Positions 1 through 64,000 of a stretch of DNA of 64,000 bases are shown one piece after another. The DNA lies in contig JAOAJX010000003.1 in the NCBI GenBank assembly GCA_026413945.1, forward strand, positions 21,002 through 85,001. The letters are read 5' to 3'. The position numbers were made by a program, and so were the translations under genes. Each line of letters opens with the position of its first letter. The stretch's first letter is position 1. This stretch comes from Candidatus Iainarchaeum sp. GTDB taxonomy: Archaea > Iainarchaeota > Iainarchaeia > Iainarchaeales > DTGL01. The notes under the pieces are model-generated. The model saw nothing but the letters and a program-made list of their open reading frames with translations, was not told where the DNA came from and ran no database searches.

Positions 1-2
1 CA

Positions 3-1607
3 ATGTGTGCGCAATGTATCAAGCCACAGAAAGATCTAGAGTTGATAGTTTATAAAAACAAAATTTTTACAAAGCAACAATATCTCAAGGATAATTCTTA
101 TGTCATATACCCATTTTTTGTTGATTGTCTAATAAAGCCAATTCGCGGCAAAGTGCTCAAGTCTTACAAGATAAAAGATGCGAATGTTAAAATAGTTCAA
201 GAAGAAGAAAACTTAGAACCAACCTATACTATAACAATACCACATTTGGAGCCAAACATGGAACAGTTACTTTACCTTTATAGGGAATATGAGAGCCACG
301 AACTTAAAGATCCTCTTCTTGTGCGTTGGATAAAACAGCATGGCATTCTTGACTATCTTATGTGTGATCCTAAAGTGCAGGAGATAAATATAAACCCACC
401 GGAATTTCAAAGCCCTTTTAGAATTGTACATGATGATTTTGATGAGTGCAGGACAAATCTTTATCCTTCAATCGACTTCTTGAATTACCTTGCAACTTAT
501 TTGAAAATAAACTCTGGTAGGCCTCTTAATAAGGCACAGCCACAGCTTGACGCAGAACTTATCGTTGAAAACCAACGCGCAAGGGTTGCTGCTGTAGTGC
601 AGCCATTTTCAATTCATGGCATTGGCTATTCAATAAGGCGCCATAGGGAAAAGCCATGGACATTGCCTCTTTTCATAGCTAACAAAACCATAAGCCCACT
701 TTTCGCCGGTTTCATGTCATTCATGATCACACATGGAAGAACATTTCTAACAGCTGGGCCTCGTGGCTCCGGAAAAACTTCCTTGCTAAGCGCATGTATG
801 CTTGAAATACTTCCAAAGTATAGAATTATAACAATCGAAGATACGCAAGAGCTCCCGATCAACTTCTACAAAGAATATGGCTATGACATACTTTCTTTCA
901 AGGTTCGCTCAGCATTATCACCTGAAGGCCTTGAGATACCTTTTGAGAAAGGTCTTAGAACATGCTTAAGATTAGGCAATTCATGCTTAATACTTGGCGA
1001 AGTTCGTTCGCAAGAAGCAAAAGTTCTTTACGAAGCGATGCGTGTTGGCGCAATGGCTAATACAGTGGCAGGAACAATACATGCAGACAATCCATATGGT
1101 GTTTTTGACCGTGTTGTTAATGACTTAGGTGTGCCAAAAGGCTCGTTCAAGGTCACAGACTTGATTATAATAATAAAGCAGATTAAATCTCCAACCGGTC
1201 TTTATCATGTTAGGCGTGTTACTCAGGTTGTTGAAGTGCTAAAAGACTGGCAAGATGAGCCAGTTTTCAGAACACTCATGACCTACGACAAAAAAGAAGA
1301 TTCTTTGGTTCCGACACAAGCATTGATTAAAGGAAATTCAGTTACGATTCAGAACATAATGGAAACAAGTATGGAATATGACTCTTATGATAAGGTTTGG
1401 CGCGATATCACGTTGAGAGCCTGGGCAAAGCAGCGCTTTGTTGAGACACTCTCCGTTTTCAAAGAAAAGCTTGAAGGCCCATATGTGCTCAAAGCAAACA
1501 AATGGTTTGCTGAAGCATTTGAAAAAATAAAGCCATTGCAAAGTGAAGAAGCAGAAAATAAGTTTAAGGAAGAGTATGAGAAACGTCTGCAATTGCTTTG
1601 GAAGTGA
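3..1607 (+). CDS. Type II/IV secretion (VirB11/TadA/FlaI-like) ATPase, probably 5'-truncated by the window edge
   Basis: Walker A GPRGSGKT, Asp box ITIEDTQEL, Walker B ILGEVRSQEA, His box GTIHAD; followed by a TadC-like membrane protein. Confidence 0.92.
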   Translation: MCAQCIKPQKDLELIVYKNKIFTKQQYLKDNSYVIYPFFVDCLIKPIRGKVLKSYKIKDANVKIVQEEENLEPTYTITIPHLEPNMEQLLYLYREYESHELKDPLLVRWIKQHGILDYLMCDPKVQEININPPEFQSPFRIVHDDFDECRTNLYPSIDFLNYLATYLKINSGRPLNKAQPQLDAELIVENQRARVAAVVQPFSIHGIGYSIRRHREKPWTLPLFIANKTISPLFAGFMSFMITHGRTFLTAGPRGSGKTSLLSACMLEILPKYRIITIEDTQELPINFYKEYGYDILSFKVRSALSPEGLEIPFEKGLRTCLRLGNSCLILGEVRSQEAKVLYEAMRVGAMANTVAGTIHADNPYGVFDRVVNDLGVPKGSFKVTDLIIIIKQIKSPTGLYHVRRVTQVVEVLKDWQDEPVFRTLMTYDKKEDSLVPTQALIKGNSVTIQNIMETSMEYDSYDKVWRDITLRAWAKQRFVETLSVFKEKLEGPYVLKANKWFAEAFEKIKPLQSEEAENKFKEEYEKRLQLLWK

Positions 1608-1629
1608 GTTTATTATAGGATGATTAGCA

Positions 1630-3522
1630 ATGTATTTTGATTTTGTTTATAATACTGGAAAGAAAATAAAAATTTTTCCTAAGTCCTCATCTCTTGAAAA
1701 TAAGTTCAAACAAGTCGAATTTCCGTATACTTCAGCGGAGTTTCTTTCAGGGATATTCATTTGGTTTATCATACCTGCTTTTGTTGGAATCTTCTTTTTT
1801 ATCATCGGTGCAGCTTCAAAACTTTGGCTTTTTGAGCTTTTTGGATATATTTTCATTTTCACATCAGTTCTTCTTGCAATATCATCTTATCTTTATGGCG
1901 CAAGCATATACTACACCCAAGGCATCATACAACAAAAAGAAGAGATGCTACAAGCATTACTTGAGATGGCGAATTATATAAGCCTAAATACAAGCATAGA
2001 GTTTGCCTTTACTGAGACAGCAAAAGGCCTTACAGGAGTTCTCGGTAAGCAATTTAAGAACATAGTGACAAAATTAGAGCTTCAGCAGTATGCTACACTT
2101 GGTGATGCATTTGAGGATTACATTCCTGTATGGATGGAAATAAATCCCGATTTTGTAAAAGGCCTTACAATTCTTCAGACCGCAAGCTTGGCACCCCTAA
2201 GCGAAAGAGACAACATGCTGAAAGAAGGCATAAAGACAATAATGCAGGGTTATTACACGATGGGCAAGAGAACAACAGAAACGCTTTCAAATCAAGCAAA
2301 GAATCTAGTTTCAGTTGGAGTTATGCTGCCAATGATGTCATTAATACTTTTGCCAATGATGTCAATATTTTTGCCAAACATGATAAATGTCCCTTTGCTA
2401 ATATTCATTTATGATATTCTTTGCCCCGCCTTGCTATTGCTGTTTGCAATGAACTTTGCTCTCAATCGTGTGCAAGTAAACACAATTGATTTGTCTTTGT
2501 CCCCTAAATTCAAAAAGATGCCGCAAACAATATACCTATTGTGTATATTGGTTGCGATTATTGTTACCGCATTTGGCTTTAGCCACCTTTTTACAATCGA
2601 CATGAGTTCAAAAGAAGGCATAGAAAGAGAATATAAACTTGAGAGTTTGCTGTATGTATGGCTAATTCCTCTCGGAATCTTTTTAGCAGTTGAGTTATAT
2701 CTTTTTTGTTATATCAAGCTCAATGAAAAAATATGGCTTGAAATGCGCGAAGTTGAAGATGATATACCACACCTTCTTCAGGTGGTTAGTAGTTACCTTG
2801 TCCTTAACAGACCTATGGAAAGCATAATCGAGGATGTAAAAGAAGATTACATTAGGCATGGCTTTAAGAGGCATGCTGTTGTTAAAATATTTAGTGAAAT
2901 AACTGATGCACTTTACAATACAAAGAAGACGCTTATTGATTTTGTAAACACTACTCTGCCAGAAATAGTTGCTTCGAAACGTCTCATCCAGATATTTAGG
3001 CGCTTAATACATTTCTCAGAAACAGATATAAAAAATGCAGCAAAGGCAGCAAAGATGATAAGAAGCCACACCCTTTCAATCTTCAGACTTGATAATTATA
3101 TGCAGACGCTTCTGAGCGATACAAGTGCAACCATCGAATTATCAGGTAAAATACTCGCCCCAATACTCGCGGCAACCGCAATAATAATGGCAGTAGCAAT
3201 TGTGATGGCTTTGGAATATATAATAGGACTTATTGAAGGTGTTGGAAAAGCTTTTGGTATACAAATTTCTTTGCAGCTTGTTGATGTTTCAGCCATAATA
3301 CCACCAACTGTTGTTTTGGTTATAGTTGGCATATACTTAATACTTACAATGATAGTTTTGAGCTTATTTCTCGCAAATGTTAAATATGGTACAGATCGCT
3401 ACAAAATAGGTAAGACAATCTTCAATAATCTACTTGTCGGCTTTTTGATATTCAGTGCGCTTTTCTTTATTGGTGTTATGTTGTTTACAACCTTTATATT
3501 TAAGGGGGTGCTTGTAAAATGA
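1630..3522 (+). CDS. Pilus assembly membrane platform protein (TadB/TadC/FlaJ, T2SSF-like)
   Basis: Multiple TM segments with two cytoplasmic T2SSF-like domains (EEMLQALLEMANYISLNTSIEFAF; EDDIPHLLQVVSSYLVLNRPMES); directly after the secretion ATPase. Confidence 0.82.
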   Translation: MYFDFVYNTGKKIKIFPKSSSLENKFKQVEFPYTSAEFLSGIFIWFIIPAFVGIFFFIIGAASKLWLFELFGYIFIFTSVLLAISSYLYGASIYYTQGIIQQKEEMLQALLEMANYISLNTSIEFAFTETAKGLTGVLGKQFKNIVTKLELQQYATLGDAFEDYIPVWMEINPDFVKGLTILQTASLAPLSERDNMLKEGIKTIMQGYYTMGKRTTETLSNQAKNLVSVGVMLPMMSLILLPMMSIFLPNMINVPLLIFIYDILCPALLLLFAMNFALNRVQVNTIDLSLSPKFKKMPQTIYLLCILVAIIVTAFGFSHLFTIDMSSKEGIEREYKLESLLYVWLIPLGIFLAVELYLFCYIKLNEKIWLEMREVEDDIPHLLQVVSSYLVLNRPMESIIEDVKEDYIRHGFKRHAVVKIFSEITDALYNTKKTLIDFVNTTLPEIVASKRLIQIFRRLIHFSETDIKNAAKAAKMIRSHTLSIFRLDNYMQTLLSDTSATIELSGKILAPILAATAIIMAVAIVMALEYIIGLIEGVGKAFGIQISLQLVDVSAIIPPTVVLVIVGIYLILTMIVLSLFLANVKYGTDRYKIGKTIFNNLLVGFLIFSALFFIGVMLFTTFIFKGVLVK

Positions 3523-3611
3523 GCAAGACAAGCTGGCAAATAATTGAGGTTATATTGGGCCTTGCCGCAATAGGTATCATACTTATGTATGTTTTTTCAG
3601 CATTGAAGTAG
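3519..3611 (+). CDS. 30-aa pilin-like micro-protein MSKTSWQIIEVILGLAAIGIILMYVFSALK (absent from the ORF track)
   Basis: ATG overlaps the upstream TGA (ATGA), SD-like GGGGTG at 3505-3510, TAG at 3609-3611; fills the gap exactly; short polar leader, QxxE, hydrophobic helix. Confidence 0.72.
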   Translation: MSKTSWQIIEVILGLAAIGIILMYVFSALK

Positions 3612-3619
3612 GTGTTTTT

Positions 3620-4042
3620 ATGCAAGCGATAGAAGTTGTAATATTTTTTATTTTTGCCTTTTCAGTAGGTATGCTGGTGTTAGCATATATTGTGGGCATT
3701 GATTTCACAGGTCTCCAAAAATCAATCACTTGCCTTTTCATACCTGATAGCTGCAAAGAAGCAATCCATAGCATTCAATATCAGCAGTTTTTCATTGAAA
3801 TTTCTAAATGCTGGAGATCATGTGCTTTCGGAGCCAGGGATGTCAATTGTGGGGTTTACAATGTAAAAACCGAAAAAGTAACGGGCGAAACATTTGACCT
3901 GAATGCTTTAAGAGCATACTTTAAAAAGAACAAGGTTTGTGAGGATTGCAACATACTTATAAAGAATGAGCCATTGGTTTTTCCAGCAATTGTTGAGCTT
4001 TCATGCTCAGATGACCTAAACAGCATATTTATTTCAAACTGA
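3620..4042 (+). CDS. Pilin-like protein, Cys-rich
   Basis: N-terminal MQAIE plus hydrophobic helix; AGGTG SD; several Cys; lies in the pilus locus. Confidence 0.65.
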   Translation: MQAIEVVIFFIFAFSVGMLVLAYIVGIDFTGLQKSITCLFIPDSCKEAIHSIQYQQFFIEISKCWRSCAFGARDVNCGVYNVKTEKVTGETFDLNALRAYFKKNKVCEDCNILIKNEPLVFPAIVELSCSDDLNSIFISN

Positions 4043-4119
4043 AGCAAAAAAATCTCAGGCAAAGTATTAAATTTTAAAAATTCATTATAAAATATAAAAA
4101 AAATAGTTGCAGGGATATC

Positions 4120-4869
4120 ATGAATAAGAAAAAAAATATGCTTATTTTTCTCATAGCAGTGTTTTTAATTAGCCAGGCATATTCGGAGGATATAAAAGTA
4201 ATAAGCGCCTCAATCTATTATGATGCCAATTGTGTGACTGTTAAACTAGTTGAGTTAAAGGCAATTTATGGTTATGTCAGTGCTGAAGAGTTTCCAGGTA
4301 ATGCCACACTTTTTCTCTTGGCTGATAATGGGCAAGAACTTTATAAAGGTAGGTTTGGCTTTATAGAGCCAATGCTTGTAGTAAGCCCACCAAGGGCAGA
4401 TGTTGACCCTAAAGCAAATGTTAGCAGCGGAGTGATTTATGCAAACGATACGATAAAGCAAATATTCTTGCCCTACTTTGAACAAGCGTCTAAGATTAAA
4501 ATTGTTTTTGATAGCAACAAGGAGTTTGTTTTTGATATAAAAGAGCGTCTCTGTAACAAAAATTCGATATGTGAAAAAGAAGAAAGCGCAATATCTTGTT
4601 CAGATTGCAAGCCAAATGAGAAAGATGATTTTTGTGTTTTTTATTCTGATGGCATATGCGATCCCGATTGCTTAATAGGTGTTGACTCTGATTGCCTAAA
4701 AACTACTCCTAAAAAAACTCCAACCATACAAGAGACACCAGCACAATCACCTAAAGTGCGCACTGATGAGCATAGCTATAGCTCGATAACAATTATATAC
4801 GTTTTTATAGCGGCATTAGTGCTAATAGTAGTTGCTGTGCTATATATAAAAAGAAAAAAGGGTGATTAG
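4120..4869 (+). CDS. Secreted, C-terminally anchored Cys-rich surface protein
   Basis: Signal peptide, Cys/Asp cluster (CNKNSICE...DGICDPDCLIGVDSDC), Thr/Pro linker, TM helix and KRKK tail. Confidence 0.7.
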   Translation: MNKKKNMLIFLIAVFLISQAYSEDIKVISASIYYDANCVTVKLVELKAIYGYVSAEEFPGNATLFLLADNGQELYKGRFGFIEPMLVVSPPRADVDPKANVSSGVIYANDTIKQIFLPYFEQASKIKIVFDSNKEFVFDIKERLCNKNSICEKEESAISCSDCKPNEKDDFCVFYSDGICDPDCLIGVDSDCLKTTPKKTPTIQETPAQSPKVRTDEHSYSSITIIYVFIAALVLIVVAVLYIKRKKGD

Positions 4870-7033
4870 AATAGCCGACACCTCACAAGTGGTATCTGCT
4901 GCAATCGTAGTTGGACTTTTCTTTGTTGCACTTTTTGCCGTTGAAATAAGCAGATACCAACATGTTGCTCAACAGACAAAAGAAATGGAAACTTATTCTG
5001 AAGAAAAGCGCTTTGAAGAAAGCTTTGATGCTCTGCTTAAAATGACAGAGCCAAGGACAAAGGAAACTATAGGCGAGTTATTTGCAAACTGCGCTTACTA
5101 TGGCGCTGATGATAGAAACTATGGGGGAATAATTGTTAATTGCCGCGATGTGTTAGAAGAGCTTTTCGATAGCTTTTATGGGCGTGAAAATTATTACGCA
5201 AAAATTCCGCAGCACAGCAGTGAGATAACGAAGGGGATTGAAATTTACTTCATCGTTGATACTTCAAAAAGTATGACTGATGACATTAGCAAGATAGGTC
5301 AATCAGTTATTTACATAAAAAATAATTTTACAGGTGACGTTAACTTTCACATATATACACTTGCATCTGTAATGACTGTCCCACAGTGTTCAATGCCAAA
5401 TGTCGAATGCAAGGTAATTCCAGCTTCCGATCTAAGTGAGCTTTGCAAGCAGGCAGGAATACCACCAGAGCACTGTGTTCTTCAGGAAGCTTATGGTTTG
5501 GGGGTTGCATGGGTTGCTCAAAATATTCCAATTGATTCAAATAACATTCGCATTTTAATTCCGCTTTCTGATGAACTTTCTTGCTCTGACGAGTTTATAT
5601 CTCAAGGCACTTCTTATGGTGGTAAAGCTTATGCTGACAAGAGCATTGATTTTGGGATAAGTGTAGCAAAAAACCACAAAAACTTTTATGTTTATCCAAT
5701 CCTATGTGACCCCTTAAATGTTAACAACCCAGGTCAAATTCGACAAATTCACGATGAAAATGCAATAATTGAAGATATGAATAGGTTGGCAAATTCACTC
5801 AAAGGTGAGTTTATTGACTTTTCTAAGGGTTACTCGCAGGCGAAACTCGATATATTGCTTGAAAAAATAATTTTTGGCTCAACCACCAAGCGAGAAGGCC
5901 TTATCGAAATTGGTACAAAAAAAGAACGTGCTGAGCGCTACTCATATGACCGCACAGTAATAATGCCTAGCAAAAAACCAGCTCATTTTACATTATGGGT
6001 TTACAAAGAACGTGTTCCACATCAGATGAAGACTGTTGTTGTCAAGATGCCACCGATAGCCATAATAAATGCAGATCCCAGAGTTTTAGCTCAAGAGCCT
6101 TATACTACAACCCTTGATGGTTCAGCATCTTATGACCCAGATGGTGGCACAATAGTATCATATGAATGGGATTTAAATGGTAAAATTCTGAGTACACAAC
6201 CAAAATTTACACATACTTTTTCGGAGCCGGGGCAATATAAAATTAAGCTAACTGTTACAGATGACGAAGGGCAAAAGGGTTCTACAACCATTACAATATT
6301 TGTTGGCAAAAAACCAACTTTTAATTTCATCTTTGTTCCGGTAAACTGGTCAGGTTCAAATGCAAGTTTCGAATCTACTGCGATGGCACATTTCAATTTC
6401 TTCGTTAAAGGCGCAAAACTCGATGATTGTAAGGATAATTACTCCATTATTATAATGTCTCCAGAATCTCATAATTGCCAGGTTTCGTTGCTAAACAATT
6501 GCATGAGGGAAGGAATGCGCTTCGATGTCTTCAACCAAATTGTTAAATGCGTACAAAACGCTGGTTACAGTATAAATTGGACAAGCATGCGCATAGTCGC
6601 AATTACGAAAAGCGATATATGTTTCTATATTCCACATGCTGAATATGCAATAATTGGCTTTACTGAGTTTGGATCCTATCCTACAGTTTGCGAAGCTCGT
6701 TATAATGAATGTTCTGCTCATGAATTAGGTCATCAATTCTACTTTTGTGAGCAGTATTATCAGAATTCATGGCTGTCTCAGAATTCCCGGCTTTCTTCAA
6801 TAGGGGGATGCAAAAACAAATATCCTGATGGTACAAACCATTGTCAACAATATGGTTCTCTTACAACAAATTGTCCTGAATATCTTGGCAGAATACCTGA
6901 TTGTCTAGGTAGGAAAATACCTGTTGGTGGCTCGGTTGGAAGGAGCCTAATGGGTCCAGGCGGTATCTCAGCACCAAGGCTCTTTGACTGCTTTGAAGAA
7001 CCAGTTATAAGGAGTGCATTGAAATGTCAGTAA
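4862..7033 (+). CDS. Membrane-anchored vWA + PKD + zinc metallopeptidase protein (putative pilus adhesin)
   Basis: N-terminal TM; MIDAS FIVDTSKS...LIPLSDE; PKD (DGSASYDPDG..SYEWD..G.YKIKLTVTDDEG); HELGH and Met-turn-like RSLMGP. Confidence 0.8.
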   Translation: MIRIADTSQVVSAAIVVGLFFVALFAVEISRYQHVAQQTKEMETYSEEKRFEESFDALLKMTEPRTKETIGELFANCAYYGADDRNYGGIIVNCRDVLEELFDSFYGRENYYAKIPQHSSEITKGIEIYFIVDTSKSMTDDISKIGQSVIYIKNNFTGDVNFHIYTLASVMTVPQCSMPNVECKVIPASDLSELCKQAGIPPEHCVLQEAYGLGVAWVAQNIPIDSNNIRILIPLSDELSCSDEFISQGTSYGGKAYADKSIDFGISVAKNHKNFYVYPILCDPLNVNNPGQIRQIHDENAIIEDMNRLANSLKGEFIDFSKGYSQAKLDILLEKIIFGSTTKREGLIEIGTKKERAERYSYDRTVIMPSKKPAHFTLWVYKERVPHQMKTVVVKMPPIAIINADPRVLAQEPYTTTLDGSASYDPDGGTIVSYEWDLNGKILSTQPKFTHTFSEPGQYKIKLTVTDDEGQKGSTTITIFVGKKPTFNFIFVPVNWSGSNASFESTAMAHFNFFVKGAKLDDCKDNYSIIIMSPESHNCQVSLLNNCMREGMRFDVFNQIVKCVQNAGYSINWTSMRIVAITKSDICFYIPHAEYAIIGFTEFGSYPTVCEARYNECSAHELGHQFYFCEQYYQNSWLSQNSRLSSIGGCKNKYPDGTNHCQQYGSLTTNCPEYLGRIPDCLGRKIPVGGSVGRSLMGPGGISAPRLFDCFEEPVIRSALKCQ

Positions 7034-8247
7034 GTTTTTTGAATTTTAAAATAGGCCAAAAAGGAAATATTTTGGCTTTTATTGTAATTGCCATACTCTC
7101 ACTTGTTTTTATACTTGTGCTTACAAGGCATGAGCCTCTAAGAATTCCGAAGGACATAAACACTGAAACAAAAGTGGAAACCATAACAATGGAAAACATA
7201 GTTCGTTCGGTAAGGCAAAGCATACAAAACTTTTCAAAAGAGGGCCTCTCTACGCAATCAAGTCTTTGGGTTTGCAATATTTTTATGCCACCGGTTGCAA
7301 ACGAAATTGATACCAATGGATCTTTTTTTATAAGCAAAGAACTTGGTGGTTGCTTAAGAAGAATAACCGAAGATCTTGGATATGGATATAATACCGATTT
7401 CAATGTATCACTCGGCTTGTATGATGGCAATAGTATGCAAGAACAACTTGACAAAATGATGTCTCTCCCAAACGATCGCGTTGATGTGAATGTTTCTTTT
7501 GTTGTAGCCGGAGCCAAAATTGAAAGCGGTGAAAGAAGGTTTTCAAATAACTATGCTCTATCTTACCCCTATCGAACATGGCATGCTTACAAAAAATACC
7601 TTGAGTGGGGGCAGAATTACTTATCAATACTTGGCCTAGATATCTGCGAAGAATTAAGGAAAGCAAAAGGGCCTTGCCTGTTTGTCGGCAAAGCGGATCC
7701 AACATATCACATACTCACAACCGATGACTATGTTAGATCTAAAATAGATCTCAACGATGTGAATATTGACAACGCACTTAATAAGCAGCTCGACTATCTG
7801 AACCAAATAATGAACCCAATAAGTTTTGAGTGCGAATACGAAAAGATTTCTGAAAAGAAAGACCTTGCGATAAGCAGGGATCAGAATTGTGTTACTCCAC
7901 GTTGTTCAGGTATCCAAATTATTGAGTATGATGTTCCGGGAGCCTGCGGAACACAAGAAGAAAGACATGGCACAGCATGTCCACCAAGAGAAGCTCTCGG
8001 TCCATGGGTGGCACCGCCAATGGGCACAGTTGAGCGCAATTACACGAAGTCCTGCACTGCAGGACAATGCAAAATAGAAATAGTTGGTGCAAACCCATAC
8101 GTAGCCTTTAGTGTAAAATTCAGATGCAAAGATACAACTAGAAGCATTTCCATGGAGCAAGGCGTGGAACCTTACACCTTACAAATAGGCGTTTATGCTA
8201 ATATTGTGCGTGTTTGCCCACCAGTTTCAATACCTCTTGAAAAATAA
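7024..8247 (+). CDS. Cys-rich pilin-like protein with class III signal peptide
   Basis: KIGQKG|NILAFIVIAILSLVFILVL resembles a prepilin cleavage site; many Cys. Confidence 0.62.
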   Translation: MSVSFLNFKIGQKGNILAFIVIAILSLVFILVLTRHEPLRIPKDINTETKVETITMENIVRSVRQSIQNFSKEGLSTQSSLWVCNIFMPPVANEIDTNGSFFISKELGGCLRRITEDLGYGYNTDFNVSLGLYDGNSMQEQLDKMMSLPNDRVDVNVSFVVAGAKIESGERRFSNNYALSYPYRTWHAYKKYLEWGQNYLSILGLDICEELRKAKGPCLFVGKADPTYHILTTDDYVRSKIDLNDVNIDNALNKQLDYLNQIMNPISFECEYEKISEKKDLAISRDQNCVTPRCSGIQIIEYDVPGACGTQEERHGTACPPREALGPWVAPPMGTVERNYTKSCTAGQCKIEIVGANPYVAFSVKFRCKDTTRSISMEQGVEPYTLQIGVYANIVRVCPPVSIPLEK

Positions 8248-8290
8248 TTTATGATGTATTTTTAAATTCCAAAGATATATATTTATTAAG

Positions 8291-8698
8291 GTGGTTAAAA
8301 TAAAGCTGCCTTTTTTTAGTAAGAAAAAAGAGGAAGAAGAAGTTTCAATTGATTTGGGCAGAAGCACCTTTCCAGGCCTCGAAAGTAATATTGAGTCGCC
8401 CTCTCCATTTATCAAAGATATTAAAGATGAGGAGCAGCAAGACATATTTTCGGAGCTCGAATCCCAATTAGAAGAAGACTTCTCTGATACCAAACCGAAG
8501 GAGAGAAAAGAGATATCCAAAGTAAAAGAGGAATTAAAAGAAGCACTTGAACATCCAATCAGCCAAGAGAAAAGCACGGAATCTGATAAAGTTCAGCAAA
8601 AGACACCAACTAGTGCTACTATAAGCTCTTTAAGCAGAAGCCAAAATTCATTGGATGAAAGAATTGCATCAATAAAGAAAGAACTTGGGCTTCTGTAA
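8291..8698 (+). CDS. Hypothetical acidic, probably disordered protein
   Basis: 135-aa ORF rich in E/S/K with a C-terminal helix LDERIASIKKELGLL. Confidence 0.6.
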   Translation: MVKIKLPFFSKKKEEEEVSIDLGRSTFPGLESNIESPSPFIKDIKDEEQQDIFSELESQLEEDFSDTKPKERKEISKVKEELKEALEHPISQEKSTESDKVQQKTPTSATISSLSRSQNSLDERIASIKKELGLL

Positions 8699-8736
8699 AG
8701 AGAACTAATTTAACCTTTTTCAGCAATATTATTTTA

Positions 8737-10047
8737 ATGGTCGAACTGTGGACTGAAAAGTATGCACCTAAAAAATGGTGTGATTTTATAGGAAATAGCC
8801 AAGCAGTGGCACAAATCAAAGAGTGGGCTGAATCCTGGCAGAAAGGAATTCCGCAAAAGCCAATTATATTGCATGGTCCTGTTGGCAACGGCAAAACAAC
8901 GCTTGCCTCCTTATGTGCCAAAGAGATGGGTTGGCAACTTTTTGAAATGAACGCCAGCGACTTTCGCACCAAGGAACTTATAGAGAAATTTGCAGGCAAT
9001 GCTGCGCAAGGTGCTTCGCTTTTCGGCTCTTTGCGCCTCATATTGCTAGATGAAGTTGATGGTCTACAGGCACAAGATAAAGGGGGTGCTGAAGCAATCG
9101 CAAAACTAATTAAAGATTCAAAAAATCCAATTATGCTTACGGCAAATGACATATATGAAAATAAGAAGCTTCTGCCAATCAGGGCAGGATGCGAAATAAT
9201 AAAAATGGATAGAGTTGCCCACCCACAAATATTTGCTTTACTTAAGAAGATTTGCATATCGGAAAAACTTGCTTTTGAGGAAGCAGCGCTTGAGCTTTTG
9301 GCAAAAAATTCCGCTGGAGATATTAGGGCAGCAATACTCGATTTGCAAACACTTTCTTTTTCAGGCCATATTACAGTTGATACAGTTAAACTTCTGAGCT
9401 ACAGAGAACGCGGGCAAAACATATTTAACGTTATGGCAATGATACTTAAAGCAAAAAAAATCCAAGAAGTACGCAATTCAAGGGTGCAATCAGATGTTGA
9501 TGATGAGATGCTTATAGCTTGGATATCTGAAAATATACCATTGCAATATGACCCAATTGATACTGCAAGCGCAATGAATCAGCTTTCTTTAGCAGATGTT
9601 TTTGATGGTCGCATACTAAAGAGACAATACTATGGCCTCAAGCGCTATGTTTCAGACTTGGCAACAGCTTGCGCAGCGCTAAGCCGTAGCAAAGAATACC
9701 GTGGCTGGGTAAAATACCAATTTCCCAAATTTATAAATGAACTCAGCAAAAGCTCAGAGCAAAGAGCCATAAAGAAGAGCATATGCAAAAAAATAGCTGT
9801 TCAAATAAATGAGTCAGCCAAGAGCGTTGCACAGAATGAGCTCCCATTAATAATGCTTCTCTTTTCAGATAAGAAGCATGCAGCCTCACTAACCGCCTTG
9901 TTTGGCTTTGATGAGAAAGAAGTTTCTTTCTTATTACACGATAAAAAGTCAGATGATGTGCTTAAAATAATTGAAAGCGCAGAAGAAATTAAAGCAGACC
10001 TTCTCAAAGAAAAACTTCCCAAACTCAAAAAACTCAAAACCAAATAA
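8737..10047 (+). CDS. rfcL: Replication factor C large subunit
   Basis: LWTEKYAP, Walker A GPVGNGKTT, EMNASDFR, LDEVDGL, WISENIP. Confidence 0.95.
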   Translation: MVELWTEKYAPKKWCDFIGNSQAVAQIKEWAESWQKGIPQKPIILHGPVGNGKTTLASLCAKEMGWQLFEMNASDFRTKELIEKFAGNAAQGASLFGSLRLILLDEVDGLQAQDKGGAEAIAKLIKDSKNPIMLTANDIYENKKLLPIRAGCEIIKMDRVAHPQIFALLKKICISEKLAFEEAALELLAKNSAGDIRAAILDLQTLSFSGHITVDTVKLLSYRERGQNIFNVMAMILKAKKIQEVRNSRVQSDVDDEMLIAWISENIPLQYDPIDTASAMNQLSLADVFDGRILKRQYYGLKRYVSDLATACAALSRSKEYRGWVKYQFPKFINELSKSSEQRAIKKSICKKIAVQINESAKSVAQNELPLIMLLFSDKKHAASLTALFGFDEKEVSFLLHDKKSDDVLKIIESAEEIKADLLKEKLPKLKKLKTK

Positions 10048-10094
10048 TTCAAACAAAATGGAAAAAACCACTATCCTTCCCTTCGAAAAATTCT

Positions 10095-11057
10095 TTACTG
10101 CTTACCTAGTTTCACTGCAAACGCTTTTAAAAATGCAAGTTTTCTTTCTTTGTTTGCTTCATATCGATAATCCCAACTTATACTTTGACCCAAAGGATCC
10201 GAAACAAAGAAAGAGATTATGCTATCGTGCTTTATACAAATACCACTCAAGCAGCATTTTGGCTTTTCTCCAATATCGCAGTTCCAATCTTCAGCAACTT
10301 TTTTGCGTATGCCTTCAAAACTTATATTATTCAAGCCAGAAACGTTTAGGAAGTTCTTGTGTGCAGTGAGCTCATAAATATTGAATTCTGTATAGGCAAG
10401 ACTTATAGAATCCGGTTTTTCTCTCTTGAAAGTTATTTCTGTTAATTTTGCACTCTTTACCGAAGTTGGGATTTTTTCAAAAACTGAATTTTCAAAGTTT
10501 TTGCCTTCCATATATCTTATGCTTTTTACTGTTTCAAAGTAGGGCTCACAGAGAAACCCTGTGTTTAAGTCAGATTTTATTTTGTAGCCTCTTATGCACT
10601 CTTTTCCAGTCGCAACCATTCTTGAGTTACTGTCAAATCCACTAACTTGTCCATGAAGCAATATGCTTATCCCGCAACTTGCATCTTCTCCTGTTTCAAG
10701 GAGTAGCTCAACATTACAATCTTTTAAAGATCCGCTTCCTTTCCTTTCTGGTTTCCTTAAGGCAAAAACCATCATAATGTTCGAATCTTCCACCACTTCC
10801 GAGAAATATAAATCACATGAAACACCACTTTTTTCAATTATCCCCCTATCTTTATAACAAATTATTTCTTTTGCGTCAAAGAGTAAAATTCCACTCTCTT
10901 TAATCCTGTTTAGGTCTTCTGCCAACAGCGGCAATCCAACATTTTTGTTTTTTGAGAGCTCTTCAAATGGTGCAATGTAAAAAAGGTTATTAAAAAAGCA
11001 AAACAGGAAAAAAGCAAAAACAAATACCATAACAACTGAACCAAAATATTCTTTCAT
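10095..11057 (-). CDS. Hypothetical N-terminally anchored, Cys-containing protein
   Basis: ORF track 10095-11069; ATG at 11057 overlaps the upstream stop (ATGA); N-terminal TM. Confidence 0.6.
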   Translation of the reverse strand: MKEYFGSVVMVFVFAFFLFCFFNNLFYIAPFEELSKNKNVGLPLLAEDLNRIKESGILLFDAKEIICYKDRGIIEKSGVSCDLYFSEVVEDSNIMMVFALRKPERKGSGSLKDCNVELLLETGEDASCGISILLHGQVSGFDSNSRMVATGKECIRGYKIKSDLNTGFLCEPYFETVKSIRYMEGKNFENSVFEKIPTSVKSAKLTEITFKREKPDSISLAYTEFNIYELTAHKNFLNVSGLNNISFEGIRKKVAEDWNCDIGEKPKCCLSGICIKHDSIISFFVSDPLGQSISWDYRYEANKERKLAFLKAFAVKLGKQ

Positions 11058-11719
11058 AACGATACCCAAAAATGGTTGTACAATGCAAGAAAGAGAATTA
11101 GGTTATATGTGCCATGCAGCCACATCGCAGAAATAAGGCCTTCCTTTAAGAAATGTTTACCTATTATTGTGCCAACCAAAAAAGTTGCAATTATAATACC
11201 AAAATCTCTATATGATGAAACCACGCCCAGAGTATGCGAAATTCCAAAAGCTATAGAGCTGAATAACAAAGCTGTTGCTGTGGAATGCTTAAAATTGAAA
11301 AGCTCAAGTATTTTTTTTGTCTTATCAAGCAAAAACCATCTAAATATAAATTCCTCCAAAATGGGTGCAGTAAGCAATATAATGAATATAGACTTGCTAT
11401 CATACCTAAAATCACTTATATTCTCAACCTCTGCGCCAAAAACATAGTAAAAAAATAGGCTTACAATAAATACTACAAAGAAGCAAATTAGCAATGGTCT
11501 GCCCATTTTCGAAAAAAAGCCAAATATTTTTAAAGCGGCCTCATTTGAATTTCCTACATTGTTTTTTTCAAATATAAAAATTACTATAAGACTACCCCAA
11601 AAACTCAAAAACATTGCAATGCCAAAGTAGCCACCTAAGAATGAGAGATAAAGAAATACAAGGGCTAATAAGAAGAATGTTTTTTGAAAATTGTCAAACC
11701 CTTGCCGATGGCTCATCAA
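11054..11719 (-). CDS. CPBP/Abi (CAAX protease-like) intramembrane metalloprotease
   Basis: APILEEFIFR, FGISH and HGTYN motifs; multi-TM. Confidence 0.88.
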   Translation of the reverse strand: MMSHRQGFDNFQKTFFLLALVFLYLSFLGGYFGIAMFLSFWGSLIVIFIFEKNNVGNSNEAALKIFGFFSKMGRPLLICFFVVFIVSLFFYYVFGAEVENISDFRYDSKSIFIILLTAPILEEFIFRWFLLDKTKKILELFNFKHSTATALLFSSIAFGISHTLGVVSSYRDFGIIIATFLVGTIIGKHFLKEGLISAMWLHGTYNLILFLALYNHFWVSL

Positions 11720-11725
11720 CGATCC

Positions 11726-13369
11726 CTATAGCTCCATTTCCAGTGCAACTACTGGCACATCTAAGTTGAAGTTTTTCATAACTTCTTTACTAACAACTCC
11801 AAAAATTGCACCTTTATTGTCTATTAATGCTCTTGCGCAAAGACCCTTTTCGAAAGATGGGTGTTCTACTTTTTCAACAACAGACTTATAACCCATAGCG
11901 CAGCATATTGCATCAAATATTGCTTTAATCTCATTGAAGTCAGCTTTTCTGTGCGAGACTATTACCGAAACAAGCTCTTTTTCTTCAACAAATTCTTCAT
12001 TGCTAGAGCGTTTCTTCAAGGCCACTTTTCCAACTTCAAATATCTTTTGCGGATATTCACGATGCTTATTTTTTGCAAGAACAGATAGTAACTCTGGCAT
12101 TAAGCTTCTCCTAAATATAGAATACTCATTAGATAGTGGGTTTTCAAGCTCAACAATATTTTCTTCTGAAAGTAACATATTTCTGCACTGCCTTTCTTTT
12201 GAGGTCAGTGTGAACGTAAGCACCTCCTGAATTCCAAGACCAATGCAAGCTTCTCTCATGGTTTTTGTATAATTGTGCAAAGGTAATTCAGCTCCTTTTG
12301 AAGGCACTTGTGCTTTCTCTAGCCTTAACTTGTTATAATCAGCAGCTATAAGAATATCTTCAACTATATCAACTGCATGCATTATATCTGCCCGGTACGA
12401 GCAATATTTGAATTCAAAACATTTTTTCTTTGGGCGGCAATACATTCTTTTCATGTTTGCATACTTTTTAATCTCATCTCTCTTGAAATTCAGGCCGGCT
12501 ATGTTTTCAATAAGCTCAGTTGAAACAATTATCTTTTTTGGCTCAAGCATTGGCGTAATGATTTGTTTGTCTTTGTACTCAACAGTCACGCTTTCGATTT
12601 TAGCGCCCCTATCGTGTAATGCGGCACAAACTATGTCTAATGCAGTATTTATTACTTTCTGATCAAAACCAGTTACGTCAACGAAAAGATTTCTTGTGTG
12701 AATAGTAACTTTGCCGGAGTATTCTGAATTTATTACCGGTGGCATTGAAAGCACTTCGCCTTTTTCATCTACTAGCAAAGGATACTTTTCAAAACCACTC
12801 AATAATTTACCATATTCCTGCCCTTTTGGGTGCTTTTTGAGGATTTCTTCCAAGCTTAATTCTTCATTAAAATCCAATGGTATGAAACTTGTTTTTGGAT
12901 TTGCAGCATAATACCTTAAATTTCCAGATACTTTATCATAATCAAATAGCCCTATTGCTATCTCTTTTCTTTTTCTGCCAAACGTTTCACATATCTTTTC
13001 CTGAAGCTGGATCATCTGCTTAAGTAAATGTTCTGTAACTTTTACATTTTTTGCAATTGCATATGCCCCTCTAGGTCTTATGTTCAAGAGATTTGGATCT
13101 ACTTTAACTTTAACATTGCTTCTTTTAATTTTGAATTTAGGCAAACCTATTTTTATACCATAAAAGCCTTGAAGTTCCCGTACAATACCTTCAACACTAA
13201 GCAGATCTGGTCTATTAGTATCTTTTATCTCTATTTTAAGCAGATCCCCCTGCATATCTTCAATATCTGCCTTTACAAAAGGCATTGCTCTGTCTTTAAG
13301 CTCATCTGCACCAAGCTTTTTACCCAATAACATTTCAAGATCTTTTTTGCTAATCTCTATTGTTGGCAT
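11726..13369 (-). CDS. pheT: Phenylalanyl-tRNA synthetase beta subunit
   Basis: MPTIEI start, NRPDLLSVEG, LSMPPVINS, RADIMHAVDIVED. Confidence 0.97.
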   Translation of the reverse strand: MPTIEISKKDLEMLLGKKLGADELKDRAMPFVKADIEDMQGDLLKIEIKDTNRPDLLSVEGIVRELQGFYGIKIGLPKFKIKRSNVKVKVDPNLLNIRPRGAYAIAKNVKVTEHLLKQMIQLQEKICETFGRKRKEIAIGLFDYDKVSGNLRYYAANPKTSFIPLDFNEELSLEEILKKHPKGQEYGKLLSGFEKYPLLVDEKGEVLSMPPVINSEYSGKVTIHTRNLFVDVTGFDQKVINTALDIVCAALHDRGAKIESVTVEYKDKQIITPMLEPKKIIVSTELIENIAGLNFKRDEIKKYANMKRMYCRPKKKCFEFKYCSYRADIMHAVDIVEDILIAADYNKLRLEKAQVPSKGAELPLHNYTKTMREACIGLGIQEVLTFTLTSKERQCRNMLLSEENIVELENPLSNEYSIFRRSLMPELLSVLAKNKHREYPQKIFEVGKVALKKRSSNEEFVEEKELVSVIVSHRKADFNEIKAIFDAICCAMGYKSVVEKVEHPSFEKGLCARALIDNKGAIFGVVSKEVMKNFNLDVPVVALEMEL

Positions 13370-13370
13370 T

Positions 13371-14828
13371 TCACAACCTCACGATCTCATGGTTTCTGAG
13401 CCAATCAAGATCTGTGCTGAATAAATCTCGCATGTCATCAATCCCAAGCTTAAACATAGCTAACCTATCAATTCCAAGACCCCACGCAAGCACATTACAT
13501 TTTATTCCTAAAGGCCTTACCACTTCAGGCCTAAAAAGGCCGGCACCACCAAACTCAATCCATCCAAGTATAGGGTGCCTTGCTGATAACTCAACACTTG
13601 GCTCAGTGAAAGGATAATAATCTGGCTTGAATCTTACTTCGCTAGCTCCGGCTATTTCCTCCGCAAACTCTTTAAGTATTCCAAGCAGATGCCTGAAACT
13701 AAGATTAGCAACTATTATGCCTTCAAGCTGGTTGAATTCCATCAAGTGTGTTTTGTCTATTTTATCAGGCCTATAGCATCTCGCTATAGCGAAGTATTTT
13801 TGTGGAATTTCAACACCTTTTACCATTTGCCTTGCGCTATGTGCAGTACCATGTGCTGCTGGCATTAAACGCATCGCGAGTTCAGCATTCCATCTATAGC
13901 CCCAACCAATGCTGCCTGTGCTGGCACCATTTTCATGTGCTTCCTTGATTGCTTCCACTATTTCAGGAGCCGGAAGTTTTCCATATCTTGGACTTTTAAG
14001 GCGAAAAGTGCTAGCCCAATCCCTTGCCGGATGATTTTGTGGCTGAAAAAGCACGTCAAAGTTGTAAAATTCTTCCACTATTAGTGGGCTTTCCATCTCC
14101 TTAAAACCCATTGCAACAAGCTTAGACCTTACTTCATCAAGAAATCTTGCATATGGCTGTTTCTTGCCTAAAAAAATCCTTTGGACTGCAACATTTAGAT
14201 TATATTCTCTCACATCAACTTTCTTTGAGATTTCAAGTGCCTTTAAACCTCTTTCATTTATTTTTGCACACAAAATCGCTTTATTTTTCCTTTCCAAAAG
14301 GCCTCTTTTTAAGGCATCTGCAAACTCAAAGCTATTTTCATCAACTTTAAAACCACTTTTTATATCATTCAAAAGCAGCTTTGTTTTGTCACTTGCAAAA
14401 AAGCTGCTTTCAATTCCTGTTAGCACTATATTTTTCTCTTCATCAAGTACAACAATACTGTTGCGCTTTGCTTTTCCGAATGCAGCATCAAACTCAATCT
14501 TGCTTAAGCCACTCTCTTTAAGCAAAGAACCAAAATTAGCTTTTCCACCCAGTTTTTTGAGCGCTTCTATAAGCTTTTCTTCTGGCAATCCTTCTGAAAG
14601 CGCTTTAATGCCTTTTTCAGTAAGCGCTGGTTGTTTCTCCTCCATCTTTTCAAGCTCAACAAGTCCTTTTTCGCTCAGCCATGCAATAGCTCTCCTCACA
14701 GAATCGATGTTCAGCGAAGCTCTTTCAGCAATCTGATACTCATCAGATAAGTCGCCTTCTTTTAGTGCCTCAAGTGTGCTGACTTCTATTTTGCTTAGCG
14801 CTTTTGCAATATCTTCAATGTTTTTCAT
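13371..14828 (-). CDS. pheS: Phenylalanyl-tRNA synthetase alpha subunit
   Basis: FYNFDVLFQPQNHPARD, YYPFTEPS, AWGLGIDRLAM; likely start ATG 14828 (track 14852). Confidence 0.97.
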   Translation of the reverse strand: MKNIEDIAKALSKIEVSTLEALKEGDLSDEYQIAERASLNIDSVRRAIAWLSEKGLVELEKMEEKQPALTEKGIKALSEGLPEEKLIEALKKLGGKANFGSLLKESGLSKIEFDAAFGKAKRNSIVVLDEEKNIVLTGIESSFFASDKTKLLLNDIKSGFKVDENSFEFADALKRGLLERKNKAILCAKINERGLKALEISKKVDVREYNLNVAVQRIFLGKKQPYARFLDEVRSKLVAMGFKEMESPLIVEEFYNFDVLFQPQNHPARDWASTFRLKSPRYGKLPAPEIVEAIKEAHENGASTGSIGWGYRWNAELAMRLMPAAHGTAHSARQMVKGVEIPQKYFAIARCYRPDKIDKTHLMEFNQLEGIIVANLSFRHLLGILKEFAEEIAGASEVRFKPDYYPFTEPSVELSARHPILGWIEFGGAGLFRPEVVRPLGIKCNVLAWGLGIDRLAMFKLGIDDMRDLFSTDLDWLRNHEIVRL

Positions 14829-14959
14829 GTTAAACCAACACACAACACTCAAATGTTGCTTTCACATATATCTAAACGATTGAATGTTTATAATCTTTTT
14901 CTGTCAGTAGAAAACATTTAAAAGCAGAAAATATGGTGCCCTATGCATTAGCTAGTTTT

Positions 14960-16879
14960 CTAAGTTGCAGTAACTTTTCCTTTTATTCCTTTGGCTATCT
15001 CTATCTTTGGGAGGCCAACTATCATTTTTCTTAGCGAACTCATAAGCTTTTTCTTCGCACCTGTTTTTACGAGTGCGTTTTCAAGAACATCGTTAAGGGT
15101 TAAAACAGGTATTACTTTTATTTTCTTTAAATCTTCTTGTGGTATTACAATATCGGCAAGGTTTGCCTTAGGTATTATAACTTCCTTGAAACCAGCTTTT
15201 ATGGCTGCTTCAATTTTTGGTGTTATGCCACCCACTGGAAGAACTTCGCCACGAACTGATAAGGAGCCAGTCATTGCTAGACCTTGCTTAACTGGTATCC
15301 CCTCGAGCGCAGAGATGACTGCTGTCGCAACACTCACAGAAGCAGAATCACCTTCTACACCTTCATATGTCTGTATGAACTGTATGTGCAAATCATGTTT
15401 GCTTATGTCTTTGCCACTTACTTTTTTAATTATCGCTGAGACATTTTGGACAGCTTCTCTAGCAATTTCTCCAAGCTTTCCTGTTGCTATTATCTTGCCC
15501 TCTTCCTTCGAAGCCGCGGGTGCTATCTCTGCTTCTATTGGCAATACAAGGCCAGCGGAACCGTCTGGGCTAACCGCTAATCCATTCACCCGGCCCACTG
15601 CAAAACCACCAGTTATATATACCTCATAGTCTTTGCGGAACTCTATCAACTTCTCCATTATCTGCTGTTCGAGGGTTACCGCGGAATTCTTTGCTTCAAT
15701 TATATCTGATTTTTCAACAAATTCTTTGCCTTTGCTTTTGGCAATGTCACCAGCTGCCCTAACTAAACCTCCAAGATCTCTAAGTTTCAAAGTAAGTCTA
15801 TCTTTCCTGTGTGCTCTCTTCTTAGCTTCAAGTATTATTTCCTCAACAGCTTCTCTAGTGAAATGAGGTATCTTTCTATCTTTCTTAATCTCCTGAGCAA
15901 CAAACCTTACAAGCTTTGCTCTGTTTTCTGGTGTATCAGGCATGTCAAGGTTTAGGTAAATCTCATATCCATAGCCCCTTATTCTTGATCTAAGCGCAGG
16001 ATGTACTCTTGCTAAATCTTCATAGTTGCCAGCTGCTACAAGAACAAAATCACAAGGCACAGGATCTGTTCTAACCATTGATCCAGAGCTTAACTCGCTT
16101 TGCCCTGTTATCGCATATTTTTTCTCTTGCATAGCAGTTAGCAATTCCTGCTGTGACTTCATCGAAAGTGAGGCAATTTCATCTATAAAAAGCACACCTT
16201 TATGTGTTCTATGAATCATGCCTGGCTCCACGCGAAGATGTGCAGGCGTTCCTAAGCCACCGCTTTGCAATGGATCATGCCTCACGTCTCCAAGCAATGC
16301 GCCTGCTTTTGCGCCTGTTGCTTCTATGAAAGGCGCCATTGTTTTTCCAGAGTTATCAATTAGAAGCTTTGGTGTTGTTATTGCTTCCCTTGATTTCATC
16401 TGGGAGCTTAAAGCAGCAGCTATAAGGATAAAACCACCCAGAATCAATAATGCCGCATAAACAACATCAGGTATCCACTTAAGCTGCCATATTACAAAGC
16501 TGAAAATAAACCAAAGCAGTGGCAGAAGCAAAGAAAAAAGGCGCATTGAACTATCAGCTCGCATTGCCTCTATGCGCTCTTCATTGACAATTTCCTTGCC
16601 TTGGCCAGCCTTTACAACTCTTATTTTTGGGTTATTGGAGTCAACAGGATTTGGGTAAACGAGTATATCTTCAAGCTGCTCTACAGGCATTATTTCAGCC
16701 ATTGCTTGCGCAAGCATGCTTTTTCCAGTGCCAGGTTGACCTATGAGCAACACATTTCTGCGCTGTGCCGCAGCTTTTTTTATGATTTCTACTGCTTTCT
16801 CTTGCCCTATGACTTGCTCATAAAGATTATCTGGCACAGGTATTTCTGCCGTAGTCTTGTAGTTTTCAGGAATCTCCAT
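14960..16879 (-). CDS. lonB: Archaeal membrane-bound ATP-dependent protease LonB
   Basis: GQPGTGKS, TM insert, DVRHDPLQSGG, GDSASVS catalytic Ser. Confidence 0.97.
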   Translation of the reverse strand: MEIPENYKTTAEIPVPDNLYEQVIGQEKAVEIIKKAAAQRRNVLLIGQPGTGKSMLAQAMAEIMPVEQLEDILVYPNPVDSNNPKIRVVKAGQGKEIVNEERIEAMRADSSMRLFSLLLPLLWFIFSFVIWQLKWIPDVVYAALLILGGFILIAAALSSQMKSREAITTPKLLIDNSGKTMAPFIEATGAKAGALLGDVRHDPLQSGGLGTPAHLRVEPGMIHRTHKGVLFIDEIASLSMKSQQELLTAMQEKKYAITGQSELSSGSMVRTDPVPCDFVLVAAGNYEDLARVHPALRSRIRGYGYEIYLNLDMPDTPENRAKLVRFVAQEIKKDRKIPHFTREAVEEIILEAKKRAHRKDRLTLKLRDLGGLVRAAGDIAKSKGKEFVEKSDIIEAKNSAVTLEQQIMEKLIEFRKDYEVYITGGFAVGRVNGLAVSPDGSAGLVLPIEAEIAPAASKEEGKIIATGKLGEIAREAVQNVSAIIKKVSGKDISKHDLHIQFIQTYEGVEGDSASVSVATAVISALEGIPVKQGLAMTGSLSVRGEVLPVGGITPKIEAAIKAGFKEVIIPKANLADIVIPQEDLKKIKVIPVLTLNDVLENALVKTGAKKKLMSSLRKMIVGLPKIEIAKGIKGKVTAT

Positions 16880-16948
16880 AGAGAATCAAACTCGTAATAC
16901 ATTTTAGTATTGAAAAGTTAAAAAGGTTATCATTATGCAACTTTTTAA

Positions 16949-18004
16949 ATGAGGCAAAGGTTTTTTTCGGCACAAAAAAACTATGGGAGACATAGCTTTG
17001 ATCTAGCAAGAAAAAAATTTTCCAAAGATTGTTTATGTTGGCCAAGCCACGAAGCTTTAGAGCAAGCAACTCCTGAGCAAATCGCATTTTATAGGGCTTC
17101 AAGGCTTAAATGCGATGTTGCAGTTGATTTATGCTGTGGCATAGGCATGGATTCAATTGCTCTTGCAAAATACTGCAAAAAAGTCTATGCTGTTGATATT
17201 GATAATAAAGCTTTGATTTGCGCTAAAAATAATGCAAAATGCTGTGGTGTTGAAAATATAGAATTCATCCATGCCGATTGCTTTTCTCTAAATTTGAGAA
17301 AACTTAATGCTGATATCGTATTTGCTGATCCTTCGAGGCGTCTTGCAGGAAGGCGTGTAAAAAACCTCATGGAGACAAAACCAAGTGTAACTGAGTTAGT
17401 GAGATTCATAAATAAGCAGCGAATAAATGATTTTTGCATAGAGGTTTCGAGAGAGCTTGAGCCGGAAGAAATACCTTATGATTGCGAGATTGAATACATT
17501 TCTTTGAACAAGGAGCTTAACTGTGCAACACTTTACTTCGGTGCTTTGGCAAAATGCAAGCGCTCTGCTGTTTTGCTTCCTTCGCAAAAATGTTTATCCT
17601 CTGATTCAAAATTAAAGGAAAAAGCTGTTTTTCGTGAAGCACCAGACGAGTTCATTTATAGAATTGATGAAGGCATCATTAAAGCAGGCCTTTGGAAAGA
17701 ACTTCTAAAAGCTCTTGAAGTAAAAGCAAACCTTATCTCAGAGAATTATGCCACTTCAGGGAAATTCGTTCAAAGCGATTTTTTCAATAGCTCTTTTAGG
17801 GTATTGAGAAAAACAAGTGCAAAATTTCTTGTTTCTGAGCTAAACTCATTAAATGCTGGAAAGGCAGTATTCCACGGAAGGTTTTTGCCAGAGCTTCATG
17901 CACTATTGAAAGAAGATATGAAATCAAAGCTAAAAGGCACAAAAAAACTTCATGTGCTTTGTTTTAACAAAGACAATTATTTTCTCTGTGAAAAGCTTTA
18001 TTAA
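16949..18004 (+). CDS. Class I SAM-dependent methyltransferase with THUMP-like C-terminus
   Basis: ALEQATP, VDLCCGIGMD, FADPSRR. Confidence 0.8.
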   Translation: MRQRFFSAQKNYGRHSFDLARKKFSKDCLCWPSHEALEQATPEQIAFYRASRLKCDVAVDLCCGIGMDSIALAKYCKKVYAVDIDNKALICAKNNAKCCGVENIEFIHADCFSLNLRKLNADIVFADPSRRLAGRRVKNLMETKPSVTELVRFINKQRINDFCIEVSRELEPEEIPYDCEIEYISLNKELNCATLYFGALAKCKRSAVLLPSQKCLSSDSKLKEKAVFREAPDEFIYRIDEGIIKAGLWKELLKALEVKANLISENYATSGKFVQSDFFNSSFRVLRKTSAKFLVSELNSLNAGKAVFHGRFLPELHALLKEDMKSKLKGTKKLHVLCFNKDNYFLCEKLY

Positions 18005-18073
18005 ATTCAAAAGAAAGACGAATTGTTTTCTGAAAACAAAAGGTTAAAGTATTAACTTTGCATAACTGTTTTA

Positions 18074-19015
18074 ATGGAGCTAAAAATATTTTTTCTCGGT
18101 TCAGGTTGCTCTGCACCCACAAAAGCTAGAAACCTGACAAGCATAGCTATGCAATATTCTGGCAAGGTTTTTCTTTTTGATTGTGCAGAAGGCACACAAC
18201 AACAGATGATGCGTGCCAATGTAAGCTACATGAAATTGGATAGCATATTTTTTAGTCATTTTCATGCAGACCACTTTTTAGGCCTTCCAGGGCTTTTAGC
18301 AACGATGACTATGTATGAGCGCGACATGCCTCTAAACATCTATGGGCCCAAAAGCGTTGAAAAAAAGGTTGCGCTTGCAATAGAAATTGCAGGCATAATG
18401 CCATGCTTTAAAATAAATACTTTTGAAATAAAGAAAGGTTTTTTGCTCAGAGGCGATAATTTTACAATAAGCGCCTTTCCACTAAAGCACAACACTTCTT
18501 GTTATGGCTTCACTTTTAAAGAAAACGATAAAATAGCAGAGTTTGTAAAGGAAAAAGCCATTGCTTTGGGTATTCCCGAAGGGCCTTTGTTTGCCAAATT
18601 ACAGCATGGTGAAGCAGTGAAATTTGGCTCAAAAACAATTAAGCCGGAAGAAGTTCTTGATTACTCAAAAGGCCGCCGAGGAAGAAAGGTAAGCATTGTG
18701 CTTGATACAAGGCCTCACGAGTCATATATTGAGAATATTGCTGCTAGCGATATTCTTATACATGAGTCAGTTTTTGCAAGCATCGATATGGATCGCGCTC
18801 TAGATACAGCACATAGCACTGCTTTAGAGGTTGCAGAATTGGCAAATAAGGCGAAATGCAAAAAGCTTTACCTTACGCATTTCTCAACAAGATATGAAAA
18901 GCTTGATGCTTTGCTTAAAGAAGCACGCGAAGTTTTTCCCGAAACCCACATTGGTAAAGATCTCCTCATAGTGAATTTGCCTCTTAACCCAAAAGAGCGA
19001 GTAGTTGATAACTGA
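18074..19015 (+). CDS. rnz: Ribonuclease Z
   Basis: FDCAEGTQ, SHFHADH, exosite GIPEGPLF, HST, THFSTRY. Confidence 0.96.
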   Translation: MELKIFFLGSGCSAPTKARNLTSIAMQYSGKVFLFDCAEGTQQQMMRANVSYMKLDSIFFSHFHADHFLGLPGLLATMTMYERDMPLNIYGPKSVEKKVALAIEIAGIMPCFKINTFEIKKGFLLRGDNFTISAFPLKHNTSCYGFTFKENDKIAEFVKEKAIALGIPEGPLFAKLQHGEAVKFGSKTIKPEEVLDYSKGRRGRKVSIVLDTRPHESYIENIAASDILIHESVFASIDMDRALDTAHSTALEVAELANKAKCKKLYLTHFSTRYEKLDALLKEAREVFPETHIGKDLLIVNLPLNPKERVVDN

Positions 19016-19701
19016 TGCTAGCCGTGATTCTCGCAGGTGGCAAAGGCATTCGCATGATGCCTTTAACCAAGGACAAACCAAAGGCTATGATTGCCTTTAA
19101 AGGCAAGCCGATCCTTGAGCATCTTCTGGATGCATTGGTTTTTGCTGGCATTAATAGTTTTGTTATTGTTGTTGGCTATAAGAAGGAAAAAATAATTGGG
19201 TATTTCGGCAACAAATATAAAGGCATACCAATAAGGTATGTTGCGCAAAAAAAGCCTCTTGGTACTGCTCACGCCCTTCTTCAAGCAAAGAAGTTGGCTG
19301 AAGATAAAGAAAATTTTATTGTTTGCAATGCTGATGTCATTCCTTCAGTGAATGACATAAAGAGAATGTTGATAGCCAAGAGTAAAAATATATTGGCTAT
19401 AAGGCAAGAAGATCATCCTGAGAATTTTGGCGTTGTTAGTTTTAATGGAAACAAAGTGGTTTCTATAGCTGAAAAACCAAAGGAAGCAAAAAGCCCTTCT
19501 TATGTAAATGTTGGCCTCTATAAATTTTCACCAGAAATCTTCGAGATTATCCCCAAGCTTAAAAAGAGCAGGCGCAATGAATATGAGCTTACAGATGCGC
19601 TTAAGGAACTCATTGCAAGAAAAAAGCTTAAATGCTTGAAGATGAAAAATAGGGTTATAGATATAAGCAAAATAGAAGATTTGAATAAATGGGGTGTGTG
19701 A
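19015..19701 (+). CDS. Sugar-1-phosphate nucleotidyltransferase (RmlA/GlmU N-domain only)
   Basis: AVILAGGKGIRMMPLT..KPK, PLGTAHA, EKP, SRRNEYELTDA. Confidence 0.9.
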   Translation: MLAVILAGGKGIRMMPLTKDKPKAMIAFKGKPILEHLLDALVFAGINSFVIVVGYKKEKIIGYFGNKYKGIPIRYVAQKKPLGTAHALLQAKKLAEDKENFIVCNADVIPSVNDIKRMLIAKSKNILAIRQEDHPENFGVVSFNGNKVVSIAEKPKEAKSPSYVNVGLYKFSPEIFEIIPKLKKSRRNEYELTDALKELIARKKLKCLKMKNRVIDISKIEDLNKWGV

Positions 19702-19717
19702 ATTAAAAATCGCTTTT

Positions 19718-22700
19718 TTAATTTGCTCCTGTACCTGTTCTGCGATGCCAAAACCTCAAATAATCTTTGTTTCTTATCTTGTGTTCTAATGCTTTAAGCT
19801 TTCTTTCAGCAGCCTCATATTTCTCCTTAAACTCTCTTTCTGACAGATGCCTCTTGAAATACTCTGCCTTCGTCTTCTTCATAAAGGCAACAATGCTTTG
19901 CTTTTCAGCAACAAGCTTTGCTTTAGCGTCTTTAATCTTGAATGCAACTCTTGTAACCAAATAAAAGCCAATGGCAATGAGAAGCACAGCCAAAAGCAAA
20001 GAACCAATCTCAAAGGCACCAGGAACCCAGCTAAGCTTCACAAATAATTCTCCCGAGCCTTTAAGTGGTGACTCAATGCTGACAACAATATTGTGGGCAT
20101 TAAAGTCAAGAGGTCTTTCAAGCTCGGCAACATAAAGACCGTTATCTCTTCTAAAAACAGCATCTCTCTGCACACCATCAATGGTGATTTTTCCCTTAAG
20201 TTCGCTCCAACCTATTTTGGCACCGTCGGCATATGAAACTTCAATAACTATTTTCTCAGGTCTAAAGCTAAAGCCCGAGTTCTGCTTGCTCGGGCTTATA
20301 AAGTCAATCTTTAAAGTAGAAACAACATGGAACCTATGCGTGAGCAAATCAACCGCATTTCTATCATTTGCATAAGCGTAAAACTCACAGTCAAGCACAT
20401 TCCCAGAGAAATCAGCAGGCAGCAAAATAACATAAGAATGCAAATCATTGTCTTGGTCATATTTCATGATCTCATCAATGGTGCTTTTGCTGTTAGAGCA
20501 CTTTATGCTTATTGTGCCTTTCAAATATTTTGCTGAACCAATCTTTAGAATTATTTTCTCTTCTCTTAGCAAATAGAGCTTTTCAGGCAAGGCAAATGGC
20601 TCAATATAAAAGTCGGGGTTTCTTGGCTCAACCTTAATCGGAACAATATCATTTGCTTCATTTCCAAATACATCATTGCCAAAAACATGAATGCTTAAGC
20701 CGTTTATATCCTTAAAAGAAACCTTATGGTTAATTTCAACAGAGGCAGAGTTTCTGAAAAGGTTAAAATCAAGAACTTTAGAAAAGGAACTTCCAACAAG
20801 CTTTGCCCTCAAATAGCTTATTGGATACTCTGCCTTGGAGCCTTCAATTGCAAATGCTAATGCGCCATTGGCAATAGAATCACCAATATAAAATGTCTTT
20901 CTGCCAAAGCCACTCACTGTTTTTAGCTTGCAAGGCTCAAACCTAACAAGAAAAACCCTGCTGTAATGCTTCGGCCTTCCATTTTCAGGGACAATTAGCT
21001 TCAAAGAAATAAATTCAGCATTTTTGACAGCGCATTTCTGTGGAACAAATGTAGCAGTTACTATTCCATCTTTTAATACTCCGCCTATATTTTGGCTTCC
21101 GAAGTAAACATTAGCATAAGAACCTTTTAGCTCATTGCCATTTGCATCTCTTAAGCTAATCTTTATCTGAAACTTATCGCTCTTGTTTAAAACACCTTTG
21201 GGCTCCAAAAGCACAAAAGAGATAAGAGATTTTCGAACATTAATAGAAACAACCTTATCGCCTATGATTTCATTGCTGACAGGCTCATACAATGAAAGCT
21301 TTACTTCAAATTCACCCTCCTTCGCAAAAGAATAGTAGGCTTCAATCTGCTTTACTCCCAAAAAGCCTTTTTCAGAGTCTTCAATAAAACCATCCACAGC
21401 AACCCCATCTCCAAAATCCCATACATAGCGCTTTCCAGAGCCACCGACAATTGTTGCAACAAATTTCAACAGCTCTCCTTCTTCTACGGAATAAGTGTAA
21501 GGTTCAATAGTCTCATCTGGCATCACCTTAAATACCTCAATCTTCACAATGCTAGGCTTTGCTGACGAAAGCGTATAAAACTCTCCCGAAAGCCCAGCGC
21601 TTTCCTTTCCTGATGAGCATTTTATCTCAAACACGTATCTTTTGTTTGGCTCAAGCCCAAGCAAGTTAGTTTCATGCATGAGCCCAGCCTTCGAATTCGC
21701 CATTGCTATGCTCAAAGCCATGTCAATTCCATAGGAAAACTGGCAATTTGCCTCAATGCTAGTAGACCAGCTAATAAGCGCAGAGTCATAGCTGCTCCAA
21801 ACATTCTGGAGCTTAATGCCGAGCAAAGAGCCAATCGTTGAGAATTCACCATCAAATGAAATAGTTTTTCCAAACGCAGAAGCAACTATCTTATAATAAT
21901 ATGTAGTTCCTGAATCAAGCTTTGAAAGCAAAATATCATGCAATAAACCAGAGCTCTTCACTGAGCTTCCTAAAGAGCCTTTGGCAGTGCCATAATAAAG
22001 CATAACCTCCGCATTTGTGCCTGTTTCAAATGCAATCTTTGCCGAATTCTGTGTAATATCCTTAACTTTGACATTTCTTATTGCAAAGATCTGATCTGCA
22101 TTTGAAACAGTAAACCTGATAAACTTTCCAAGCTCTTCATTGCCAGCATTATCAACAGAATAAAATCCAATCTCATGTGTGCCTTCTGCAGAGATAACAA
22201 TCTTCTCAGAATAGACACGAACGCTGCTGCCATCAACAGAATACCTTATTTCCTTGCAACCAGAGCCCTCATCAGTGCATGAAAGCGTAATCTCTGCTTT
22301 TCCCTGAACAATGCTTCCACTGCTAGGACCTAAATAAGAAGTGGTTGGGGCTTTACCGTCAACTCTAAGAAACACAGCGCCAACATTACCTTTGTTATTA
22401 GCAGAATCCTCAGAATAATACCTTATGTAAAAGGAGCATATGAATTCGGGGCAATCATTCGCTCTAATAGAAAAATAGTTTCCTCTTTTTTCAGGAGTGC
22501 AAGTATTGGCCTTATCATAACAATAATAAGTAGCAGCGCAGCCAGACTCGTCTACACAACTAAGCTCCACACCCACCGGAATTTTATACCATAGTGAGGG
22601 ATTTATGTTTATTGTAGTGATTGGCGGATTTTTGTCAGTATTAGCGCCACCTGAAGGGCGAGTATTAGTGTCTCGCGTGGTAGTGCCTGGAGTGGGAGTA

Positions 22701-22909
22701 ACTTGGCCAGTGTCGGCCCTACCTGAAGGGGGGCTATTAGGATCTTGCGTGTTATTTGTACCTCCCCTAGGGCCATCTTGGCCAGTATCGCCACACCCCG
22801 CAGGACCACAATTAGCATTAACTAGTCTAAAAATGTTTGGCTCGAAAATAAGCGTTAAAAACAGCATCACAAAAAAAATTTTCCAGAGCTTTCCCGAACA
22901 AATAAACAT
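19718..22909 (-). CDS. Large surface protein: Ig-like/fn3/PKD domains, C-terminal TM and coiled coil
   Basis: Signal peptide, G/P/T linker, YSVDNAGNEE Ig-like repeats, two fn3-like units, YVWDFGDG, TM, YFKRHLSEREFKEKY tail. Confidence 0.78.
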   Translation of the reverse strand: MFICSGKLWKIFFVMLFLTLIFEPNIFRLVNANCGPAGCGDTGQDGPRGGTNNTQDPNSPPSGRADTGQVTPTPGTTTRDTNTRPSGGANTDKNPPITTININPSLWYKIPVGVELSCVDESGCAATYYCYDKANTCTPEKRGNYFSIRANDCPEFICSFYIRYYSEDSANNKGNVGAVFLRVDGKAPTTSYLGPSSGSIVQGKAEITLSCTDEGSGCKEIRYSVDGSSVRVYSEKIVISAEGTHEIGFYSVDNAGNEELGKFIRFTVSNADQIFAIRNVKVKDITQNSAKIAFETGTNAEVMLYYGTAKGSLGSSVKSSGLLHDILLSKLDSGTTYYYKIVASAFGKTISFDGEFSTIGSLLGIKLQNVWSSYDSALISWSTSIEANCQFSYGIDMALSIAMANSKAGLMHETNLLGLEPNKRYVFEIKCSSGKESAGLSGEFYTLSSAKPSIVKIEVFKVMPDETIEPYTYSVEEGELLKFVATIVGGSGKRYVWDFGDGVAVDGFIEDSEKGFLGVKQIEAYYSFAKEGEFEVKLSLYEPVSNEIIGDKVVSINVRKSLISFVLLEPKGVLNKSDKFQIKISLRDANGNELKGSYANVYFGSQNIGGVLKDGIVTATFVPQKCAVKNAEFISLKLIVPENGRPKHYSRVFLVRFEPCKLKTVSGFGRKTFYIGDSIANGALAFAIEGSKAEYPISYLRAKLVGSSFSKVLDFNLFRNSASVEINHKVSFKDINGLSIHVFGNDVFGNEANDIVPIKVEPRNPDFYIEPFALPEKLYLLREEKIILKIGSAKYLKGTISIKCSNSKSTIDEIMKYDQDNDLHSYVILLPADFSGNVLDCEFYAYANDRNAVDLLTHRFHVVSTLKIDFISPSKQNSGFSFRPEKIVIEVSYADGAKIGWSELKGKITIDGVQRDAVFRRDNGLYVAELERPLDFNAHNIVVSIESPLKGSGELFVKLSWVPGAFEIGSLLLAVLLIAIGFYLVTRVAFKIKDAKAKLVAEKQSIVAFMKKTKAEYFKRHLSEREFKEKYEAAERKLKALEHKIRNKDYLRFWHRRTGTGAN

Positions 22910-23170
22910 AAAAAAATTAAATCTTTTCAGGTTTATAATACTTTTCTCTTCTTTTATGCTAAATTTGATTTGCTTAATAATAAGGATTTTTGTTTTTTTT
23001 CAATTAAAGAAAAAAGGACCTTATTTGTTTTTATGTTGTGTTGGCCAAAGATTACCCGGCATAGAATACATATATTGCTTTGTTAGACTTTTTAAATCAA
23101 AAAACTAAACTTTTTAGGTGGATAGTAAGCATATTTAAGAGTTTCTATATAAACTATATATAGTGATCAG

Positions 23171-24556
23171 ATGAAGTCTACCATCTTTTTTCATATGTGC
23201 CTTTTTTTAATATTTGTTAGTCTCTTAAACAATGTTGCCTCTCAGTCAACCGCTCCTTGCAGAAGCGATTGGGACTGCAGGAGCTTAGAATATTTTGTAA
23301 AATTAGATAAGAATCTATGCATAGGTGACAGAAAGTTCTATGATATGCGCACTGATCCTCTACTCCCGTGGGCACCATCAGCTATTCAGGACTTAATCGG
23401 CAAAAGGTACACAATGTATATACAAGTAGGTTATATAGTGCCTTACGTATGTAACATAACGAAAGGGATCTGTGAAATGGGCCAAATAAAAATTTTTGAT
23501 GAGTCTCTCATAGGAAAAACTTACTTCGGTTGTAAGTATGGTTGTCTAGACACCCCTGTTGAAAAAAGTGGCAAAGTGTGGTCTAACTTCTGCGTGTGTA
23601 TGCCGGGGCAAGGCAGAACTTTTTGTGATCCGGAAAAGAGTCGGCACATCTATTATGAACAGCATTTGTGGAATTGTGAAAAGGAAATTGATATCGCAAC
23701 CAGATGTGCTATTGGTTCACAATGTGGTAGAACTCCGACTGGTGGTTTTACTTGCACAGAGATAAAAGGAATTGATCCAATGAAAAGTGATGACCCAAGA
23801 CTTTATAACTTAATTGTTCCAGAGAATTTGTCTAGCGGACCAATAAAGGTTGCTATAATAAAAAATAATCAAATTATTGCAGAAAAACCAATAAGTGAAC
23901 TAAGCGCTTTAGAATATATCAGCAAATATGGCCCATTAGATAGCTCACAAGCATACGCATTTGCCCAGCAAACAGGCTTAACAAGCATTGCAGAAAACTC
24001 TGCAAACTATGGTTCAATCAGCACATCAACAAGCAGCATGGGCAATACAGCGAATGTTAGCTCAAGCAGCTCCTCATCTGGCTCAAGTTGGCTCTCTAAA
24101 ATAGCTTCTTTCTTCGGCTTCGGAAGAAAAAGCACAAATACAGCAAGCTCAACAGCAAGCCAATACGCTAACACCTACTCAACTTCTTACTCAACCACAT
24201 CATCTTATGCAAACACTTACTCAGCAACAAGCACATATAGTTCTTACCCGAGAACATATTCTGCTTACACAACTAATTACTCTAACTATGCAACCAGCTA
24301 CACAGGCAATTATGGTTATTCTGCTTACTCTACTACATATCCAACATATTACTCAAGCTACTCAGCACCAAGTTACTCAGCCACAACTTACTCCACTTAT
24401 TCACCCTATAAAACTTACTCTTACCCAAGCTATAATTATTCTAATTACGCAAGCACTTACTCAAACTACAGTTATCCCAGTTATAGTTACTCTTACAGCA
24501 ACTATAGTAACCCATACCTGAAATATTCTTACAATAGCTACTCTTATCCTAGCTAA
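23171..24556 (+). CDS. Secreted Cys-rich protein with Tyr/Ser/Thr low-complexity tail
   Basis: Signal peptide, Cys-rich N-half, poly-Ser, about 140-aa SY-rich C-terminus. Confidence 0.75.
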   Translation: MKSTIFFHMCLFLIFVSLLNNVASQSTAPCRSDWDCRSLEYFVKLDKNLCIGDRKFYDMRTDPLLPWAPSAIQDLIGKRYTMYIQVGYIVPYVCNITKGICEMGQIKIFDESLIGKTYFGCKYGCLDTPVEKSGKVWSNFCVCMPGQGRTFCDPEKSRHIYYEQHLWNCEKEIDIATRCAIGSQCGRTPTGGFTCTEIKGIDPMKSDDPRLYNLIVPENLSSGPIKVAIIKNNQIIAEKPISELSALEYISKYGPLDSSQAYAFAQQTGLTSIAENSANYGSISTSTSSMGNTANVSSSSSSSGSSWLSKIASFFGFGRKSTNTASSTASQYANTYSTSYSTTSSYANTYSATSTYSSYPRTYSAYTTNYSNYATSYTGNYGYSAYSTTYPTYYSSYSAPSYSATTYSTYSPYKTYSYPSYNYSNYASTYSNYSYPSYSYSYSNYSNPYLKYSYNSYSYPS

Positions 24557-24598
24557 AGCAAGAATAAAACCAGTTTTCAAAAACTTTTTATCTTTTTA

Positions 24599-25282
24599 TT
24601 ATAATTTTATAGTTTCGCCAAACTTTAGGTTTTTTGCCTTTGAATTAACTACGCTGTCTTCAATTTTCTCCTTGAATTCTTTTGGTGAGGCCTTAATAAA
24701 ATCAAATGTGTTATAGTGCATAGGAATAGCTATGTCCGGCTCAATAGTTTTGACGAGCCTCACTGCATCTACTACATCAAGCGTCATTTGGCCGCCAATG
24801 GGCAAAATCAAAACATCTGCCTTTATCTTGTTGAATGAATCCATCAAGAATGTATCGCCCATATGAACAATCGTAGTATCTGGTGATTCTATTTTGAATC
24901 CCAATGGGTAAAAGGAGTTGGGGTGGTGCACATGAAATGCTTCTATGCTTATATCATCTAAAATAATCTTTTTGCTTGGAGCTATTGCTTGTTTGCAGGT
25001 AAGCGGCGCTTTTATTTCATTGAGCAAACTGTCGTGCGCAACGATTTTGCAGTTTTTATTTCCAACAACGCTTTCTATAAAGTCCTTATCGAAGTGATCA
25101 AAATGCTCGTGTGAGATAAGTATTATATCAACGTTCTTTAAAGTTTTCTCAGAGATTGGGCATTTTGTTTTTGCATTTATCTTTATTCCTTTAGGTATGT
25201 TAAAAAAAGGGTCTATAAGAATTTTACGATCTGAACAACTAAGTTCGAAGAATGAATGGTGAAGATATCTCAGCCGAATCAT
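24599..25282 (-). CDS. Metallo-beta-lactamase fold hydrolase (UPF0173-like)
   Basis: LIDPF, SHEHFDH, HMGDT, LPIGG, PMHYNTF; start ATG 25282 (track 25330). Confidence 0.9.
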   Translation of the reverse strand: MIRLRYLHHSFFELSCSDRKILIDPFFNIPKGIKINAKTKCPISEKTLKNVDIILISHEHFDHFDKDFIESVVGNKNCKIVAHDSLLNEIKAPLTCKQAIAPSKKIILDDISIEAFHVHHPNSFYPLGFKIESPDTTIVHMGDTFLMDSFNKIKADVLILPIGGQMTLDVVDAVRLVKTIEPDIAIPMHYNTFDFIKASPKEFKEKIEDSVVNSKAKNLKFGETIKL

Positions 25283-25404
25283 TGGTACCAAAACATAGAA
25301 AGAAAAAAGGATTTTTAAGTTTGTCGCCAAAAAAAGCGGAAAATACCTGAAAAAACCCCATTATCCGAAAGTATTATAATTTTAGGATCAGTTATTATAA
25401 TATT

Positions 25405-26223
25405 ATGCGCGCACTCGCAGCTGTCTTTTTAAGCGCTTTTCTGATAATGCCTTTCGCGATCAGCGCATCTGTGCTCCGTTATTCTGTTGGAGATCACTAT
25501 ATTTCAGTAAATCTTGACGAGGAAGGCAATGCAAAAATTACAGAACGTTTTTACTTGGCTTTTAAGACTCAAGAAGATATTGATGCCTTTACAGCAAAAA
25601 AGACTTTGCTTGGAAATGATATCAGTGAGTGGCGTAAGTTTGACCCGAATTTCACATTCCATATCGGCGGCGAGTCTTATGTTAAAAAAGAAAGTGTTTC
25701 TGTTTTTCTGAACAAGGAACAGCAGGACCATGTTCTAGAGATTTACTATGAGCTAAAAAACAAAGCTGTTGGCATTGTTTCAGAGGAAAGCAGAATCATA
25801 ACATATAAAACAAGCAATTGGATTTTCAATCCTTTCATTAAGGGGGCTGATTATGTAATTCCAGAAGGCACTTTCATAACTATAAACCTTCCAAGGGATG
25901 CTGAAATAATTGAAAGTGATGAAATATTCAAATATGCGCTAGTTGAGAAATCCCCCCCAAAAGTGAAGCTTCAAGGCCTTATTTCAACAGGAAATTTAAG
26001 CTTTAGATATGTTGTGATTAAAGGAATTGCACCACAAATAAGCGTTTCCATATTCGTAAAAGGCCTAGCCGATATTATAAAGGAAAACGCATATATTTTT
26101 GGCTCTTTTGTAATAGCACTATTGGTGATTTCTTACCTGCTAAAAGATAAAATAAGCAATTCACTAATTGGTTTTCTGGTTAAGTATACTGATTTCTCGA
26201 CAGATGAGGCCGAGCAAGACTAA
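25405..26223 (+). CDS. Hypothetical exported protein with C-terminal TM
   Basis: Signal peptide, TM near the C-terminus, acidic tail. Confidence 0.65.
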   Translation: MRALAAVFLSAFLIMPFAISASVLRYSVGDHYISVNLDEEGNAKITERFYLAFKTQEDIDAFTAKKTLLGNDISEWRKFDPNFTFHIGGESYVKKESVSVFLNKEQQDHVLEIYYELKNKAVGIVSEESRIITYKTSNWIFNPFIKGADYVIPEGTFITINLPRDAEIIESDEIFKYALVEKSPPKVKLQGLISTGNLSFRYVVIKGIAPQISVSIFVKGLADIIKENAYIFGSFVIALLVISYLLKDKISNSLIGFLVKYTDFSTDEAEQD

Positions 26224-26231
26224 ATCTTGTC

Positions 26232-26744
26232 TTAATTATGTTCACTAAGTTTCACTCTGCGTGAACTAAGCCTTATTCCACAATCAGGGCACTCATTGTT
26301 TCGTTGCTTTTCAAAGAATTTTTTTTTGCAAACAGGACAAAACCTTTCAAAAGAGATGCTTTCCTTAATTTTTCCTTGCACCGGTGCCAAATATTCAACA
26401 CTTTCAGTAAGCAGAAAATTTTGTATTGAATAGTCATCGGTTACAACGAGAAATTGCTTACCTTCGTTTTTAAACTGCAGCGCCAGAGCAATTACGCTAA
26501 GGTCTGCTTTGCTTAACCTTTCAAATCCATGCCTTTTTGCCATTTTCTCCGCATCTTTAATGTATTTGTGCTTTGGCCTGTAAACTCTGAGTATCTTCAT
26601 TTTAAGGGCATTTTCAGCCAAAGCCTTTACCTCAAAACTCTTCAACTCGTGCAGAACCTCTAATGTACACGCATACTTATCTTTTTTCGAAAAAGAAAAA
26701 TACGGGTTATTTATAATTGCAGAAGCATCTAAAAGATAAAGCAA
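26232..26744 (-). CDS. nob1: Nob1 rRNA-processing PIN endonuclease with Zn ribbon
   Basis: LLDASAII, LSKADLSVIALA, TDDYSIQN, CPVC..CPDCG. Confidence 0.92.
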   Translation of the reverse strand: MLYLLDASAIINNPYFSFSKKDKYACTLEVLHELKSFEVKALAENALKMKILRVYRPKHKYIKDAEKMAKRHGFERLSKADLSVIALALQFKNEGKQFLVVTDDYSIQNFLLTESVEYLAPVQGKIKESISFERFCPVCKKKFFEKQRNNECPDCGIRLSSRRVKLSEHN

Positions 26745-26761
26745 ATCAATGCACCATATTT

Positions 26762-28009
26762 TTAACTGCTAAAAACTAAAACTTTGCCACGCGAAAGCTT
26801 GAATTTTTCAGAGCTTTTCTTTTCGTTTTCATTTTTCTCAAATTTTATTGTATTCCTTTTTGGATCAACTTCCACAATCTTTCCAAGCCATTTTCCAGAA
26901 GTATCATAAGCAGGCAAACCTATCATGATTTTTGTTGCCTTTCTTGTAATGTCTAAAACATCAGCCAACTTAAAAGCTATGAGCAAGAGAACAAAACAAG
27001 CCATTATTGATAGAAGCATAAAATTAAGGTCTTCATTTCCAGCTATGACCAAAGTTGCTGCGTCCGCAATTATCCAGACTACTAGCACAGATGCGATATA
27101 TAGTGTGTCCATTCTAAGCATGTATGCTTTTTTGAGATGTAAGTGATCCGCAATTCTACCCAAGCCAACGCAAATAGCAGCTATAGCAAAGAAAAGATAA
27201 GAGCCTTGAACAGCTTTTAAGTACTTGCCGCTATCAAAGAATGCAATTGGGTCAGAAATTGCTGCCTGGGCTATAGTATATATGCCCAGAATAGCTATTA
27301 CCAAGCTTCCAAGATAAAAAAGAAAAGATGTTCTTTGCGGAGATAAACTTCTGATAAGTTCCCTGTTCCACTTTGCAATCTTTACTTCTATGCCAAGCCC
27401 TTTCATAACTAAATAAATGCCAACGATGAAGAAAACACCTCTAATAAATAGGCCTTCAATTTCAAGCGCCAGAGTTATTGCATAGAATAAAAATATTAGG
27501 CCAGGTATGCCAAACACAATTCTTGCAATATACGGGTCGCTTAAGGCCTCTTTTATTGTATAGTATGCTGACTCAACTTGCTTTGCCTGCTTAACGATAA
27601 CAACTTCCTTTGAAATTATTTTTGAGCGCGAATTAAGTATTGGAATAACCTGATCATCTTCGGCCCCATCTGTTACCAATATAATGCCTTCAAAGGAATA
27701 TTGTTTCTCAAGCTCATCAAGCTGCTCATTTAGCTTCTGATCTGATTTAATGCCAGATTTACCGTGACCTGTTATTGTCACAACCTCAAGATTTTCAAAG
27801 TCTTTTTTAATTTCATCATACATTTTTACAGCTGCAAAGATGCAATTTGCATCACTCTCAGTTGGATCTGCAAGAAGAAGCTTCTGTGCAGCTTCTATAT
27901 TTTTATCTCTGCCTATGACAGGCCCTTCCACGCGTGCCTTTCTTCCTAAGTCATTGTCTCGGTCAACACAGAGAATGATTGTAGAAGGTTTCTTTGACAT
28001 TACCACCAC
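26762..28009 (-). CDS. DUF373 family membrane protein with C-terminal PRC-barrel-like domain
   Basis: LCVDRDNDLG, DPTESDAN, VTDGAEDD, VVKQ-like IVKQ; C-terminal IGLPAYDTSGKWLGKIVEVD. Confidence 0.88.
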   Translation of the reverse strand: MVVMSKKPSTIILCVDRDNDLGRKARVEGPVIGRDKNIEAAQKLLLADPTESDANCIFAAVKMYDEIKKDFENLEVVTITGHGKSGIKSDQKLNEQLDELEKQYSFEGIILVTDGAEDDQVIPILNSRSKIISKEVVIVKQAKQVESAYYTIKEALSDPYIARIVFGIPGLIFLFYAITLALEIEGLFIRGVFFIVGIYLVMKGLGIEVKIAKWNRELIRSLSPQRTSFLFYLGSLVIAILGIYTIAQAAISDPIAFFDSGKYLKAVQGSYLFFAIAAICVGLGRIADHLHLKKAYMLRMDTLYIASVLVVWIIADAATLVIAGNEDLNFMLLSIMACFVLLLIAFKLADVLDITRKATKIMIGLPAYDTSGKWLGKIVEVDPKRNTIKFEKNENEKKSSEKFKLSRGKVLVFSS

Positions 28010-28105
28010 ATTAACTCCTTAATTTTTAAAGATTACTTATTTAAACATTCCACTTCTAAAATAATAGTAGGTGCACTATTATTTATTTTTTGCCCCCGTG
28101 ATATT

Positions 28106-29080
28106 ATGGAAGGGAAAGAACGAAAAAAAGAGCGTTCTTATGCTTTAATTGCGTTTATTCTGCTTTTAGCCTTCATAATATATGCTAACAGAACTTCCTT
28201 AAGCGAATATTATCATGAGTTTCCCTGGCTTTTTGTTGTTTTATTTGTGCTTTTCTTGTTTTTTATGGCAGGCCTATTCGGGAAAGCTTTGATAGAGCTT
28301 AGGGAATACGAGCGTGCCGTGATACTTAGATTTGGTAAGTTCAATAGGGTTGGGGGCCCAGGCTGGACATTGGTGTTGCCTTTTATAGAGTCTCACATAC
28401 TAGTTGACCTTAGGACAAAAACTCTAGATGTTGAAAAGCAAGATGTCATAACGAAGGACTCTATAGAGGTAAAGATCGACGCAGTTATCTATTTGCGTGT
28501 TAAGAAAGACAAAGAAAGTGTTGCAAAATCAGTTCTTGAAGTTCAAAACCTAGAGCAAGCTTCACGCACATATATAATGGCTGCGCTCCGTGATGTCATC
28601 GGAGCAATGGATTGTGCAGATCTAATCTCAAACATAGAAGCAGTGAACACCTATCTGCATGAAACGCTATCTGAAATAACAAAGCAATGGGGGGTTGAGG
28701 TTGTGGCAGTGCAGATAAAAGACCTAGATTTACCAGAACCGATACTAAAGGCAATGCATGAGCAAAAAGCAGCAGTGCAAGAAAAACTCGCTAGGCAGCA
28801 ACGCGCAGAAGCACAAAAGATTGAAGTTGAAACAATAAATCAGGCTGCATGCAGACTTAACGAAAATGTTCTTAACTACCTCTATATAAAAGCCTTAGAA
28901 AAGATTTCTGATGGGCAAAGCACAAAAATTTTCTTCCCAGTGCAATTCACGGAGCTTGCACAGGCAATTTCAAACAGCATCGGCTCGAAAAACTCTAACA
29001 TTGAGCCCCTGCTGAAAAAGGCAATTCAGCTTAATCTGGAGAAAGCAATAAAAAAGGCAAAAAGAAAAGGCAAAAAGTAA
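28106..29080 (+). CDS. SPFH/band 7 (stomatin-like) protein
   Basis: EYERAVILRFGK, VDLRT, QDVITKD, WGVEVVAVQIKD. Confidence 0.93.
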   Translation: MEGKERKKERSYALIAFILLLAFIIYANRTSLSEYYHEFPWLFVVLFVLFLFFMAGLFGKALIELREYERAVILRFGKFNRVGGPGWTLVLPFIESHILVDLRTKTLDVEKQDVITKDSIEVKIDAVIYLRVKKDKESVAKSVLEVQNLEQASRTYIMAALRDVIGAMDCADLISNIEAVNTYLHETLSEITKQWGVEVVAVQIKDLDLPEPILKAMHEQKAAVQEKLARQQRAEAQKIEVETINQAACRLNENVLNYLYIKALEKISDGQSTKIFFPVQFTELAQAISNSIGSKNSNIEPLLKKAIQLNLEKAIKKAKRKGKK

Positions 29081-29087
29081 GTATAAA

Positions 29088-30026
29088 CTACATGCGAATT
29101 ATCATAAATGCAAGCACCAAAAGATAAATGAGCGAAAGAGAAAAAGCAAAAAGATCATAACCCACTTTAGAGGCGGCTTCTATTGCTGCACCTACAAGAA
29201 GCGAAATGACTGCTGCTGCAATTATTATAAAAGAGTCGATCGTTATGCGTTCAATCTCCTTTGTGAAAAGCTTTTTTCTCGTAACTGCAACAGATATTAA
29301 GGCCCCGCCTATTGCTCCTAAAAAGTAGCCCATAAATTCAGGGACACCATGCGGTATAAGTCCCAAAAACTTGAAATGGTCTTTTGCCATAATTGTTTGG
29401 CCAACCCATGTTCCAACAACGCTTGCGTTCCAGCCTATTAGGAAAATAGCGCCCGCGCCAAAGACAAAAGACATTATGAGCGCCACAACCAAGACCCCAA
29501 AGTTGTTTTCAAATATCAAGGAAAACCAATAAAAGAACTCACCAAAAGTCGCCTCTTCAGAATCAACAGCTTTTCCTGTTTTGGCAGCAACGTTTGCAAC
29601 ATAATCAAGCGCTTTTTGCTGTTCGCTAAAAATATATCCCTTGTTGGGTAGATAAATGCAACTTTTTGAGCTACACACTAAAGCATAATCACTCTCAGGA
29701 AGCGTCAAATACAGAATCACATACCCCGCAATTACGCCCATGGTCATATAGGAGTAAACTTGTATTAGCTCAACGTTTCTCTCAAAGAATTTCTCACAAA
29801 GCACAGGCACACGAGCTTCAGCTTTTTCTTCTCTTAAAAGGACATTGTGTATCAAAGGCATAGAGGCTATTGTTATGAATGCAATTGCAAGAAGACCGGC
29901 ATTTTCACCCCTAAAAAAAGGATATATTATAAGATTGGAGCAAACGCTTACCACTAACCCAAAAAAAAGCATCAGGTAAGGTTTCTTTATTACCTGCTTG
30001 CCGCCAAGTAGCGCTTCTAAAACCAT
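29088..30026 (-). CDS. SpoIIM (stage II sporulation protein M)-family membrane protein
   Basis: IFENN, WNASVVG, PHGVPEF, GAAIEA; multi-TM. Confidence 0.85.
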   Translation of the reverse strand: MVLEALLGGKQVIKKPYLMLFFGLVVSVCSNLIIYPFFRGENAGLLAIAFITIASMPLIHNVLLREEKAEARVPVLCEKFFERNVELIQVYSYMTMGVIAGYVILYLTLPESDYALVCSSKSCIYLPNKGYIFSEQQKALDYVANVAAKTGKAVDSEEATFGEFFYWFSLIFENNFGVLVVALIMSFVFGAGAIFLIGWNASVVGTWVGQTIMAKDHFKFLGLIPHGVPEFMGYFLGAIGGALISVAVTRKKLFTKEIERITIDSFIIIAAAVISLLVGAAIEAASKVGYDLFAFSLSLIYLLVLAFMIIRM

Positions 30027-30129
30027 TATGGCACCTTAGAATATTTTAAATATCTTTGCAATGCTATATTGAATATAACATTGTTAATTTATTAGGTTTA
30101 TGCTTTTTTTATTTCTTATGGCGATAAAA

Positions 30130-30687
30130 ATGAAGCGCATTGTTGTGCCAGGGGAAGACCTAGCAGAAGTTGAAGAATTTATCGAAGGCGAAAATACTTA
30201 TCAAGAGGGTGAAAAAGTTCGTTCCGCTGTGGTGGGATTTGCAACTTATGACAGCAAAAGCCACGAGGTTAAGGTTGTGCCCGACAAAAGGGTAAAAGTT
30301 TTCGAGATAGGCACAAAAGTTATTGGGCAGGTTGTTGCCTCCAGAAAGACACGCATACTTGTGAATATAGCCCCAATAGAATGCAATGATGAAAGAATTG
30401 TTCTGCCAAAAACGAAGGCAACTCTTTTTGTTTCAAAGATTGCTGACAGGTTTGTTAAGGAAATTAGTGAAGAGTACAAGATAGGCGATATTATTGTTGC
30501 TGAAATAGATGACATAAAGCCATATGGGCTTTACCTTCGCACCAACAAACCCAACCTTGGTGTTTTGAAAGCTTTTTGTTCGCGTTGTAGGTCACCTTTA
30601 CACTACAATAATGCTAAGCTTTTGTGCAAGAAATGCGGCTCAATAGAGCATAGAAAAATAAGTTCGGAATATTCTATTAGGGATTAA
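30130..30687 (+). CDS. csl4: Exosome RNA-binding protein Csl4
   Basis: VVPGEDL..VEEF, S1 domain IGDIIVA, Zn ribbon CSRC..CKKCG..RKIS. Confidence 0.93.
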   Translation: MKRIVVPGEDLAEVEEFIEGENTYQEGEKVRSAVVGFATYDSKSHEVKVVPDKRVKVFEIGTKVIGQVVASRKTRILVNIAPIECNDERIVLPKTKATLFVSKIADRFVKEISEEYKIGDIIVAEIDDIKPYGLYLRTNKPNLGVLKAFCSRCRSPLHYNNAKLLCKKCGSIEHRKISSEYSIRD

Positions 30688-30707
30688 TATATGTTGCATG
30701 AGGTGTT

Positions 30708-30986
30708 TTGATGGAGATTGAAATTTTGAGGATGGAGAAAGATTTGCTCGAATTCAAAATGAAAGGTGAAAGGCACACTTATCCACAGCTTCTGAAACAT
30801 TATCTTTTGAAGAATCCAGACGTCGCTTTTGCAGCTTATAAACTTGAGCATCCTCTTAACAAAGATAGCCTATTCATAGTGAAAGTAAAGAAAGGCAATC
30901 CACTTCAAGCACTAAAAGATGCAAATAAAGAGATAATCGCTGAGATTGATGAGTTTGAGCAGAAGCTTAAGGAAGCCCTTAAATAA
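30708..30986 (+). CDS. rpoL: RNA polymerase subunit L (Rpo11)
   Basis: GERHT, VAFAAYKLEHPL; follows csl4; GAGGTG SD. Confidence 0.94.
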   Translation: MMEIEILRMEKDLLEFKMKGERHTYPQLLKHYLLKNPDVAFAAYKLEHPLNKDSLFIVKVKKGNPLQALKDANKEIIAEIDEFEQKLKEALK

Positions 30987-31560
30987 TAGCGCCTGTGAAA
31001 AAAACATCAGGGCTATTGGCATAGATGATGGCTTTTTCAAACAAAAGCAGACCAGAAGCACAAGAATAGTTGCCGTTTTAATGAGAGTCGATTCTCGAAT
31101 AGAAGGAATACTTTTTTCAGATGCGGCAGTTGATGGTCTAGATTCAACACAAAAAATTGTTGAAATGCTTTCCAGCAATAGGCGTAAATTCATTGGACAA
31201 GCAAAGGCGATTTTCCTTAGCGGAATAAACTTTGCCGGATTCAACATAGTCGATACAAATGAACTTTATTCTGTGCTTAAGGTTCCTATAATTGTAGTTT
31301 TTAGAAAAAGGCCAAGAATGCAAAAAATAGCAGGAGCACTAAAACACTTTAATGACTTTGAAATAAGGGCACAGCTTATAAAAAATGCAGGCAGAATTTA
31401 TAAGGCCGAGAAAATATTTTTCCAATGTAAAGGCATAAAGCCAAAAGAAGCTTCAACTCTTATAAAGCTTTTCTCTTTGCACTCAAATCTTCCTGAGCCG
31501 GTTAGAATTGCACATCTCGTTGCAAGCGCATCCACACTTGGAAGAAGCACTTCGCCTTAA
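30946..31560 (+). CDS. DUF99 / endonuclease dU (EndoV-like) family; start ambiguous
   Basis: IGIDDG, VDGLDST, GINFAGFNIVD, LPEPVRIAHLVAS. Confidence 0.9.
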   Translation: MMSLSRSLRKPLNNSACEKNIRAIGIDDGFFKQKQTRSTRIVAVLMRVDSRIEGILFSDAAVDGLDSTQKIVEMLSSNRRKFIGQAKAIFLSGINFAGFNIVDTNELYSVLKVPIIVVFRKRPRMQKIAGALKHFNDFEIRAQLIKNAGRIYKAEKIFFQCKGIKPKEASTLIKLFSLHSNLPEPVRIAHLVASASTLGRSTSP

Positions 31561-31593
31561 ATTTTTGATGTTATAATTATTTGCTGTGATTGT

Positions 31594-32463
31594 ATGTCCT
31601 CGAGGGAAAAGATTAGGCCTGGAAGGAAATTAAAAAAAGAGAAGGGCAAAAGCAGAATATTGCTTGAAAGAATTACTAATAAGTTGAAATGGATTGATCC
31701 TTTCACTTATACTGATATATTTCTAGAGAAAATTGGACATAAGAAAAATAAGCTCGTTGCATGGCCTGTTGAGATCTTGGTTGCTTTCATTACCGCTTGG
31801 CTTTTATACCTAATATTCGGCTTTTTGCTTGGCACAAAGACACCCGCTGTGGTAGTGGTAAGCGGCTCAATGATACCAACCTTCTACAGGGGTGATATAA
31901 TGGTTTTGCAAGGTGCCACTTATAATTCCTTAAAAGCACCTGAAATTATTATCAACGAGAATATTGCTGGAAAACGCATCCGTGAATACGCTGTTTCATA
32001 CTGTTCTCTTAGCAATAGCGATGAGCTTGTTGAATGCTCAAAATACTTTTTGCAAAGATGCAAAAGTGGGATTAAAACAAAAAAAGTTTGCATTATAAAC
32101 ACAGGCGAATGCGTTGAAATTGGCAAAGATGGGGATATTGTTGTTTATTTTTCTGATACGCTTCGCGAGCCAATAATACATCGCGTTGTTGTCAAGATTA
32201 AAGCAAAGGATGGCAATTTTGTTCTTACGAAAGGCGATAACGCCAACACAAATTGTTTCCTTGACCAAGATGGCGGCATAGCAAGTAGTGCTGTTCCTAT
32301 CGAATTACTTGATGGCAAAACTGTTTTTATGGTGCCTTACCTCGGCTATATCAAGCTTTTACTCATGGATGATCTCCCTTGCGTAATAAGCAACCTTATA
32401 AAGTCAGGCAAATATGATATTTGCACAAGATACTGGCCTGATGGCCGTCTTGGCTTTGGTTAA
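31594..32463 (+). CDS. Signal peptidase I (Sec11-type)
   Basis: VVVSGSMIPTFYRGD, IIHRVV, TKGDNA, VPYLGY. Confidence 0.92.
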   Translation: MSSREKIRPGRKLKKEKGKSRILLERITNKLKWIDPFTYTDIFLEKIGHKKNKLVAWPVEILVAFITAWLLYLIFGFLLGTKTPAVVVVSGSMIPTFYRGDIMVLQGATYNSLKAPEIIINENIAGKRIREYAVSYCSLSNSDELVECSKYFLQRCKSGIKTKKVCIINTGECVEIGKDGDIVVYFSDTLREPIIHRVVVKIKAKDGNFVLTKGDNANTNCFLDQDGGIASSAVPIELLDGKTVFMVPYLGYIKLLLMDDLPCVISNLIKSGKYDICTRYWPDGRLGFG

Positions 32464-32506
32464 GAAAAATGCTACTTTTTTAAACCTAAACTTTGTATTT
32501 TTTTAC

Positions 32507-33190
32507 ATGGTTACTGCTAGTGAGCTCATGGAGATTGGCTTTACTGAAGAACAGGCAAAATCACTTCTAGAAAATGATTACTTCAAGAAGCAGTATTGTC
32601 CATGGACAAAGGAGCGCCTAACAGTCAAAATAAATCTCATAATTTCATTTTATGGAATAAAAAATGCACAAAAAGTTTTTAGCGCAGTTTCACAATATCC
32701 GCAATTCCTTAGCACCGATCATGAAAAAGCACTCCTAAAAATCAATGAATTTATACCACAGCTCAAAAAAAACAAAATAGCGGAGCTTATTCTGGCAAAC
32801 CCTTACTTAGTTTCAATGGACTGCAAGAAAGCATTTTCGTCAGCTTTAAAGGTTTATGGCAAGGAAAATGCCCCTGATGTTTTGCTATCTCTCCTTACGT
32901 TTCCTGGCTTCTCAAGGAAAAACCATAAAAAGAATCTCCAGAAGCTTCTTAAGATTTATGGTGATGAGTACAAACAAAGCATAATTCAAGCAATGCTTCG
33001 CGTTCCAGATTTTCCAAACTTCAATCACAAAGAAGCTATAAAAAAAGTCTTTAGGGAAGGCAAGGCAGCCGGGCTAACTGATAAGCAGTGTGTTGAGATT
33101 CTTCTTAATATTGGTGCAAAGGCTGATTTTTCGCTAAAGAGTGCAAAAGAAGCAAAAGCAGCATTTGAAAAGATTGTTTCAGCGGAATGA
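32507..33190 (+). CDS. Hypothetical protein with four 34-aa helical (mTERF-like) repeats
   Basis: Likely start ATG 32507 (track 32414); repeat period visible in the translation. Confidence 0.7.
   Translation: MVTASELMEIGFTEEQAKSLLENDYFKKQYCPWTKERLTVKINLIISFYGIKNAQKVFSAVSQYPQFLSTDHEKALLKINEFIPQLKKNKIAELILANPYLVSMDCKKAFSSALKVYGKENAPDVLLSLLTFPGFSRKNHKKNLQKLLKIYGDEYKQSIIQAMLRVPDFPNFNHKEAIKKVFREGKAAGLTDKQCVEILLNIGAKADFSLKSAKEAKAAFEKIVSAE
32627..33034 (+). repeat. Four tandem degenerate 34-codon protein repeats
   Basis: KINLIISFYG..QYPQFLSTDHEK / ALLKINEFIP..ANPYLVSMDCKK / AFSSALKVYG..TFPGFSRKNHKK / NLQKLLKIYG..RVPDFPNFNHKE; Pro at position 25 in all four. Confidence 0.8.
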
Positions 33191-33234
33191 AGCTTAGCAA
33201 TCCCTTTTTAAAAGAATTTAGCGAACCACTTTTT

Positions 33235-33621
33235 ATGGCTCAACAGGATCCATTGGCAGATTTTGAGGAAAATTTTGAGATTGGTACTGAAAAGCAATTT
33301 AAGAGAACTCCCGCAAAGGAATGCTACTTAAATGAGATAACAGGCAGCGAGCGCAGGATTGCGGCAATTGTTAGTATTATTTCTCTGAACCCCGAAGCAA
33401 AAACCGTGCTTGTATCTGATGGTACTGCAGAAGCAATTGCAATTTGCGAAAGATCTGAAATTTTTAGCCGCTTTAAAAAAGGAGCCATCATGCGGATAAT
33501 TGCAAACCCATTGAGCACAGCACCCATAAAGCTGAACCTCGAGATAGCACAAGAATTAAAAGATTTTGATGCTAATCTATTCAGAAAAGTAAAACAAGAG
33601 TGGGGAAAATTAAGGCAATGA
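33235..33621 (+). CDS. Small OB-fold protein, RPA14/Rpa3-like
   Basis: KRTPAKE..I....R.....I......V.VSDGTAE pattern of archaeal small RPA subunits; next to PCNA (track start 33187). Confidence 0.72.
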   Translation: MAQQDPLADFEENFEIGTEKQFKRTPAKECYLNEITGSERRIAAIVSIISLNPEAKTVLVSDGTAEAIAICERSEIFSRFKKGAIMRIIANPLSTAPIKLNLEIAQELKDFDANLFRKVKQEWGKLRQ

Positions 33622-33622
33622 G

Positions 33623-34378
33623 GTGATTTATATAAGACTTGTATTTGAGAATGCAAATGCATTCAGGAAGAACATCGAGGCAATAGCAGCCTTGATTGAT
33701 GAAGCCGAGTTTATCGTAAGTGAAAAAGGCTTAACACTCAAAGCAACGGACCCGAGCCAAATAGCAATGGTTGACTTTGAAATGCCTAAAAACTCATTTA
33801 AGGAATTTCAAGTTGATAAGGAATTAAAGCTCGGGGCTGATATGGACTACTTCAGGCAGATAATGTCAAGGGCAAAGGCAGATGATGTTATCGTGCTTGA
33901 AATTGGTGCAGATAAAGCCGCCCTTTCTATAAAATTTCTAGGTAAATCCTCAAGAAGTTTTTCAATGCCTTTGATTGACGTTTCAAAAGGCCAAATCCCA
34001 AATCCAAAAATAGAGTTTGAAGCTGAGCTTTCTTTGAAAGCCGGGCTCATTCAAGACTCTTTGAAGGACGCAGAAATACTCTCAGCCCACATAATCTTTG
34101 GAGTTAGAAACGGAATCTTTTATGTATCTGCAAACAGCAGCAGAGGAACATTTGCCCACGAGGTTCAAAAAAACGATAGCTCAATTAAAAAGTTTGAAGC
34201 GACTAAAGATTGTAAAGCAATGTTTCCGCTTGACTATCTCAAAAATATGCTGAAAGTCCTTTCTAGCGAAGACGAGCTGAAACTTTTTCTAAAAAGTGAT
34301 GCGCCACTCAAGCTCGAGTTTATGAATGAAAAGGCAAGAATAACGTATTATCTCGCGCCAAGGATTGATGTTGAGTAG
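33623..34378 (+). CDS. pcn: PCNA sliding clamp (copy 1, canonical)
   Basis: LIDEAEF, LKATDPSQIAMV, PLID, FPLDYL, YYLAPRI. Confidence 0.96.
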   Translation: MIYIRLVFENANAFRKNIEAIAALIDEAEFIVSEKGLTLKATDPSQIAMVDFEMPKNSFKEFQVDKELKLGADMDYFRQIMSRAKADDVIVLEIGADKAALSIKFLGKSSRSFSMPLIDVSKGQIPNPKIEFEAELSLKAGLIQDSLKDAEILSAHIIFGVRNGIFYVSANSSRGTFAHEVQKNDSSIKKFEATKDCKAMFPLDYLKNMLKVLSSEDELKLFLKSDAPLKLEFMNEKARITYYLAPRIDVE

Positions 34379-34395
34379 CTTTCAGTTGAATGCAA

Positions 34396-35274
34396 TCAGA
34401 GTGCTATTAATGCTACTCCCACGGCGGCAAGTAATGCACCCAATGCTTTTAATTTGAGGCTTTCTTTGCTAAAATCCTCTTTAAAAAAATTTGGCAATAA
34501 GCTGCTTAAAGCATAAGATAAACTAAAAACTATGATGGGTTGTATGCCGCCAACAGCACCTATGAGAGCTGCTTCTGCCATATGCAATGAATTTAATCTG
34601 AGAATGTGCCCAAATAAAAAGCAAACTTGGCTTGCAAATGCAATTTTTATTAGTTTTGGCTTTTCCCTAAAATTTTCAAAAAGTTTTTTCAGATAAATTG
34701 GCGAAAATGCTGTTATCGCCAAAACAGCAATTATCATATTCCATAAGAAAACACTCCATGCATCATATTTTTGAAGCACGGACTTAAGAGTTATGAAATA
34801 TATTGCAAAAATAAATGAGCTTGCTGTAGCAGCGATTGACCAGCGATCAAACTTTAGCCCACTTTTTTTTGAAACAAGCAGTGAAGCCGTAACTATGCTA
34901 ATTACACCTAAAACTTTAACTGCACTTGGCCTTTCTCCTAGAAAAATTATGGCTAATATCATTATGAATACTGGTGCAGTTTGCAGCACAACAATAATGC
35001 GAGAGGCTTCAGATTTTTGCATTATCTTGTAATAAAGAGCACCACCCACCATGCCAAGAAGAGTTGCGATTGATAGTGCTAAAAATGACTCTCCATCCAA
35101 CATTGCTGGCGGCCATATAATAGTTAAAATTGCCAGAATTGGGGCCATAAGAATATTACATGCAGCAATGCTCAAAAGTGGGTTTTTAGTGTATCTGTCA
35201 ACAAGAATTTTATCAAATATGTTTGCAAATGAGAAGAAAAATATTGCGGAAATAATAAGTAATAGCCAAAGCAT
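34396..35274 (-). CDS. EamA/DMT family transporter
   Basis: About 10 TM in two repeats; SEASRI..., IFLGER. Confidence 0.88.
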   Translation of the reverse strand: MLWLLLIISAIFFFSFANIFDKILVDRYTKNPLLSIAACNILMAPILAILTIIWPPAMLDGESFLALSIATLLGMVGGALYYKIMQKSEASRIIVVLQTAPVFIMILAIIFLGERPSAVKVLGVISIVTASLLVSKKSGLKFDRWSIAATASSFIFAIYFITLKSVLQKYDAWSVFLWNMIIAVLAITAFSPIYLKKLFENFREKPKLIKIAFASQVCFLFGHILRLNSLHMAEAALIGAVGGIQPIIVFSLSYALSSLLPNFFKEDFSKESLKLKALGALLAAVGVALIAL

Positions 35275-35384
35275 TATTCTTGCTATAATGGAAAGGTTTA
35301 TATATTTTAAAGCCGTTGCTATTTTTCAAAAGCAGGGAAACAATTTAAATTCTTCTCACCCTATTCTTAATAGGCGGTGTTGGG

Positions 35385-36107
35385 ATGATACAGGTTTCGA
35401 AAGTCCAGCCTTTTCAAGCAGCAATTCGTGCAGTTGCAAGCTTTATATCTGAAGCGAATTTCAGGTTCAACGAAAATGGTCTTTCTCTAAAAGCCATAGA
35501 TCCAAGCCAGATAGTGCTAGTAAGCTATACTGCGCCAAAGGATTTTTTCAGCAAGTTTTCCGTTGAACCAGCGCTAATCGGCTTAGATATGGAAGAGCTC
35601 AATAAGGTTGTAAAAAGGGCATCATTAACAGATACCCTTTCCATAAGCATTGAAGACTCCTTCTTGAGCATTTCTGTTTCTGGGACGCTTGAAAGGACAT
35701 TTAAGTTGCCGCTTATTGATGTGCTTGAAGAAGATCCAGAAATACCAGAAATACAGCACGATGCGAAGATTGAAATACAGGCACGCCTTCTTCAAGAAGC
35801 TCTGAAGGATGCTGCGCTTTTCGAGAGTAGCGTTGTTTTGCGGGTTGAGAACTCAAAGCTTTTCATTGAAGCGAGAGGATCTCACGGAATGCTTAAAACA
35901 GAAGCAAAGCATCAGGATCTTGTGAAAGTAAAGGCAAAAGCAAACGTTGTTGGAAAATATTCCCTTAATTTCCTTGAAAACATTGTAAGGGAAGCTGATC
36001 CGAACGAAATGATAACAATGGAGCTCAAAAACGAGACACCAATGAAAATAAGCTACAATATAGGCTCAACCAAAATACAATTTTACCTAGCACACATGAT
36101 TTTGTAG
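35385..36107 (+). CDS. pcn: PCNA sliding clamp (copy 2, divergent C-terminus)
   Basis: FISEANF, LKAIDPSQIVLV, LPLIDV, YSLNFL, FYLAHMIL. Confidence 0.93.
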   Translation: MIQVSKVQPFQAAIRAVASFISEANFRFNENGLSLKAIDPSQIVLVSYTAPKDFFSKFSVEPALIGLDMEELNKVVKRASLTDTLSISIEDSFLSISVSGTLERTFKLPLIDVLEEDPEIPEIQHDAKIEIQARLLQEALKDAALFESSVVLRVENSKLFIEARGSHGMLKTEAKHQDLVKVKAKANVVGKYSLNFLENIVREADPNEMITMELKNETPMKISYNIGSTKIQFYLAHMIL

Positions 36108-36110
36108 TTT

Positions 36111-37058
36111 CTAATGCAAGCGGCGGATTCTTTTGCCCAATTGCCTCTGTGTTCTTCCTGCAAAGAAACTCTTTTCTTCGGCACTCATTCCCTTGATTTT
36201 TGATAGGAGTCCACTCCATATGATGCCTTCCGAACATTTTAGGCCTAATCTTTTAGCAATTTCTTTTTTTGTTTGTTCAGTAGCATGATGTATTTTTCTT
36301 GAAATCTCTATTTCTTGGTCTGGTGTGCCACTGCTGCCATATGCCGCACTAATTCTTTGCATGACTTTACCAAAATCAAAAGTTGCTGCTGTCCTTACGT
36401 TTGCTGTCCTTTTTACAATCTCGTCTGGCCTCATTAACGTGAGCACATGGCGAAGATTTGCCCGTGTTTTAGCTGCTTTTTTGCCGCCACCACAGAGTTT
36501 CCTCAAAAATAGCAGTACTTTATCTTTTGAGACATGCCTTTCCTGGAAATGCAACAAATGACTTAAATAAGCAATATCGTCAATTCTTCTATGCCATGGC
36601 CTTGTTGGCGAAGCTGCGCCAAAAATCAGCTTTGCAACAAGGAAGTTTATATCTGGCAATATTACTATAAACTTGCCTGCGCTTTTTGTTTCAACAGGCA
36701 CCCTTAAGACAGGCACTTTGACGTCAGTAGCTTCAACATGTATGTAAATAGCTTCTTTGCCACCAATTTTGCACTCGAAAACGCACCTTCTTGGCTGCGT
36801 GTCAGAATGCCCTTTCAGCTCCCTGAATTTTGGCAAGCCTATTGTTCTTGCAATCTCATTCAAAACTTTTAATGCTTCATCTGGTTTGCCACTATAAAAC
36901 ATAGTGAAATCGAGGTCGTTTTCCCTTCTTTTTCTAAATTGCTCTGGCAGGTAAAGACCTATTGCAAGACCACCGCTTAACGCTAACCCCTTGTTTGATG
37001 CTGCTTTGACTAACAATGCAACTTCTTCCAGACTTATGCTCTTTGGTTGGGTTTCCAT
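36111..37058 (-). CDS. Pol-beta superfamily nucleotidyltransferase (AbiEii/DUF6036-like)
   Basis: LSGGLA...RR.NDLDF catalytic motif, LVAKL, R..DD. Confidence 0.68.
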   Translation of the reverse strand: METQPKSISLEEVALLVKAASNKGLALSGGLAIGLYLPEQFRKRRENDLDFTMFYSGKPDEALKVLNEIARTIGLPKFRELKGHSDTQPRRCVFECKIGGKEAIYIHVEATDVKVPVLRVPVETKSAGKFIVILPDINFLVAKLIFGAASPTRPWHRRIDDIAYLSHLLHFQERHVSKDKVLLFLRKLCGGGKKAAKTRANLRHVLTLMRPDEIVKRTANVRTAATFDFGKVMQRISAAYGSSGTPDQEIEISRKIHHATEQTKKEIAKRLGLKCSEGIIWSGLLSKIKGMSAEEKSFFAGRTQRQLGKRIRRLH

Positions 37059-37183
37059 AGGTAAGAATTACTTTGCTACCACTTAAATTTTTTTTGTTTA
37101 TCTTCTTAACATCAAACCTCTGCGGAAGTTAGAGGAAGCTAAGCCTAAAAGCTTTTAAAACAAGTTTGTTGGTGAAGCTTTTT

Positions 37184-38206
37184 ATGGTAGATTTCCCCCT
37201 GGAGGAACTATTTTTCTGTGCTCGTTATCCATATTCCGAGAGAGCAAAGAAAATTGTCAAACGCTTGAACCCATCTCTTGATGAGCTCGACTCAGCAACA
37301 AAAGGGCTTGCTAAGTCAATCCTACAAAAAGCTCTAATTGGTAAACCATACGATGTGCCTTTTCAAGACCGCGAGTCATTAAAGAGTGCTGTGATTGCGT
37401 ATCATGTTGCCAAGATAATGGTTTCAACTCTGGGAAATCACAAGTATTATTTCTACTTTTCACGCTCTATGCAGAGAGGCACGCTGAACTTTATAGAAAA
37501 ATCAAAAAAAGCTTCAGCTATAAGCCCTGACATAGAGGAGCTTGCAGATGATTTTGGCTTGAAATTTTATACAAAAGAAATGTCTGGCAAAACTTATTTT
37601 GAGCTCTCCGTCGTTGATTTCTTGAGTGCGCCTAGCAAAGAAGAGTCGCTTAAGCTAATAAATCAAAACATTTTTCAAGGAAAGATATGGCTGGATGAAA
37701 ACCGATTTTCAAGGTTTCTCTCTGAGAAAGCAATGAGCACAGTTTTATCCTCCCTTCCGGTAAGTAGTGTTGCAACAAAAGAAATACAAGAACTTGCTGT
37801 TGAAGCGCTAAAAGATTCAGTAATTAGCAGAAAGGAATCTTCCGCACTTGGCACGGATCTTCAGGCAATGCCGCCCTGCATGGAGCGTCTTTATTCAGAT
37901 CTTACTTCAGGGAATAAGCTTTCACATATGGAAAACTTTGCTCTTGCAGCATTTCTTGCAGCCATAGGTCTTTCTGAGGAAAAGATTTTGCAAGCATTTT
38001 CCCATGCGCCAAACTACGATGAAAAGGTTGCAAGGTATCATATTTCAAGAATTTTACGCGGAAAGCAAGGTAGAAATTATTTGCCTTTATCTTGTGCCAA
38101 GATGCAAAGCTATGGCTTCTGCATCGCAAACTGCAATGTCAAGAACCCACTGAATTATTACCGCAATGCCCTCAAATCAAAAGGTGGTGCTGTTGGCAGA
38201 ACTTAG
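37184..38206 (+). CDS. priL: DNA primase large subunit
   Basis: ARYPY, MPPCM, PNYDEKVARYHI, SC.KM...FC..C; GGTGA SD before ATG 37184. Confidence 0.93.
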   Translation: MVDFPLEELFFCARYPYSERAKKIVKRLNPSLDELDSATKGLAKSILQKALIGKPYDVPFQDRESLKSAVIAYHVAKIMVSTLGNHKYYFYFSRSMQRGTLNFIEKSKKASAISPDIEELADDFGLKFYTKEMSGKTYFELSVVDFLSAPSKEESLKLINQNIFQGKIWLDENRFSRFLSEKAMSTVLSSLPVSSVATKEIQELAVEALKDSVISRKESSALGTDLQAMPPCMERLYSDLTSGNKLSHMENFALAAFLAAIGLSEEKILQAFSHAPNYDEKVARYHISRILRGKQGRNYLPLSCAKMQSYGFCIANCNVKNPLNYYRNALKSKGGAVGRT

Positions 38207-39437
38207 AGAAGAAGATTTTCTTAGAGAGCACTTTAGGCGCTTTTACGCTTCAAATGAGATAAAAAGCGTTCCAAGTGTTGAGATGCGTGAATTCGGCATA
38301 GGTGCTTTTGGAAAGAAAATAGCGAGGAGGCATATAAGTTTCTCCACAAATAAAGACCTTAATTTTTTCCTAAGGACTGAGGTTCCATTGTTCATATCGT
38401 GCTCAGCCGCTTACTATAAGGATCCAGCAGCAAGGCCTATGGAGAGCAAAGGCCTTATTGGTTCTGACCTAGTGTATGAGTTTGATGCATCTGATGTTGA
38501 TTCCGACTGCAAACAGAAGCATGATTTCTGGATGTGCGAAAAATGTGGGAAAACATATAAGTTTGTTGCAGATAATTGCGACAATTGTGGTGGAAAACTT
38601 AGTCAGTTCAAATTTCCGTGTGAAAAGTGCATTGGCGAGACAAAGAAACAAACATTCCGCCTTATAAATATTTTGGTTGACGAGCTCGGCTTCAGCAATA
38701 TCTACTTAAATTTCTCCGGCAATGCCGGTTATCACGTGCACGTTCGTGATGCCGGAATAAAAGGACTTTCTCAAGATGCCCGCTTGGCAATAGTTGATTA
38801 TCTTACAGGGGAAGGATTTTCTTTCGAGAAGAGCGGCTTTGATTTTGAAAACTTGCTTTGCCCAAAAATTAATGAAGCAAAAGGCCTTCGGAAAAGGATT
38901 TTGGATCGCATGATTTTTTTTGTGTGTGAAAGCAGCTCTGATTGGTTGTTCCAATTTGGCAGTATTTCTTTGAGCACAAGCCAAAAGCGTTCTGCAAAGG
39001 TATTTGTTAGAAATATTGTTGAGAACCGCCAAAAGGCAGTTTTGCAGATTCAGAGCGGAGTGCTTCCTTTATTTGGCTCTAAAAGCATAGCTGCTTCTTT
39101 CTGGAAGGCCATTGCCGAAAACTCCTTGAGGCTGGAATCTTTTCCAATAGATAGGCAAACATCAGCAGATATTTATAAAATTGTTAGGGTGCCGGATACT
39201 TTGCATGGCTCTACTGGCTTTATTGCAAAGACAATAAGCGTTGACTTACTCAATGATTTTGATCCTTTTGAGCATGCTTTGGCTTTTGGAAATGGCCAAA
39301 TAAAGGTTTTTATTAGTAAGGCACCAGAATTTAAAATACAAGGCGCCAAATTTGGCCCTTTTGAAAAAGAGGAAGTGCAGCTTCCAGAAAATGCTGCGAT
39401 TTACCTCTTAGCAAAAGGTGTTGGGAAATTAGCTTAG
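38193..39437 (+). CDS. priS: DNA primase small (catalytic) subunit with Zn ribbon
   Basis: REFG, DLVYEFD, FSGNAGYHVH, IVRVPDTLHGSTG; likely TTG start 38193. Confidence 0.94.
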   Translation: MAELREEDFLREHFRRFYASNEIKSVPSVEMREFGIGAFGKKIARRHISFSTNKDLNFFLRTEVPLFISCSAAYYKDPAARPMESKGLIGSDLVYEFDASDVDSDCKQKHDFWMCEKCGKTYKFVADNCDNCGGKLSQFKFPCEKCIGETKKQTFRLINILVDELGFSNIYLNFSGNAGYHVHVRDAGIKGLSQDARLAIVDYLTGEGFSFEKSGFDFENLLCPKINEAKGLRKRILDRMIFFVCESSSDWLFQFGSISLSTSQKRSAKVFVRNIVENRQKAVLQIQSGVLPLFGSKSIAASFWKAIAENSLRLESFPIDRQTSADIYKIVRVPDTLHGSTGFIAKTISVDLLNDFDPFEHALAFGNGQIKVFISKAPEFKIQGAKFGPFEKEEVQLPENAAIYLLAKGVGKLA

Positions 39438-39439
39438 GG

Positions 39440-39994
39440 GTGTTGCTTATAGATTTTGATGAGCTTCGTAGGATTCACAGGCAGGAAAAAAGCAGCCAGC
39501 AGCTTTCAGAGATCGGAGAAGATTTTATGGTTGAGCTTAAAGCATACCTTGAAGAGAAAAAGGAGGAATATGTTAAGCATTTATCTGCTGGCGAAACACC
39601 TAGCGAGGATTTTTTTAATGTGCAGCGCATGGCAAAAGAGATACTTGAAATAAGGCAGAAGAAGATAATAAAAAAAGCCTTCCACGCTGCAGTTAGTGAA
39701 GATGAATTTGAAGATGAAAAGCTTACTGGGGAAGAGAAAAAACTTTTCTGCAATATATGCAAAATCGTTTCTGAATATCAGAAGTCAATAGACAAGCTTT
39801 TCTACGCAGAATCAAAAAAGAGGAAAAAGGATAGCAATTTAAATACAATTTCAGTCCAAATTATAGAAGAAGTGCCTGCTTTTGTTGGGCCCAATATGAA
39901 AGAATTTGGCCCTTACAAAAAAGGGCAGGTTGTTGAACTTCCCGAGGATGTTGCTGATATTTTGCTTTCGAGAAAAATTGCTGTAAAGGAGTAG
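39440..39994 (+). CDS. GINS subunit (Gins15/51-type)
   Basis: EIRQKKII, LTGEEK, B-domain VPAFVGPNMKEFGPYKKG; follows priS. Confidence 0.88.
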   Translation: MLLIDFDELRRIHRQEKSSQQLSEIGEDFMVELKAYLEEKKEEYVKHLSAGETPSEDFFNVQRMAKEILEIRQKKIIKKAFHAAVSEDEFEDEKLTGEEKKLFCNICKIVSEYQKSIDKLFYAESKKRKKDSNLNTISVQIIEEVPAFVGPNMKEFGPYKKGQVVELPEDVADILLSRKIAVKE

Positions 39995-40191
39995 TGATTT
40001 TTGTGACTGAATACGCGCAAAAAAAACATGCGCCTTTTTGGCGAATAAAATGTAATGCTTGTGGAAACGAGCAGGTTGTTTACTCCTGTGCTACCAGAAA
40101 AATAAAGTGCAATGTATGTAGTGCAATCTTAGCTGAAAGCACAGCACACAGAATAAAACTTACCGAAGCAAAAAAGCTTAGGGACTATTAG
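39994..40191 (+). CDS. rps27e: 30S ribosomal protein S27e
   Basis: F.RIKC..CGNEQVVYS....IKC..C...LA. Confidence 0.93.
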   Translation: MIFVTEYAQKKHAPFWRIKCNACGNEQVVYSCATRKIKCNVCSAILAESTAHRIKLTEAKKLRDY

Positions 40192-40222
40192 GTAGAACGG
40201 CAATAGTAAATGTGGTGATTCT

Positions 40223-40987
40223 TTGGATAAATGGCCCGAGCCAAATGAAATTGTAGTAATAAAAATAACTAAAGTTTTGCCTTATGGGGCTTTTGCTGAT
40301 CTCTTAGACTATCCAAATGTCCAGGGCTTTGTGCACATTTCACAAGTTGCTTCGCGCTGGATAAAGAACATAAGAAATCATGTAAGGCCAAATCAGCTAA
40401 GGGCTGCACAAGTGATAAGGGCTGACAAAGAAAAGCTTCAAGTAGACCTTTCTTTGGTAAAAGTGTCTGAATCACAACAAAAGGCCAAAATTGAAGAATG
40501 GGAGCAGTCGAAAAGAGCGAAAAAGATACTTGAAATATTTGCAAAGCAGAGAAAAATGAGTTTTGATATTGCGTGGAAAAAAATAGCAGAACCCCTCGAA
40601 TCGAGGCACGGAAGCCTAATGAATGCCTTTCAAGAGGCACTTATCACAGGGAAAAGCGCACTTGAAGGCATACCCGAAGAGCTTGTCGAACCATTTGCTG
40701 AGCATATTAAAAAAAGCATAACCGTGCCAGAAAAAGAAGTTTCAAAAGTTGTAAAAATAAAGAGCTATGAAGCTGATGCTATATTAAAAATAAAGAATGC
40801 ATTTAGAGAGTTGCTTAAACAAAAAGAATACTCAAAGATAAAGGCTACATATATTGGTGGTGGCAAATATCATCTTTCCAGTAAGGCCCCAGATTACAAG
40901 AGCGCAGATAAAGTGCTTTCATCTTTTGCGGAGGAACTAATAAAGAGCATCAAAAAGAATGGTGGCACAGCTTCTATAGAGAAATAA
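40223..40987 (+). CDS. eif2a: Translation initiation factor 2 alpha subunit
   Basis: WPEPNE, S1 domain YGAF..L..Y...GFVHISQVASRWIKNIR, APDYK. Confidence 0.95.
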   Translation: MDKWPEPNEIVVIKITKVLPYGAFADLLDYPNVQGFVHISQVASRWIKNIRNHVRPNQLRAAQVIRADKEKLQVDLSLVKVSESQQKAKIEEWEQSKRAKKILEIFAKQRKMSFDIAWKKIAEPLESRHGSLMNAFQEALITGKSALEGIPEELVEPFAEHIKKSITVPEKEVSKVVKIKSYEADAILKIKNAFRELLKQKEYSKIKATYIGGGKYHLSSKAPDYKSADKVLSSFAEELIKSIKKNGGTASIEK

Positions 40988-41000
40988 CTAAGGTTTTATT

Positions 41001-41786
41001 ATGAACACCAAGGTTGAGTTTGTCTGGAAGAAAAGAAAACTAACTGATGCTGTCCTTTTCACAGGTTTGCCTGGCATAGGGCTTGTTGGCAAAATAGCGA
41101 CTGACTATGCGTTAAAAAAGCTCGGTGCTGAAAAAATAGCCAATGTTTATTCCGATTCTTTTCCACCAAGTGTTTATATAAACAACGGAATAGCTGATCT
41201 TATAAAAGACGAAATTTTCCTTTACACGATGAAGAAACGCGACTTCTTGTTTTTGGCTGGGCCTGTGCAACCAGCTTTAGATCCAAGGATAACAAATGTT
41301 CAAGATCATTATGAATTTGCAGAAGCAATAGTAAAAACCGCAAAGGACCTCGGTGTTAAAGAAGTTTATACGTTGGCTGGCATTAACATAGGCGATGCAA
41401 GACTTAAGCACGAACCAAAAGTAGTGGTTGCAGCCACTGATAAGAAGACGCTTGAAAGCTTTAAGAAGCTCGGCGCAAAGACAGGCATGAACAATGGCTT
41501 AGTATCAGGTGCCGCTGGGCTTATATTGGGTATTGCTGCTAAAAATGGCATGAAAGGCGCTTGCCTAATGGGGGAAACTAGTAGTAAGCTTATTTATGGA
41601 GACCATGGCGCAGCGGAGAAGCTTCTTGAACTACTTATAAAGCGATATGGCTTCAAGATAGATATGAAAGAAATCGCAAAAGAGTCTAAAAGCATTAATA
41701 CTGCCTTCAAGCAAATAATGAATGAGCTTTCAGCAAAAAGTGTTGGTGAAACTGAGAGAGAAGAGAATCCAACCTATGTAAGGTGA
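41001..41786 (+). CDS. PAC2 family proteasome assembly chaperone
   Basis: GLPGIGLVGKIA, SDSFPP, GACLMGET, C-terminal TYVR. Confidence 0.92.
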   Translation: MNTKVEFVWKKRKLTDAVLFTGLPGIGLVGKIATDYALKKLGAEKIANVYSDSFPPSVYINNGIADLIKDEIFLYTMKKRDFLFLAGPVQPALDPRITNVQDHYEFAEAIVKTAKDLGVKEVYTLAGINIGDARLKHEPKVVVAATDKKTLESFKKLGAKTGMNNGLVSGAAGLILGIAAKNGMKGACLMGETSSKLIYGDHGAAEKLLELLIKRYGFKIDMKEIAKESKSINTAFKQIMNELSAKSVGETEREENPTYVR

Positions 41787-41794
41787 AAGATACT

Positions 41795-43063
41795 TTAAAA
41801 TTCTGCAAGTGTTTTTTGGCCCTTAAAAGTGCTGTTGCACTCCAGAACATCTCTTAACTCCAGTTTTTTCAGTTCAAGCTCCTCTTGTGAGGCACAAATT
41901 ATTGGTTCTCCGTACTTTCCACCACCGCCGCTTATGTAAAGCACATTTCCTTGCCTAAAGGCACCAATATGCCTTGCAACCTTTTCATCAATTTTCTGTA
42001 TCTCTGAAAGCTCTACATCTAAAAGCACTTTTATCTCAGAACCGAATTTACTCACAAGCTCATGCCATGTTGATTGCACAGCTTCACTATTTATATCCTT
42101 TGCTTTTGTTGCCATTAATATTATTTCAGCAAGCGGTATTATGTGCAAATATGGTGCTCTAAATTCAGGGTGTACTTCTTCCTTGAAGTCTGCAAGCTCC
42201 ATTATCCTATCCCTAACACCTTTTTTTATCGTGCCTTTGCATCTTGGGCATCTCCAATTTAAGCCTTTAGCGCTTTCAATGGAGTACTTTGAGTAGCACC
42301 TGTTGCATGCTGTGCAATGATATTTTCCTTCTCTCGGGTCAAGGCCAACATTAAGCTTTATCCTTTCGCGCTCTTCCATGAAAACTTTTTTGAGGTCTTC
42401 AAAGCAAGGTTTTTTTAGCTCGATCCTCGTGAATTCTCTGCCAAGGCGGTGAGGCCATGGTGAATGGGCATCGCTGCATGTGATAAAAGCTAAACCATGG
42501 TTTCCTGAAATAAGATCTGCAAAATATGAATCAGCACTGAGGCCTAGCTCCATGAAGAAAACATTTTTTACTTGTGCCCCATAGCAGCTTTGTAGTGAAC
42601 TGAAATGAGAATACATGGAATAGTAAGGTGTGAACGCATGTGCCGGCCCTATTATTCCATTGGCTTCTTCTATAATACAAGCAAGTTTCTCTGCATTTAA
42701 ACTAATGGAAGGCCTTCCAAATCCATAGCCATCGAGTCTTCCATAAGAAGAGAGCTTTTTTCTTAAAATCTCCGCGCTTTCAAAGTTTGGAAGAAAAAAT
42801 AGGTGGTGGACATTTGAAACATCGTTTATTTCACCGCCAAGTATATAAAAGACATCAATTTTTTTGTCTCTAAAGCAGCCGTTTTCTTCGCAAAGGTTTT
42901 CCTTAAGGTGCCTAAGCCATTCTTTGTTAAGTATATCTCCACTTGCAATTATGTCAAGGCCTTTTAGTTTCGCTTGCATTGAAATCTCAGGAATAAGCAT
43001 ATTTTTGCTTACGCCACCAGAATATGAGCCATGTATATGCAAATCGCAATCATACAATTTCAT
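41795..43063 (-). CDS. Endonuclease Q (TIGR00375, PHP domain + Zn finger)
   Basis: DLHIHGSYS, PAHAFTP, ELGLSAD, SDAHSP..LGRE, GKYHCTAC..CPRC, C-terminal PIP-like QKTLAEF. Confidence 0.92.
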   Translation of the reverse strand: MKLYDCDLHIHGSYSGGVSKNMLIPEISMQAKLKGLDIIASGDILNKEWLRHLKENLCEENGCFRDKKIDVFYILGGEINDVSNVHHLFFLPNFESAEILRKKLSSYGRLDGYGFGRPSISLNAEKLACIIEEANGIIGPAHAFTPYYSMYSHFSSLQSCYGAQVKNVFFMELGLSADSYFADLISGNHGLAFITCSDAHSPWPHRLGREFTRIELKKPCFEDLKKVFMEERERIKLNVGLDPREGKYHCTACNRCYSKYSIESAKGLNWRCPRCKGTIKKGVRDRIMELADFKEEVHPEFRAPYLHIIPLAEIILMATKAKDINSEAVQSTWHELVSKFGSEIKVLLDVELSEIQKIDEKVARHIGAFRQGNVLYISGGGGKYGEPIICASQEELELKKLELRDVLECNSTFKGQKTLAEF

Positions 43064-43135
43064 TAAACCACACAAAGACTAATTAATATGAATGTATAAA
43101 AAAGTATTATTAAAAGAATCAGGCAGCACATCTTT

Positions 43136-44170
43136 ATGAGAGAGGCAAAATTTTATGAAAAGCTCCACGGCAAAAAAATAAAATGCACTGCTTGTGCAAG
43201 ATACTGCACAATAAGCCCAGAAAAAACAGGCTTTTGCCGTGTTAGGAAAAATGTTAACGGCAAACTTTACTCCCTGGTTTACAACAAAGCGCTTACCCAA
43301 ACTGCAGATCCTATTGAAAAAAAGCCAATATACAATTTTATGCCAGCAACTTATTGCAGCAGCATAAGTACTTATGGTTGTAATTTCAAATGCCTTTTCT
43401 GCCAGAATTTTAGCCTTTCGCAAGAGTTTTTAGAAGAAGATATTCAAGAGGTTGGAGAAACAACCCCCGAAGAAATTGTGGAAAACACTATTGCAAGAGA
43501 CCTTGATGGAATTTCTTATACTTATGTTGAGCCAACTGTATTTATTGAATATGCGCTTGATATAATGAAAATTGCTAAAAAACAGGGGCTTTATAATGTA
43601 TGGGTGAGCAATGGCTATATGAGCAAAGAATCACTTAAAGAGCTTTGCAAGTATGTTGATGCTGCAAACATTGATCTCAAAGGAGATGCGGACTTTTACA
43701 AAAAGCTGTGTGGAAATGCAGAGCTGGGTGTAGTTAAAAGTAATATTGAAGCTCTTTTTAAGGCAAAAGTGCACGTTGAGGTTACAAATCTCATCATTCC
43801 AGGCATTAACGACTCAAAACCATGGCTTCATGACGTCTGCTCATTTGTCTCTGCTCTTAGCAAAGATATGCCTTTGCACTTTTCAAGGTTCTTCCCGCAT
43901 TATAAAATGAGTAACATAAGGCCAACACCACTTGAAACCCTTGCACAAGCTTATGACATTGCAAAATCCCTTGGGCTTAACTATGTTTACATTGGAAATA
44001 TTGGCTCAGAACAAAATACTTTTTGCCCAAAGTGCAAAGAAATAGCAATAAGAAGAGCAGGCTACAATGTTAATATTGTTGGCTTGAGTGAAAAAGGCCT
44101 TTGCACTAACTGTGGCCACAACTTAGGCATTAAAATGCCAAAAAAAGCTAAAAAATGCCAAAGAATTTAA
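43136..44170 (+). CDS. amrS: AmmeMemoRadiSam system radical SAM enzyme
   Basis: C..C...C..G.C.VR.N, DPIEKKP, CNFKCLFCQN, HFSRFFPHYKM. Confidence 0.92.
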   Translation: MREAKFYEKLHGKKIKCTACARYCTISPEKTGFCRVRKNVNGKLYSLVYNKALTQTADPIEKKPIYNFMPATYCSSISTYGCNFKCLFCQNFSLSQEFLEEDIQEVGETTPEEIVENTIARDLDGISYTYVEPTVFIEYALDIMKIAKKQGLYNVWVSNGYMSKESLKELCKYVDAANIDLKGDADFYKKLCGNAELGVVKSNIEALFKAKVHVEVTNLIIPGINDSKPWLHDVCSFVSALSKDMPLHFSRFFPHYKMSNIRPTPLETLAQAYDIAKSLGLNYVYIGNIGSEQNTFCPKCKEIAIRRAGYNVNIVGLSEKGLCTNCGHNLGIKMPKKAKKCQRI

Positions 44171-44510
44171 GCACAAGCATTGCTCCTAAGCCAGCAAGGC
44201 CAAAAATAACACTAACAATAAGGCCTTCAATTAAAGGAAGCTCTATGCCCACTGCGAATTTGAGTATTGCCCAGCCAATAAGCCCTAAAAGAGAGTTTAT
44301 TATTACTTTTTTTATAAAGAAAATTATAGCAACAGCAACAACTATTAGCAATATTCCAATTGCAAGTATTTCCGGCTTTCCAGCCAGGCTACCTGCAATT
44401 TCACTCAAATGCTGCGTTGCTAAAGACCCTGCTTCAGAAATATCCTTTGCCTTATTTGATACTGTTGCGCTCAAATCTAGTAGGATTGAGCAAAAAATGG
44501 CGCTATTCAT
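44148..44510 (-). CDS. Small membrane protein (BofA-like)
   Basis: Three hydrophobic helices, INSLLGL..., FGLAG. Confidence 0.6.
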   Translation of the reverse strand: MNSAIFCSILLDLSATVSNKAKDISEAGSLATQHLSEIAGSLAGKPEILAIGILLIVVAVAIIFFIKKVIINSLLGLIGWAILKFAVGIELPLIEGLIVSVIFGLAGLGAMLVLKFFGIF

Positions 44511-44575
44511 ATATGAAAACTACTAAGCAAGTGTTTTAAAGTGTTTTCAACGCTACTTTTATGTGGTGGTTTTTT

Positions 44576-45217
44576 GTGGCTCTCTTAAGTTGGCTTCAAA
44601 TAAAAATAGCTAAAGAGCTTATCGAAAGCCCTATGAGCTTACAAGAGCTTTCAAAAGCGATTGGTGAAAACCCATTAGATATTGAAAAAGCTCTTAAGGA
44701 TATGGTTGCACTGAAACTTGTTACTGAAAAATCAGATATGTTTTACATTTCAGAGGAAATAAAAAAGGAGCTTCTTAATAAGAGAGAGTTAACTCAACAG
44801 GAAAAACCAAAAACTGAGATTCAGGCATACATTGAGGTAAAAGGGCTTAATAAAAAAGCTGCTTTGAAGCAGATGAAAGAAATTGAAAAGGCAATTAAGG
44901 CACAAAATGCCTTTGTCTTGTATTCAAGCAATATTATTGAGCCAGAAAAGCAAGGTGACTTTTACATAGGGCATCTTGATATTACCATTGGATTTAAAAG
45001 CCTAACTTCTTTGGTCCAGTTCATGTATCTCTATGGCCCAAGCGTTGTTGAAGTGATAAAGCCACCCAAAGCAGAGTTTACAGCTTTTGACCTTCAAGAG
45101 GCTCTAAATCAGATGGCTGAATTTATATTCAAATACAATGTTTATCTCGAGAAAAACCTCAGGAAGGCAGACATAGAGCGCTTTTATGCCTCGCTTTTAC
45201 AAAAGCAGAATTTTTAA
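44576..45217 (+). CDS. Hypothetical protein with N-terminal winged-HTH
   Basis: PMSLQELSKAIG....IEKALKDMVALKLV; C-domain MYLYGPSVVEVIKP; likely GTG start after GGTGG. Confidence 0.65.
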   Translation: MALLSWLQIKIAKELIESPMSLQELSKAIGENPLDIEKALKDMVALKLVTEKSDMFYISEEIKKELLNKRELTQQEKPKTEIQAYIEVKGLNKKAALKQMKEIEKAIKAQNAFVLYSSNIIEPEKQGDFYIGHLDITIGFKSLTSLVQFMYLYGPSVVEVIKPPKAEFTAFDLQEALNQMAEFIFKYNVYLEKNLRKADIERFYASLLQKQNF

Positions 45218-45326
45218 TTTGATCAGAAAGAACGGATCGGTTTCGCAAATTGACGAAACCAATTTCAACAATATATAGAATTTTATGCCCTAATTTGAGG
45301 CAAAAATCTTCTTTTTTGGGCATAAA

Positions 45327-45344
45327 GCGAAAGATATTTAAATA
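45327..45344 (+). promoter_or_regulatory. BRE/TATA promoter of the S-layer gene
   Basis: GCGAAAGATA followed by TTTAAATA (45337-45344), about 23 nt before a 5'UTR hairpin. Confidence 0.7.
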
Positions 45345-45366
45345 AAGCTTAGCATACTAACAATAA

Positions 45367-45398
45367 AGCCTTCTCCAAATAACCTTTGAGAGAGGGCT
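45367..45398 (+). promoter_or_regulatory. 5'UTR stem-loop of the S-layer mRNA
   Basis: AGCCTTCTC-CAAA...TTTG-A-GAGAGGGCT pairs with one G-U and one bulge. Confidence 0.65.
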
Positions 45399-45427
45399 AA
45401 ATAAACTAAGGTGAGGTGAAAAAAGCT

Positions 45428-48121
45428 ATGAAAAAAATGAATGTAAAGAGACTTGCGGCTTTGGGTGCTGGAATAGCACTGCTTGGAACTGCTTTGGCAC
45501 CGGTTGCTTCAGCGATTTCTCTGACAAGAAGCGATGTTATCAATGCAAACGGCGCTCCGGTTTATGACATTGTTGTCGGTGCAAAAGCAAGCAGCGACGC
45601 ACTCTGGGCAGGAAACATAGCTGCAAAGTTAGCACAGCTTGCATACACAGACAGCGCTGTGACATGCACAGTTGATAGGAGTACAATAGGTGCCGGTGGG
45701 CAAGAAGTAAAACCACAAGCAACAGTATCAGGCCTCAACGTTGAGCTCGTAATTGGCGGCGAAACAACATATGGCGAAGGTACAGCATACATTTATGATG
45801 ACAGTTATTTGAACTCAACAGCTGCTGAACTAGACGCTCCAATAGAGCTTGGAAACTCTAAGATTAAAAGCCTTAAGAACGAGTCATGGGGATATACATA
45901 TAATGGAGCTAACTATTCCCAGACAGTTAGAGAGTTCATTGTTGTGAACCCAGACGCAAAGTTTGAGACAAACCGCGAAGTAAAGGATTTGGTGCTCTAC
46001 ATGCCAAAAGCAGGCGACTTCACTTACAGAGTAACTCTTAGCGGTGGTGTTCCTTTAGATTTCAACAAAACAAATAAATACAATATAACAGTGCCACTAT
46101 TCGGAAAGAAGTATAGTGTCTTGAAGACAAATGCGGATGGAACAGAGCTTACCTTGATAGACGAGGCTGCAAAGCGCACAATAGACGCTGGACAGACAAT
46201 AACCGACTTGGTTGGAAAAGGAAGTTACAAAGGCAAATCTCTATCTGTGCGGTTTGTATCGCTAACAATGAGCAAGTATCTTGGTGGAGATACTTACTAT
46301 ACAGGAAAATTCCAGTTGCTTGACCCTGAAGGCAATGTCATTGCAACAGAAGACAAAGTTGAAGAAGGCGAGTTCCTTGAGCAAGTTTTCTACGTAAATG
46401 GCGAATATCCGTTAGAAACATCAATTTACGTCGATACTTTGTTCAAGCAGGACGTTGACAACGCCAACAAAGCAACTATAACTGTTGGTACAAACACAGT
46501 TAAGCTCAAGGACGGCGAGAAATATCCTTATGATGAAAGAGTTACTTCCTCAAGCGAAAAATACTGGCTTGCAAAGCTATTTAAAGGTACTGGGACAGTC
46601 GGCGGTACCTCACAGGATGTAATAAACAAGATTGAAATTTACAACAATGCGGTTGAAGGCTACAGCAAATGGGACAGGAAAATGCCAATATACGCAAAGA
46701 AGGATACTTTGACAGGAAAAGGCGACAAGAGCGAAGCTATCTTCCTCAACGGCGAACCAAGCACAGCTTTAGGCTATGGCTTTGCCAAAGTAGTATTCCA
46801 GGGCTTCAAGAGCGAAACAATGACAGAGCTCAAGATAAAAGATCACAAGATTTACTATGTAGACGAAGGAGATACCCAGCATGAGATTCCGTTGTACATA
46901 AGCGGCCTTGACAGTACAACAGAGGAATCATTTAACTTTGATAAGCTTGGAACCCAGAAGTATTACTTCAGAATGAGACTTGCTGATGACTATGAGTTAG
47001 GTTGTGAGGACGATGATTGCCAAGGCTGCTTCCAGCTTTCAGACGAGCCATTCAGAAACACTGATTTTGACCTTGATTGTGATAGCCCAGGATATTATCC
47101 ATTCTATGCTGACGATGTAGGAGAGGGCCCTCTTGCCCTTACAGGCGACAACGGCATGGACTATGATTATGAATACTACTACTCCAGCACAGACAACGCA
47201 ATTTGGTTCCTCTTTGCGCCTCAAAAGCTTGAAGGAAAAGGCGGCTATAAGCTCGAGTTTTTAGGTACAGACACAACAGAAGATCTCGGAATCGATAGTG
47301 AATATTACCTGCCAAACGAGTACGAGCTCGGTGGTGGCAAAAGCGGTGAGTATTACACAGCAGTCTTTGAGCTAACAGAACCTACTGGTGGCGGTAGCGG
47401 TAAAATATACATAGATACCGAAGACGGGAGCTTGGCGCCTTTCGGAAATACAAATTACAGCGCAAGCGGATATGAGTTTAAGTATAAGCACCTGGGCACG
47501 GATCAAGAGTTGAACCTAACACAGTACCAGGCATCTACAAATGTGCAGACAGCTTACTCAGACTACGGCAGCAAGTACGACATAAGTCAGGATTACTTCC
47601 AGGCATGGATTCCAGATAAAAGACGCTACATAAGGTACGATATAATAGGGCCTGCTGCTTCAGGGTCAACAATAGTTGGTGGCGAGACACTGCTTCTTAA
47701 CGAAGGCGAGGAGAAAGTTACAAGCGCAGGTACAAGGATTACAGCGAAAAAGATAAACTACAATGTCTCAGTTACACCAACAGTGTGCCCAGCCGGCGGT
47801 GTTGTAATAGAGAACATAAGAGCAACACCAAGCGTCAGCACAGCCAAGAGGATTGTGCCTGTTGGACAGCTTGTCTTCACACACGACGCCGCACTTAGCG
47901 GAAAGCCAAAGATAATTATAGGTGGCTGGAAAGTCAACAGGTTTGCAAAAGACATAACTCTCAGCGACGGCAAGAAGATTACTGAGAGATTAACAGCTAA
48001 AGGCGACTACGTAGTGGACAAGCTTAATGACGGCACCATAATAGTTGCTGGATACACGGCAGCAGACACAGAAGCAGCAGCAAGGGAGCTTATAAGAGAG
48101 CTCGACAGGCTGTTGGGCTAA
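45428..48121 (+). CDS. S-layer protein
   Basis: MKKMNVKRLAALGAGIALLG signal, IVVGAKA..D, IIIGGWKVN, IVAGYTAADTEAAA C-terminus; GAGGTGA SD; strong promoter and terminator; multiple N-X-S/T sequons. Confidence 0.9.
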   Translation: MKKMNVKRLAALGAGIALLGTALAPVASAISLTRSDVINANGAPVYDIVVGAKASSDALWAGNIAAKLAQLAYTDSAVTCTVDRSTIGAGGQEVKPQATVSGLNVELVIGGETTYGEGTAYIYDDSYLNSTAAELDAPIELGNSKIKSLKNESWGYTYNGANYSQTVREFIVVNPDAKFETNREVKDLVLYMPKAGDFTYRVTLSGGVPLDFNKTNKYNITVPLFGKKYSVLKTNADGTELTLIDEAAKRTIDAGQTITDLVGKGSYKGKSLSVRFVSLTMSKYLGGDTYYTGKFQLLDPEGNVIATEDKVEEGEFLEQVFYVNGEYPLETSIYVDTLFKQDVDNANKATITVGTNTVKLKDGEKYPYDERVTSSSEKYWLAKLFKGTGTVGGTSQDVINKIEIYNNAVEGYSKWDRKMPIYAKKDTLTGKGDKSEAIFLNGEPSTALGYGFAKVVFQGFKSETMTELKIKDHKIYYVDEGDTQHEIPLYISGLDSTTEESFNFDKLGTQKYYFRMRLADDYELGCEDDDCQGCFQLSDEPFRNTDFDLDCDSPGYYPFYADDVGEGPLALTGDNGMDYDYEYYYSSTDNAIWFLFAPQKLEGKGGYKLEFLGTDTTEDLGIDSEYYLPNEYELGGGKSGEYYTAVFELTEPTGGGSGKIYIDTEDGSLAPFGNTNYSASGYEFKYKHLGTDQELNLTQYQASTNVQTAYSDYGSKYDISQDYFQAWIPDKRRYIRYDIIGPAASGSTIVGGETLLLNEGEEKVTSAGTRITAKKINYNVSVTPTVCPAGGVVIENIRATPSVSTAKRIVPVGQLVFTHDAALSGKPKIIIGGWKVNRFAKDITLSDGKKITERLTAKGDYVVDKLNDGTIIVAGYTAADTEAAARELIRELDRLLG

Positions 48122-48126
48122 ACAGA

Positions 48127-48170
48127 AAAGAAAGGCAAAACCTTTCTTTCTTTTTTCTTTTTTTATTTTT
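48127..48170 (+). terminator. Hairpin plus T-tract terminator after the S-layer gene
   Basis: AAAGAAAGG-caaaa-CCTTTCTTT 9-bp stem followed by long T runs. Confidence 0.8.
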
Positions 48171-48243
48171 CTATTTCTTAGTGAAAAAGCAATATTTTTT
48201 GTTAGCAACAGGGTTTTAAACATTCTACACTTTAAAAAGATAG

Positions 48244-49245
48244 ATGCTCGGAAGAAAATTAGCTGAAGTAAATGTACAAAAAGCCTTTCAGAAGGCAATA
48301 ATCGCACTTTTATTTCTAATAGCTTTTTTTGCTGTTTTATTGAAGCTTAGCGGCTCTTTTCAAGAAATTAAGAATGCTAATTTGTTCCTTATCTTGCTCT
48401 CATCTCTTTCTTTTATCTTATCTGCGCTTGTTTGGGCTTTTGCATGGGCTTTTGTTTTAAGAAAAGAGCATAGCTTAAGTTACAGAAATGCCTCTTTTTT
48501 GGGAATATCTTCAATGTTCGCATCTTTTACACCGATGCAGCTTGGCAATGATGCATTAAGGGCTTTTCTGCTTAAAGAATATTTTGGAGTGCCCTTATAC
48601 AAAGGCATAGGCGCAAGCATGGTAATAAAAGGCATAAAGTTTCTCACATTGGCTTTTTTCTCTTTGGTAGCCTTGCTGTCAATACCATTTCAAGCACTAG
48701 GAGCTGCACTTTTATTATCTTTTATGGTTGGTCTTTTGGTAATTGCAATCTCAGCAGCAATTCTTCTTTTGCCAATAAGCAGAAGGTTAAACAATAAAAT
48801 TCGCAAATTTTTTATGGCTCTCTCATTAAAGTTTAAAGTGTTCTCCAGTTTAGATTATTTGCTTTCCGAGTATTCTTACTTTCTGGGCGACAAAATAGCT
48901 CTCTTACCCAAGGTATTTGCTTTTTGCATAGCCGCATTTACTTTTGAGTTCCTGTGCTTTGCATTTTCAGCATTTTCTGTTGGCCTTTACCTTGAATTTA
49001 GCATGCTTCTATTGATTTTCTTTGCAATATCTTTGCTTGAGAGGGTTCCCTTTGCTCCCCGTGGCTTTGGCCTTGTGGAAACGGCAACATATCTTTTCCT
49101 ATCAAGGAGCCCATTTGGCTTTTCACAAGCAAAACTGGTTTCTTTCATAGCAATATTTGATTTCTCAAGAATAATTTTGCCAACTGCAGTTTCGTTGCTT
49201 GCTTTTGCAGGACTTCGCAGAAGGTGCCTATTTAAGCAAAAATAA
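48244..49245 (+). CDS. UPF0104 / lysylphosphatidylglycerol synthase TM (flippase-like) protein
   Basis: FTPMQLGNDALRA, PFAPRGFGLVE; multi-TM. Confidence 0.85.
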   Translation: MLGRKLAEVNVQKAFQKAIIALLFLIAFFAVLLKLSGSFQEIKNANLFLILLSSLSFILSALVWAFAWAFVLRKEHSLSYRNASFLGISSMFASFTPMQLGNDALRAFLLKEYFGVPLYKGIGASMVIKGIKFLTLAFFSLVALLSIPFQALGAALLLSFMVGLLVIAISAAILLLPISRRLNNKIRKFFMALSLKFKVFSSLDYLLSEYSYFLGDKIALLPKVFAFCIAAFTFEFLCFAFSAFSVGLYLEFSMLLLIFFAISLLERVPFAPRGFGLVETATYLFLSRSPFGFSQAKLVSFIAIFDFSRIILPTAVSLLAFAGLRRRCLFKQK

Positions 49246-50175
49246 AATAATTGTCCAGAAAGCACAATTGGCCGCAACACAAAGCCACATAATTGCAACA
49301 ATTGCCGGCTCTTTTTTCGGACCAACTAAAAGCACCACCATTTTGGCAAAGTCAAGTTTTCTGCTTTCAGGAACCCCAAGAGTGCCATCTCTGTTTATCT
49401 TGTAAGGCGGCTCCTTTTTTTGGCTAGGATCCTTTGGATTAGTAAGTATTTTTAAAGAAAAATCAATCATGTGCGGCAAGAAGAAAGGAAAAGTCACAAA
49501 CATAAGCCATAGTGATTTTTGCATTACAACGATGCCTGCTATGGCAGAGCCGATTAAAAGAGTTCCGGAATCGCCAGGAAAAACCTTGGCAGGATATCTG
49601 TTTAAAATAAGAAAACCCAATAGTGAGCAAATAAATGGTAAAAAAACCAAAGATAAGTATGTTTTGTCAGGCAAGAGCACAAGCGCAAAGAAAATCGAAA
49701 TTATAAGCCCCGAACCAGCCTCTAAGCCATTAAGCCCAGCGAATGTGTTTTCAAAACTAGCAACGCCTGCAAGGTAAAGTGCTGCTAGAACAACTAGCAA
49801 AAGATTGCTGCCAAAGAAGGTAAATGAGAACAGCAGCGAAAGTACTGCTATTATTGCAGCCCTGAAGCGCCAAGGTATCGCTTTTGCTTTTGCCTTGTGC
49901 TTCATATCATCTATATAGCCAACTATAGAAAAACCGCTCACCATAATAGCCCAGGCAATAAAGCTAAAATCCCATTCACCTATAGAGGCCAATATTGCTG
50001 TCAACCATATTGGCAACAACATTGCAATACCTGTGCTTTCAGGCAACGCTGGCTTATCAACTTTGTTTATGTCTATTCCCTTTATGCCAACCTTAATATT
50101 GTGCTTTGCAACTGCTTTTACTAGCAAATAGGTTAAAGCGAAGCAAGTCAAACATAAAGCCAATATTTTAAGCAA
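49228..50175 (-). CDS. MraY/GPT family polyprenyl-phosphate HexNAc-1-phosphate transferase (AglH-like)
   Basis: GIDINK...LPESTG, GYIDD, NTFAGLNGLEAG, NRYPAKVFPGDSGT. Confidence 0.9.
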   Translation of the reverse strand: MLKILALCLTCFALTYLLVKAVAKHNIKVGIKGIDINKVDKPALPESTGIAMLLPIWLTAILASIGEWDFSFIAWAIMVSGFSIVGYIDDMKHKAKAKAIPWRFRAAIIAVLSLLFSFTFFGSNLLLVVLAALYLAGVASFENTFAGLNGLEAGSGLIISIFFALVLLPDKTYLSLVFLPFICSLLGFLILNRYPAKVFPGDSGTLLIGSAIAGIVVMQKSLWLMFVTFPFFLPHMIDFSLKILTNPKDPSQKKEPPYKINRDGTLGVPESRKLDFAKMVVLLVGPKKEPAIVAIMWLCVAANCAFWTIILFLLK

Positions 50176-50230
50176 CCATCCACCTTCATATCTTTTACAT
50201 GATAAGTTTTAAATTGTAAACTAATTATTC

Positions 50231-51490
50231 TTATGCGATATTTTTTGTCTTCATAATTTCCATTAAAACAGTTGTTGCGTAGCTACCCTTTTCCAGCTCA
50301 AAGTATATTTTGCATAGATTTTTACCAGGGAAAAAGTCATCGGCACGAATTTCAAGAACAGCCAACTTTTCTGGAACTACTACTATTTTTCTGCGGGCCC
50401 CAGCACTCGAGCATTCAGGCATCTTTTTAACTTTAAACATAGAAAAGTCAATATCCTCTTCTGCAAGCACTTCCCTTTCAATCTTCCCAATGGCACCGGC
50501 AGTAAAAGACGAGTCAAAGCCTGGCAACAAACCTAAAGGCACGCCATTATCGTGCGGTTCACCATTAATTGCTTTTAGGCACGTGTTTGTTTCAAGTCGC
50601 CTATCAAGTATTCTGTTGAACAAATATGCTTGATAGGCGTGTGTAAAAAGGAAAACAATCTTTTTAGGTAGTTTTCTTAAAGCCCCAACATAGTCTCCCC
50701 TGTGTGATGCCAAATGATGAAGCATTGCCCTTTCGTACCTATATTTTTTTGGAAATGAATTGAGAGCACCTCTCAAGTCATTCTTTGCTGCTAACCTCCT
50801 AGCTTCCCTAACGGCTTCGCTTTCTTGCTCAGATTCCGTAGAAAGATAAATCATTACTGCATTTTCATAGTTGCCCTTTATTATCTCCTTACCGACAAGA
50901 TGACTTATATTTCTTATACCACCAAATCTCTGAGCCCCAAAATAATTCGCAATACCATTTTTCATCTCCCTAAAGCAAGATTCAACATTTGCCTTTATCT
51001 CATCTTCACCAAGGCCAATATTTCTTATTGTTACTGTAAAAGCATTTCCAGAAAGCATTCCCAAGTCTATTTGATTTTCAGCCCATAAAGCTTTCTTAAG
51101 CAAGATAGTATTGGTTCCAAAACCAATGATAAGATCAAGATTTGGTTTAAATATACTTATGCGTTGGCATGTTATTGCTCTTTTGTCTTTTATGCCAGCA
51201 TATCCAATTCTTCTTGGGCTACAGTGCAGAGCCCTTGAAAGCTGCCTTATCGCATCGTGCAAATCCCTGTTTTTTTTCTGTAGCTCAACCCAAAGATAGC
51301 TTTTCTCAACACCATCCGGCTTATCAAGAAACGGCTTTCCAAAATCTTCTATAGTAACTGCACATTTGTAACTTTCGTGTAGCTCCTCAACAATAAAATC
51401 AGCATACCTGTGCTTTATTTTGCCGCCAATGCCAGGGCTTTTTGTTGAGAATCGCCACAATGTAGAATTTTCTTGCATTTCCGCCATCAC
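50231..51490 (-). CDS. truD: tRNA pseudouridine(13) synthase TruD
   Basis: DFIVEE, YAGIKDKRAITCQ, GNAFTVTIR, NYFGAQRFG, KGSYATT. Confidence 0.96.
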   Translation of the reverse strand: MMAEMQENSTLWRFSTKSPGIGGKIKHRYADFIVEELHESYKCAVTIEDFGKPFLDKPDGVEKSYLWVELQKKNRDLHDAIRQLSRALHCSPRRIGYAGIKDKRAITCQRISIFKPNLDLIIGFGTNTILLKKALWAENQIDLGMLSGNAFTVTIRNIGLGEDEIKANVESCFREMKNGIANYFGAQRFGGIRNISHLVGKEIIKGNYENAVMIYLSTESEQESEAVREARRLAAKNDLRGALNSFPKKYRYERAMLHHLASHRGDYVGALRKLPKKIVFLFTHAYQAYLFNRILDRRLETNTCLKAINGEPHDNGVPLGLLPGFDSSFTAGAIGKIEREVLAEEDIDFSMFKVKKMPECSSAGARRKIVVVPEKLAVLEIRADDFFPGKNLCKIYFELEKGSYATTVLMEIMKTKNIA

Positions 51491-52731
51491 TACCTATACC
51501 TTAATATTCCGCCAAGGCCACCAAATGTTTTCCAAAATTGCTCGCCTTCGTCAGTTTCAGTGCTTATTATTATTGTTTTTGTGCCCATTTTTTCAGCTTT
51601 TTTCATCAACAATTCAACGTAATCATTCTCTTCCAAAATTTCCATCTCATAGCCACATTTATCACACTTTAGACTAGGCGACTCCGACTCCTCAATTGTA
51701 ACCATCTTTTGAAAGCCGCAATGAGTGCATTGCATTTTGTATGCTGTTTTATTTATCCTCTCGCTTATGAGAAGCTTTGCAACTTTTCCAGATTCGAGCG
51801 CATCAATAGTTTCCTTTTCACCATATACTGCAAGCCCTGTTTTTATTATGTTTGTCATGAATTCGCTGACTGCTTCCTTTTCTTTCACTACTGCTGCGTT
51901 TTTTAGAAGCTCCTTGCCCCTTTCAATAGCTTCCTTTATCCCATACTCGTCAGTATATGATGTACTAACAGTGCCAATAATTTTGCTCTTTAATCTATAA
52001 TCCAAAAAGTCCTTTTCGAGAAAAGTTTCTTTTGTAAAGCCGGGCCCAGCAACTATAATACCATTTAGCTTTTCAGCATAAGGCACTAAAGCGCTGTTTA
52101 CTGCTTCGCTCACTTTCTTGTAAAAGTTGTGTTCTGCCTCTTCACGCAGATGCTCAAATCGCTTTGCAGATTGGCCACCTGCGCGTTGCTTTCCTGCAAC
52201 ATTGCTGTTGAAGTGCCCTATTATCTCATAAGATTTGCCCTTAAGTATTGCGATGGTTGCCTCATTCTTGTCTATGGTAATTATTCCGTAGATTTCGGTT
52301 GGTAAAACCATTTGCTTTAATGGCTCTAGGTTAAACTCCGAATCGCACCAATACATTTTCGTTTCTAGCTTTTTTATAGGGACTACCGTAAATAATCTTA
52401 TGTCCGATTTTCCTTCCTGCTTAGAGATGTTCCCGCAGAAAATAGCAAGCCCATTTTTTGGAATATCAAAGTCAATTTGCTTTATAAGGTTTATTATTCT
52501 CTTAAGAGCACTCTGCACATTTTTTCTCGTGCTCGGATCTTTAATATTTGAACTCTGACTTTTTTCATTTATAAGCTGTGACATTATTGCACTTCTATCG
52601 GCGCCATATGGGACGTAAAGAGAAATAAGCTCTGTACCACTGCCTTTTAAAGAACTCAGTTTTCTTAGCTTTTTGTTGAACAGGTTCAGCTCACTATCGC
52701 TTATTTCCTCTATAAAGTCCTTTTTCATCAT
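51490..52731 (-). CDS. prf1: Peptide chain release factor aRF1
   Basis: GTELISLY, NIKD, YWCDSEF, GGQSAKRF, Zn-ribbon insert, GGLGGILRY. Confidence 0.96.
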   Translation of the reverse strand: MMKKDFIEEISDSELNLFNKKLRKLSSLKGSGTELISLYVPYGADRSAIMSQLINEKSQSSNIKDPSTRKNVQSALKRIINLIKQIDFDIPKNGLAIFCGNISKQEGKSDIRLFTVVPIKKLETKMYWCDSEFNLEPLKQMVLPTEIYGIITIDKNEATIAILKGKSYEIIGHFNSNVAGKQRAGGQSAKRFEHLREEAEHNFYKKVSEAVNSALVPYAEKLNGIIVAGPGFTKETFLEKDFLDYRLKSKIIGTVSTSYTDEYGIKEAIERGKELLKNAAVVKEKEAVSEFMTNIIKTGLAVYGEKETIDALESGKVAKLLISERINKTAYKMQCTHCGFQKMVTIEESESPSLKCDKCGYEMEILEENDYVELLMKKAEKMGTKTIIISTETDEGEQFWKTFGGLGGILRYR

Positions 52732-52831
52732 CGCGCAACACACTCAATGACCAAATTAGCTAATAAGGCATATGCTTTAAATATAATTAAAACTACTATA
52801 AATAAGAATAAAAACCTTAAGAGGTGCAAAA

Positions 52832-53617
52832 ATGTTCGATGAAAGCTTCTTCAAGATATTCAATGAGAGCCAAGCATCAGAAAAGCAACCCACAGAGAGT
52901 TCTGGTGATGTTGAAGAAATAGATTTTGATAGAAAGCCTGTTGTTCTTTCCGTGGGCGGCTCTCTTATAGCACAAGAGAAGCCAAACGCTTCTTTTATTG
53001 GCAAATTTTCCGAAAAAATAAAAGAGCTCTGGACTGAAGGCCACAGATTTGCGATAGTAGTTGGCGGCGGAGCTATATGCAGAAACTACATTGCCGCAGC
53101 AAAAGCTTTGGGAGCAAACAACTATTCTGCAGATGCTTTGGCAATAATGGTTACGCGAGTAAATGCAATGTTATTAATACAAGGCCTTGAAAAAGCATAT
53201 CCCCAAGTGCTTGAAAATGTGTTCGCTTCGAAGAAGGTTTTAAATGCAGGCATGATTCCTGTTTACGGTGGCCTTTTGCCAGGCATAACTACGGATTGTG
53301 TTGCAGCATTATTGGCAGAATTTCTTGGCGGAACTTTCATTAACCTCACAAATGTAGATGGAGTATATTCATCAGATCCGAGGGATAATCCAAGGGCGAA
53401 GTTTTACCCAGAAATTTCATATGAGCGCTTAATTTCTTTAATTTCTGTAGCAGAAAGCAAGCCCGGGCAAAATTTAGTGATGGATTTGCCGTCCTGCCTT
53501 ATTCTGAAGCGCTCTAAAATACCTGCTATAATTCTAAATGGAAATGATTTAGATAATTTTGCTTCAGCAGTTCGCGGTCTCCCCTTTAAGGGGACAAAGG
53601 TTTGTGAAAAGGCCTAA
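52832..53617 (+). CDS. pyrH: Uridylate kinase
   Basis: VVLSVGGS, VVGGG..CRNYI, PGITTD, TNVDGVYSSDP. Confidence 0.94.
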   Translation: MFDESFFKIFNESQASEKQPTESSGDVEEIDFDRKPVVLSVGGSLIAQEKPNASFIGKFSEKIKELWTEGHRFAIVVGGGAICRNYIAAAKALGANNYSADALAIMVTRVNAMLLIQGLEKAYPQVLENVFASKKVLNAGMIPVYGGLLPGITTDCVAALLAEFLGGTFINLTNVDGVYSSDPRDNPRAKFYPEISYERLISLISVAESKPGQNLVMDLPSCLILKRSKIPAIILNGNDLDNFASAVRGLPFKGTKVCEKA

Positions 53618-54573
53618 GCTTTTTTAAAGATCGTTTTTAGTTCCTCGAAAGTTATTGCGGGAGTTTTCCAGTGTGCTAAATCATCACTTATGCGTGGGCA
53701 AGCAATTATTACATAACAATCAAGCATAAAATCTAAAAGTGAAGTTTCAGATACAATTTCGGTTGCAATAAGAACTGCTTTTCTGCCATTTTTCTCAAGA
53801 ATTCTCTTTGCCTCAAATGCTTCTCTTTCAAAAAACTGCCCTGGCTTTGTACTCATAACAACTCCAAAGTTTTTAGCATGATATGCCTTTAGCATTGCAA
53901 AATTCCTCTTGATGAGTTTTTTTTCAATATCCTTAAAACTTAGCAATGATATTTTCTTCGAAAGAGGATCTAAAATAATAACATTTTTACCTGTATTTTT
54001 TGAAATACCAATGGCATGGAAAAAACCATCTCCAACAAATAAAACATTTTCAGCATTGCATTCTGCAGCTTTTGTTTCACAACCCAAAACCATGCCTTTT
54101 TTTTCATGCCGGCCCTTTTTTAGCAATATGCTTATGCCAAGCCTTTTTGCTTCTTTTTTGAGCCATTTTAGAAGCAATAAATATTGTGCTGTCGCTGTTC
54201 CACAGACTTTCTTAATTCCACTCGAGGATAAATGCTCATAGAGAATTCTGAGCAACTCTTCTTTTTCAGCATGGTTAAACTCGTATCTAAGAGGAATATA
54301 AACAATGCCCTTCATTTTAATCATTTTTTCATGACCTATATGGATTACTAAATCTGGTTTTATTGCACTTATTGTGCCAATTGGTATATCGCATGCTCCA
54401 AAGCAGGAATCAGCAGAGATTATGAAAGTAGTGTATAATCTATTCTCCAAATCTTGCAACAAATTATTTAGCTTCATCTTTACACCTGCTGGTGCCTGCA
54501 CAAGCACTTTCTTTGCACGATTCTTTTTTATTGCATTTTCAATTTTTTTTATATCAATGTAAAGCTCGACCAT
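53614..54573 (-). CDS. dph2: Diphthamide biosynthesis enzyme Dph2
   Basis: CFGACD, HIGH, VLGC, GDGFFHA, STKPGQ, ACPRI. Confidence 0.93.
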   Translation of the reverse strand: MVELYIDIKKIENAIKKNRAKKVLVQAPAGVKMKLNNLLQDLENRLYTTFIISADSCFGACDIPIGTISAIKPDLVIHIGHEKMIKMKGIVYIPLRYEFNHAEKEELLRILYEHLSSSGIKKVCGTATAQYLLLLKWLKKEAKRLGISILLKKGRHEKKGMVLGCETKAAECNAENVLFVGDGFFHAIGISKNTGKNVIILDPLSKKISLLSFKDIEKKLIKRNFAMLKAYHAKNFGVVMSTKPGQFFEREAFEAKRILEKNGRKAVLIATEIVSETSLLDFMLDCYVIIACPRISDDLAHWKTPAITFEELKTIFKKA

Positions 54574-54667
54574 AACAATCGCTATAGTTATTATTTATCG
54601 TGCGTTCGTATTTATACACTTGTGTTATACCAAGATTTAATATGTGAAAACCAAATCCACTTTTAGC

Positions 54668-57373
54668 TTAGTTTTCGTTTTTCATTAATTCGCTTATTTG
54701 CTTCGTGCTTTCAATTAGTAGCTTCTTTTCTTCGCTTATCACAACTGCCCTTATCTTTTCAACGCTATCAATATTAGCAGATACTGAGTCAATGCCATAT
54801 TTAATTAGTATTTTTACCATTTCTGGATTGCTTGCTGCTTGGCCACAGATTGATGTAGTTACGCCAGCTTTCTTGCATGCATCTATTACCATCTTGATCA
54901 GCTTAAGTACGCCGGGGTGCATCTCGTTGAAATATTTTTGTATACGCTCGTTGTTCCTGTCAAGACCAAGAGTTAACTGTGTGAGATCATTTGTGCCAAA
55001 TGATATAAAATCAATGCCTTCAGCAATGATGTCTTCTATTGTAAGTGCTGCTGATGGCACTTCAATCATAACACCGAACTCAAGTACTCCTTTCTCTCTT
55101 TTAAGGCCAACTTCCTCAGCAACCTTTTTTGCCTCACGTATCTGCTCTGCAGTGTGCACAAATGGAAGCATAACCCCTATGTTTGAATAGCCCTCATCGA
55201 TAAGTTGCTTTATTGCGATGAATTGTGCTTTAAGCAAATCTTTCTGGTCGAGGTCTCTCCTAATTCCATGCCACCCCAGCATTGGATTTTCTTCGTGTGG
55301 CTCATATTTGCCGCCTTCAAGATTCCTGAACTCATCTGTTCTTGCATCAAAAGTCCTGTACCAGACAGGTTTTCCTTTAAATTTAGAAACAACTTGCTCT
55401 ATGCCATCATGGACTGCCTTTACAAGCTTGTCAAACTCATTTCTCCTCAAATACTCTGCAGGGTGAATACCTTGTGCAGTTATCATGTGCTCAGCTCTCA
55501 ATAAACCAACCCCATCTGCACCAGTTTTAGCTGCTCTTTCAGCCGCTTCTGGAAGAGCAACATTGACTTTCACTGCTGGCGCAAGCTCCGAAAGAAGTTT
55601 TAATATCATTCGCTCCTCTTCTTCCAACTCCGATTTTTCCATTTCTTCCGCTTTTATGCCCCCAAATCTCTCAATAATCTCCTCTGCTTCTTCTTTGTGC
55701 TCTTTTATTTTACTTCTCTCACCAATGCTTCTCTGTATAGCTTCTTTTATCCTGCTTATTTTAACTTGCAGTGCACCCACTCTTTCCCTTTCTTCTTTTA
55801 CTTCATCTAAAACTTCCTGTTTTTCTTTTAACTGTTCTGCCATTCCTTTGAGGCCCGCCTTTGGCTTAGAATAAACATCCTCTTTCTGCAAGACTTTATA
55901 CCTTTCGCTTTCTTCACTTTTGAGCTCAAGTTTTATTGCTTCTTCTATCTCATCTATTTCTTGAAGGCGTATTATCTTGTCTGTTGTTTTTTCTGGCATT
56001 GCTAAATGTACTTCTCCTTCATAGACGAATCCTTTATAACCGTCAACTGTAACAACTACGTCATCTTTCAAGACCTTGGTTGCATTCTCTGTTCCTACCA
56101 CACAAGGTATGCCAAGCTCCCTGCTAACAATTGCCGCGTGGCAAGTTGTGCCTCCCTCATCTGTGACAATTGCCGCAGATTTTTTCATTATCGGAACCCA
56201 ATCTGGATTGGTCATCTTAGTTACCAGAATTTGCCCCTCTTTTACTTTTGCTATTGCAGAGATATTTGGTACTACAGAAACTTTACCAGTTACAATTCCC
56301 GGGCTTGCAGCAAGGCCATCTAATAATATTTTATTCTCAAATTTCTCCACCTCAACTCTTCTTCGGAACTCACTTTCAATCTTATCTTTGAGTGATAGCG
56401 TTGTTATTGCTCTGCTCTGCAATATTTTTACCTCATTTCCTTCTATGGCCCACTCAATATCTTGTGGTGCCTTATAATGAGCTTCAATCTGTCTTCCAAT
56501 TTTTGCTATTTCTATTATTTTATCATCACCAATCTTTTGCTTTGCACCCTTATTTTGGAGTAGCTTAACTTTTCTTGTTTTCTCCCCCTCTTTTTTTAAC
56601 ATCCACTTTTGGTAGCTTATTTTTTTGTCAATTATCTTTAATGTGTTTTTGTCTACTACATACGTGTCTGGAGTTATGCTTCCCGAAACAATAGCTTCAC
56701 CGAGGCCAAAACAGGCCTCTATTATTATTTTGCTCGTATCCCCTGTTGGATCTGCTGTAAACATTACACCGCTTTTTTCAGAATCAACCATGCTTTGCAC
56801 TACGACAGCTATTCCAACCTTTTCTGTAGCAAAGTTCTTTTTCTTTCTGTAGAATACTGCTCTTGCAGTAAACAATGATGCCCAGCAGTTCTTTACTGCT
56901 GTAAGCAATTCTTGGCAGCCATGAACATTAAGATAAGTTTCCTGTTGTCCCGCAAAGCTTGCTTCTGGCAAATCTTCAGCAGTAGCAGAACTTCTTACAG
57001 CAACAAAAGCCTGTTCGCTTGAGGTTAACCAGGCAATGCGGTGCTTCCCAAGCTTGTTGTATTCGCAAAGTATTTCTCTTTTGAGACCTTCACTCATAGG
57101 CGTCTTTTTTATAAGTGTGCGGATTTCAGCCGTTGTTCTCTTCAGTTTTTCTGTATCATCAACGTTTAGATTTTCAATTTTATCAATAATGGTTTTCTTA
57201 ATACCGGTTTCTTCTATAAAGTTGAAATAAGCATTTGAGGTAATTATGAATCCGCACGGTACCGGGAAATTTGCACTAGCAAGTTCACCGAGATTGGCAC
57301 CTTTGCCACCTACGAGAGGTATATCTTTAGCGCTTACCTCATGAAACCAAACTATGTTGCGCACAAATGTCAC
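54668..57373 (-). CDS. ppsA: Phosphoenolpyruvate synthase with a coiled-coil insertion
   Basis: VGGKGANLGEL, AVRSSATAEDL, TCHAAIVSRELG, ENPMLGWHG, SFGTNDLTQ, SICGQA. Confidence 0.96.
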   Translation of the reverse strand: MTFVRNIVWFHEVSAKDIPLVGGKGANLGELASANFPVPCGFIITSNAYFNFIEETGIKKTIIDKIENLNVDDTEKLKRTTAEIRTLIKKTPMSEGLKREILCEYNKLGKHRIAWLTSSEQAFVAVRSSATAEDLPEASFAGQQETYLNVHGCQELLTAVKNCWASLFTARAVFYRKKKNFATEKVGIAVVVQSMVDSEKSGVMFTADPTGDTSKIIIEACFGLGEAIVSGSITPDTYVVDKNTLKIIDKKISYQKWMLKKEGEKTRKVKLLQNKGAKQKIGDDKIIEIAKIGRQIEAHYKAPQDIEWAIEGNEVKILQSRAITTLSLKDKIESEFRRRVEVEKFENKILLDGLAASPGIVTGKVSVVPNISAIAKVKEGQILVTKMTNPDWVPIMKKSAAIVTDEGGTTCHAAIVSRELGIPCVVGTENATKVLKDDVVVTVDGYKGFVYEGEVHLAMPEKTTDKIIRLQEIDEIEEAIKLELKSEESERYKVLQKEDVYSKPKAGLKGMAEQLKEKQEVLDEVKEERERVGALQVKISRIKEAIQRSIGERSKIKEHKEEAEEIIERFGGIKAEEMEKSELEEEERMILKLLSELAPAVKVNVALPEAAERAAKTGADGVGLLRAEHMITAQGIHPAEYLRRNEFDKLVKAVHDGIEQVVSKFKGKPVWYRTFDARTDEFRNLEGGKYEPHEENPMLGWHGIRRDLDQKDLLKAQFIAIKQLIDEGYSNIGVMLPFVHTAEQIREAKKVAEEVGLKREKGVLEFGVMIEVPSAALTIEDIIAEGIDFISFGTNDLTQLTLGLDRNNERIQKYFNEMHPGVLKLIKMVIDACKKAGVTTSICGQAASNPEMVKILIKYGIDSVSANIDSVEKIRAVVISEEKKLLIESTKQISELMKNEN

Positions 57374-57404
57374 CTCAATAAATAAAGCATTTTTATTTAT
57401 TAAA

Positions 57405-60400
57405 TTAACGCTTTTTTGGTTTTAAAGGAATATTGCCTTTGGCCATTGATCTTATTTTTGTAAGTCTTAAAATCGCTTCGCTGTATTTTTCCTTAAATTC
57501 TGCTTTACTTATGTGCTTTTTCATATAAGCTATCTTAAGCCTTTTTATCAAAGATCGCAAGCTTTCTTCTTCGGTTTTTAGATTTTTCATTAGATCTCTC
57601 CTCTCCAAAGTTTTGGATAATATTCTAAATCCCATATAAGCAAAAACTGAAAAAGAGACAATTAAGACTAACAGCCAATTAATATTCTCGTCTTGTTTGA
57701 TCAGTACTACCATTTCCTGTTGATAGGCATATGGCTCTTCAAGCATAAGCTTCAAATAGTGTTCTCCGAAACCCAATGGCTCTTCAAGATTTGCAACATA
57801 AAAGCCACCCGACTTTTTAAATACTACTGCCGAGTTCTTGCCATCAATATTGATTTTTCCATAAATCTCTTCTTCCGTAGGCGTACTATCATCGCTCTTC
57901 AATATAAAGAGCTTTATACTGTTAGTTGGGCCAAGGGAAATGTTGATACCTTGCTTTGGCTCTATCACGGTTACAGTAAAATTTACTAAATAAATAGAAA
58001 AATTTTCTAATGCAACCCAACTCTTATTTTTGTCAAACGCTACTGCCTTTGCTTCACACCCAAGTTTATTACTTTTAAGATCATTTGGTACTTGTATCTT
58101 TAGCAGATGTACATCTTCTTCAGCTTTATAAATTGCCTTTCCGCCATCGCCATTATCACATAAAAACTCAACATTGCCTTTAAGCCCTATTGTAGAGGTT
58201 ATTTTTCCTTTGATTGTCAAAAACTGTCCTTTTACAGCACCTATATTGTAATCTGATAGTTCTAAATCAAAATTAGGATTATCTTTTGAAATAGGTATTC
58301 TAAGCTCTTCAGAAAAATAGTTTCCATATATATCCTCACCTTGAACATAAAGCACAAGACCTTGCTTGAGATTTTCCTCTGATATGCGATGGTCTAAAAC
58401 CATTCTATAATCATATGGGTTGCTTTTGCTGCTGACAGATGCAACTCTTTTCTTTGAATTACTACATTTAAGATAAGCTTCAATATATGCCATTTGCACA
58501 GGTTGGTTTATCTGTGGCACCATCACTCTTATTATTGCATCTTTGATTTCTGAGTTTATGGGATAATTTTTTTCAGCAAAAGGATTATGGTATAATATAA
58601 GTTTCATTGGCTCAAAACTTAAAGGCAAACTACTATTTAATTCAATTTTTCCTGAACTTGAGCTTACCTTTGCAGATATTTTTAAGATTGTGCTATTTTT
58701 TGTTTTATAGTTTGGCAGGTAAGTAATCACCAATTCATTACCGTCAAACTTTGTATTCGTACTCAAACCATCAATAGTAGCGTAAATATTTGTTATTTGT
58801 GATGGTTCTATTGTTTTATTGCCCGCATCCATGAAAGTAACTCTTGCTTCTACCAATTCTGTTTTTTTTAAAGTTTCGCCCCATGTGGGTTTTATCAACC
58901 TAACTCTTATTGCTGAGCGCTTTATCGTCACTTTTTTTTCTGCATAACCCAAATCTTCATCGTCGCTTCCAATAACGGAAACTTTTACCGTGTATTCCTT
59001 TTCATAATTCTCAAAGTTGGCTGGCAAATAATAAACATATTCTTTTTTATTTTTTTTATCAGTAATTATCCTACCATCGCCAAAATCCCATTTATATTTT
59101 AGCTCTGGATAAGCTGCGCTTACAACAAGCTCAAAAGTAATTACCTCGCCTTCATATGCAGTAGTCGGTTCTGCCTTAAAGCCAACTATACTTATTCTTT
59201 TCCTGTTTTGTTCTTGAGGCATGGTGAAAAAAGTTCCTCTGTAGTTTTTCAATTCTACATCAGTGAAACACTTTATCTCATACACGTAAATTGTATCGCT
59301 ATAAAGTTCGGAAAAACTTTGCGTGTGTTCTTTGCTGTTAAGCGTAAAACTATCATACCAGGAAAATATGTCTTCAGTTTTCGCTATACCTATCCGACAT
59401 CTTGATTCAATACTAGTTTTCCATGTTATTTTTGCCTCGTTTGCTGATGTTTGCACTGAAACATCGCTTATTGAAAGTGTCCTAACGGTGGGTGTTGGAA
59501 TTGGTGAGTTTGAAGGTGTTTGAGTTTGCACTGGCGTTGGTGATGGGCTTGGTGAGGGCGATGGCTCAACCGATGATGAAAAATCCTCAACACAAAATTC
59601 AGCGCTTTTCTCCGTCTCCAAATTTCCTGCCTTGTCGGAAGATCTATAGTTTATTCTGTGACATCCAGCATCTGTAATATTAAATTCAGTTCCAGTTGAC
59701 CAATTGCTTCCATCAACACGATAATTTGTATCTTCGCACCCAGATACCAATTCGATTTCAGCAATATTTAAGCCTAGGCCATATGGTGAGGTATCTTTGC
59801 ACACAAGGGAAATTTTTGGATTCTTTATTACACTTATATTATCAATCCTGAACTTGCCTATCGACTTTACATATGCATCGAACTTCACCTTAAAATTCAT
59901 AGTTCTGTATTCTTTAGGAATATCGATTTTAAATACTTCGCCCATCAAGTCAAGCTCGCTGCTAACTTTCTTAAAAAGTTGACAGTTGGTGTCAGAGCCG
60001 CTACAAAAATAAAGATATAAATAATCTTCAGCCCCCCAATTCTCTTTCATTGCCCAAAACTCAATTATCGCGCTTTCAGCACCGGCCAAATTTATGCTTT
60101 TTGAGATAAGATGCCCCTTTCTTTGTTCTGTTGCAGTTGCAATGCCTGTACGGTAACTTGTCTGGACTATGGTCCAATTGGTTTTTTCCCATCGCAACTC
60201 ATCAAAAGTGTTTTTGTCAAAAGTATCCTTAAAAACAACTGATGCTTTCGACATTATCGCATCTGTTGGAGGTGCTACACCATCAACTTTTATGTACGCT
60301 ACACTTGGCTTTTCAAAGTTACCTGCAAAATCCTTTGATGCATATGCTATTAGCGTAGGCTCATTTAAAGTCACAGTTATACTCGATTTTCCGGAGGATT

Positions 60401-61073
60401 GTATTAATTGCTTTAACCTTTCTATGTTGTCCTTGTTTTTCCAAATATCTGTAAATGCTTGTGCTTCAGAAACACCGGCTTTTTTATAATAAATTGAGCT
60501 GCACCCTACACCTACATCTGAGCATTGAAGGGTTACATCAGATTGGCCTTTAAGCCAGGTTTTTATATCCGGCGAAAAACTCGTCTTTGGCAACTTTTTG
60601 TCTCTCTCAAGACAGTATTTCATATTGAGATCATATTCCTCATAATCATTAGCATCACAAAGATCTGGCCTGCTGCACGCCCACCTATAACATAACAATT
60701 TGACCCTTATAATTGCATTTTCAGATGCAAAATCAGTGCTCAAGTTAAAAGTTGCCTCTATTTTTCCATCGCATTTTCTATCATCACATCCAGGCAATTT
60801 TTTTATCGTTTTGTGCATTTCCTTTAAGCTACCTTGGTCTATAGAAACCAGGCACCTTGGTTCGTAACTACTAAGATTATCTTTTGGGATATTTTCCAAC
60901 ACTACTTCAACGTTTGCATAAAAAGTCATATCAATTTTGCCTGTGTTATAAACATTGCAATTTTTATCAATACTTTTTATCTCTAGTCTTGCAGATGGTT
61001 GATAATTCCCTTCAACATAGCAAAGAGCACTAATAAGCAAAATTTGGACTAAGCAAGCCAGATTTCTTTTCAT
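57405..61073 (-). CDS. Large surface protein (paralog of 19718-22909)
   Basis: True start probably MKRNLACL at 61073 (the track ORF runs through the tRNA); Ig-like YRSSDKAGNLE, SP/TP linker, fn3-like unit, YKWDFGDG, TM, YMKKHISKAEFKEKY. Confidence 0.78.
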   Translation of the reverse strand: MKRNLACLVQILLISALCYVEGNYQPSARLEIKSIDKNCNVYNTGKIDMTFYANVEVVLENIPKDNLSSYEPRCLVSIDQGSLKEMHKTIKKLPGCDDRKCDGKIEATFNLSTDFASENAIIRVKLLCYRWACSRPDLCDANDYEEYDLNMKYCLERDKKLPKTSFSPDIKTWLKGQSDVTLQCSDVGVGCSSIYYKKAGVSEAQAFTDIWKNKDNIERLKQLIQSSGKSSITVTLNEPTLIAYASKDFAGNFEKPSVAYIKVDGVAPPTDAIMSKASVVFKDTFDKNTFDELRWEKTNWTIVQTSYRTGIATATEQRKGHLISKSINLAGAESAIIEFWAMKENWGAEDYLYLYFCSGSDTNCQLFKKVSSELDLMGEVFKIDIPKEYRTMNFKVKFDAYVKSIGKFRIDNISVIKNPKISLVCKDTSPYGLGLNIAEIELVSGCEDTNYRVDGSNWSTGTEFNITDAGCHRINYRSSDKAGNLETEKSAEFCVEDFSSSVEPSPSPSPSPTPVQTQTPSNSPIPTPTVRTLSISDVSVQTSANEAKITWKTSIESRCRIGIAKTEDIFSWYDSFTLNSKEHTQSFSELYSDTIYVYEIKCFTDVELKNYRGTFFTMPQEQNRKRISIVGFKAEPTTAYEGEVITFELVVSAAYPELKYKWDFGDGRIITDKKNKKEYVYYLPANFENYEKEYTVKVSVIGSDDEDLGYAEKKVTIKRSAIRVRLIKPTWGETLKKTELVEARVTFMDAGNKTIEPSQITNIYATIDGLSTNTKFDGNELVITYLPNYKTKNSTILKISAKVSSSSGKIELNSSLPLSFEPMKLILYHNPFAEKNYPINSEIKDAIIRVMVPQINQPVQMAYIEAYLKCSNSKKRVASVSSKSNPYDYRMVLDHRISEENLKQGLVLYVQGEDIYGNYFSEELRIPISKDNPNFDLELSDYNIGAVKGQFLTIKGKITSTIGLKGNVEFLCDNGDGGKAIYKAEEDVHLLKIQVPNDLKSNKLGCEAKAVAFDKNKSWVALENFSIYLVNFTVTVIEPKQGINISLGPTNSIKLFILKSDDSTPTEEEIYGKINIDGKNSAVVFKKSGGFYVANLEEPLGFGEHYLKLMLEEPYAYQQEMVVLIKQDENINWLLVLIVSFSVFAYMGFRILSKTLERRDLMKNLKTEEESLRSLIKRLKIAYMKKHISKAEFKEKYSEAILRLTKIRSMAKGNIPLKPKKR

Positions 61074-61142
61074 GAAAATAATACCATTTGCATAAATAAA
61101 AATGTTTCTAATGTGATTCAAAATATAACTAAAAAAAGTGAG

Positions 61143-61215
61143 TGCCCCAGCCGGGATTCGAACCCGGGCTACTGGCTTGAAAGGCCAGGGTGCTTGACCG
61201 CTACACCACCGGGGC
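61143..61215 (-). tRNA. tRNA-Glu (anticodon TTC), no intron, CCA not encoded
   Basis: GCCCCGG acceptor / CTGGGGC-A; D-arm GTG..CAC; CTGGC-CT-TTC-AA-GCCAG; CCGGG-TTCGAAT-CCCGG. Confidence 0.96.
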
Positions 61216-61308
61216 AATGCTACATTAGAATTAATGCCGATAAAATGTTTTTTAAATGTAACCCACAATAAGCATATAATCTAGCTTATATTGCTTATAG
61301 GTGTTCTT

Positions 61309-61476
61309 ATGCCACTAACTCCTGAAGCACTTAAGAGGCGATTTGAAAATGTTTGGGTTTGTATGAGCTGCAATGCTAAGAACCGTGCATCCCCCGGGAA
61401 AAAGCCGCAAAAGTGCAGGAAATGCGGCAGCAAGCGCCTAAGGCCTAAGAAAAAGCTAAAGAAGATAGCAAAATAG
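61309..61476 (+). CDS. rpl40e: 50S ribosomal protein L40e
   Basis: VCMSCNAKN...KCRKCGSKRLRPKKK; AGGTG SD before ATG 61309. Confidence 0.92.
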   Translation: MPLTPEALKRRFENVWVCMSCNAKNRASPGKKPQKCRKCGSKRLRPKKKLKKIAK

Positions 61477-61531
61477 CAACATAGTTTTTTATCAAAAAAA
61501 TATTTAAATAACTTCTAAGCGCAATACTTAT

Positions 61532-62377
61532 ATGGTTAGGCATTATATTGAGATCATAAGGCCTTCTGACTGCCTTATGGCATCTTTTGCTGTTCTAATT
61601 GGCTTTCTTGTTGCTTCAGGTGGCTTTGTCGTCCACGATTTTTTAATGTTCTTAAAGCTATTCTTCGGCATGATTGCAGTTTTTTTATTTGCAGCAGCAG
61701 GAATAGTGATAAATGACTACTTTGATTATCACATAGATAAGATAAACGCTCCACATAGGCCTTTACCTTCCGGCAAAATAAAGCGCGGCCATTCTTTGAA
61801 CTATTCTTATCTTCTGTTCTCTTTAGGCATATTTTTCGCATTTCTAGTTTCATATCTTTCGCCAGGTAACCCGTGGTGTCTCTTTTTAGCACTTATAAAT
61901 ACAGCACTTGAAATTTACTATGCGAGGAACTTCAAAAGGATGCTATTAATTGGCAATTTTGTAGATTCTTGGTTTGTTGCCTCGAGCTTTCTTTTTGGCG
62001 CATTAATTTTCGGTTATGAAAATTTGCAAGCAGTATCAATCCTTGCGCTCATTTCATTTTTTGCAAATGCTGGTAGAGAAGTCTTTGGTGATATTGAGGA
62101 TATTGCCGGAGATAAAAAGCTTGGGCTTAAAACATTACCAATAATTTACGGGGAAAAAATAGCAAAAAAAATTGGCTCTGCACTAATACTATTGGCTGTG
62201 ATAATGAGCCCATTGCCTTGGTTTTTTGGTCTTTTGAAAATGCCCTATCTTTTCGCAGTTCTTTTAGCAGATGCAATCTTTTTAGCATCCTTGTCAGTTG
62301 ATCCAAGAAAGAATCAGCTACTTACAAAGATAGCCATGGTTGTGGCACTATTTGCGTTCGTTGTTGGAGTGATCTGA
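61532..62377 (+). CDS. UbiA-family prenyltransferase, digeranylgeranylglyceryl-phosphate synthase-like
   Basis: INDYFDYHIDKINAPHRPLPSG, REVFGDIEDIAGD..KTLP. Confidence 0.87.
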   Translation: MVRHYIEIIRPSDCLMASFAVLIGFLVASGGFVVHDFLMFLKLFFGMIAVFLFAAAGIVINDYFDYHIDKINAPHRPLPSGKIKRGHSLNYSYLLFSLGIFFAFLVSYLSPGNPWCLFLALINTALEIYYARNFKRMLLIGNFVDSWFVASSFLFGALIFGYENLQAVSILALISFFANAGREVFGDIEDIAGDKKLGLKTLPIIYGEKIAKKIGSALILLAVIMSPLPWFFGLLKMPYLFAVLLADAIFLASLSVDPRKNQLLTKIAMVVALFAFVVGVI

Positions 62378-63022
62378 TTGGATTTTGAGTCACAAAGAAA
62401 AAAGCTTGTTAATTCAATGATTGCAAATGGCTCTTTAAAAAGTGCGGAAATAATTAAAGCTTTTCTTAAAGTTAAGCGCGAAGAATTTTTTTTACCAGAA
62501 CTTAAAAAGTTCTCTTATGATGATTCGGCCTATCCAATAGGTCATAGCCAAACAATATCACAGCCAAGCACTATAGCTATAATGTTAGAGCTTCTAAAAC
62601 CACTAAAAGGGCACAAGGTGCTAGAGATAGGCTCTGGTTCTGGGTATGTGCTTGCATTGTTGTCAGAGATAGTTGGCCCTGAAGGGAAAGTAATAGGTAT
62701 AGAGCGCAATTATGAACTTGCTGTGCGCTCAATTGAGACACTTGCCAAGCTTAAATACAAAAAGATTAAAGTATTAATTTCTGACGGCTCAAAAGGCCTT
62801 CCTGAGGAAGCGCCATTTCATCGTATTTTGGTTTCTGCTGCTTGTAATGTTGTTCCAAAGCCTTTGGAGGAGCAGCTCACCTTTCACGGGCGCATAGTTG
62901 CGCCAGTTGGCTCAAAGTTTTCACAGCAACTTCAGGTTATAGAAAAAGAACCAAATGGAGCACTTAAGAGATATTTTGCAGAGGGCTATTTTGTATTCGT
63001 ACCACTTGTTTCAGATAGTTAA
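62378..63022 (+). CDS. pcm: Protein-L-isoaspartate O-methyltransferase
   Basis: QTISQP, VLEIGSGSGY, DGSKG..EAPF, FVPLV. Confidence 0.95.
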   Translation: MDFESQRKKLVNSMIANGSLKSAEIIKAFLKVKREEFFLPELKKFSYDDSAYPIGHSQTISQPSTIAIMLELLKPLKGHKVLEIGSGSGYVLALLSEIVGPEGKVIGIERNYELAVRSIETLAKLKYKKIKVLISDGSKGLPEEAPFHRILVSAACNVVPKPLEEQLTFHGRIVAPVGSKFSQQLQVIEKEPNGALKRYFAEGYFVFVPLVSDS

Positions 63023-63030
63023 AAAAATAG

Positions 63031-63729
63031 CTAAAAAATTTTCTTAACTTTTTTATTAACTAGTTTAACACCTTTTATTTCAAGTTTCCCATGGTCTTTA
63101 TAAAAGTTTTTCTCAGAATCTGTGATTTCAATTCGTTTCTTGAAAAGTGGCGCATCAAGCACAGTCGTCTCAAATTCGCCACCTTCACCACATATATTGA
63201 TGCCATATGTTTTTTCAAGTCCTTCAAGCTCTTTGATAAGTGCATAATCAATCCTTCTCCCTAGCCATGATGCATCCAAAGGATATGCACTTACCCCAAT
63301 AATTATTGTCTCAAATTTTCTTTCAACCACTTCTTGCAAAATCTTTTGCTGCGGCATGCCCCATAAAGGATTAAATGTTTTTAATTTTAGTTCATTACAA
63401 ATGCTTTGAATTCTTTTGGCTTGGTAGTTCGATGCAATTGCACCACTAACAACGACACCAATTCCAAATTTTTCTTTTGCATCTGAAATAAGCGCTTTTA
63501 AATCTTGGAGCTCATCGTCTTTTTTGCCACTTGTGTGCTTCACTATTTGTGGCATCTCCAATGCTTTGGCTTGTATTTTTGTCATCTCTATGTTTGGAGT
63601 GTGAAACATATAGCTGTAAGGGTTTTTTGATATTGCTGTAAGAAGACATATATTGCTATATACTTCTTTTGCAATATGAAGCGCAAGACAAGAATCCTTG
63701 CCCCCCGAAAAAAGAACTCCGGCCCACAT
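63031..63729 (-). CDS. dph6: Diphthine--ammonia ligase
   Basis: LFSGGKDS, SYMFHTPN, GAIASNYQ, PLW, GEGGEFET; start ATG 63729 (track 63801). Confidence 0.93.
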   Translation of the reverse strand: MWAGVLFSGGKDSCLALHIAKEVYSNICLLTAISKNPYSYMFHTPNIEMTKIQAKALEMPQIVKHTSGKKDDELQDLKALISDAKEKFGIGVVVSGAIASNYQAKRIQSICNELKLKTFNPLWGMPQQKILQEVVERKFETIIIGVSAYPLDASWLGRRIDYALIKELEGLEKTYGINICGEGGEFETTVLDAPLFKKRIEITDSEKNFYKDHGKLEIKGVKLVNKKVKKIF

Positions 63730-63733
63730 GTTT

Positions 63734-64000
63734 TTACCCAAACCAAGAATCCAAACGAGCCTGAGAGCCGCCCTTACATTGAAGTTTTTGTAGTTTCTCA
63801 ATTGCCTTCAATACACGCTCTTCAGAAAAATTCCTTTCATTGCAAAGAAAATTTTTTATTCCCTCACTATCTGGCTCTGAAAATTCTATTGTGAAAGAAT
63901 CACTCTGCTTTGGCTCAAGGAAGATTTCTTCAACTTCCTTGTAATCAAAATCAATATCTTTGCCCAAATTTTTTAATATTTCTTCAAATGACGGGTATTT
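63734..64000 (-). CDS. fen: Flap endonuclease 1, C-terminal part (5'-truncated by the window edge)
   Basis: IFLEP..PDSEGIKNFLCNERNFSEERV, PIP box QARLDSWF. Confidence 0.9.
   Translation of the reverse strand, partial: KYPSFEEILKNLGKDIDFDYKEVEEIFLEPKQSDSFTIEFSEPDSEGIKNFLCNERNFSEERVLKAIEKLQKLQCKGGSQARLDSWFG

Follow-up and report, generated by a model that had tools for sequence, protein, structure and literature searches.

A predicted vWA-PKD-metzincin protein encoded in a conserved type IV filament locus of Iainarchaeota

Several described counterparts of the protein analysed here come from bacterial pili. CpaL is described as a pilin-like module joined to a vWA domain and is modelled at the pilus tip together with CpaJ and CpaK, and TadG has been detected in fibre preparations (PMC12607857). 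In bacterial modular pilins, the grafted module is vWA in PilB of S. sanguinis, and a peptidase module (IPR030392) is among the frequent architectures (PMC8179133); this survey covers proteins with an N-terminal IPR012902, and its text mentions archaea 0 times. In CLCA1 ("CLCAsin"), a secreted eukaryotic protein, a metzincin-type metallohydrolase occurs together with a VWA domain and beta-sandwich domains, and the authors suggest that ligand binding by the VWA domain could regulate the protease (bioRxiv 10.1101/2025.10.18.683246). Literature searches retrieved no description of a vWA, PKD and metzincin architecture on an archaeal pilus, in line with the initial annotation of the gene considered here, which likewise knew of none.

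This gene, P0001 (hereafter the target), is located in the window, that is, the whole stretch of 64,000 nucleotides of Candidatus Iainarchaeum sp. DNA that was analysed, in the following neighborhood:

1..1607, + strand, type II/IV secretion-family ATPase, with its true start (L002 position 11943) 58 nt upstream of the window
1630..3522, + strand, polytopic membrane protein of 630 aa, directly after the ATPase gene
3620..4042, + strand, P0004, small Cys-containing pilin-like protein of 140 aa that starts with MQAIEVV followed by a hydrophobic helix
4120..4869, + strand, P0005, carrying a Sec-type signal, an ectodomain rich in Cys and a TM anchor at the C-terminus (from the translation)
4862..7033, + strand, P0001, the target ORF, 723 aa, with a listed GTG start
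7024..8247, + strand, P0006, 407 aa, with a class-III-like N-terminus (QKG/NILAF) and a Cys-rich ectodomain

The ATPase matches the Pfam family T2SSE (E 2.7e-16), scoring lowest, at 60 bits, among the 7 proteins of the genome that do so, and its matches to the NCBIfam profiles FlaI (1.1e-32) and TadA (2.8e-30) are both under the cut-offs. The polytopic membrane protein is a putative, weakly identified platform of the FlaJ/TadC type: among 10 orthologues, 5 match Spore_III_AB (best E 1.7e-6) and 1 matches T2SSF (E 0.029), and the PDB yields no sequence match; orthologues are present in 17 of the 215 genomes of the phylum. The N-terminus of P0004 reads MQ[AVT]IE in 7 of the 8 members of the alignment, the exception being L061 with MESLE, and hhalign, which connects P0004 with pil132 (70%) and pil186 (49%), shows that the five small pilin-like proteins of the locus are mutually related paralogues. 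P0006 has no Pfam or PDB match. The target is overlapped by P0005 by 8 nt and by P0006 by 10 nt. The ATG or TTG start of the orthologues aligns with an ATA at 4871, so that the homologous start is ATA in this genome, and the listed GTG at 4862 falls inside a conserved GGTGAT box. Elsewhere in the window, an S-layer-like protein is encoded at 45416-48121.

As far as the contigs extend, the order coiled-coil 1, coiled-coil 2, ATPase, platform, P0004, P0005, target, P0006 is the same in all five Iainarchaeum MAG loci. Three other families possess the same locus with a full-length target homologue that is 23-26% identical; this homologue is directly beside a run of small pilin-like genes in L061 and L074, and in L068 a P0005 homologue separates it from the pilin-like genes. 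A search started with the platform identifies a target homologue in 6 of 9 further loci, and the 3 misses are contig ends. Homologues of P0005 are found within the same locus in L003, L005, L006, L007, L061 and L068, and P0006 adjoins the target in L003, L004, L005, L006, L099 and L102. The pilus linkage proposed in the initial annotation holds: by synteny, the type IV pilus-like locus around the gene is kept across families of the order. These gene neighborhoods identify the target as a conserved member of a predicted Iainarchaeota type IV filament locus, which consists of the ATPase, the platform, five small pilin-like genes, the target and then P0006.

Alignments and profile comparisons delineate the following parts of the target, all on the + strand:

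4862..5215, + strand, N-module, residues 1-118: the anchor and a conserved stalk of about 90 residues, LLKMTEP...LFDSFYGRENYY (alignments A1 and A4)
4889..4951, + strand, N-terminal hydrophobic anchor helix, residues ~10-30 (hydropathy and N-terminal alignment of 12 homologues)
5216..5905, + strand, predicted integrin-beta-I-like vWA domain, residues ~119-348 (hhalign and profile against PDB)
5258..5284, + strand, DTSKSMTDD, the MIDAS motif DxSxS (DTSKS, D133-S137) followed by integrin-beta-type MxDD, ADMIDAS-like
5486..5488, + strand, E209, invariant Glu at the hhalign position of the MIDAS Thr
5567..5581, + strand, SDELS, S236-S240, aligned to LLSDG
5906..6052, + strand, beta segment, residues 349-397 (alignments of orthologues)
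6053..6304, + strand, PKD domain, residues 398-481 (Pfam)
6305..7030, + strand, predicted zinc peptidase domain, metzincin clan, unannotated family, residues 482-723, with 14 of the 22 Cys of the target (profile and hhalign)
6719..6757, + strand, HELGHQFYFCEQY, H620-Y632, including H620, E621, H624, E630 (third-ligand position) and Y632
6944..6955, + strand, SLMG, S695-G698, candidate Met-turn with M697, in GRSLMG

Homologues of the target comprise 6 full-length or near-full-length sequences from the protein database and others derived from genomes (L061, L068, L074, L095, L099 and L102); the 12 homologues compared below share no more than 21-87% identity. The motifs of the two predicted functional domains (HExxH, Y632 and M697; D133, S135, E209 and SDELS) are conserved beyond chance. 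In the comparison of the target with its closest orthologue, dN/dS is about 0.05 in every domain, a ratio that is rough because dS is saturated at about 1.8 and that indicates strong purifying selection on all domains.

The PKD domain, already recognised in the initial annotation, is detected by Pfam above the cut-offs (PF18911, E 6e-15, 55.5 bits against a cut-off of 27; PF00801, E 3.3e-11, 43.4 bits against 23.5), and profile A1 retrieves the PKD domain of ColH with an E value of 8.6e-19. The beta segment follows the N-module directly in P0015, an orthologue that lacks the vWA domain and retains the N-module, and the L099 and L102 orthologues end with it; the vWA domain is inserted between the N-module and this C-terminal beta segment. 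Pfam itself calls neither the vWA domain nor the protease, and the identification of both required family profiles.

For the vWA domain, the best Pfam matches of the single target protein remain below the threshold (TssR_VWA, E 0.037; Integrin_beta, E 0.17). With a 6-sequence profile, hhalign against 10 vWA domains of relatives gives a probability of 64.6% over 182 columns; with a 9-sequence profile, the probability is 72.8% over 86 columns. The 16 controls of the two runs taken together all scored at most 0.6%. The search of the PDB with the 12-sequence profile A5 identifies integrin beta-6 (E 4e-5) and beta-8 (E 3e-4), and the vWA-only profile A10 has 23 matches at E<=1, every one of them an integrin I or beta-I domain, the best with an E value of 6.4e-4. 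The motif DTSKSMTDD is aligned with DLSASMDDD of beta-6, and the pattern D-x-S-x-[ST]-[ML]-x-[DN]-[DE] is found in 12/12 homologues, as are the invariant D133, S135, E209 and SDELS. Compared to the MIDAS signature DxS/TxS/T ... T ... D (PMC12607857), all 12 proteins contain DxSx[ST] and the Asp of SDELS, and all 12 have Glu at the position of the Thr. The SDELS motif is the likely counterpart of the vWA "SDG" strand end with the last MIDAS Asp. In integrin beta-3, Glu220 is reported to share a carboxylate oxygen with the MIDAS ion (PMC3792891), and E209, by hhalign alone, would be the equivalent of this residue. The DTSKS motif of a putatively intact MIDAS and the downstream SDE that had been read from the letters are present, the profile comparisons with their controls back the vWA assignment, and residues ~119-348 are predicted to be an integrin-beta-like vWA domain with the complete metal-site signature DxSxSMxDD...E...SDELS.

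The C-terminal domain yields no Pfam matches at E<=1. A search of 1.84 billion representatives identifies 121 relatives with E<=1e-3, and the family is found in both archaea and bacteria. The search of the PDB with profile A2 identifies archaemetzincin (1.3e-5), snapalysin (6.5e-5) and ADAM17 (about 5e-3); hhalign against 5 M54 proteins gives a probability of 92.2% over the region from the strand to HExxH, with 8 controls at or below 0.5%. The sub-threshold Pfam matches of relatives are almost all to zincin-clan families (Reprolysin_5 in 33 of 40, Peptidase_M7 in 22 of 40). The HExxH motif is present in 125 of the 126 family members, and position +10 of these 125 is occupied by D in 88, by E in 26 and, via a one-residue shift, by C in 11, with Y at +12 in 114 and G at +7 in 69. 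The family consensus HELGHTFGLCDEY satisfies the extended met-zincin motif HEXXHXXGXXH/D (PMC3890501), from which the target itself departs, with Y at +7 for Gly and E at +10 for His/Asp. HExxH, Y632 and M697 are invariant in the 47 aligned family members and M697 also in 10/10 locus-linked homologues, about 65 residues past E630. The metzincin-like motif, the SLMG and the abundance of Cys singled out in the initial annotation are all there, in agreement with the controlled profile comparisons, and residues 482-723 are predicted to form a zinc endopeptidase domain that represents an unannotated family of the metzincin clan.

The distribution of this domain differs from that of the rest of the protein. 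The initial annotation expected homologues to keep both the motif and the pilus linkage; the linkage is conserved across the families of the order, and the motif is missing or degenerate in some orthologues. Four complete orthologues (L095, L097, L099 and L102) lack the protease, and in a fifth (L074) its motif has degenerated to SHALGY...CSEY; therefore, the protease is best regarded as an optional module and the vWA subunit as the conserved part. The L095 orthologue, with 591 aa and the organization anchor-vWA-PKD, ends after the PKD domain and is retrieved with the N-terminal part of the target at an hmmsearch E value of 2.8e-94; compared to this protein, the target carries an extra metzincin module of 242 residues. 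Additional copies include a stand-alone protease beside the locus in L006 and a dead relative with HLLGH in L059. Among 20 other metzincin-bearing genes of the phylum, 16 have no filament ATPase or platform nearby, in neighborhoods of up to ~9 kb per side that are shorter at contig ends. The distribution among the orthologues points to the protease as a lineage-specific addition on an older anchor-vWA carrier.

These observations are best compatible with the hypothesis, to which we give slightly better than even chances, that the target is a large conserved accessory subunit of a type IV filament system that is specific to Iainarchaeota (Diapherotrites, DPANN) and displays a vWA grip and a protease effector. 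The filament machinery (ATPase, platform and five small pilin-like proteins) would display the target at the cell surface, most likely as a minor-pilin-like, tip-associated subunit, by analogy with the demonstrated case of S. sanguinis PilB and with the proposal made for CpaL/TadG. Through its MIDAS site the target would bind a protein ligand at an acidic residue, the PKD domain would be a spacer between the vWA domain and the far C-terminal protease, and the distal protease might cleave a protein near the contact point, e.g., in the protein envelope surrounding a partner cell or in a particle. Several observations weigh against this hypothesis: the departures of the target from the canonical zinc-binding motif, the failure of its protease domain to match Pfam, the dispensability of the protease, the 16 metzincin-bearing genes with no filament genes nearby, the weak identification of the platform, the ATA at the homologous start and the features of the N-terminus described next.

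The N-terminus leaves some room for another location. The TM helix claimed in the initial annotation is present as a single N-terminal hydrophobic helix, with a mean Kyte-Doolittle value of 2.55 over 19 residues, and is preceded in the orthologues by a short uncharged stretch (MA-DTSQ, MA-ESSH or MS-AVSN). Type IV pilins and class III signals are characterised by a positively charged leader that is cut by an A24 peptidase, leaving a hydrophobic N-terminus of ~20 residues (PMC4858521), and this genome encodes 3 A24 prepilin peptidases; the alignment of 12 homologues shows no charged [K/R]-[G/A/S] leader in the target, whereas three other proteins of the locus have KG before the helix. Furthermore, the N-module has no homology to the small pilin-like proteins detectable by hhalign (probability of at most 3.1%). 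Accordingly, the target might be a type II signal-anchored surface adhesin/protease that is co-expressed with the filament genes, stays in the membrane and perhaps tethers the filament base instead of riding the filament, similarly to the hypothesis of TadG as a pilus-to-membrane anchor cited by Makarova et al. 2016 (PMC4858521). However, the undoubted pilin-like paralogues P0004, pil132 and pil140 also begin without a leader, pilin-like genes directly precede the target orthologue in L061, L095, L099, L102 and L074, and most orthologues have A or S just ahead of their polar start, as would fit a very short (2-residue) class III leader. We consider the membrane location a possibility, albeit a rather doubtful one.

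A clearly smaller chance is given to the possibility that the protease acts on the cell's own proteins, trimming or maturing P0005, P0006 and the pilin-likes or opening the cell's own S-layer for passage of the filament. The translational coupling with P0005 and P0006 through the two overlaps, the S-layer-like protein encoded in the window and the additional protease next to the L006 locus could all be accommodated by such a role, which nevertheless appears highly unlikely given the membrane-distal position of the protease, past the vWA domain and the PKD spacer, and given that the L095, L099 and L102 loci keep all partner genes without it, so that the protease is not needed for assembly. Least probable of all is a non-catalytic binding module (pseudo-protease) in this genome too, which the presence of Tyr for Gly and of Glu for Asp/His in the metzincin motif and the dead copies in L074 and L059 might suggest, but H620, E621, H624, [D/E]630, Y632 and M697 are intact in the target and in 9 of 10 locus-linked homologues, Glu occupies the third-ligand position in the 26 family members counted above and often replaces the third-ligand Asp in another zincin family (PMC3890501), and purifying selection is strong.

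The displayed, filament-associated subunit that we prefer can be extended to a more specific scenario, in which a tip-borne integrin-like grip would be coupled with a metzincin "cutter": the MIDAS would latch onto an acidic motif of the host S-layer, the protease would digest the layer locally, and the pilus would penetrate or open the contact site, the lineages with a lost or inactive module having changed host or lifestyle. This scenario as a whole is unlikely. Ultrasmall episymbionts have been observed with pili that extend into their host cells (PMC7906910), and, if true, the scenario would provide a molecular basis for such pili; if the target is merely located in the membrane, it would still be a new surface protease-adhesin, of ordinary interest. 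More broadly, DPANN archaea have tiny genomes and for the most part rely on hosts, and the question is by which means they recognise another cell, hold on to it and breach it. Here the locus offers a concrete, conserved candidate: a putatively filament-associated anchor that bears a predicted adhesion domain, integrin-like and metal-dependent, and that in some lineages also carries a fused protease. In public databases the family of this protease goes simply by the label "hypothetical"; it is now defined as an unannotated metzincin-clan family by 121 representative clusters at E<=1e-3. The orthologues with, without and with a dead protease amount to a natural experiment that can be correlated with lifestyle.

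Among known peptidases, snapalysin (MEROPS M7) and archaemetzincin (M54) are the best solved-structure matches of the protease family profile, and in the profile alignment HETGHVLGLPDHY of snapalysin parallels the family consensus. The target domain belongs to neither family and is larger, Cys-rich and predicted to be extracellular. Assignment to M7 is rejected: PF02031 remains sub-threshold (best E 5.4e-4, in 22 of 40 relatives and 0 for the target), and the Met spacing differs, with the Met ~10 residues after the third ligand in snapalysin, an enzyme of ~130 aa (PMC3890501), compared to ~65 in the target family. Assignment to M54 is rejected as well: the archaemetzincin signature HEXXHXXGXXHCX4CXMX17CXXC (PMC3427221) is absent (the third position is Glu, Cys precedes and the spacing differs), and PF07998 has no match in the genome. 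The likeness to CLCA1 is architectural only; CLCA1 has its domains in the opposite order (protease first) and possesses neither a membrane or pilin anchor nor a filament locus.

In its design the target resembles CpaL/TadG of bacterial Tad pili, which, like the target, are described as containing a helix-anchored N-module of ~120 residues and a vWA domain with a MIDAS, encoded in a pilus operon beside minor pilins. The comparison is by description of the architecture, not by sequence, and the target differs in being archaeal, in the integrin-beta-like character of its vWA domain, with Glu for the MIDAS Thr and the MxDD extension, in the addition of the PKD domain and the C-terminal metzincin, and in lacking a recognisable charged leader. 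With S. sanguinis PilB and the other modular pilins, as surveyed, the target shares the principle of grafting an effector module onto a carrier, which is a pilin module in those proteins; the peptidase of that survey is not a metzincin, and the target would carry two effectors, vWA and protease, on one carrier. Thus, the target is best described as a predicted variant of the modular vWA minor-pilin design (CpaL/TadG/PilB), which would extend the modular pilin concept of carrier and effector to archaea and to a two-effector, bind-and-cut design.

The open reading frame P0001 (hereafter, the target) appears to encode a modular protein of the vWA minor-pilin or adhesin kind, whose protease is an optional part and comes from an undescribed family of the metzincin clan, as judged by sequence comparison. 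The features that the initial annotation had singled out, namely the hydrophobic helix, DTSKS, SDELS, the PKD domain, HELGHQFYFCEQY, SLMG and the cysteines, are all located where it had placed them.

Features of the target and the neighboring genes
4862-7033, plus strand: target ORF, 723 aa
target residues ~10-30: N-terminal hydrophobic helix
target residues D133-S137, from nt 5258: DTSKS
target residues 236-240: SDELS
target residues 398-481: PKD domain (PF18911, E 6e-15, clearly over the Pfam cut-offs)
target residues H620-Y632, from nt 6719: HELGHQFYFCEQY
target residues 695-698: SLMG
3620-4042: P0004, small pilin-like protein
between P0004 and the target: P0005, Cys-rich protein with a signal peptide and a C-terminal anchor
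7024-8247: P0006, 407 aa, class-III-like N-terminus (QKG/NILAF), conserved Cys

The target contains 22 cysteines, 14 of them within the last 242 residues. A search of Pfam and NCBIfam with the single protein names the PKD domain alone, with neither a vWA nor a protease domain among the matches; the best vWA hint in Pfam is TssR_VWA (E 0.037), and the C-terminal part yields no match in either database. The target is a real, conserved gene, under purifying selection with dN/dS of ~0.05 against the orthologous locus L003, a comparison in which dS is saturated. Where the orthologues have their start codon (ATG in L003 and L006, TTG in L005), the target has ATA (4871-4873), and the listed GTG start at 4862 falls within a conserved, Shine-Dalgarno-like GGTGAT box; either the rare ATA or the shifted GTG is used. 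Elsewhere in the window, the gene at 45416-48121 encodes a 901-aa protein with an S-layer-like outer domain (PF05124, E 2.3e-10) and sits in the one stretch with raised G+C (0.44 vs ~0.38). A 1287-aa ORF without a Pfam match occupies 57405-61268 (minus strand); because its listed TTG start overlaps a same-strand tRNA-Glu(TTC) gene (61142-61215), the true start probably lies further downstream.

Against 5.8 billion proteins, a word-indexed search with the target retrieves 171 matches, just six of which, besides the target itself, extend beyond the PKD domain (P0010-P0015, 86-41% identity, all deposited as 'PKD domain-containing protein, Candidatus Diapherotrites archaeon'). Further word-indexed searches with residues 1-395 and with a 10-sequence profile, the latter swamped by PKD matches, return the same six and no new relatives. 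All 7 rows of the alignment carry the HExxH block and the GRSxM motif unchanged, and DxSxS is retained in all 6 rows that have this region. The ESM Atlas, queried with the homologue P0010, points to an unnamed Aenigmatarchaeota cluster (0.92) and a VWA cluster (0.82), which we take as a lead only.

Residues ~119-348 are predicted to form an integrin-beta-like vWA domain. An hhalign comparison of this region (6 sequences, local mode) with ten vWA domains from related genomes gives a probability of 64.6% (E 6.2e-5) over 182 collinear columns, pairing DxSxS with DxSGS and SDELS with LLSDG, and ten controls all score at or below 0.3%; with distant homologues of other families added (9 sequences), the signal increases to 72.8%. 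When PDB sequences are searched with a 12-sequence profile, integrin beta-6 (E 4e-5) and beta-8 (3e-4) are detected, and with a profile of the vWA region alone all 23 matches at E of 1 or lower are integrin I or beta-I domains (best E 6.4e-4), with DgSkslkDD opposite DLSASMDDD of beta-6. All 12 homologues compared, whose identity spans 21-87%, have the pattern D-x-S-x-[ST]-[ML]-x-[DN]-[DE], Glu209 and SDELS. Glu209 occupies the position that hhalign assigns to the MIDAS Thr; the HMMER alignment of the vWA-only profile is off register in its later part, so this equivalence is based on hhalign only. In integrin beta-3 (PMC3792891), the MIDAS ion shares a Glu carboxylate, and the two Asp past SxS bind the ADMIDAS ion.

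For the C-terminal domain, a full HMMER search of 1.84 billion representatives with residues 480-723 identifies 121 proteins with an E-value of 1e-3 or lower, and for 21 of them the value is 1e-10 or lower. Among 30 of these relatives, Pfam recognizes no family over threshold in the protease domain, just faint M7 and Reprolysin matches, along with PD40 and PKD domains elsewhere in the proteins; ten clusters checked by name, from Diapherotrites and Anaerolineaceae, have either no name or that of 'hypothetical protein'. The consensus of the family reads TAHELGHTFGLCDEYxYxxWxxQN..GCPNPYP..C..C.G..SIMGP, and none of 47 members departs from it at the H, E and H, at the Tyr two positions past D/E, at one Gly or at the Met. 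Four Cys are nearly invariant and may form disulfides or a second metal site. HExxH is present in 125 of the 126 members surveyed, 69 of which have Gly at +7; at +10, 88 members have D and 26 have E, and a further 11 have C, which reflects a one-residue shift. In the target, +7 is Tyr and +10 is Glu, which puts it in the 'CEQY' minority.

The family profile finds, among solved structures, archaemetzincin (2x7m, E 1.3e-5), snapalysin (1c7k and 4hx3, 6.5e-5) and ADAM17 (~5e-3), and the snapalysin alignment places AHELGHtFglCDeY opposite AHETGHVLGLPDHY. Scans of single members against Pfam give sub-threshold hits to Reprolysin_5 in 33 of 40 and to Peptidase_M7 in 22 of 40; the protease domain of the target itself has no sub-threshold Pfam match either. 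An hhalign comparison with five genuine archaemetzincins of the same phylum gives a probability of 92.2% (E 6e-7) over 54 columns that span the 'DRxIGxT' strand through HELGH, whereas one reversed, six shuffled and one unrelated control all score at or below 0.5%. Under the definitions in PMC3890501, the C-terminal domain of the target is a predicted zincin with Met-zincin features, and the protease domain is best described as a putative metzincin-clan peptidase of an unannotated family. Membership in M7 or M54 was considered and rejected on the criteria that define these families. Two relatives, P0139 and P0140, consist of a helix anchor (MKG/LSTWIW...), a globular part of ~150 aa, a Thr-rich linker and the same protease domain, and may represent an independent 'anchor plus protease' design. 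A bacterial branch (P0143-P0185, loci L104-L106; one cluster named Anaerolineaceae) comprises proteins of ~300 aa with an N-terminal CxxCD, one TM helix, a Pro/Thr-rich linker and the HELGHTFGLCDEY domain, and some of these genes occur in tandem with short CxxCD-TM genes.

The source genome (0.95 Mb, 92% complete; the window is G000:C15:21002-85001) is very densely populated with type IV filament systems, encoding 3 A24 prepilin peptidases and 7 T2SSE ATPases on contigs C11, C15 and C18. The window begins inside a T2SSE-family ATPase gene (Pfam E 2.7e-16), the most divergent of the seven, which is followed by genes for a 630-aa polytopic membrane protein, P0004, P0005, the target and P0006, the target overlapping its neighbors by 8 nt and 10 nt. 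Upstream of the window genes are four small opposite-strand genes with hydrophobic N-termini and two coiled-coil genes. The 630-aa protein is tentatively assigned as the platform: Spore_III_AB is matched by 5 of 10 orthologues and T2SSF by 1 of 10, and a PDB sequence search with its profile gives no match. P0006, which has no Pfam match and, with its profile, no PDB match, is a second large, uncharacterized subunit of the locus; its orthologues range from 407 to ~785 aa (homologues at L099 12682-15036 and L102 6277-8394). The five small pilin-like proteins, encoded at 3620-4042 of the window (P0004) and at L002 8823-10595 (minus strand), are interrelated (hhalign: pil132-pil186 95.7%, P0004-pil132 70%, pil186-pil140 70%).

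The gene order is held in five Iainarchaeum MAG loci, as far as the contigs reach. The protease profile finds members in 29 of 215 genomes of the phylum, and 4 of the 20 protease-bearing loci retrieved adjoin this ATPase and platform; the idea that the protease family as a whole goes with pili was rejected on that proportion. One of the four coincides with the L006 contig. The remaining three come from as many other families, and each encodes a full-length target homologue (23-26% identity) with homologues of P0004, the pilin-like proteins, P0005 and P0006 nearby. Because a protease-based search selects on the protease, the start point was switched to the platform protein, orthologues of which are present in 17 of 215 genomes. 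A target homologue is encoded in 6 of 9 further loci found in this way, the contig ending first in the other 3, and the usual order is ATPase, platform, P0004, pil132, pil186, pil140, pil134, target, P0006. These comparisons demonstrate conserved membership of the target in this predicted filament locus. A metagenome scan with the helix-anchored P0139/P0140 subgroup yields 5 distant loci, three with bacterial-type CxxCD-TM-protease genes of ~300 aa and two with proteins of ~880 aa; a filament ATPase is absent from the neighborhood in all 5, which are thus uninformative on pilus linkage.

Within this locus, the protease appears to be an add-on to the target. The L099 (656 aa) and L102 (651 aa) orthologues stop directly past a beta segment that matches residues 349-397, those of L095 (591 aa) and L097 stop past a PKD or PKD-like domain, and all four lack the protease. 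Degenerate motifs are seen in two relatives that are likely pseudo-proteases: in L074 (8514-11156, minus strand) SHALGY...CSEY replaces HExxH...D/E, and L059 (3-2723) has HLLGH. The platform-protein tree, midpoint-rooted for drawing only, places the vWA-only loci on one side and requires two changes of the protease state. Its sister relationship between the dead copy (G150) and the module-less clade fits decay followed by loss. In its deep forks, the protease-domain tree is compatible with one fusion event and with several. Elsewhere in the phylum, the same module forms part of large proteins that contain beta-helix, CARDB, laminin-G or Ig-like domains. The orthologue in the Iainarchaeum MAG locus L006 (P0015, 563 aa, 6603-8300) lacks residues ~120-348 entirely and with them the whole vWA insert, but its PKD and protease domains are retained; in this locus, the P0006 homologue is followed by a second protease gene that stands alone (P0129, 225 aa, 9541-10386).

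The N-terminus of the target is a hydrophobic helix without a charged leader, and the orthologues start with MA-DTSQ, MA-ESSH or MS-AVSN. KG (or AG/AA) precedes the helix in pil186, pil134 and P0006, and P0004, pil132 and pil140 begin directly with Met and the hydrophobic helix, leaderless. In its polar start, the target is similar to the pil134 family as it would begin after cleavage (DTSTQV, SISIQV). A comparison by hhalign of the N-module with the small pilin-like proteins shows no relation to any of them (3.1% or lower). The L006 orthologue of pil186 likewise has no leader, unlike the short KG-ending leader of pil186 and pil134. From genomic context and precedent, we infer that the target may be a pilin located at the filament tip.

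Profile-level comparison demonstrates the predicted domain identities, together with conservation of the metal-site and catalytic residues. Under the proposed mechanism, the filament machinery would display the target as a minor-pilin-like subunit, the MIDAS would bind a protein ligand, and zinc-dependent cleavage would occur close to the contact point, conceivably in the proteinaceous envelope of a partner cell.

None of the papers listed in the literature searches describes a metzincin on an archaeal pilus protein. In the full text of Makarova et al. 2016 (PMC4858521), 'PKD', 'metallo' and 'DPANN' each have 0 occurrences and vWA is mentioned solely for ArnB-type regulators and TadG, and Makarova et al. 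2019 (PMC6393860) describe DPANN with divergent type IV pili loci and unrecognizable pilins. According to He et al. 2021 (PMC7906910), pili of ultrasmall cells reach into hosts. The closest precedents are the modular pilins of bacteria, with vWA and one peptidase module among them (Raynaud et al. 2021, PMC8179133); CpaL, in which a pilin-like module is combined with vWA and which is modeled at the Tad pilus tip (PMC12607857); and, in eukaryotes, the architecture combining a metzincin with VWA that is described in the CLCA1 preprint.

Follow-up and report, generated by a model that had tools for sequence, protein, structure and literature searches.

The locus and its reading frame

The gene studied here lies on the forward strand of the stretch of archaeal DNA that was analysed (64,000 nucleotides in total, hereafter the window) and encodes a 227-aa protein, P0001. 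The features of the locus that we refer to throughout are the following:

32507..33190 (stop codon included), + strand: gene for P0001, a 227-aa repeat protein of predicted mTERF fold (ORF, translation and ortholog-backed start)
32476..32484, + strand: TATA-box-like TTTTTTAAA, its centre 27 nt upstream of the ATG (sequence)
32507..32626, + strand: N-terminal cap, residues 1-40, a degenerate first unit (helices 4-10, 14-22 and 24-29 in the model)
32627..33034, + strand: four in-register 34-aa units, residues 41-176 (motif script, periodicity, DSSP and repeat HMM)
33035..33187, + strand: C-terminal cap, residues 177-227, a last degenerate unit (G-L-T-D-K-Q-C-V-E-I-L-L) followed by a terminal helix (helices 174-187, 192-202 and 210-226 in the model)

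The + strand ORF that ends at 33190 has two possible starts, 32414 and 32507. We assign the start to the ATG at 32507 because the relatives of P0001 begin there and because the frame opened at 32414 runs into the end of the signal-peptidase gene. The N-terminus shared by the relatives is M-x-x-x-x-x-L-x-x-x-G-F, with the fuller form M-V-T-x-x-E-L-x-x-I-G-F in two same-genus orthologs and the wider family. The gene is real and selectively maintained. Purifying selection is evident from comparison with the orthologs of two same-genus genomes, which gives dN/dS values of 0.11 and 0.10, inside the 0.02-0.17 range of the neighbouring genes. The G+C content of the gene (0.371) is similar to that of the window (0.380), and within the host genome of 0.95 Mb it sits amid archaeal genes, among them those for PCNA and PriL, the archaeal signal-peptidase gene and an exosome Csl4-like gene. 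The opposite strand inside the gene carries no ORF of at least 50 aa, and Rfam recognises no RNA family between positions 28000 and 40000.

Within the TATA-like element upstream of the ATG, the heptamer TTTTAAA (32478-32484) is invariant at three same-genus orthologous loci, and the remaining spacer differs in the most distant of them. Given this conservation, we propose that P0001 has a promoter of its own and is translated from a leaderless or near-leaderless mRNA, as the spacing of the putative box suggests. The sequencing runs listed as containing the stretch comprise one DNA run, which may be where the stretch comes from, and no RNA run.

Upstream, the genes are arranged in the order exosome Csl4-like protein, small ORF, Endo-dU family protein, archaeal signal peptidase I and the mTERF-like gene. 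Downstream follow a small ORF (128-144 aa), PCNA, an EamA-type transporter (opposite strand), a second PCNA, a nucleotidyltransferase-like ORF (opposite strand) and the primase large subunit. An initial annotation of this DNA had placed the gene immediately upstream of an RPA-PCNA pair. The PCNA is confirmed by Pfam. The small ORF has no match in either Pfam or NCBIfam, and it resembles small archaeal OB-fold/RPA-type clusters in a language-model atlas (0.93-0.94), a likeness that we treat as a lead only.

Repeat architecture of P0001

A script run on the translation reproduced all of the repeat features listed in the initial annotation, i.e. four in-register 34-aa repeats with a Y-G pair, an invariant proline, a following aromatic residue and a [DN]-H-x-[KE] end. 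The units span residues 41-74, 75-108, 109-142 and 143-176. Three of the four carry Y-G at unit positions 9-10, all four have proline at position 25 and an aromatic residue at position 26 or 27 (F, Y, F and F, respectively), and positions 31-34 read DHEK, DCKK, NHKK and NHKE, with histidine in three of them. The flanking partial units that had been described are both present as well (ELMEIGFTEEQAKSLL at residues 6-21 and AAGLTDKQCVEILL at residues 187-200), and the N-terminal cap has the motif L-x-x-x-G-F-x-x-x-x-A-x-x-L that is conserved in the family consensus.

The 34-residue periodicity of P0001 is beyond chance. BLOSUM62 scoring of the protein against itself gives z values of 5.96, 4.21 and 3.52 for lags of 34, 68 and 102 residues, respectively; for comparison, the best lag of 300 shuffled sequences has its 99th percentile at 3.73. 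The units are nevertheless poorly alike, only 5-11 of 34 residues being identical in pairwise comparison, and the family repeat HMM (see below) matches three of the four at E ≤ 0.01.

P0001 is basic, as had been stated (pI 9.39; 36 K+R versus 25 D+E), but this property is only mildly distinctive, since 19% of the 54 long ORFs of the window are as basic or more so. Because the genome is AT-rich and the median pI of these ORFs is 8.56, the basicity of P0001 by itself is weak evidence.

Sequence similarity to mTERF proteins

The best Pfam match of P0001 is mTERF (PF02536; E 0.0024, 17.3 bits), below the gathering score of 23.1 bits. Two close orthologs score 17.6 and 19.3 bits. When the same model was run against 76 homologs, 55 matched at E ≤ 0.01 and 30 reached at least 23.1 bits, with top scores of 50.1, 47.1 and 46.8 bits; 21 had no match. 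For P0001 itself Pfam returns no TPR, HEAT or Sel1 family at E ≤ 1, and NCBIfam contains no family for it.

A word-indexed search retrieved two close relatives, with identities of 81% and 75%; one is named as a hypothetical protein from a Candidatus Diapherotrites archaeon. Exhaustive phmmer searching of 1.84 billion representatives yielded 75 proteins at E ≤ 0.001 (query included), 31 of them at E ≤ 1e-10. The family profile was built from 54 sequences with P0001 as the first, namely three close ones and 51 of the 74 other representatives; P0025, P0036 and 21 of the 28 weakest matches (P0050-P0077) were omitted. In the complete set of PDB sequences the top match of this profile is mS93, a mitoribosomal mTERF protein of Tetrahymena (6z1p_BY; E 1.9e-6), and the next eight are human MTERF1 constructs (E 0.15-0.44). 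At the level of the family, the similarity to known mTERF proteins is thus significant and points to homology, and P0001 is, judged by its sequence, a distant relative of the eukaryotic mTERF family.

P0001 keeps the mTERF heptad rule only in part. The proline of motif position 8 is present in all four units, and hydrophobic residues are found at position 11 in two, at position 18 in three (all alanine) and at position 25 in three. As it also stays below the Pfam cut-off, we place P0001, as a divergent member, in an archaeal mTERF-related family and do not count it as a Pfam-defined mTERF.

Predicted structure

An AlphaFold2 model of P0001 computed from the family alignment (pLDDT 94.7, pTM 0.84) is a chain of helical units. 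In each predicted unit a long helix that closes with Y-G is followed by another helix and then by a short one, which begins at the invariant proline and leads into [DN]-H-x-[KE]. DSSP assigns the three helices to residues 35-49/55-63/65-69 in the first unit, 72-82/88-97/99-103 in the second and 106-117/119-131/133-137 in the third; the fourth unit has helices 140-151/153-165 and is modelled without the short third helix. The partial units at both ends fold likewise in the model, and the canonical 303-aa relative P0011 is predicted to have the same helix pattern in a more regular form. Two alpha-helices followed by a short 3-10-like helix, the arrangement that defines the mTERF unit, are thus what the model of P0001 contains.

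No PDB entry is matched by Foldseek at E ≤ 0.001. The ten best matches are all mTERF proteins (MTERF4, MTERF1 and MTERF3), with E-values from 4e-3 to 2e-2 and a probability of 1.00. When whole solenoids are superposed, solved mTERF structures fit the predicted model better than does any other fold, and the model of a canonical relative matches DNA-bound MTERF1 from one end to the other. Structures of rRNA-bound mTERF proteins match nearly as well, and the runner-up class is that of the DNA-binding TALE/BurrH proteins. TPR, HEAT, PPR and PUF chains do not appear among the 12 best of 48,161 chains, which is a statement of absence only.

Since sequence and predicted fold agree, we regard P0001 as an mTERF-type protein. 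The proposal of the initial annotation that this archaeon encodes an mTERF-like helical-repeat solenoid is thereby supported, by PF02536 and the PDB profile search on the one hand and by the predicted structure on the other, with P0001 being a short and divergent example. The outcome that would have spoken against this proposal, a TPR- or HEAT-type fold lacking mTERF similarity, was not borne out.

Two other 34-residue repeat classes were considered for P0001 and set aside. TPR units are 34-aa helix-turn-helix (two-helix) elements; they share with P0001 the period and the all-helical build, while the model of P0001 has three helices per 34-aa unit and Pfam reports no TPR at E ≤ 1. TALE and TALE-like proteins consist of two-helix units of 33-35 aa in which a hypervariable residue pair (RVD) reads one base. 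Neither P0001 nor the archaeal family has the two-helix unit with an RVD that characterises AvrBs3, PthXo1, dHax3 and BurrH, and a TALE identity was rejected for P0001 because there is no hypervariable pair.

An archaeal repeat family with a patchy distribution

An HMM of the family repeat identifies 318 repeat instances in all 83 of 83 proteins, with the consensus (K/E)-V-Y-G-x-(N/T/S)-x-x-x-V-K-K-A-I-L-K-F-P-x-F-A-G-(L/Y)-(D/N)-H-x-R-V. The tyrosine is retained in 250/261 repeats, the proline in 285/300, the histidine in 253/262 and the arginine in 204/251, and the residue three positions after the proline is A, V, I or L in 268/300. By this HMM the proteins contain 2-12 repeats each, extra length being extra units. 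Canonical members end in a tail of the form SPYVP...RISQ...EPPL...RKRL, which P0001 lacks. The family is strongly basic, with a median pI of 9.73 and a pI above 8 in 77 of the 83 members.

The initial annotation had raised the possibility of repeat-coded recognition. For P0001 this is not upheld, and the family repeats contain no TALE-like hypervariable residue pair. Differences between the repeats of one array do peak at four positions, 17, 19, 22 and 23, around the invariant P-x-F (0.49-0.68 versus a mean of 0.27), in a sample of nine arrays with at least five repeats each and an inter-repeat identity of at least 0.55; these arrays are not independent, as one genome contributes three, and P0001 is not part of the sample. 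Such peaks are the pattern that a repeat-wise reader would show. The repeats of P0001 have diverged throughout, and P0001 is therefore uninformative on this question.

All named relatives belong to DPANN lineages (Diapherotrites/Iainarchaeum, Micrarchaeota, Nanoarchaeia, Woesearchaeota and Pacearchaeota). Their names are only 'hypothetical' or 'uncharacterized' protein, with the exception of P0025, annotated as a CopG/Arc/MetJ-type regulator. The genome of one relative is labelled Methanosarcinales, and genome comparison puts it in the phylum of the Woesearchaeota genome. Genome sampling covered three DPANN phyla. At E ≤ 1e-5 the family profile finds members in 15/215 genomes of the window's own phylum (6/58 of the high-quality ones), in 30/301 genomes of the phylum of the Micrarchaeota genome and in 8/301 of the phylum of the Woesearchaeota genome. 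The second of these counts includes the centre genome, which was picked for having the gene, as well as the unpublished genome G248, and the third likewise includes its centre genome. Up to four paralogs occur in one genome, two of them in tandem. Within the sampled DPANN phyla the distribution of the family is patchy and that of an accessory gene.

Among proteins of 623-2000 aa no fused or longer forms were found, which is weak evidence, and the longer relatives seen at individual loci carry more repeats only. A search of viral contigs gave no relative of P0013, with a reach limited to close relatives. Matches in PHROGs were weak, inconsistent and to entries that have no assigned function, and PADLOC gave one weak pAgo match (E 0.0068, no stretch passing alone); we dismissed both as repeat noise.

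Genomic neighbourhood

The gene order of the window is shared with two same-genus genomes, in which the mTERF-like gene likewise lies directly upstream of the OB-fold ORF, PCNA, the second PCNA and PriL. The slot is empty in a third same-genus genome, where the OB-fold gene lies 48 nt behind the signal-peptidase gene, and is occupied in a fourth by the gene for a 461-aa GIDE/LemA membrane protein. A fifth genome of the genus and a genome of a sister genus have no mTERF-like gene between the signal-peptidase gene and PCNA. Overall, the family profile has no match in four of the seven genomes of the genus, and all four possess the neighbouring signal-peptidase gene. The P0001 gene is an accessory insertion into a conserved cluster.

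Family members at 22 loci in different genomes are flanked by unrelated housekeeping genes. Only three families of flanking genes occur more than once, at two loci apiece and in a chance-like manner, and none of them is PCNA, an OB-fold protein or a primase. Close to some relatives there are genes for Hel308-like or XPD-like helicases, for RNase HII or for a PD-(D/E)XK nuclease. By eye we saw no canonical PCNA-binding (PIP) motif in P0001.

The initial annotation had the gene heading the replication cluster. As a functional statement this lacks support: because the slot is variable within the genus and there is no conserved neighbour, nothing ties P0001 to replication, and its position beside the replication genes looks accidental.

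Discussion

In this study we have characterised a gene from a tiny archaeon of the symbiotic (DPANN) type whose product we read, with moderate confidence, as a short and divergent mTERF-fold repeat protein of an unnamed, patchily distributed DPANN family, real as a gene and probably a nucleic-acid-binding solenoid that is not part of the replication machinery.

Publications on plants and animals regard mTERF proteins as a eukaryotic invention for the control of organelle genomes. Eukaryotic organellar mTERFs are nucleus-encoded and targeted to mitochondria or plastids, whereas P0001 is encoded by an archaeon that has no organelle. The archaeal family differs from its eukaryotic counterparts in that its repeats are strictly tandem, far more regular and marked by a signature of their own (V-Y-G...K-A-I-L-K-F-P-x-F-A-G-x-D-H-x-R-V), and in that canonical members carry the family-specific SPYVP...RISQ tail. 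P0001 in turn is shorter than the eukaryotic proteins (about six units), scores below the Pfam cut-off and follows the heptad rule in part.

A 2026 survey describes mTERF as absent from bacterial genomes (PMC12977773), and in a 2021 review such cofactors are described as bearing no relation to proteins of bacteria (PMC7909791). The bacterial tandem-repeat proteins named pTERF, which bind DNA, were presented as the first mTERF-like class from prokaryotes (Hu et al., Nucleic Acids Res 2024, PMC11417379). According to that report, pTERF proteins have 3 to 11 units, come from metagenome-assembled genomes and are predicted to fold like MTERF1. The genomes it names are all bacterial, mostly Bacillota, and the word 'archaea' is absent from its main text (PMC11417379). 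Our full-text searches found, among the matches listed, no literature that links mTERF to DPANN or describes archaeal mTERF proteins. With bacterial pTERF published in 2024, P0001 is therefore a new archaeal member of a known protein class.

Like pTERF as described, the archaeal family is prokaryotic and built of strictly tandem three-helix units, P0001 having four clear units plus caps and the family 2-12. The published mTERF motif has proline at position 8 and leucine or another hydrophobic residue at positions 11, 18 and 25, features (the proline and the hydrophobic heptads) that pTERF1 is reported to lack (PMC11417379). Unlike pTERF1, the archaeal family keeps the proline (the 285 of 300 repeats noted above) and reaches the Pfam mTERF cut-off, a comparison made with the published description of pTERF only.

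As for the function of P0001, we propose that about six three-helix units (the N-cap, the four 34-aa units and the C-cap) would stack into a curved solenoid like those of MTERF1 and MTERF3. Such a solenoid could bind nucleic acid along one face, as its fold, its charge and the published relatives suggest. The likeliest ligand would be a short stretch of dsDNA, bound in the manner of human MTERF1 and bacterial pTERF, and the protein, made from its own promoter, might then act as a site-selective roadblock or as a transcription regulator. By analogy with the mTERF proteins, it seems likely that P0001 binds nucleic acid of some kind; that this ligand is dsDNA we put at just short of an even chance, and structured RNA would be a rather unlikely one.

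Several lines of evidence make us favour dsDNA. A canonical relative superposes, as a predicted model, end to end on DNA-bound MTERF1, and the runner-up structural class wraps DNA too. The only prokaryotic mTERF-like proteins tested in print, pTERF1 and pTERF2, are reported to bind distinct DNA motifs at nanomolar affinity, pTERF1 recognising ACTNNNAGTC with a Kd of 1.87 nM and pTERF2 a different motif (PMC11417379). Finally, a family that is patchy and variable in both copy number and repeat number fits a lineage-specific regulator or roadblock better than it fits a core RNA-maturation factor.

RNA binding is a serious rival. Several members of the mTERF family have RNA roles, including MTERF4 in its partnership with NSUN4, mitoribosomal mTERF proteins (mS93 and algal ones) and several plant mTERFs. 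By this account the solenoid would clamp structured RNA, such as rRNA or a tRNA precursor, and serve in ribosome assembly or RNA maturation. It has to be taken seriously because mS93 is the top sequence match of the family profile and because rRNA-bound mTERF proteins match nearly as well. We nonetheless consider it unlikely. One would expect most genomes of a lineage to encode a factor for ribosomes or RNA maturation, whereas the family is found in 15/215, 30/301 and 8/301 of those sampled, and same-genus species lack the gene in the syntenic slot. The family also ranges widely in copy number and in number of repeats (up to four paralogs in one genome; 2-12 repeats), RNA-related neighbours do not recur, and the prokaryotic relatives tested in print are reported to bind dsDNA (PMC11417379).

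That P0001 is instead a protein- or peptide-binding scaffold in the manner of TPR, HEAT or Sel1 proteins, its mTERF likeness being architectural only, is possible but unsupported, and we would give it a slim chance. The mTERF link exists at the level of sequence and is significant for the family, i.e. it goes beyond shape, and no TPR, HEAT or Sel1 family appears in Pfam at the permissive threshold given above. In addition, the family is strongly basic, the second-best structural class (TALE/BurrH) is again DNA-binding, and there is no conserved partner gene.

A role as a replication-linked factor, acting with the OB-fold protein, the two PCNAs and the primase, for instance as the fork barrier or pausing factor that has been proposed for some animal mTERFs, would account for the gene order in the window and two same-genus genomes and for the helicases and nucleases near some relatives, but it is highly improbable and appears largely refuted by comparative context, given that the cluster is intact without the gene in the 48-nt-gap and GIDE/LemA species, four of the seven genus genomes have no profile match despite possessing the signal-peptidase gene, no PCNA, OB-fold or primase neighbour recurs across the 22 loci, no canonical PCNA-binding motif was seen and the conserved TATA-like box points to a promoter of its own.

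Leaving replication aside and returning to P0001 as a probable nucleic-acid-binding solenoid, the archaeal family extends the mTERF fold to the Archaea, with many members passing the Pfam mTERF cut-off. P0001 itself may be of moderate interest for the origins of mTERF and as a possible compact nucleic-acid-binding scaffold. For the window, the analysis yields a better annotation of P0001 and removes the suggested link to replication. Should the DNA binding of the family prove sequence-specific, engineered DNA readers could be built on its members as natural, compact scaffolds (2-12 units), and the family would also provide a concrete test set for the origin of eukaryotic mTERFs. More speculatively, the DPANN proteins could be modular readers that contact DNA repeat by repeat, with specificity residing in positions 17, 19, 22 and 23 around the Pro-x-Phe helix, and could represent the prokaryotic stock from which the organelle-controlling mTERFs of eukaryotes arose, as opposed to a late import from eukaryotes; we consider this combined reading a long shot. 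On this reading the sequences of the archaeal family would lie nearer to the eukaryotic mTERFs than one would gather from what has been published on bacterial pTERF. P0025, the one relative named as a regulator, has an N-terminal extension with a faint likeness to sigma-70.

Variable gene content beside the PCNA genes

Within one genus, the slot flanked by the signal-peptidase gene on one side and by the OB-fold/PCNA genes on the other differs in content, as our comparison of window positions 32464-32506 and 33187-33621 with loci L048, L049, L050 and L051 reveals. The mTERF-like gene occupies this slot in three genomes of the genus; one genome has a 48-nt spacer there and no gene, and another carries a gene for a 461-aa GIDE+LemA membrane protein. 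The window features downstream of the mTERF-like gene are:

33187-33621 (start possibly 33235), + strand, small ORF with OB-fold likeness in a language-model atlas
33623-34378, + strand, first PCNA paralog
34396-35274, strand opposite to both PCNA genes, EamA-type transporter gene
35385-36107, + strand, second PCNA paralog
36111-37058, - strand, 315-aa ORF with faint AbiEii nucleotidyltransferase likeness (E 0.077)

The layout of two PCNA paralogs with the opposite-strand EamA-type transporter gene between them is kept throughout the genus, and a sister genus shares it. In three more genomes from the genus, the 315-aa ORF that here separates the second PCNA gene from PriL is absent at the corresponding position, so it probably represents a further accessory insertion.

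When searched against Pfam and NCBIfam, the small ORF matched no family; in the language-model atlas, clusters of small archaeal OB-fold proteins (RepA/RPA-type, Ten1 and RMI2) lie close to it, at score 0.93-0.94. Its first ATG forms an ATGA overlap with the stop codon of the mTERF-like gene. This ATG may not be the true start, since the orthologs (115-149 aa) begin close to the internal Met of the ORF.

Relatives of the mTERF-like protein in other genomes

For loci L031 and L033, on one Micrarchaeota contig, and genome G215, our comparison found that one genome encodes four paralogs of the family, two of them in tandem, each carrying 6-9 near-identical repeats. The presence of four paralogs in one genome and the near-identity of their repeats point to recent duplication of both repeats and genes in this family.

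P0025, a metagenomic family member of 467 aa, has an N-terminal extension of ~200 aa with faint likeness to sigma-70 region 3 (Pfam E 0.039; TIGR02393 E 0.0026). At another locus, L025 (G122:C12, around 5947-6978), the family member sits amid genes for a VirB11-like ATPase and TrbC/VirB2-type pilins, a group that may constitute a conjugative or surface-appendage module.
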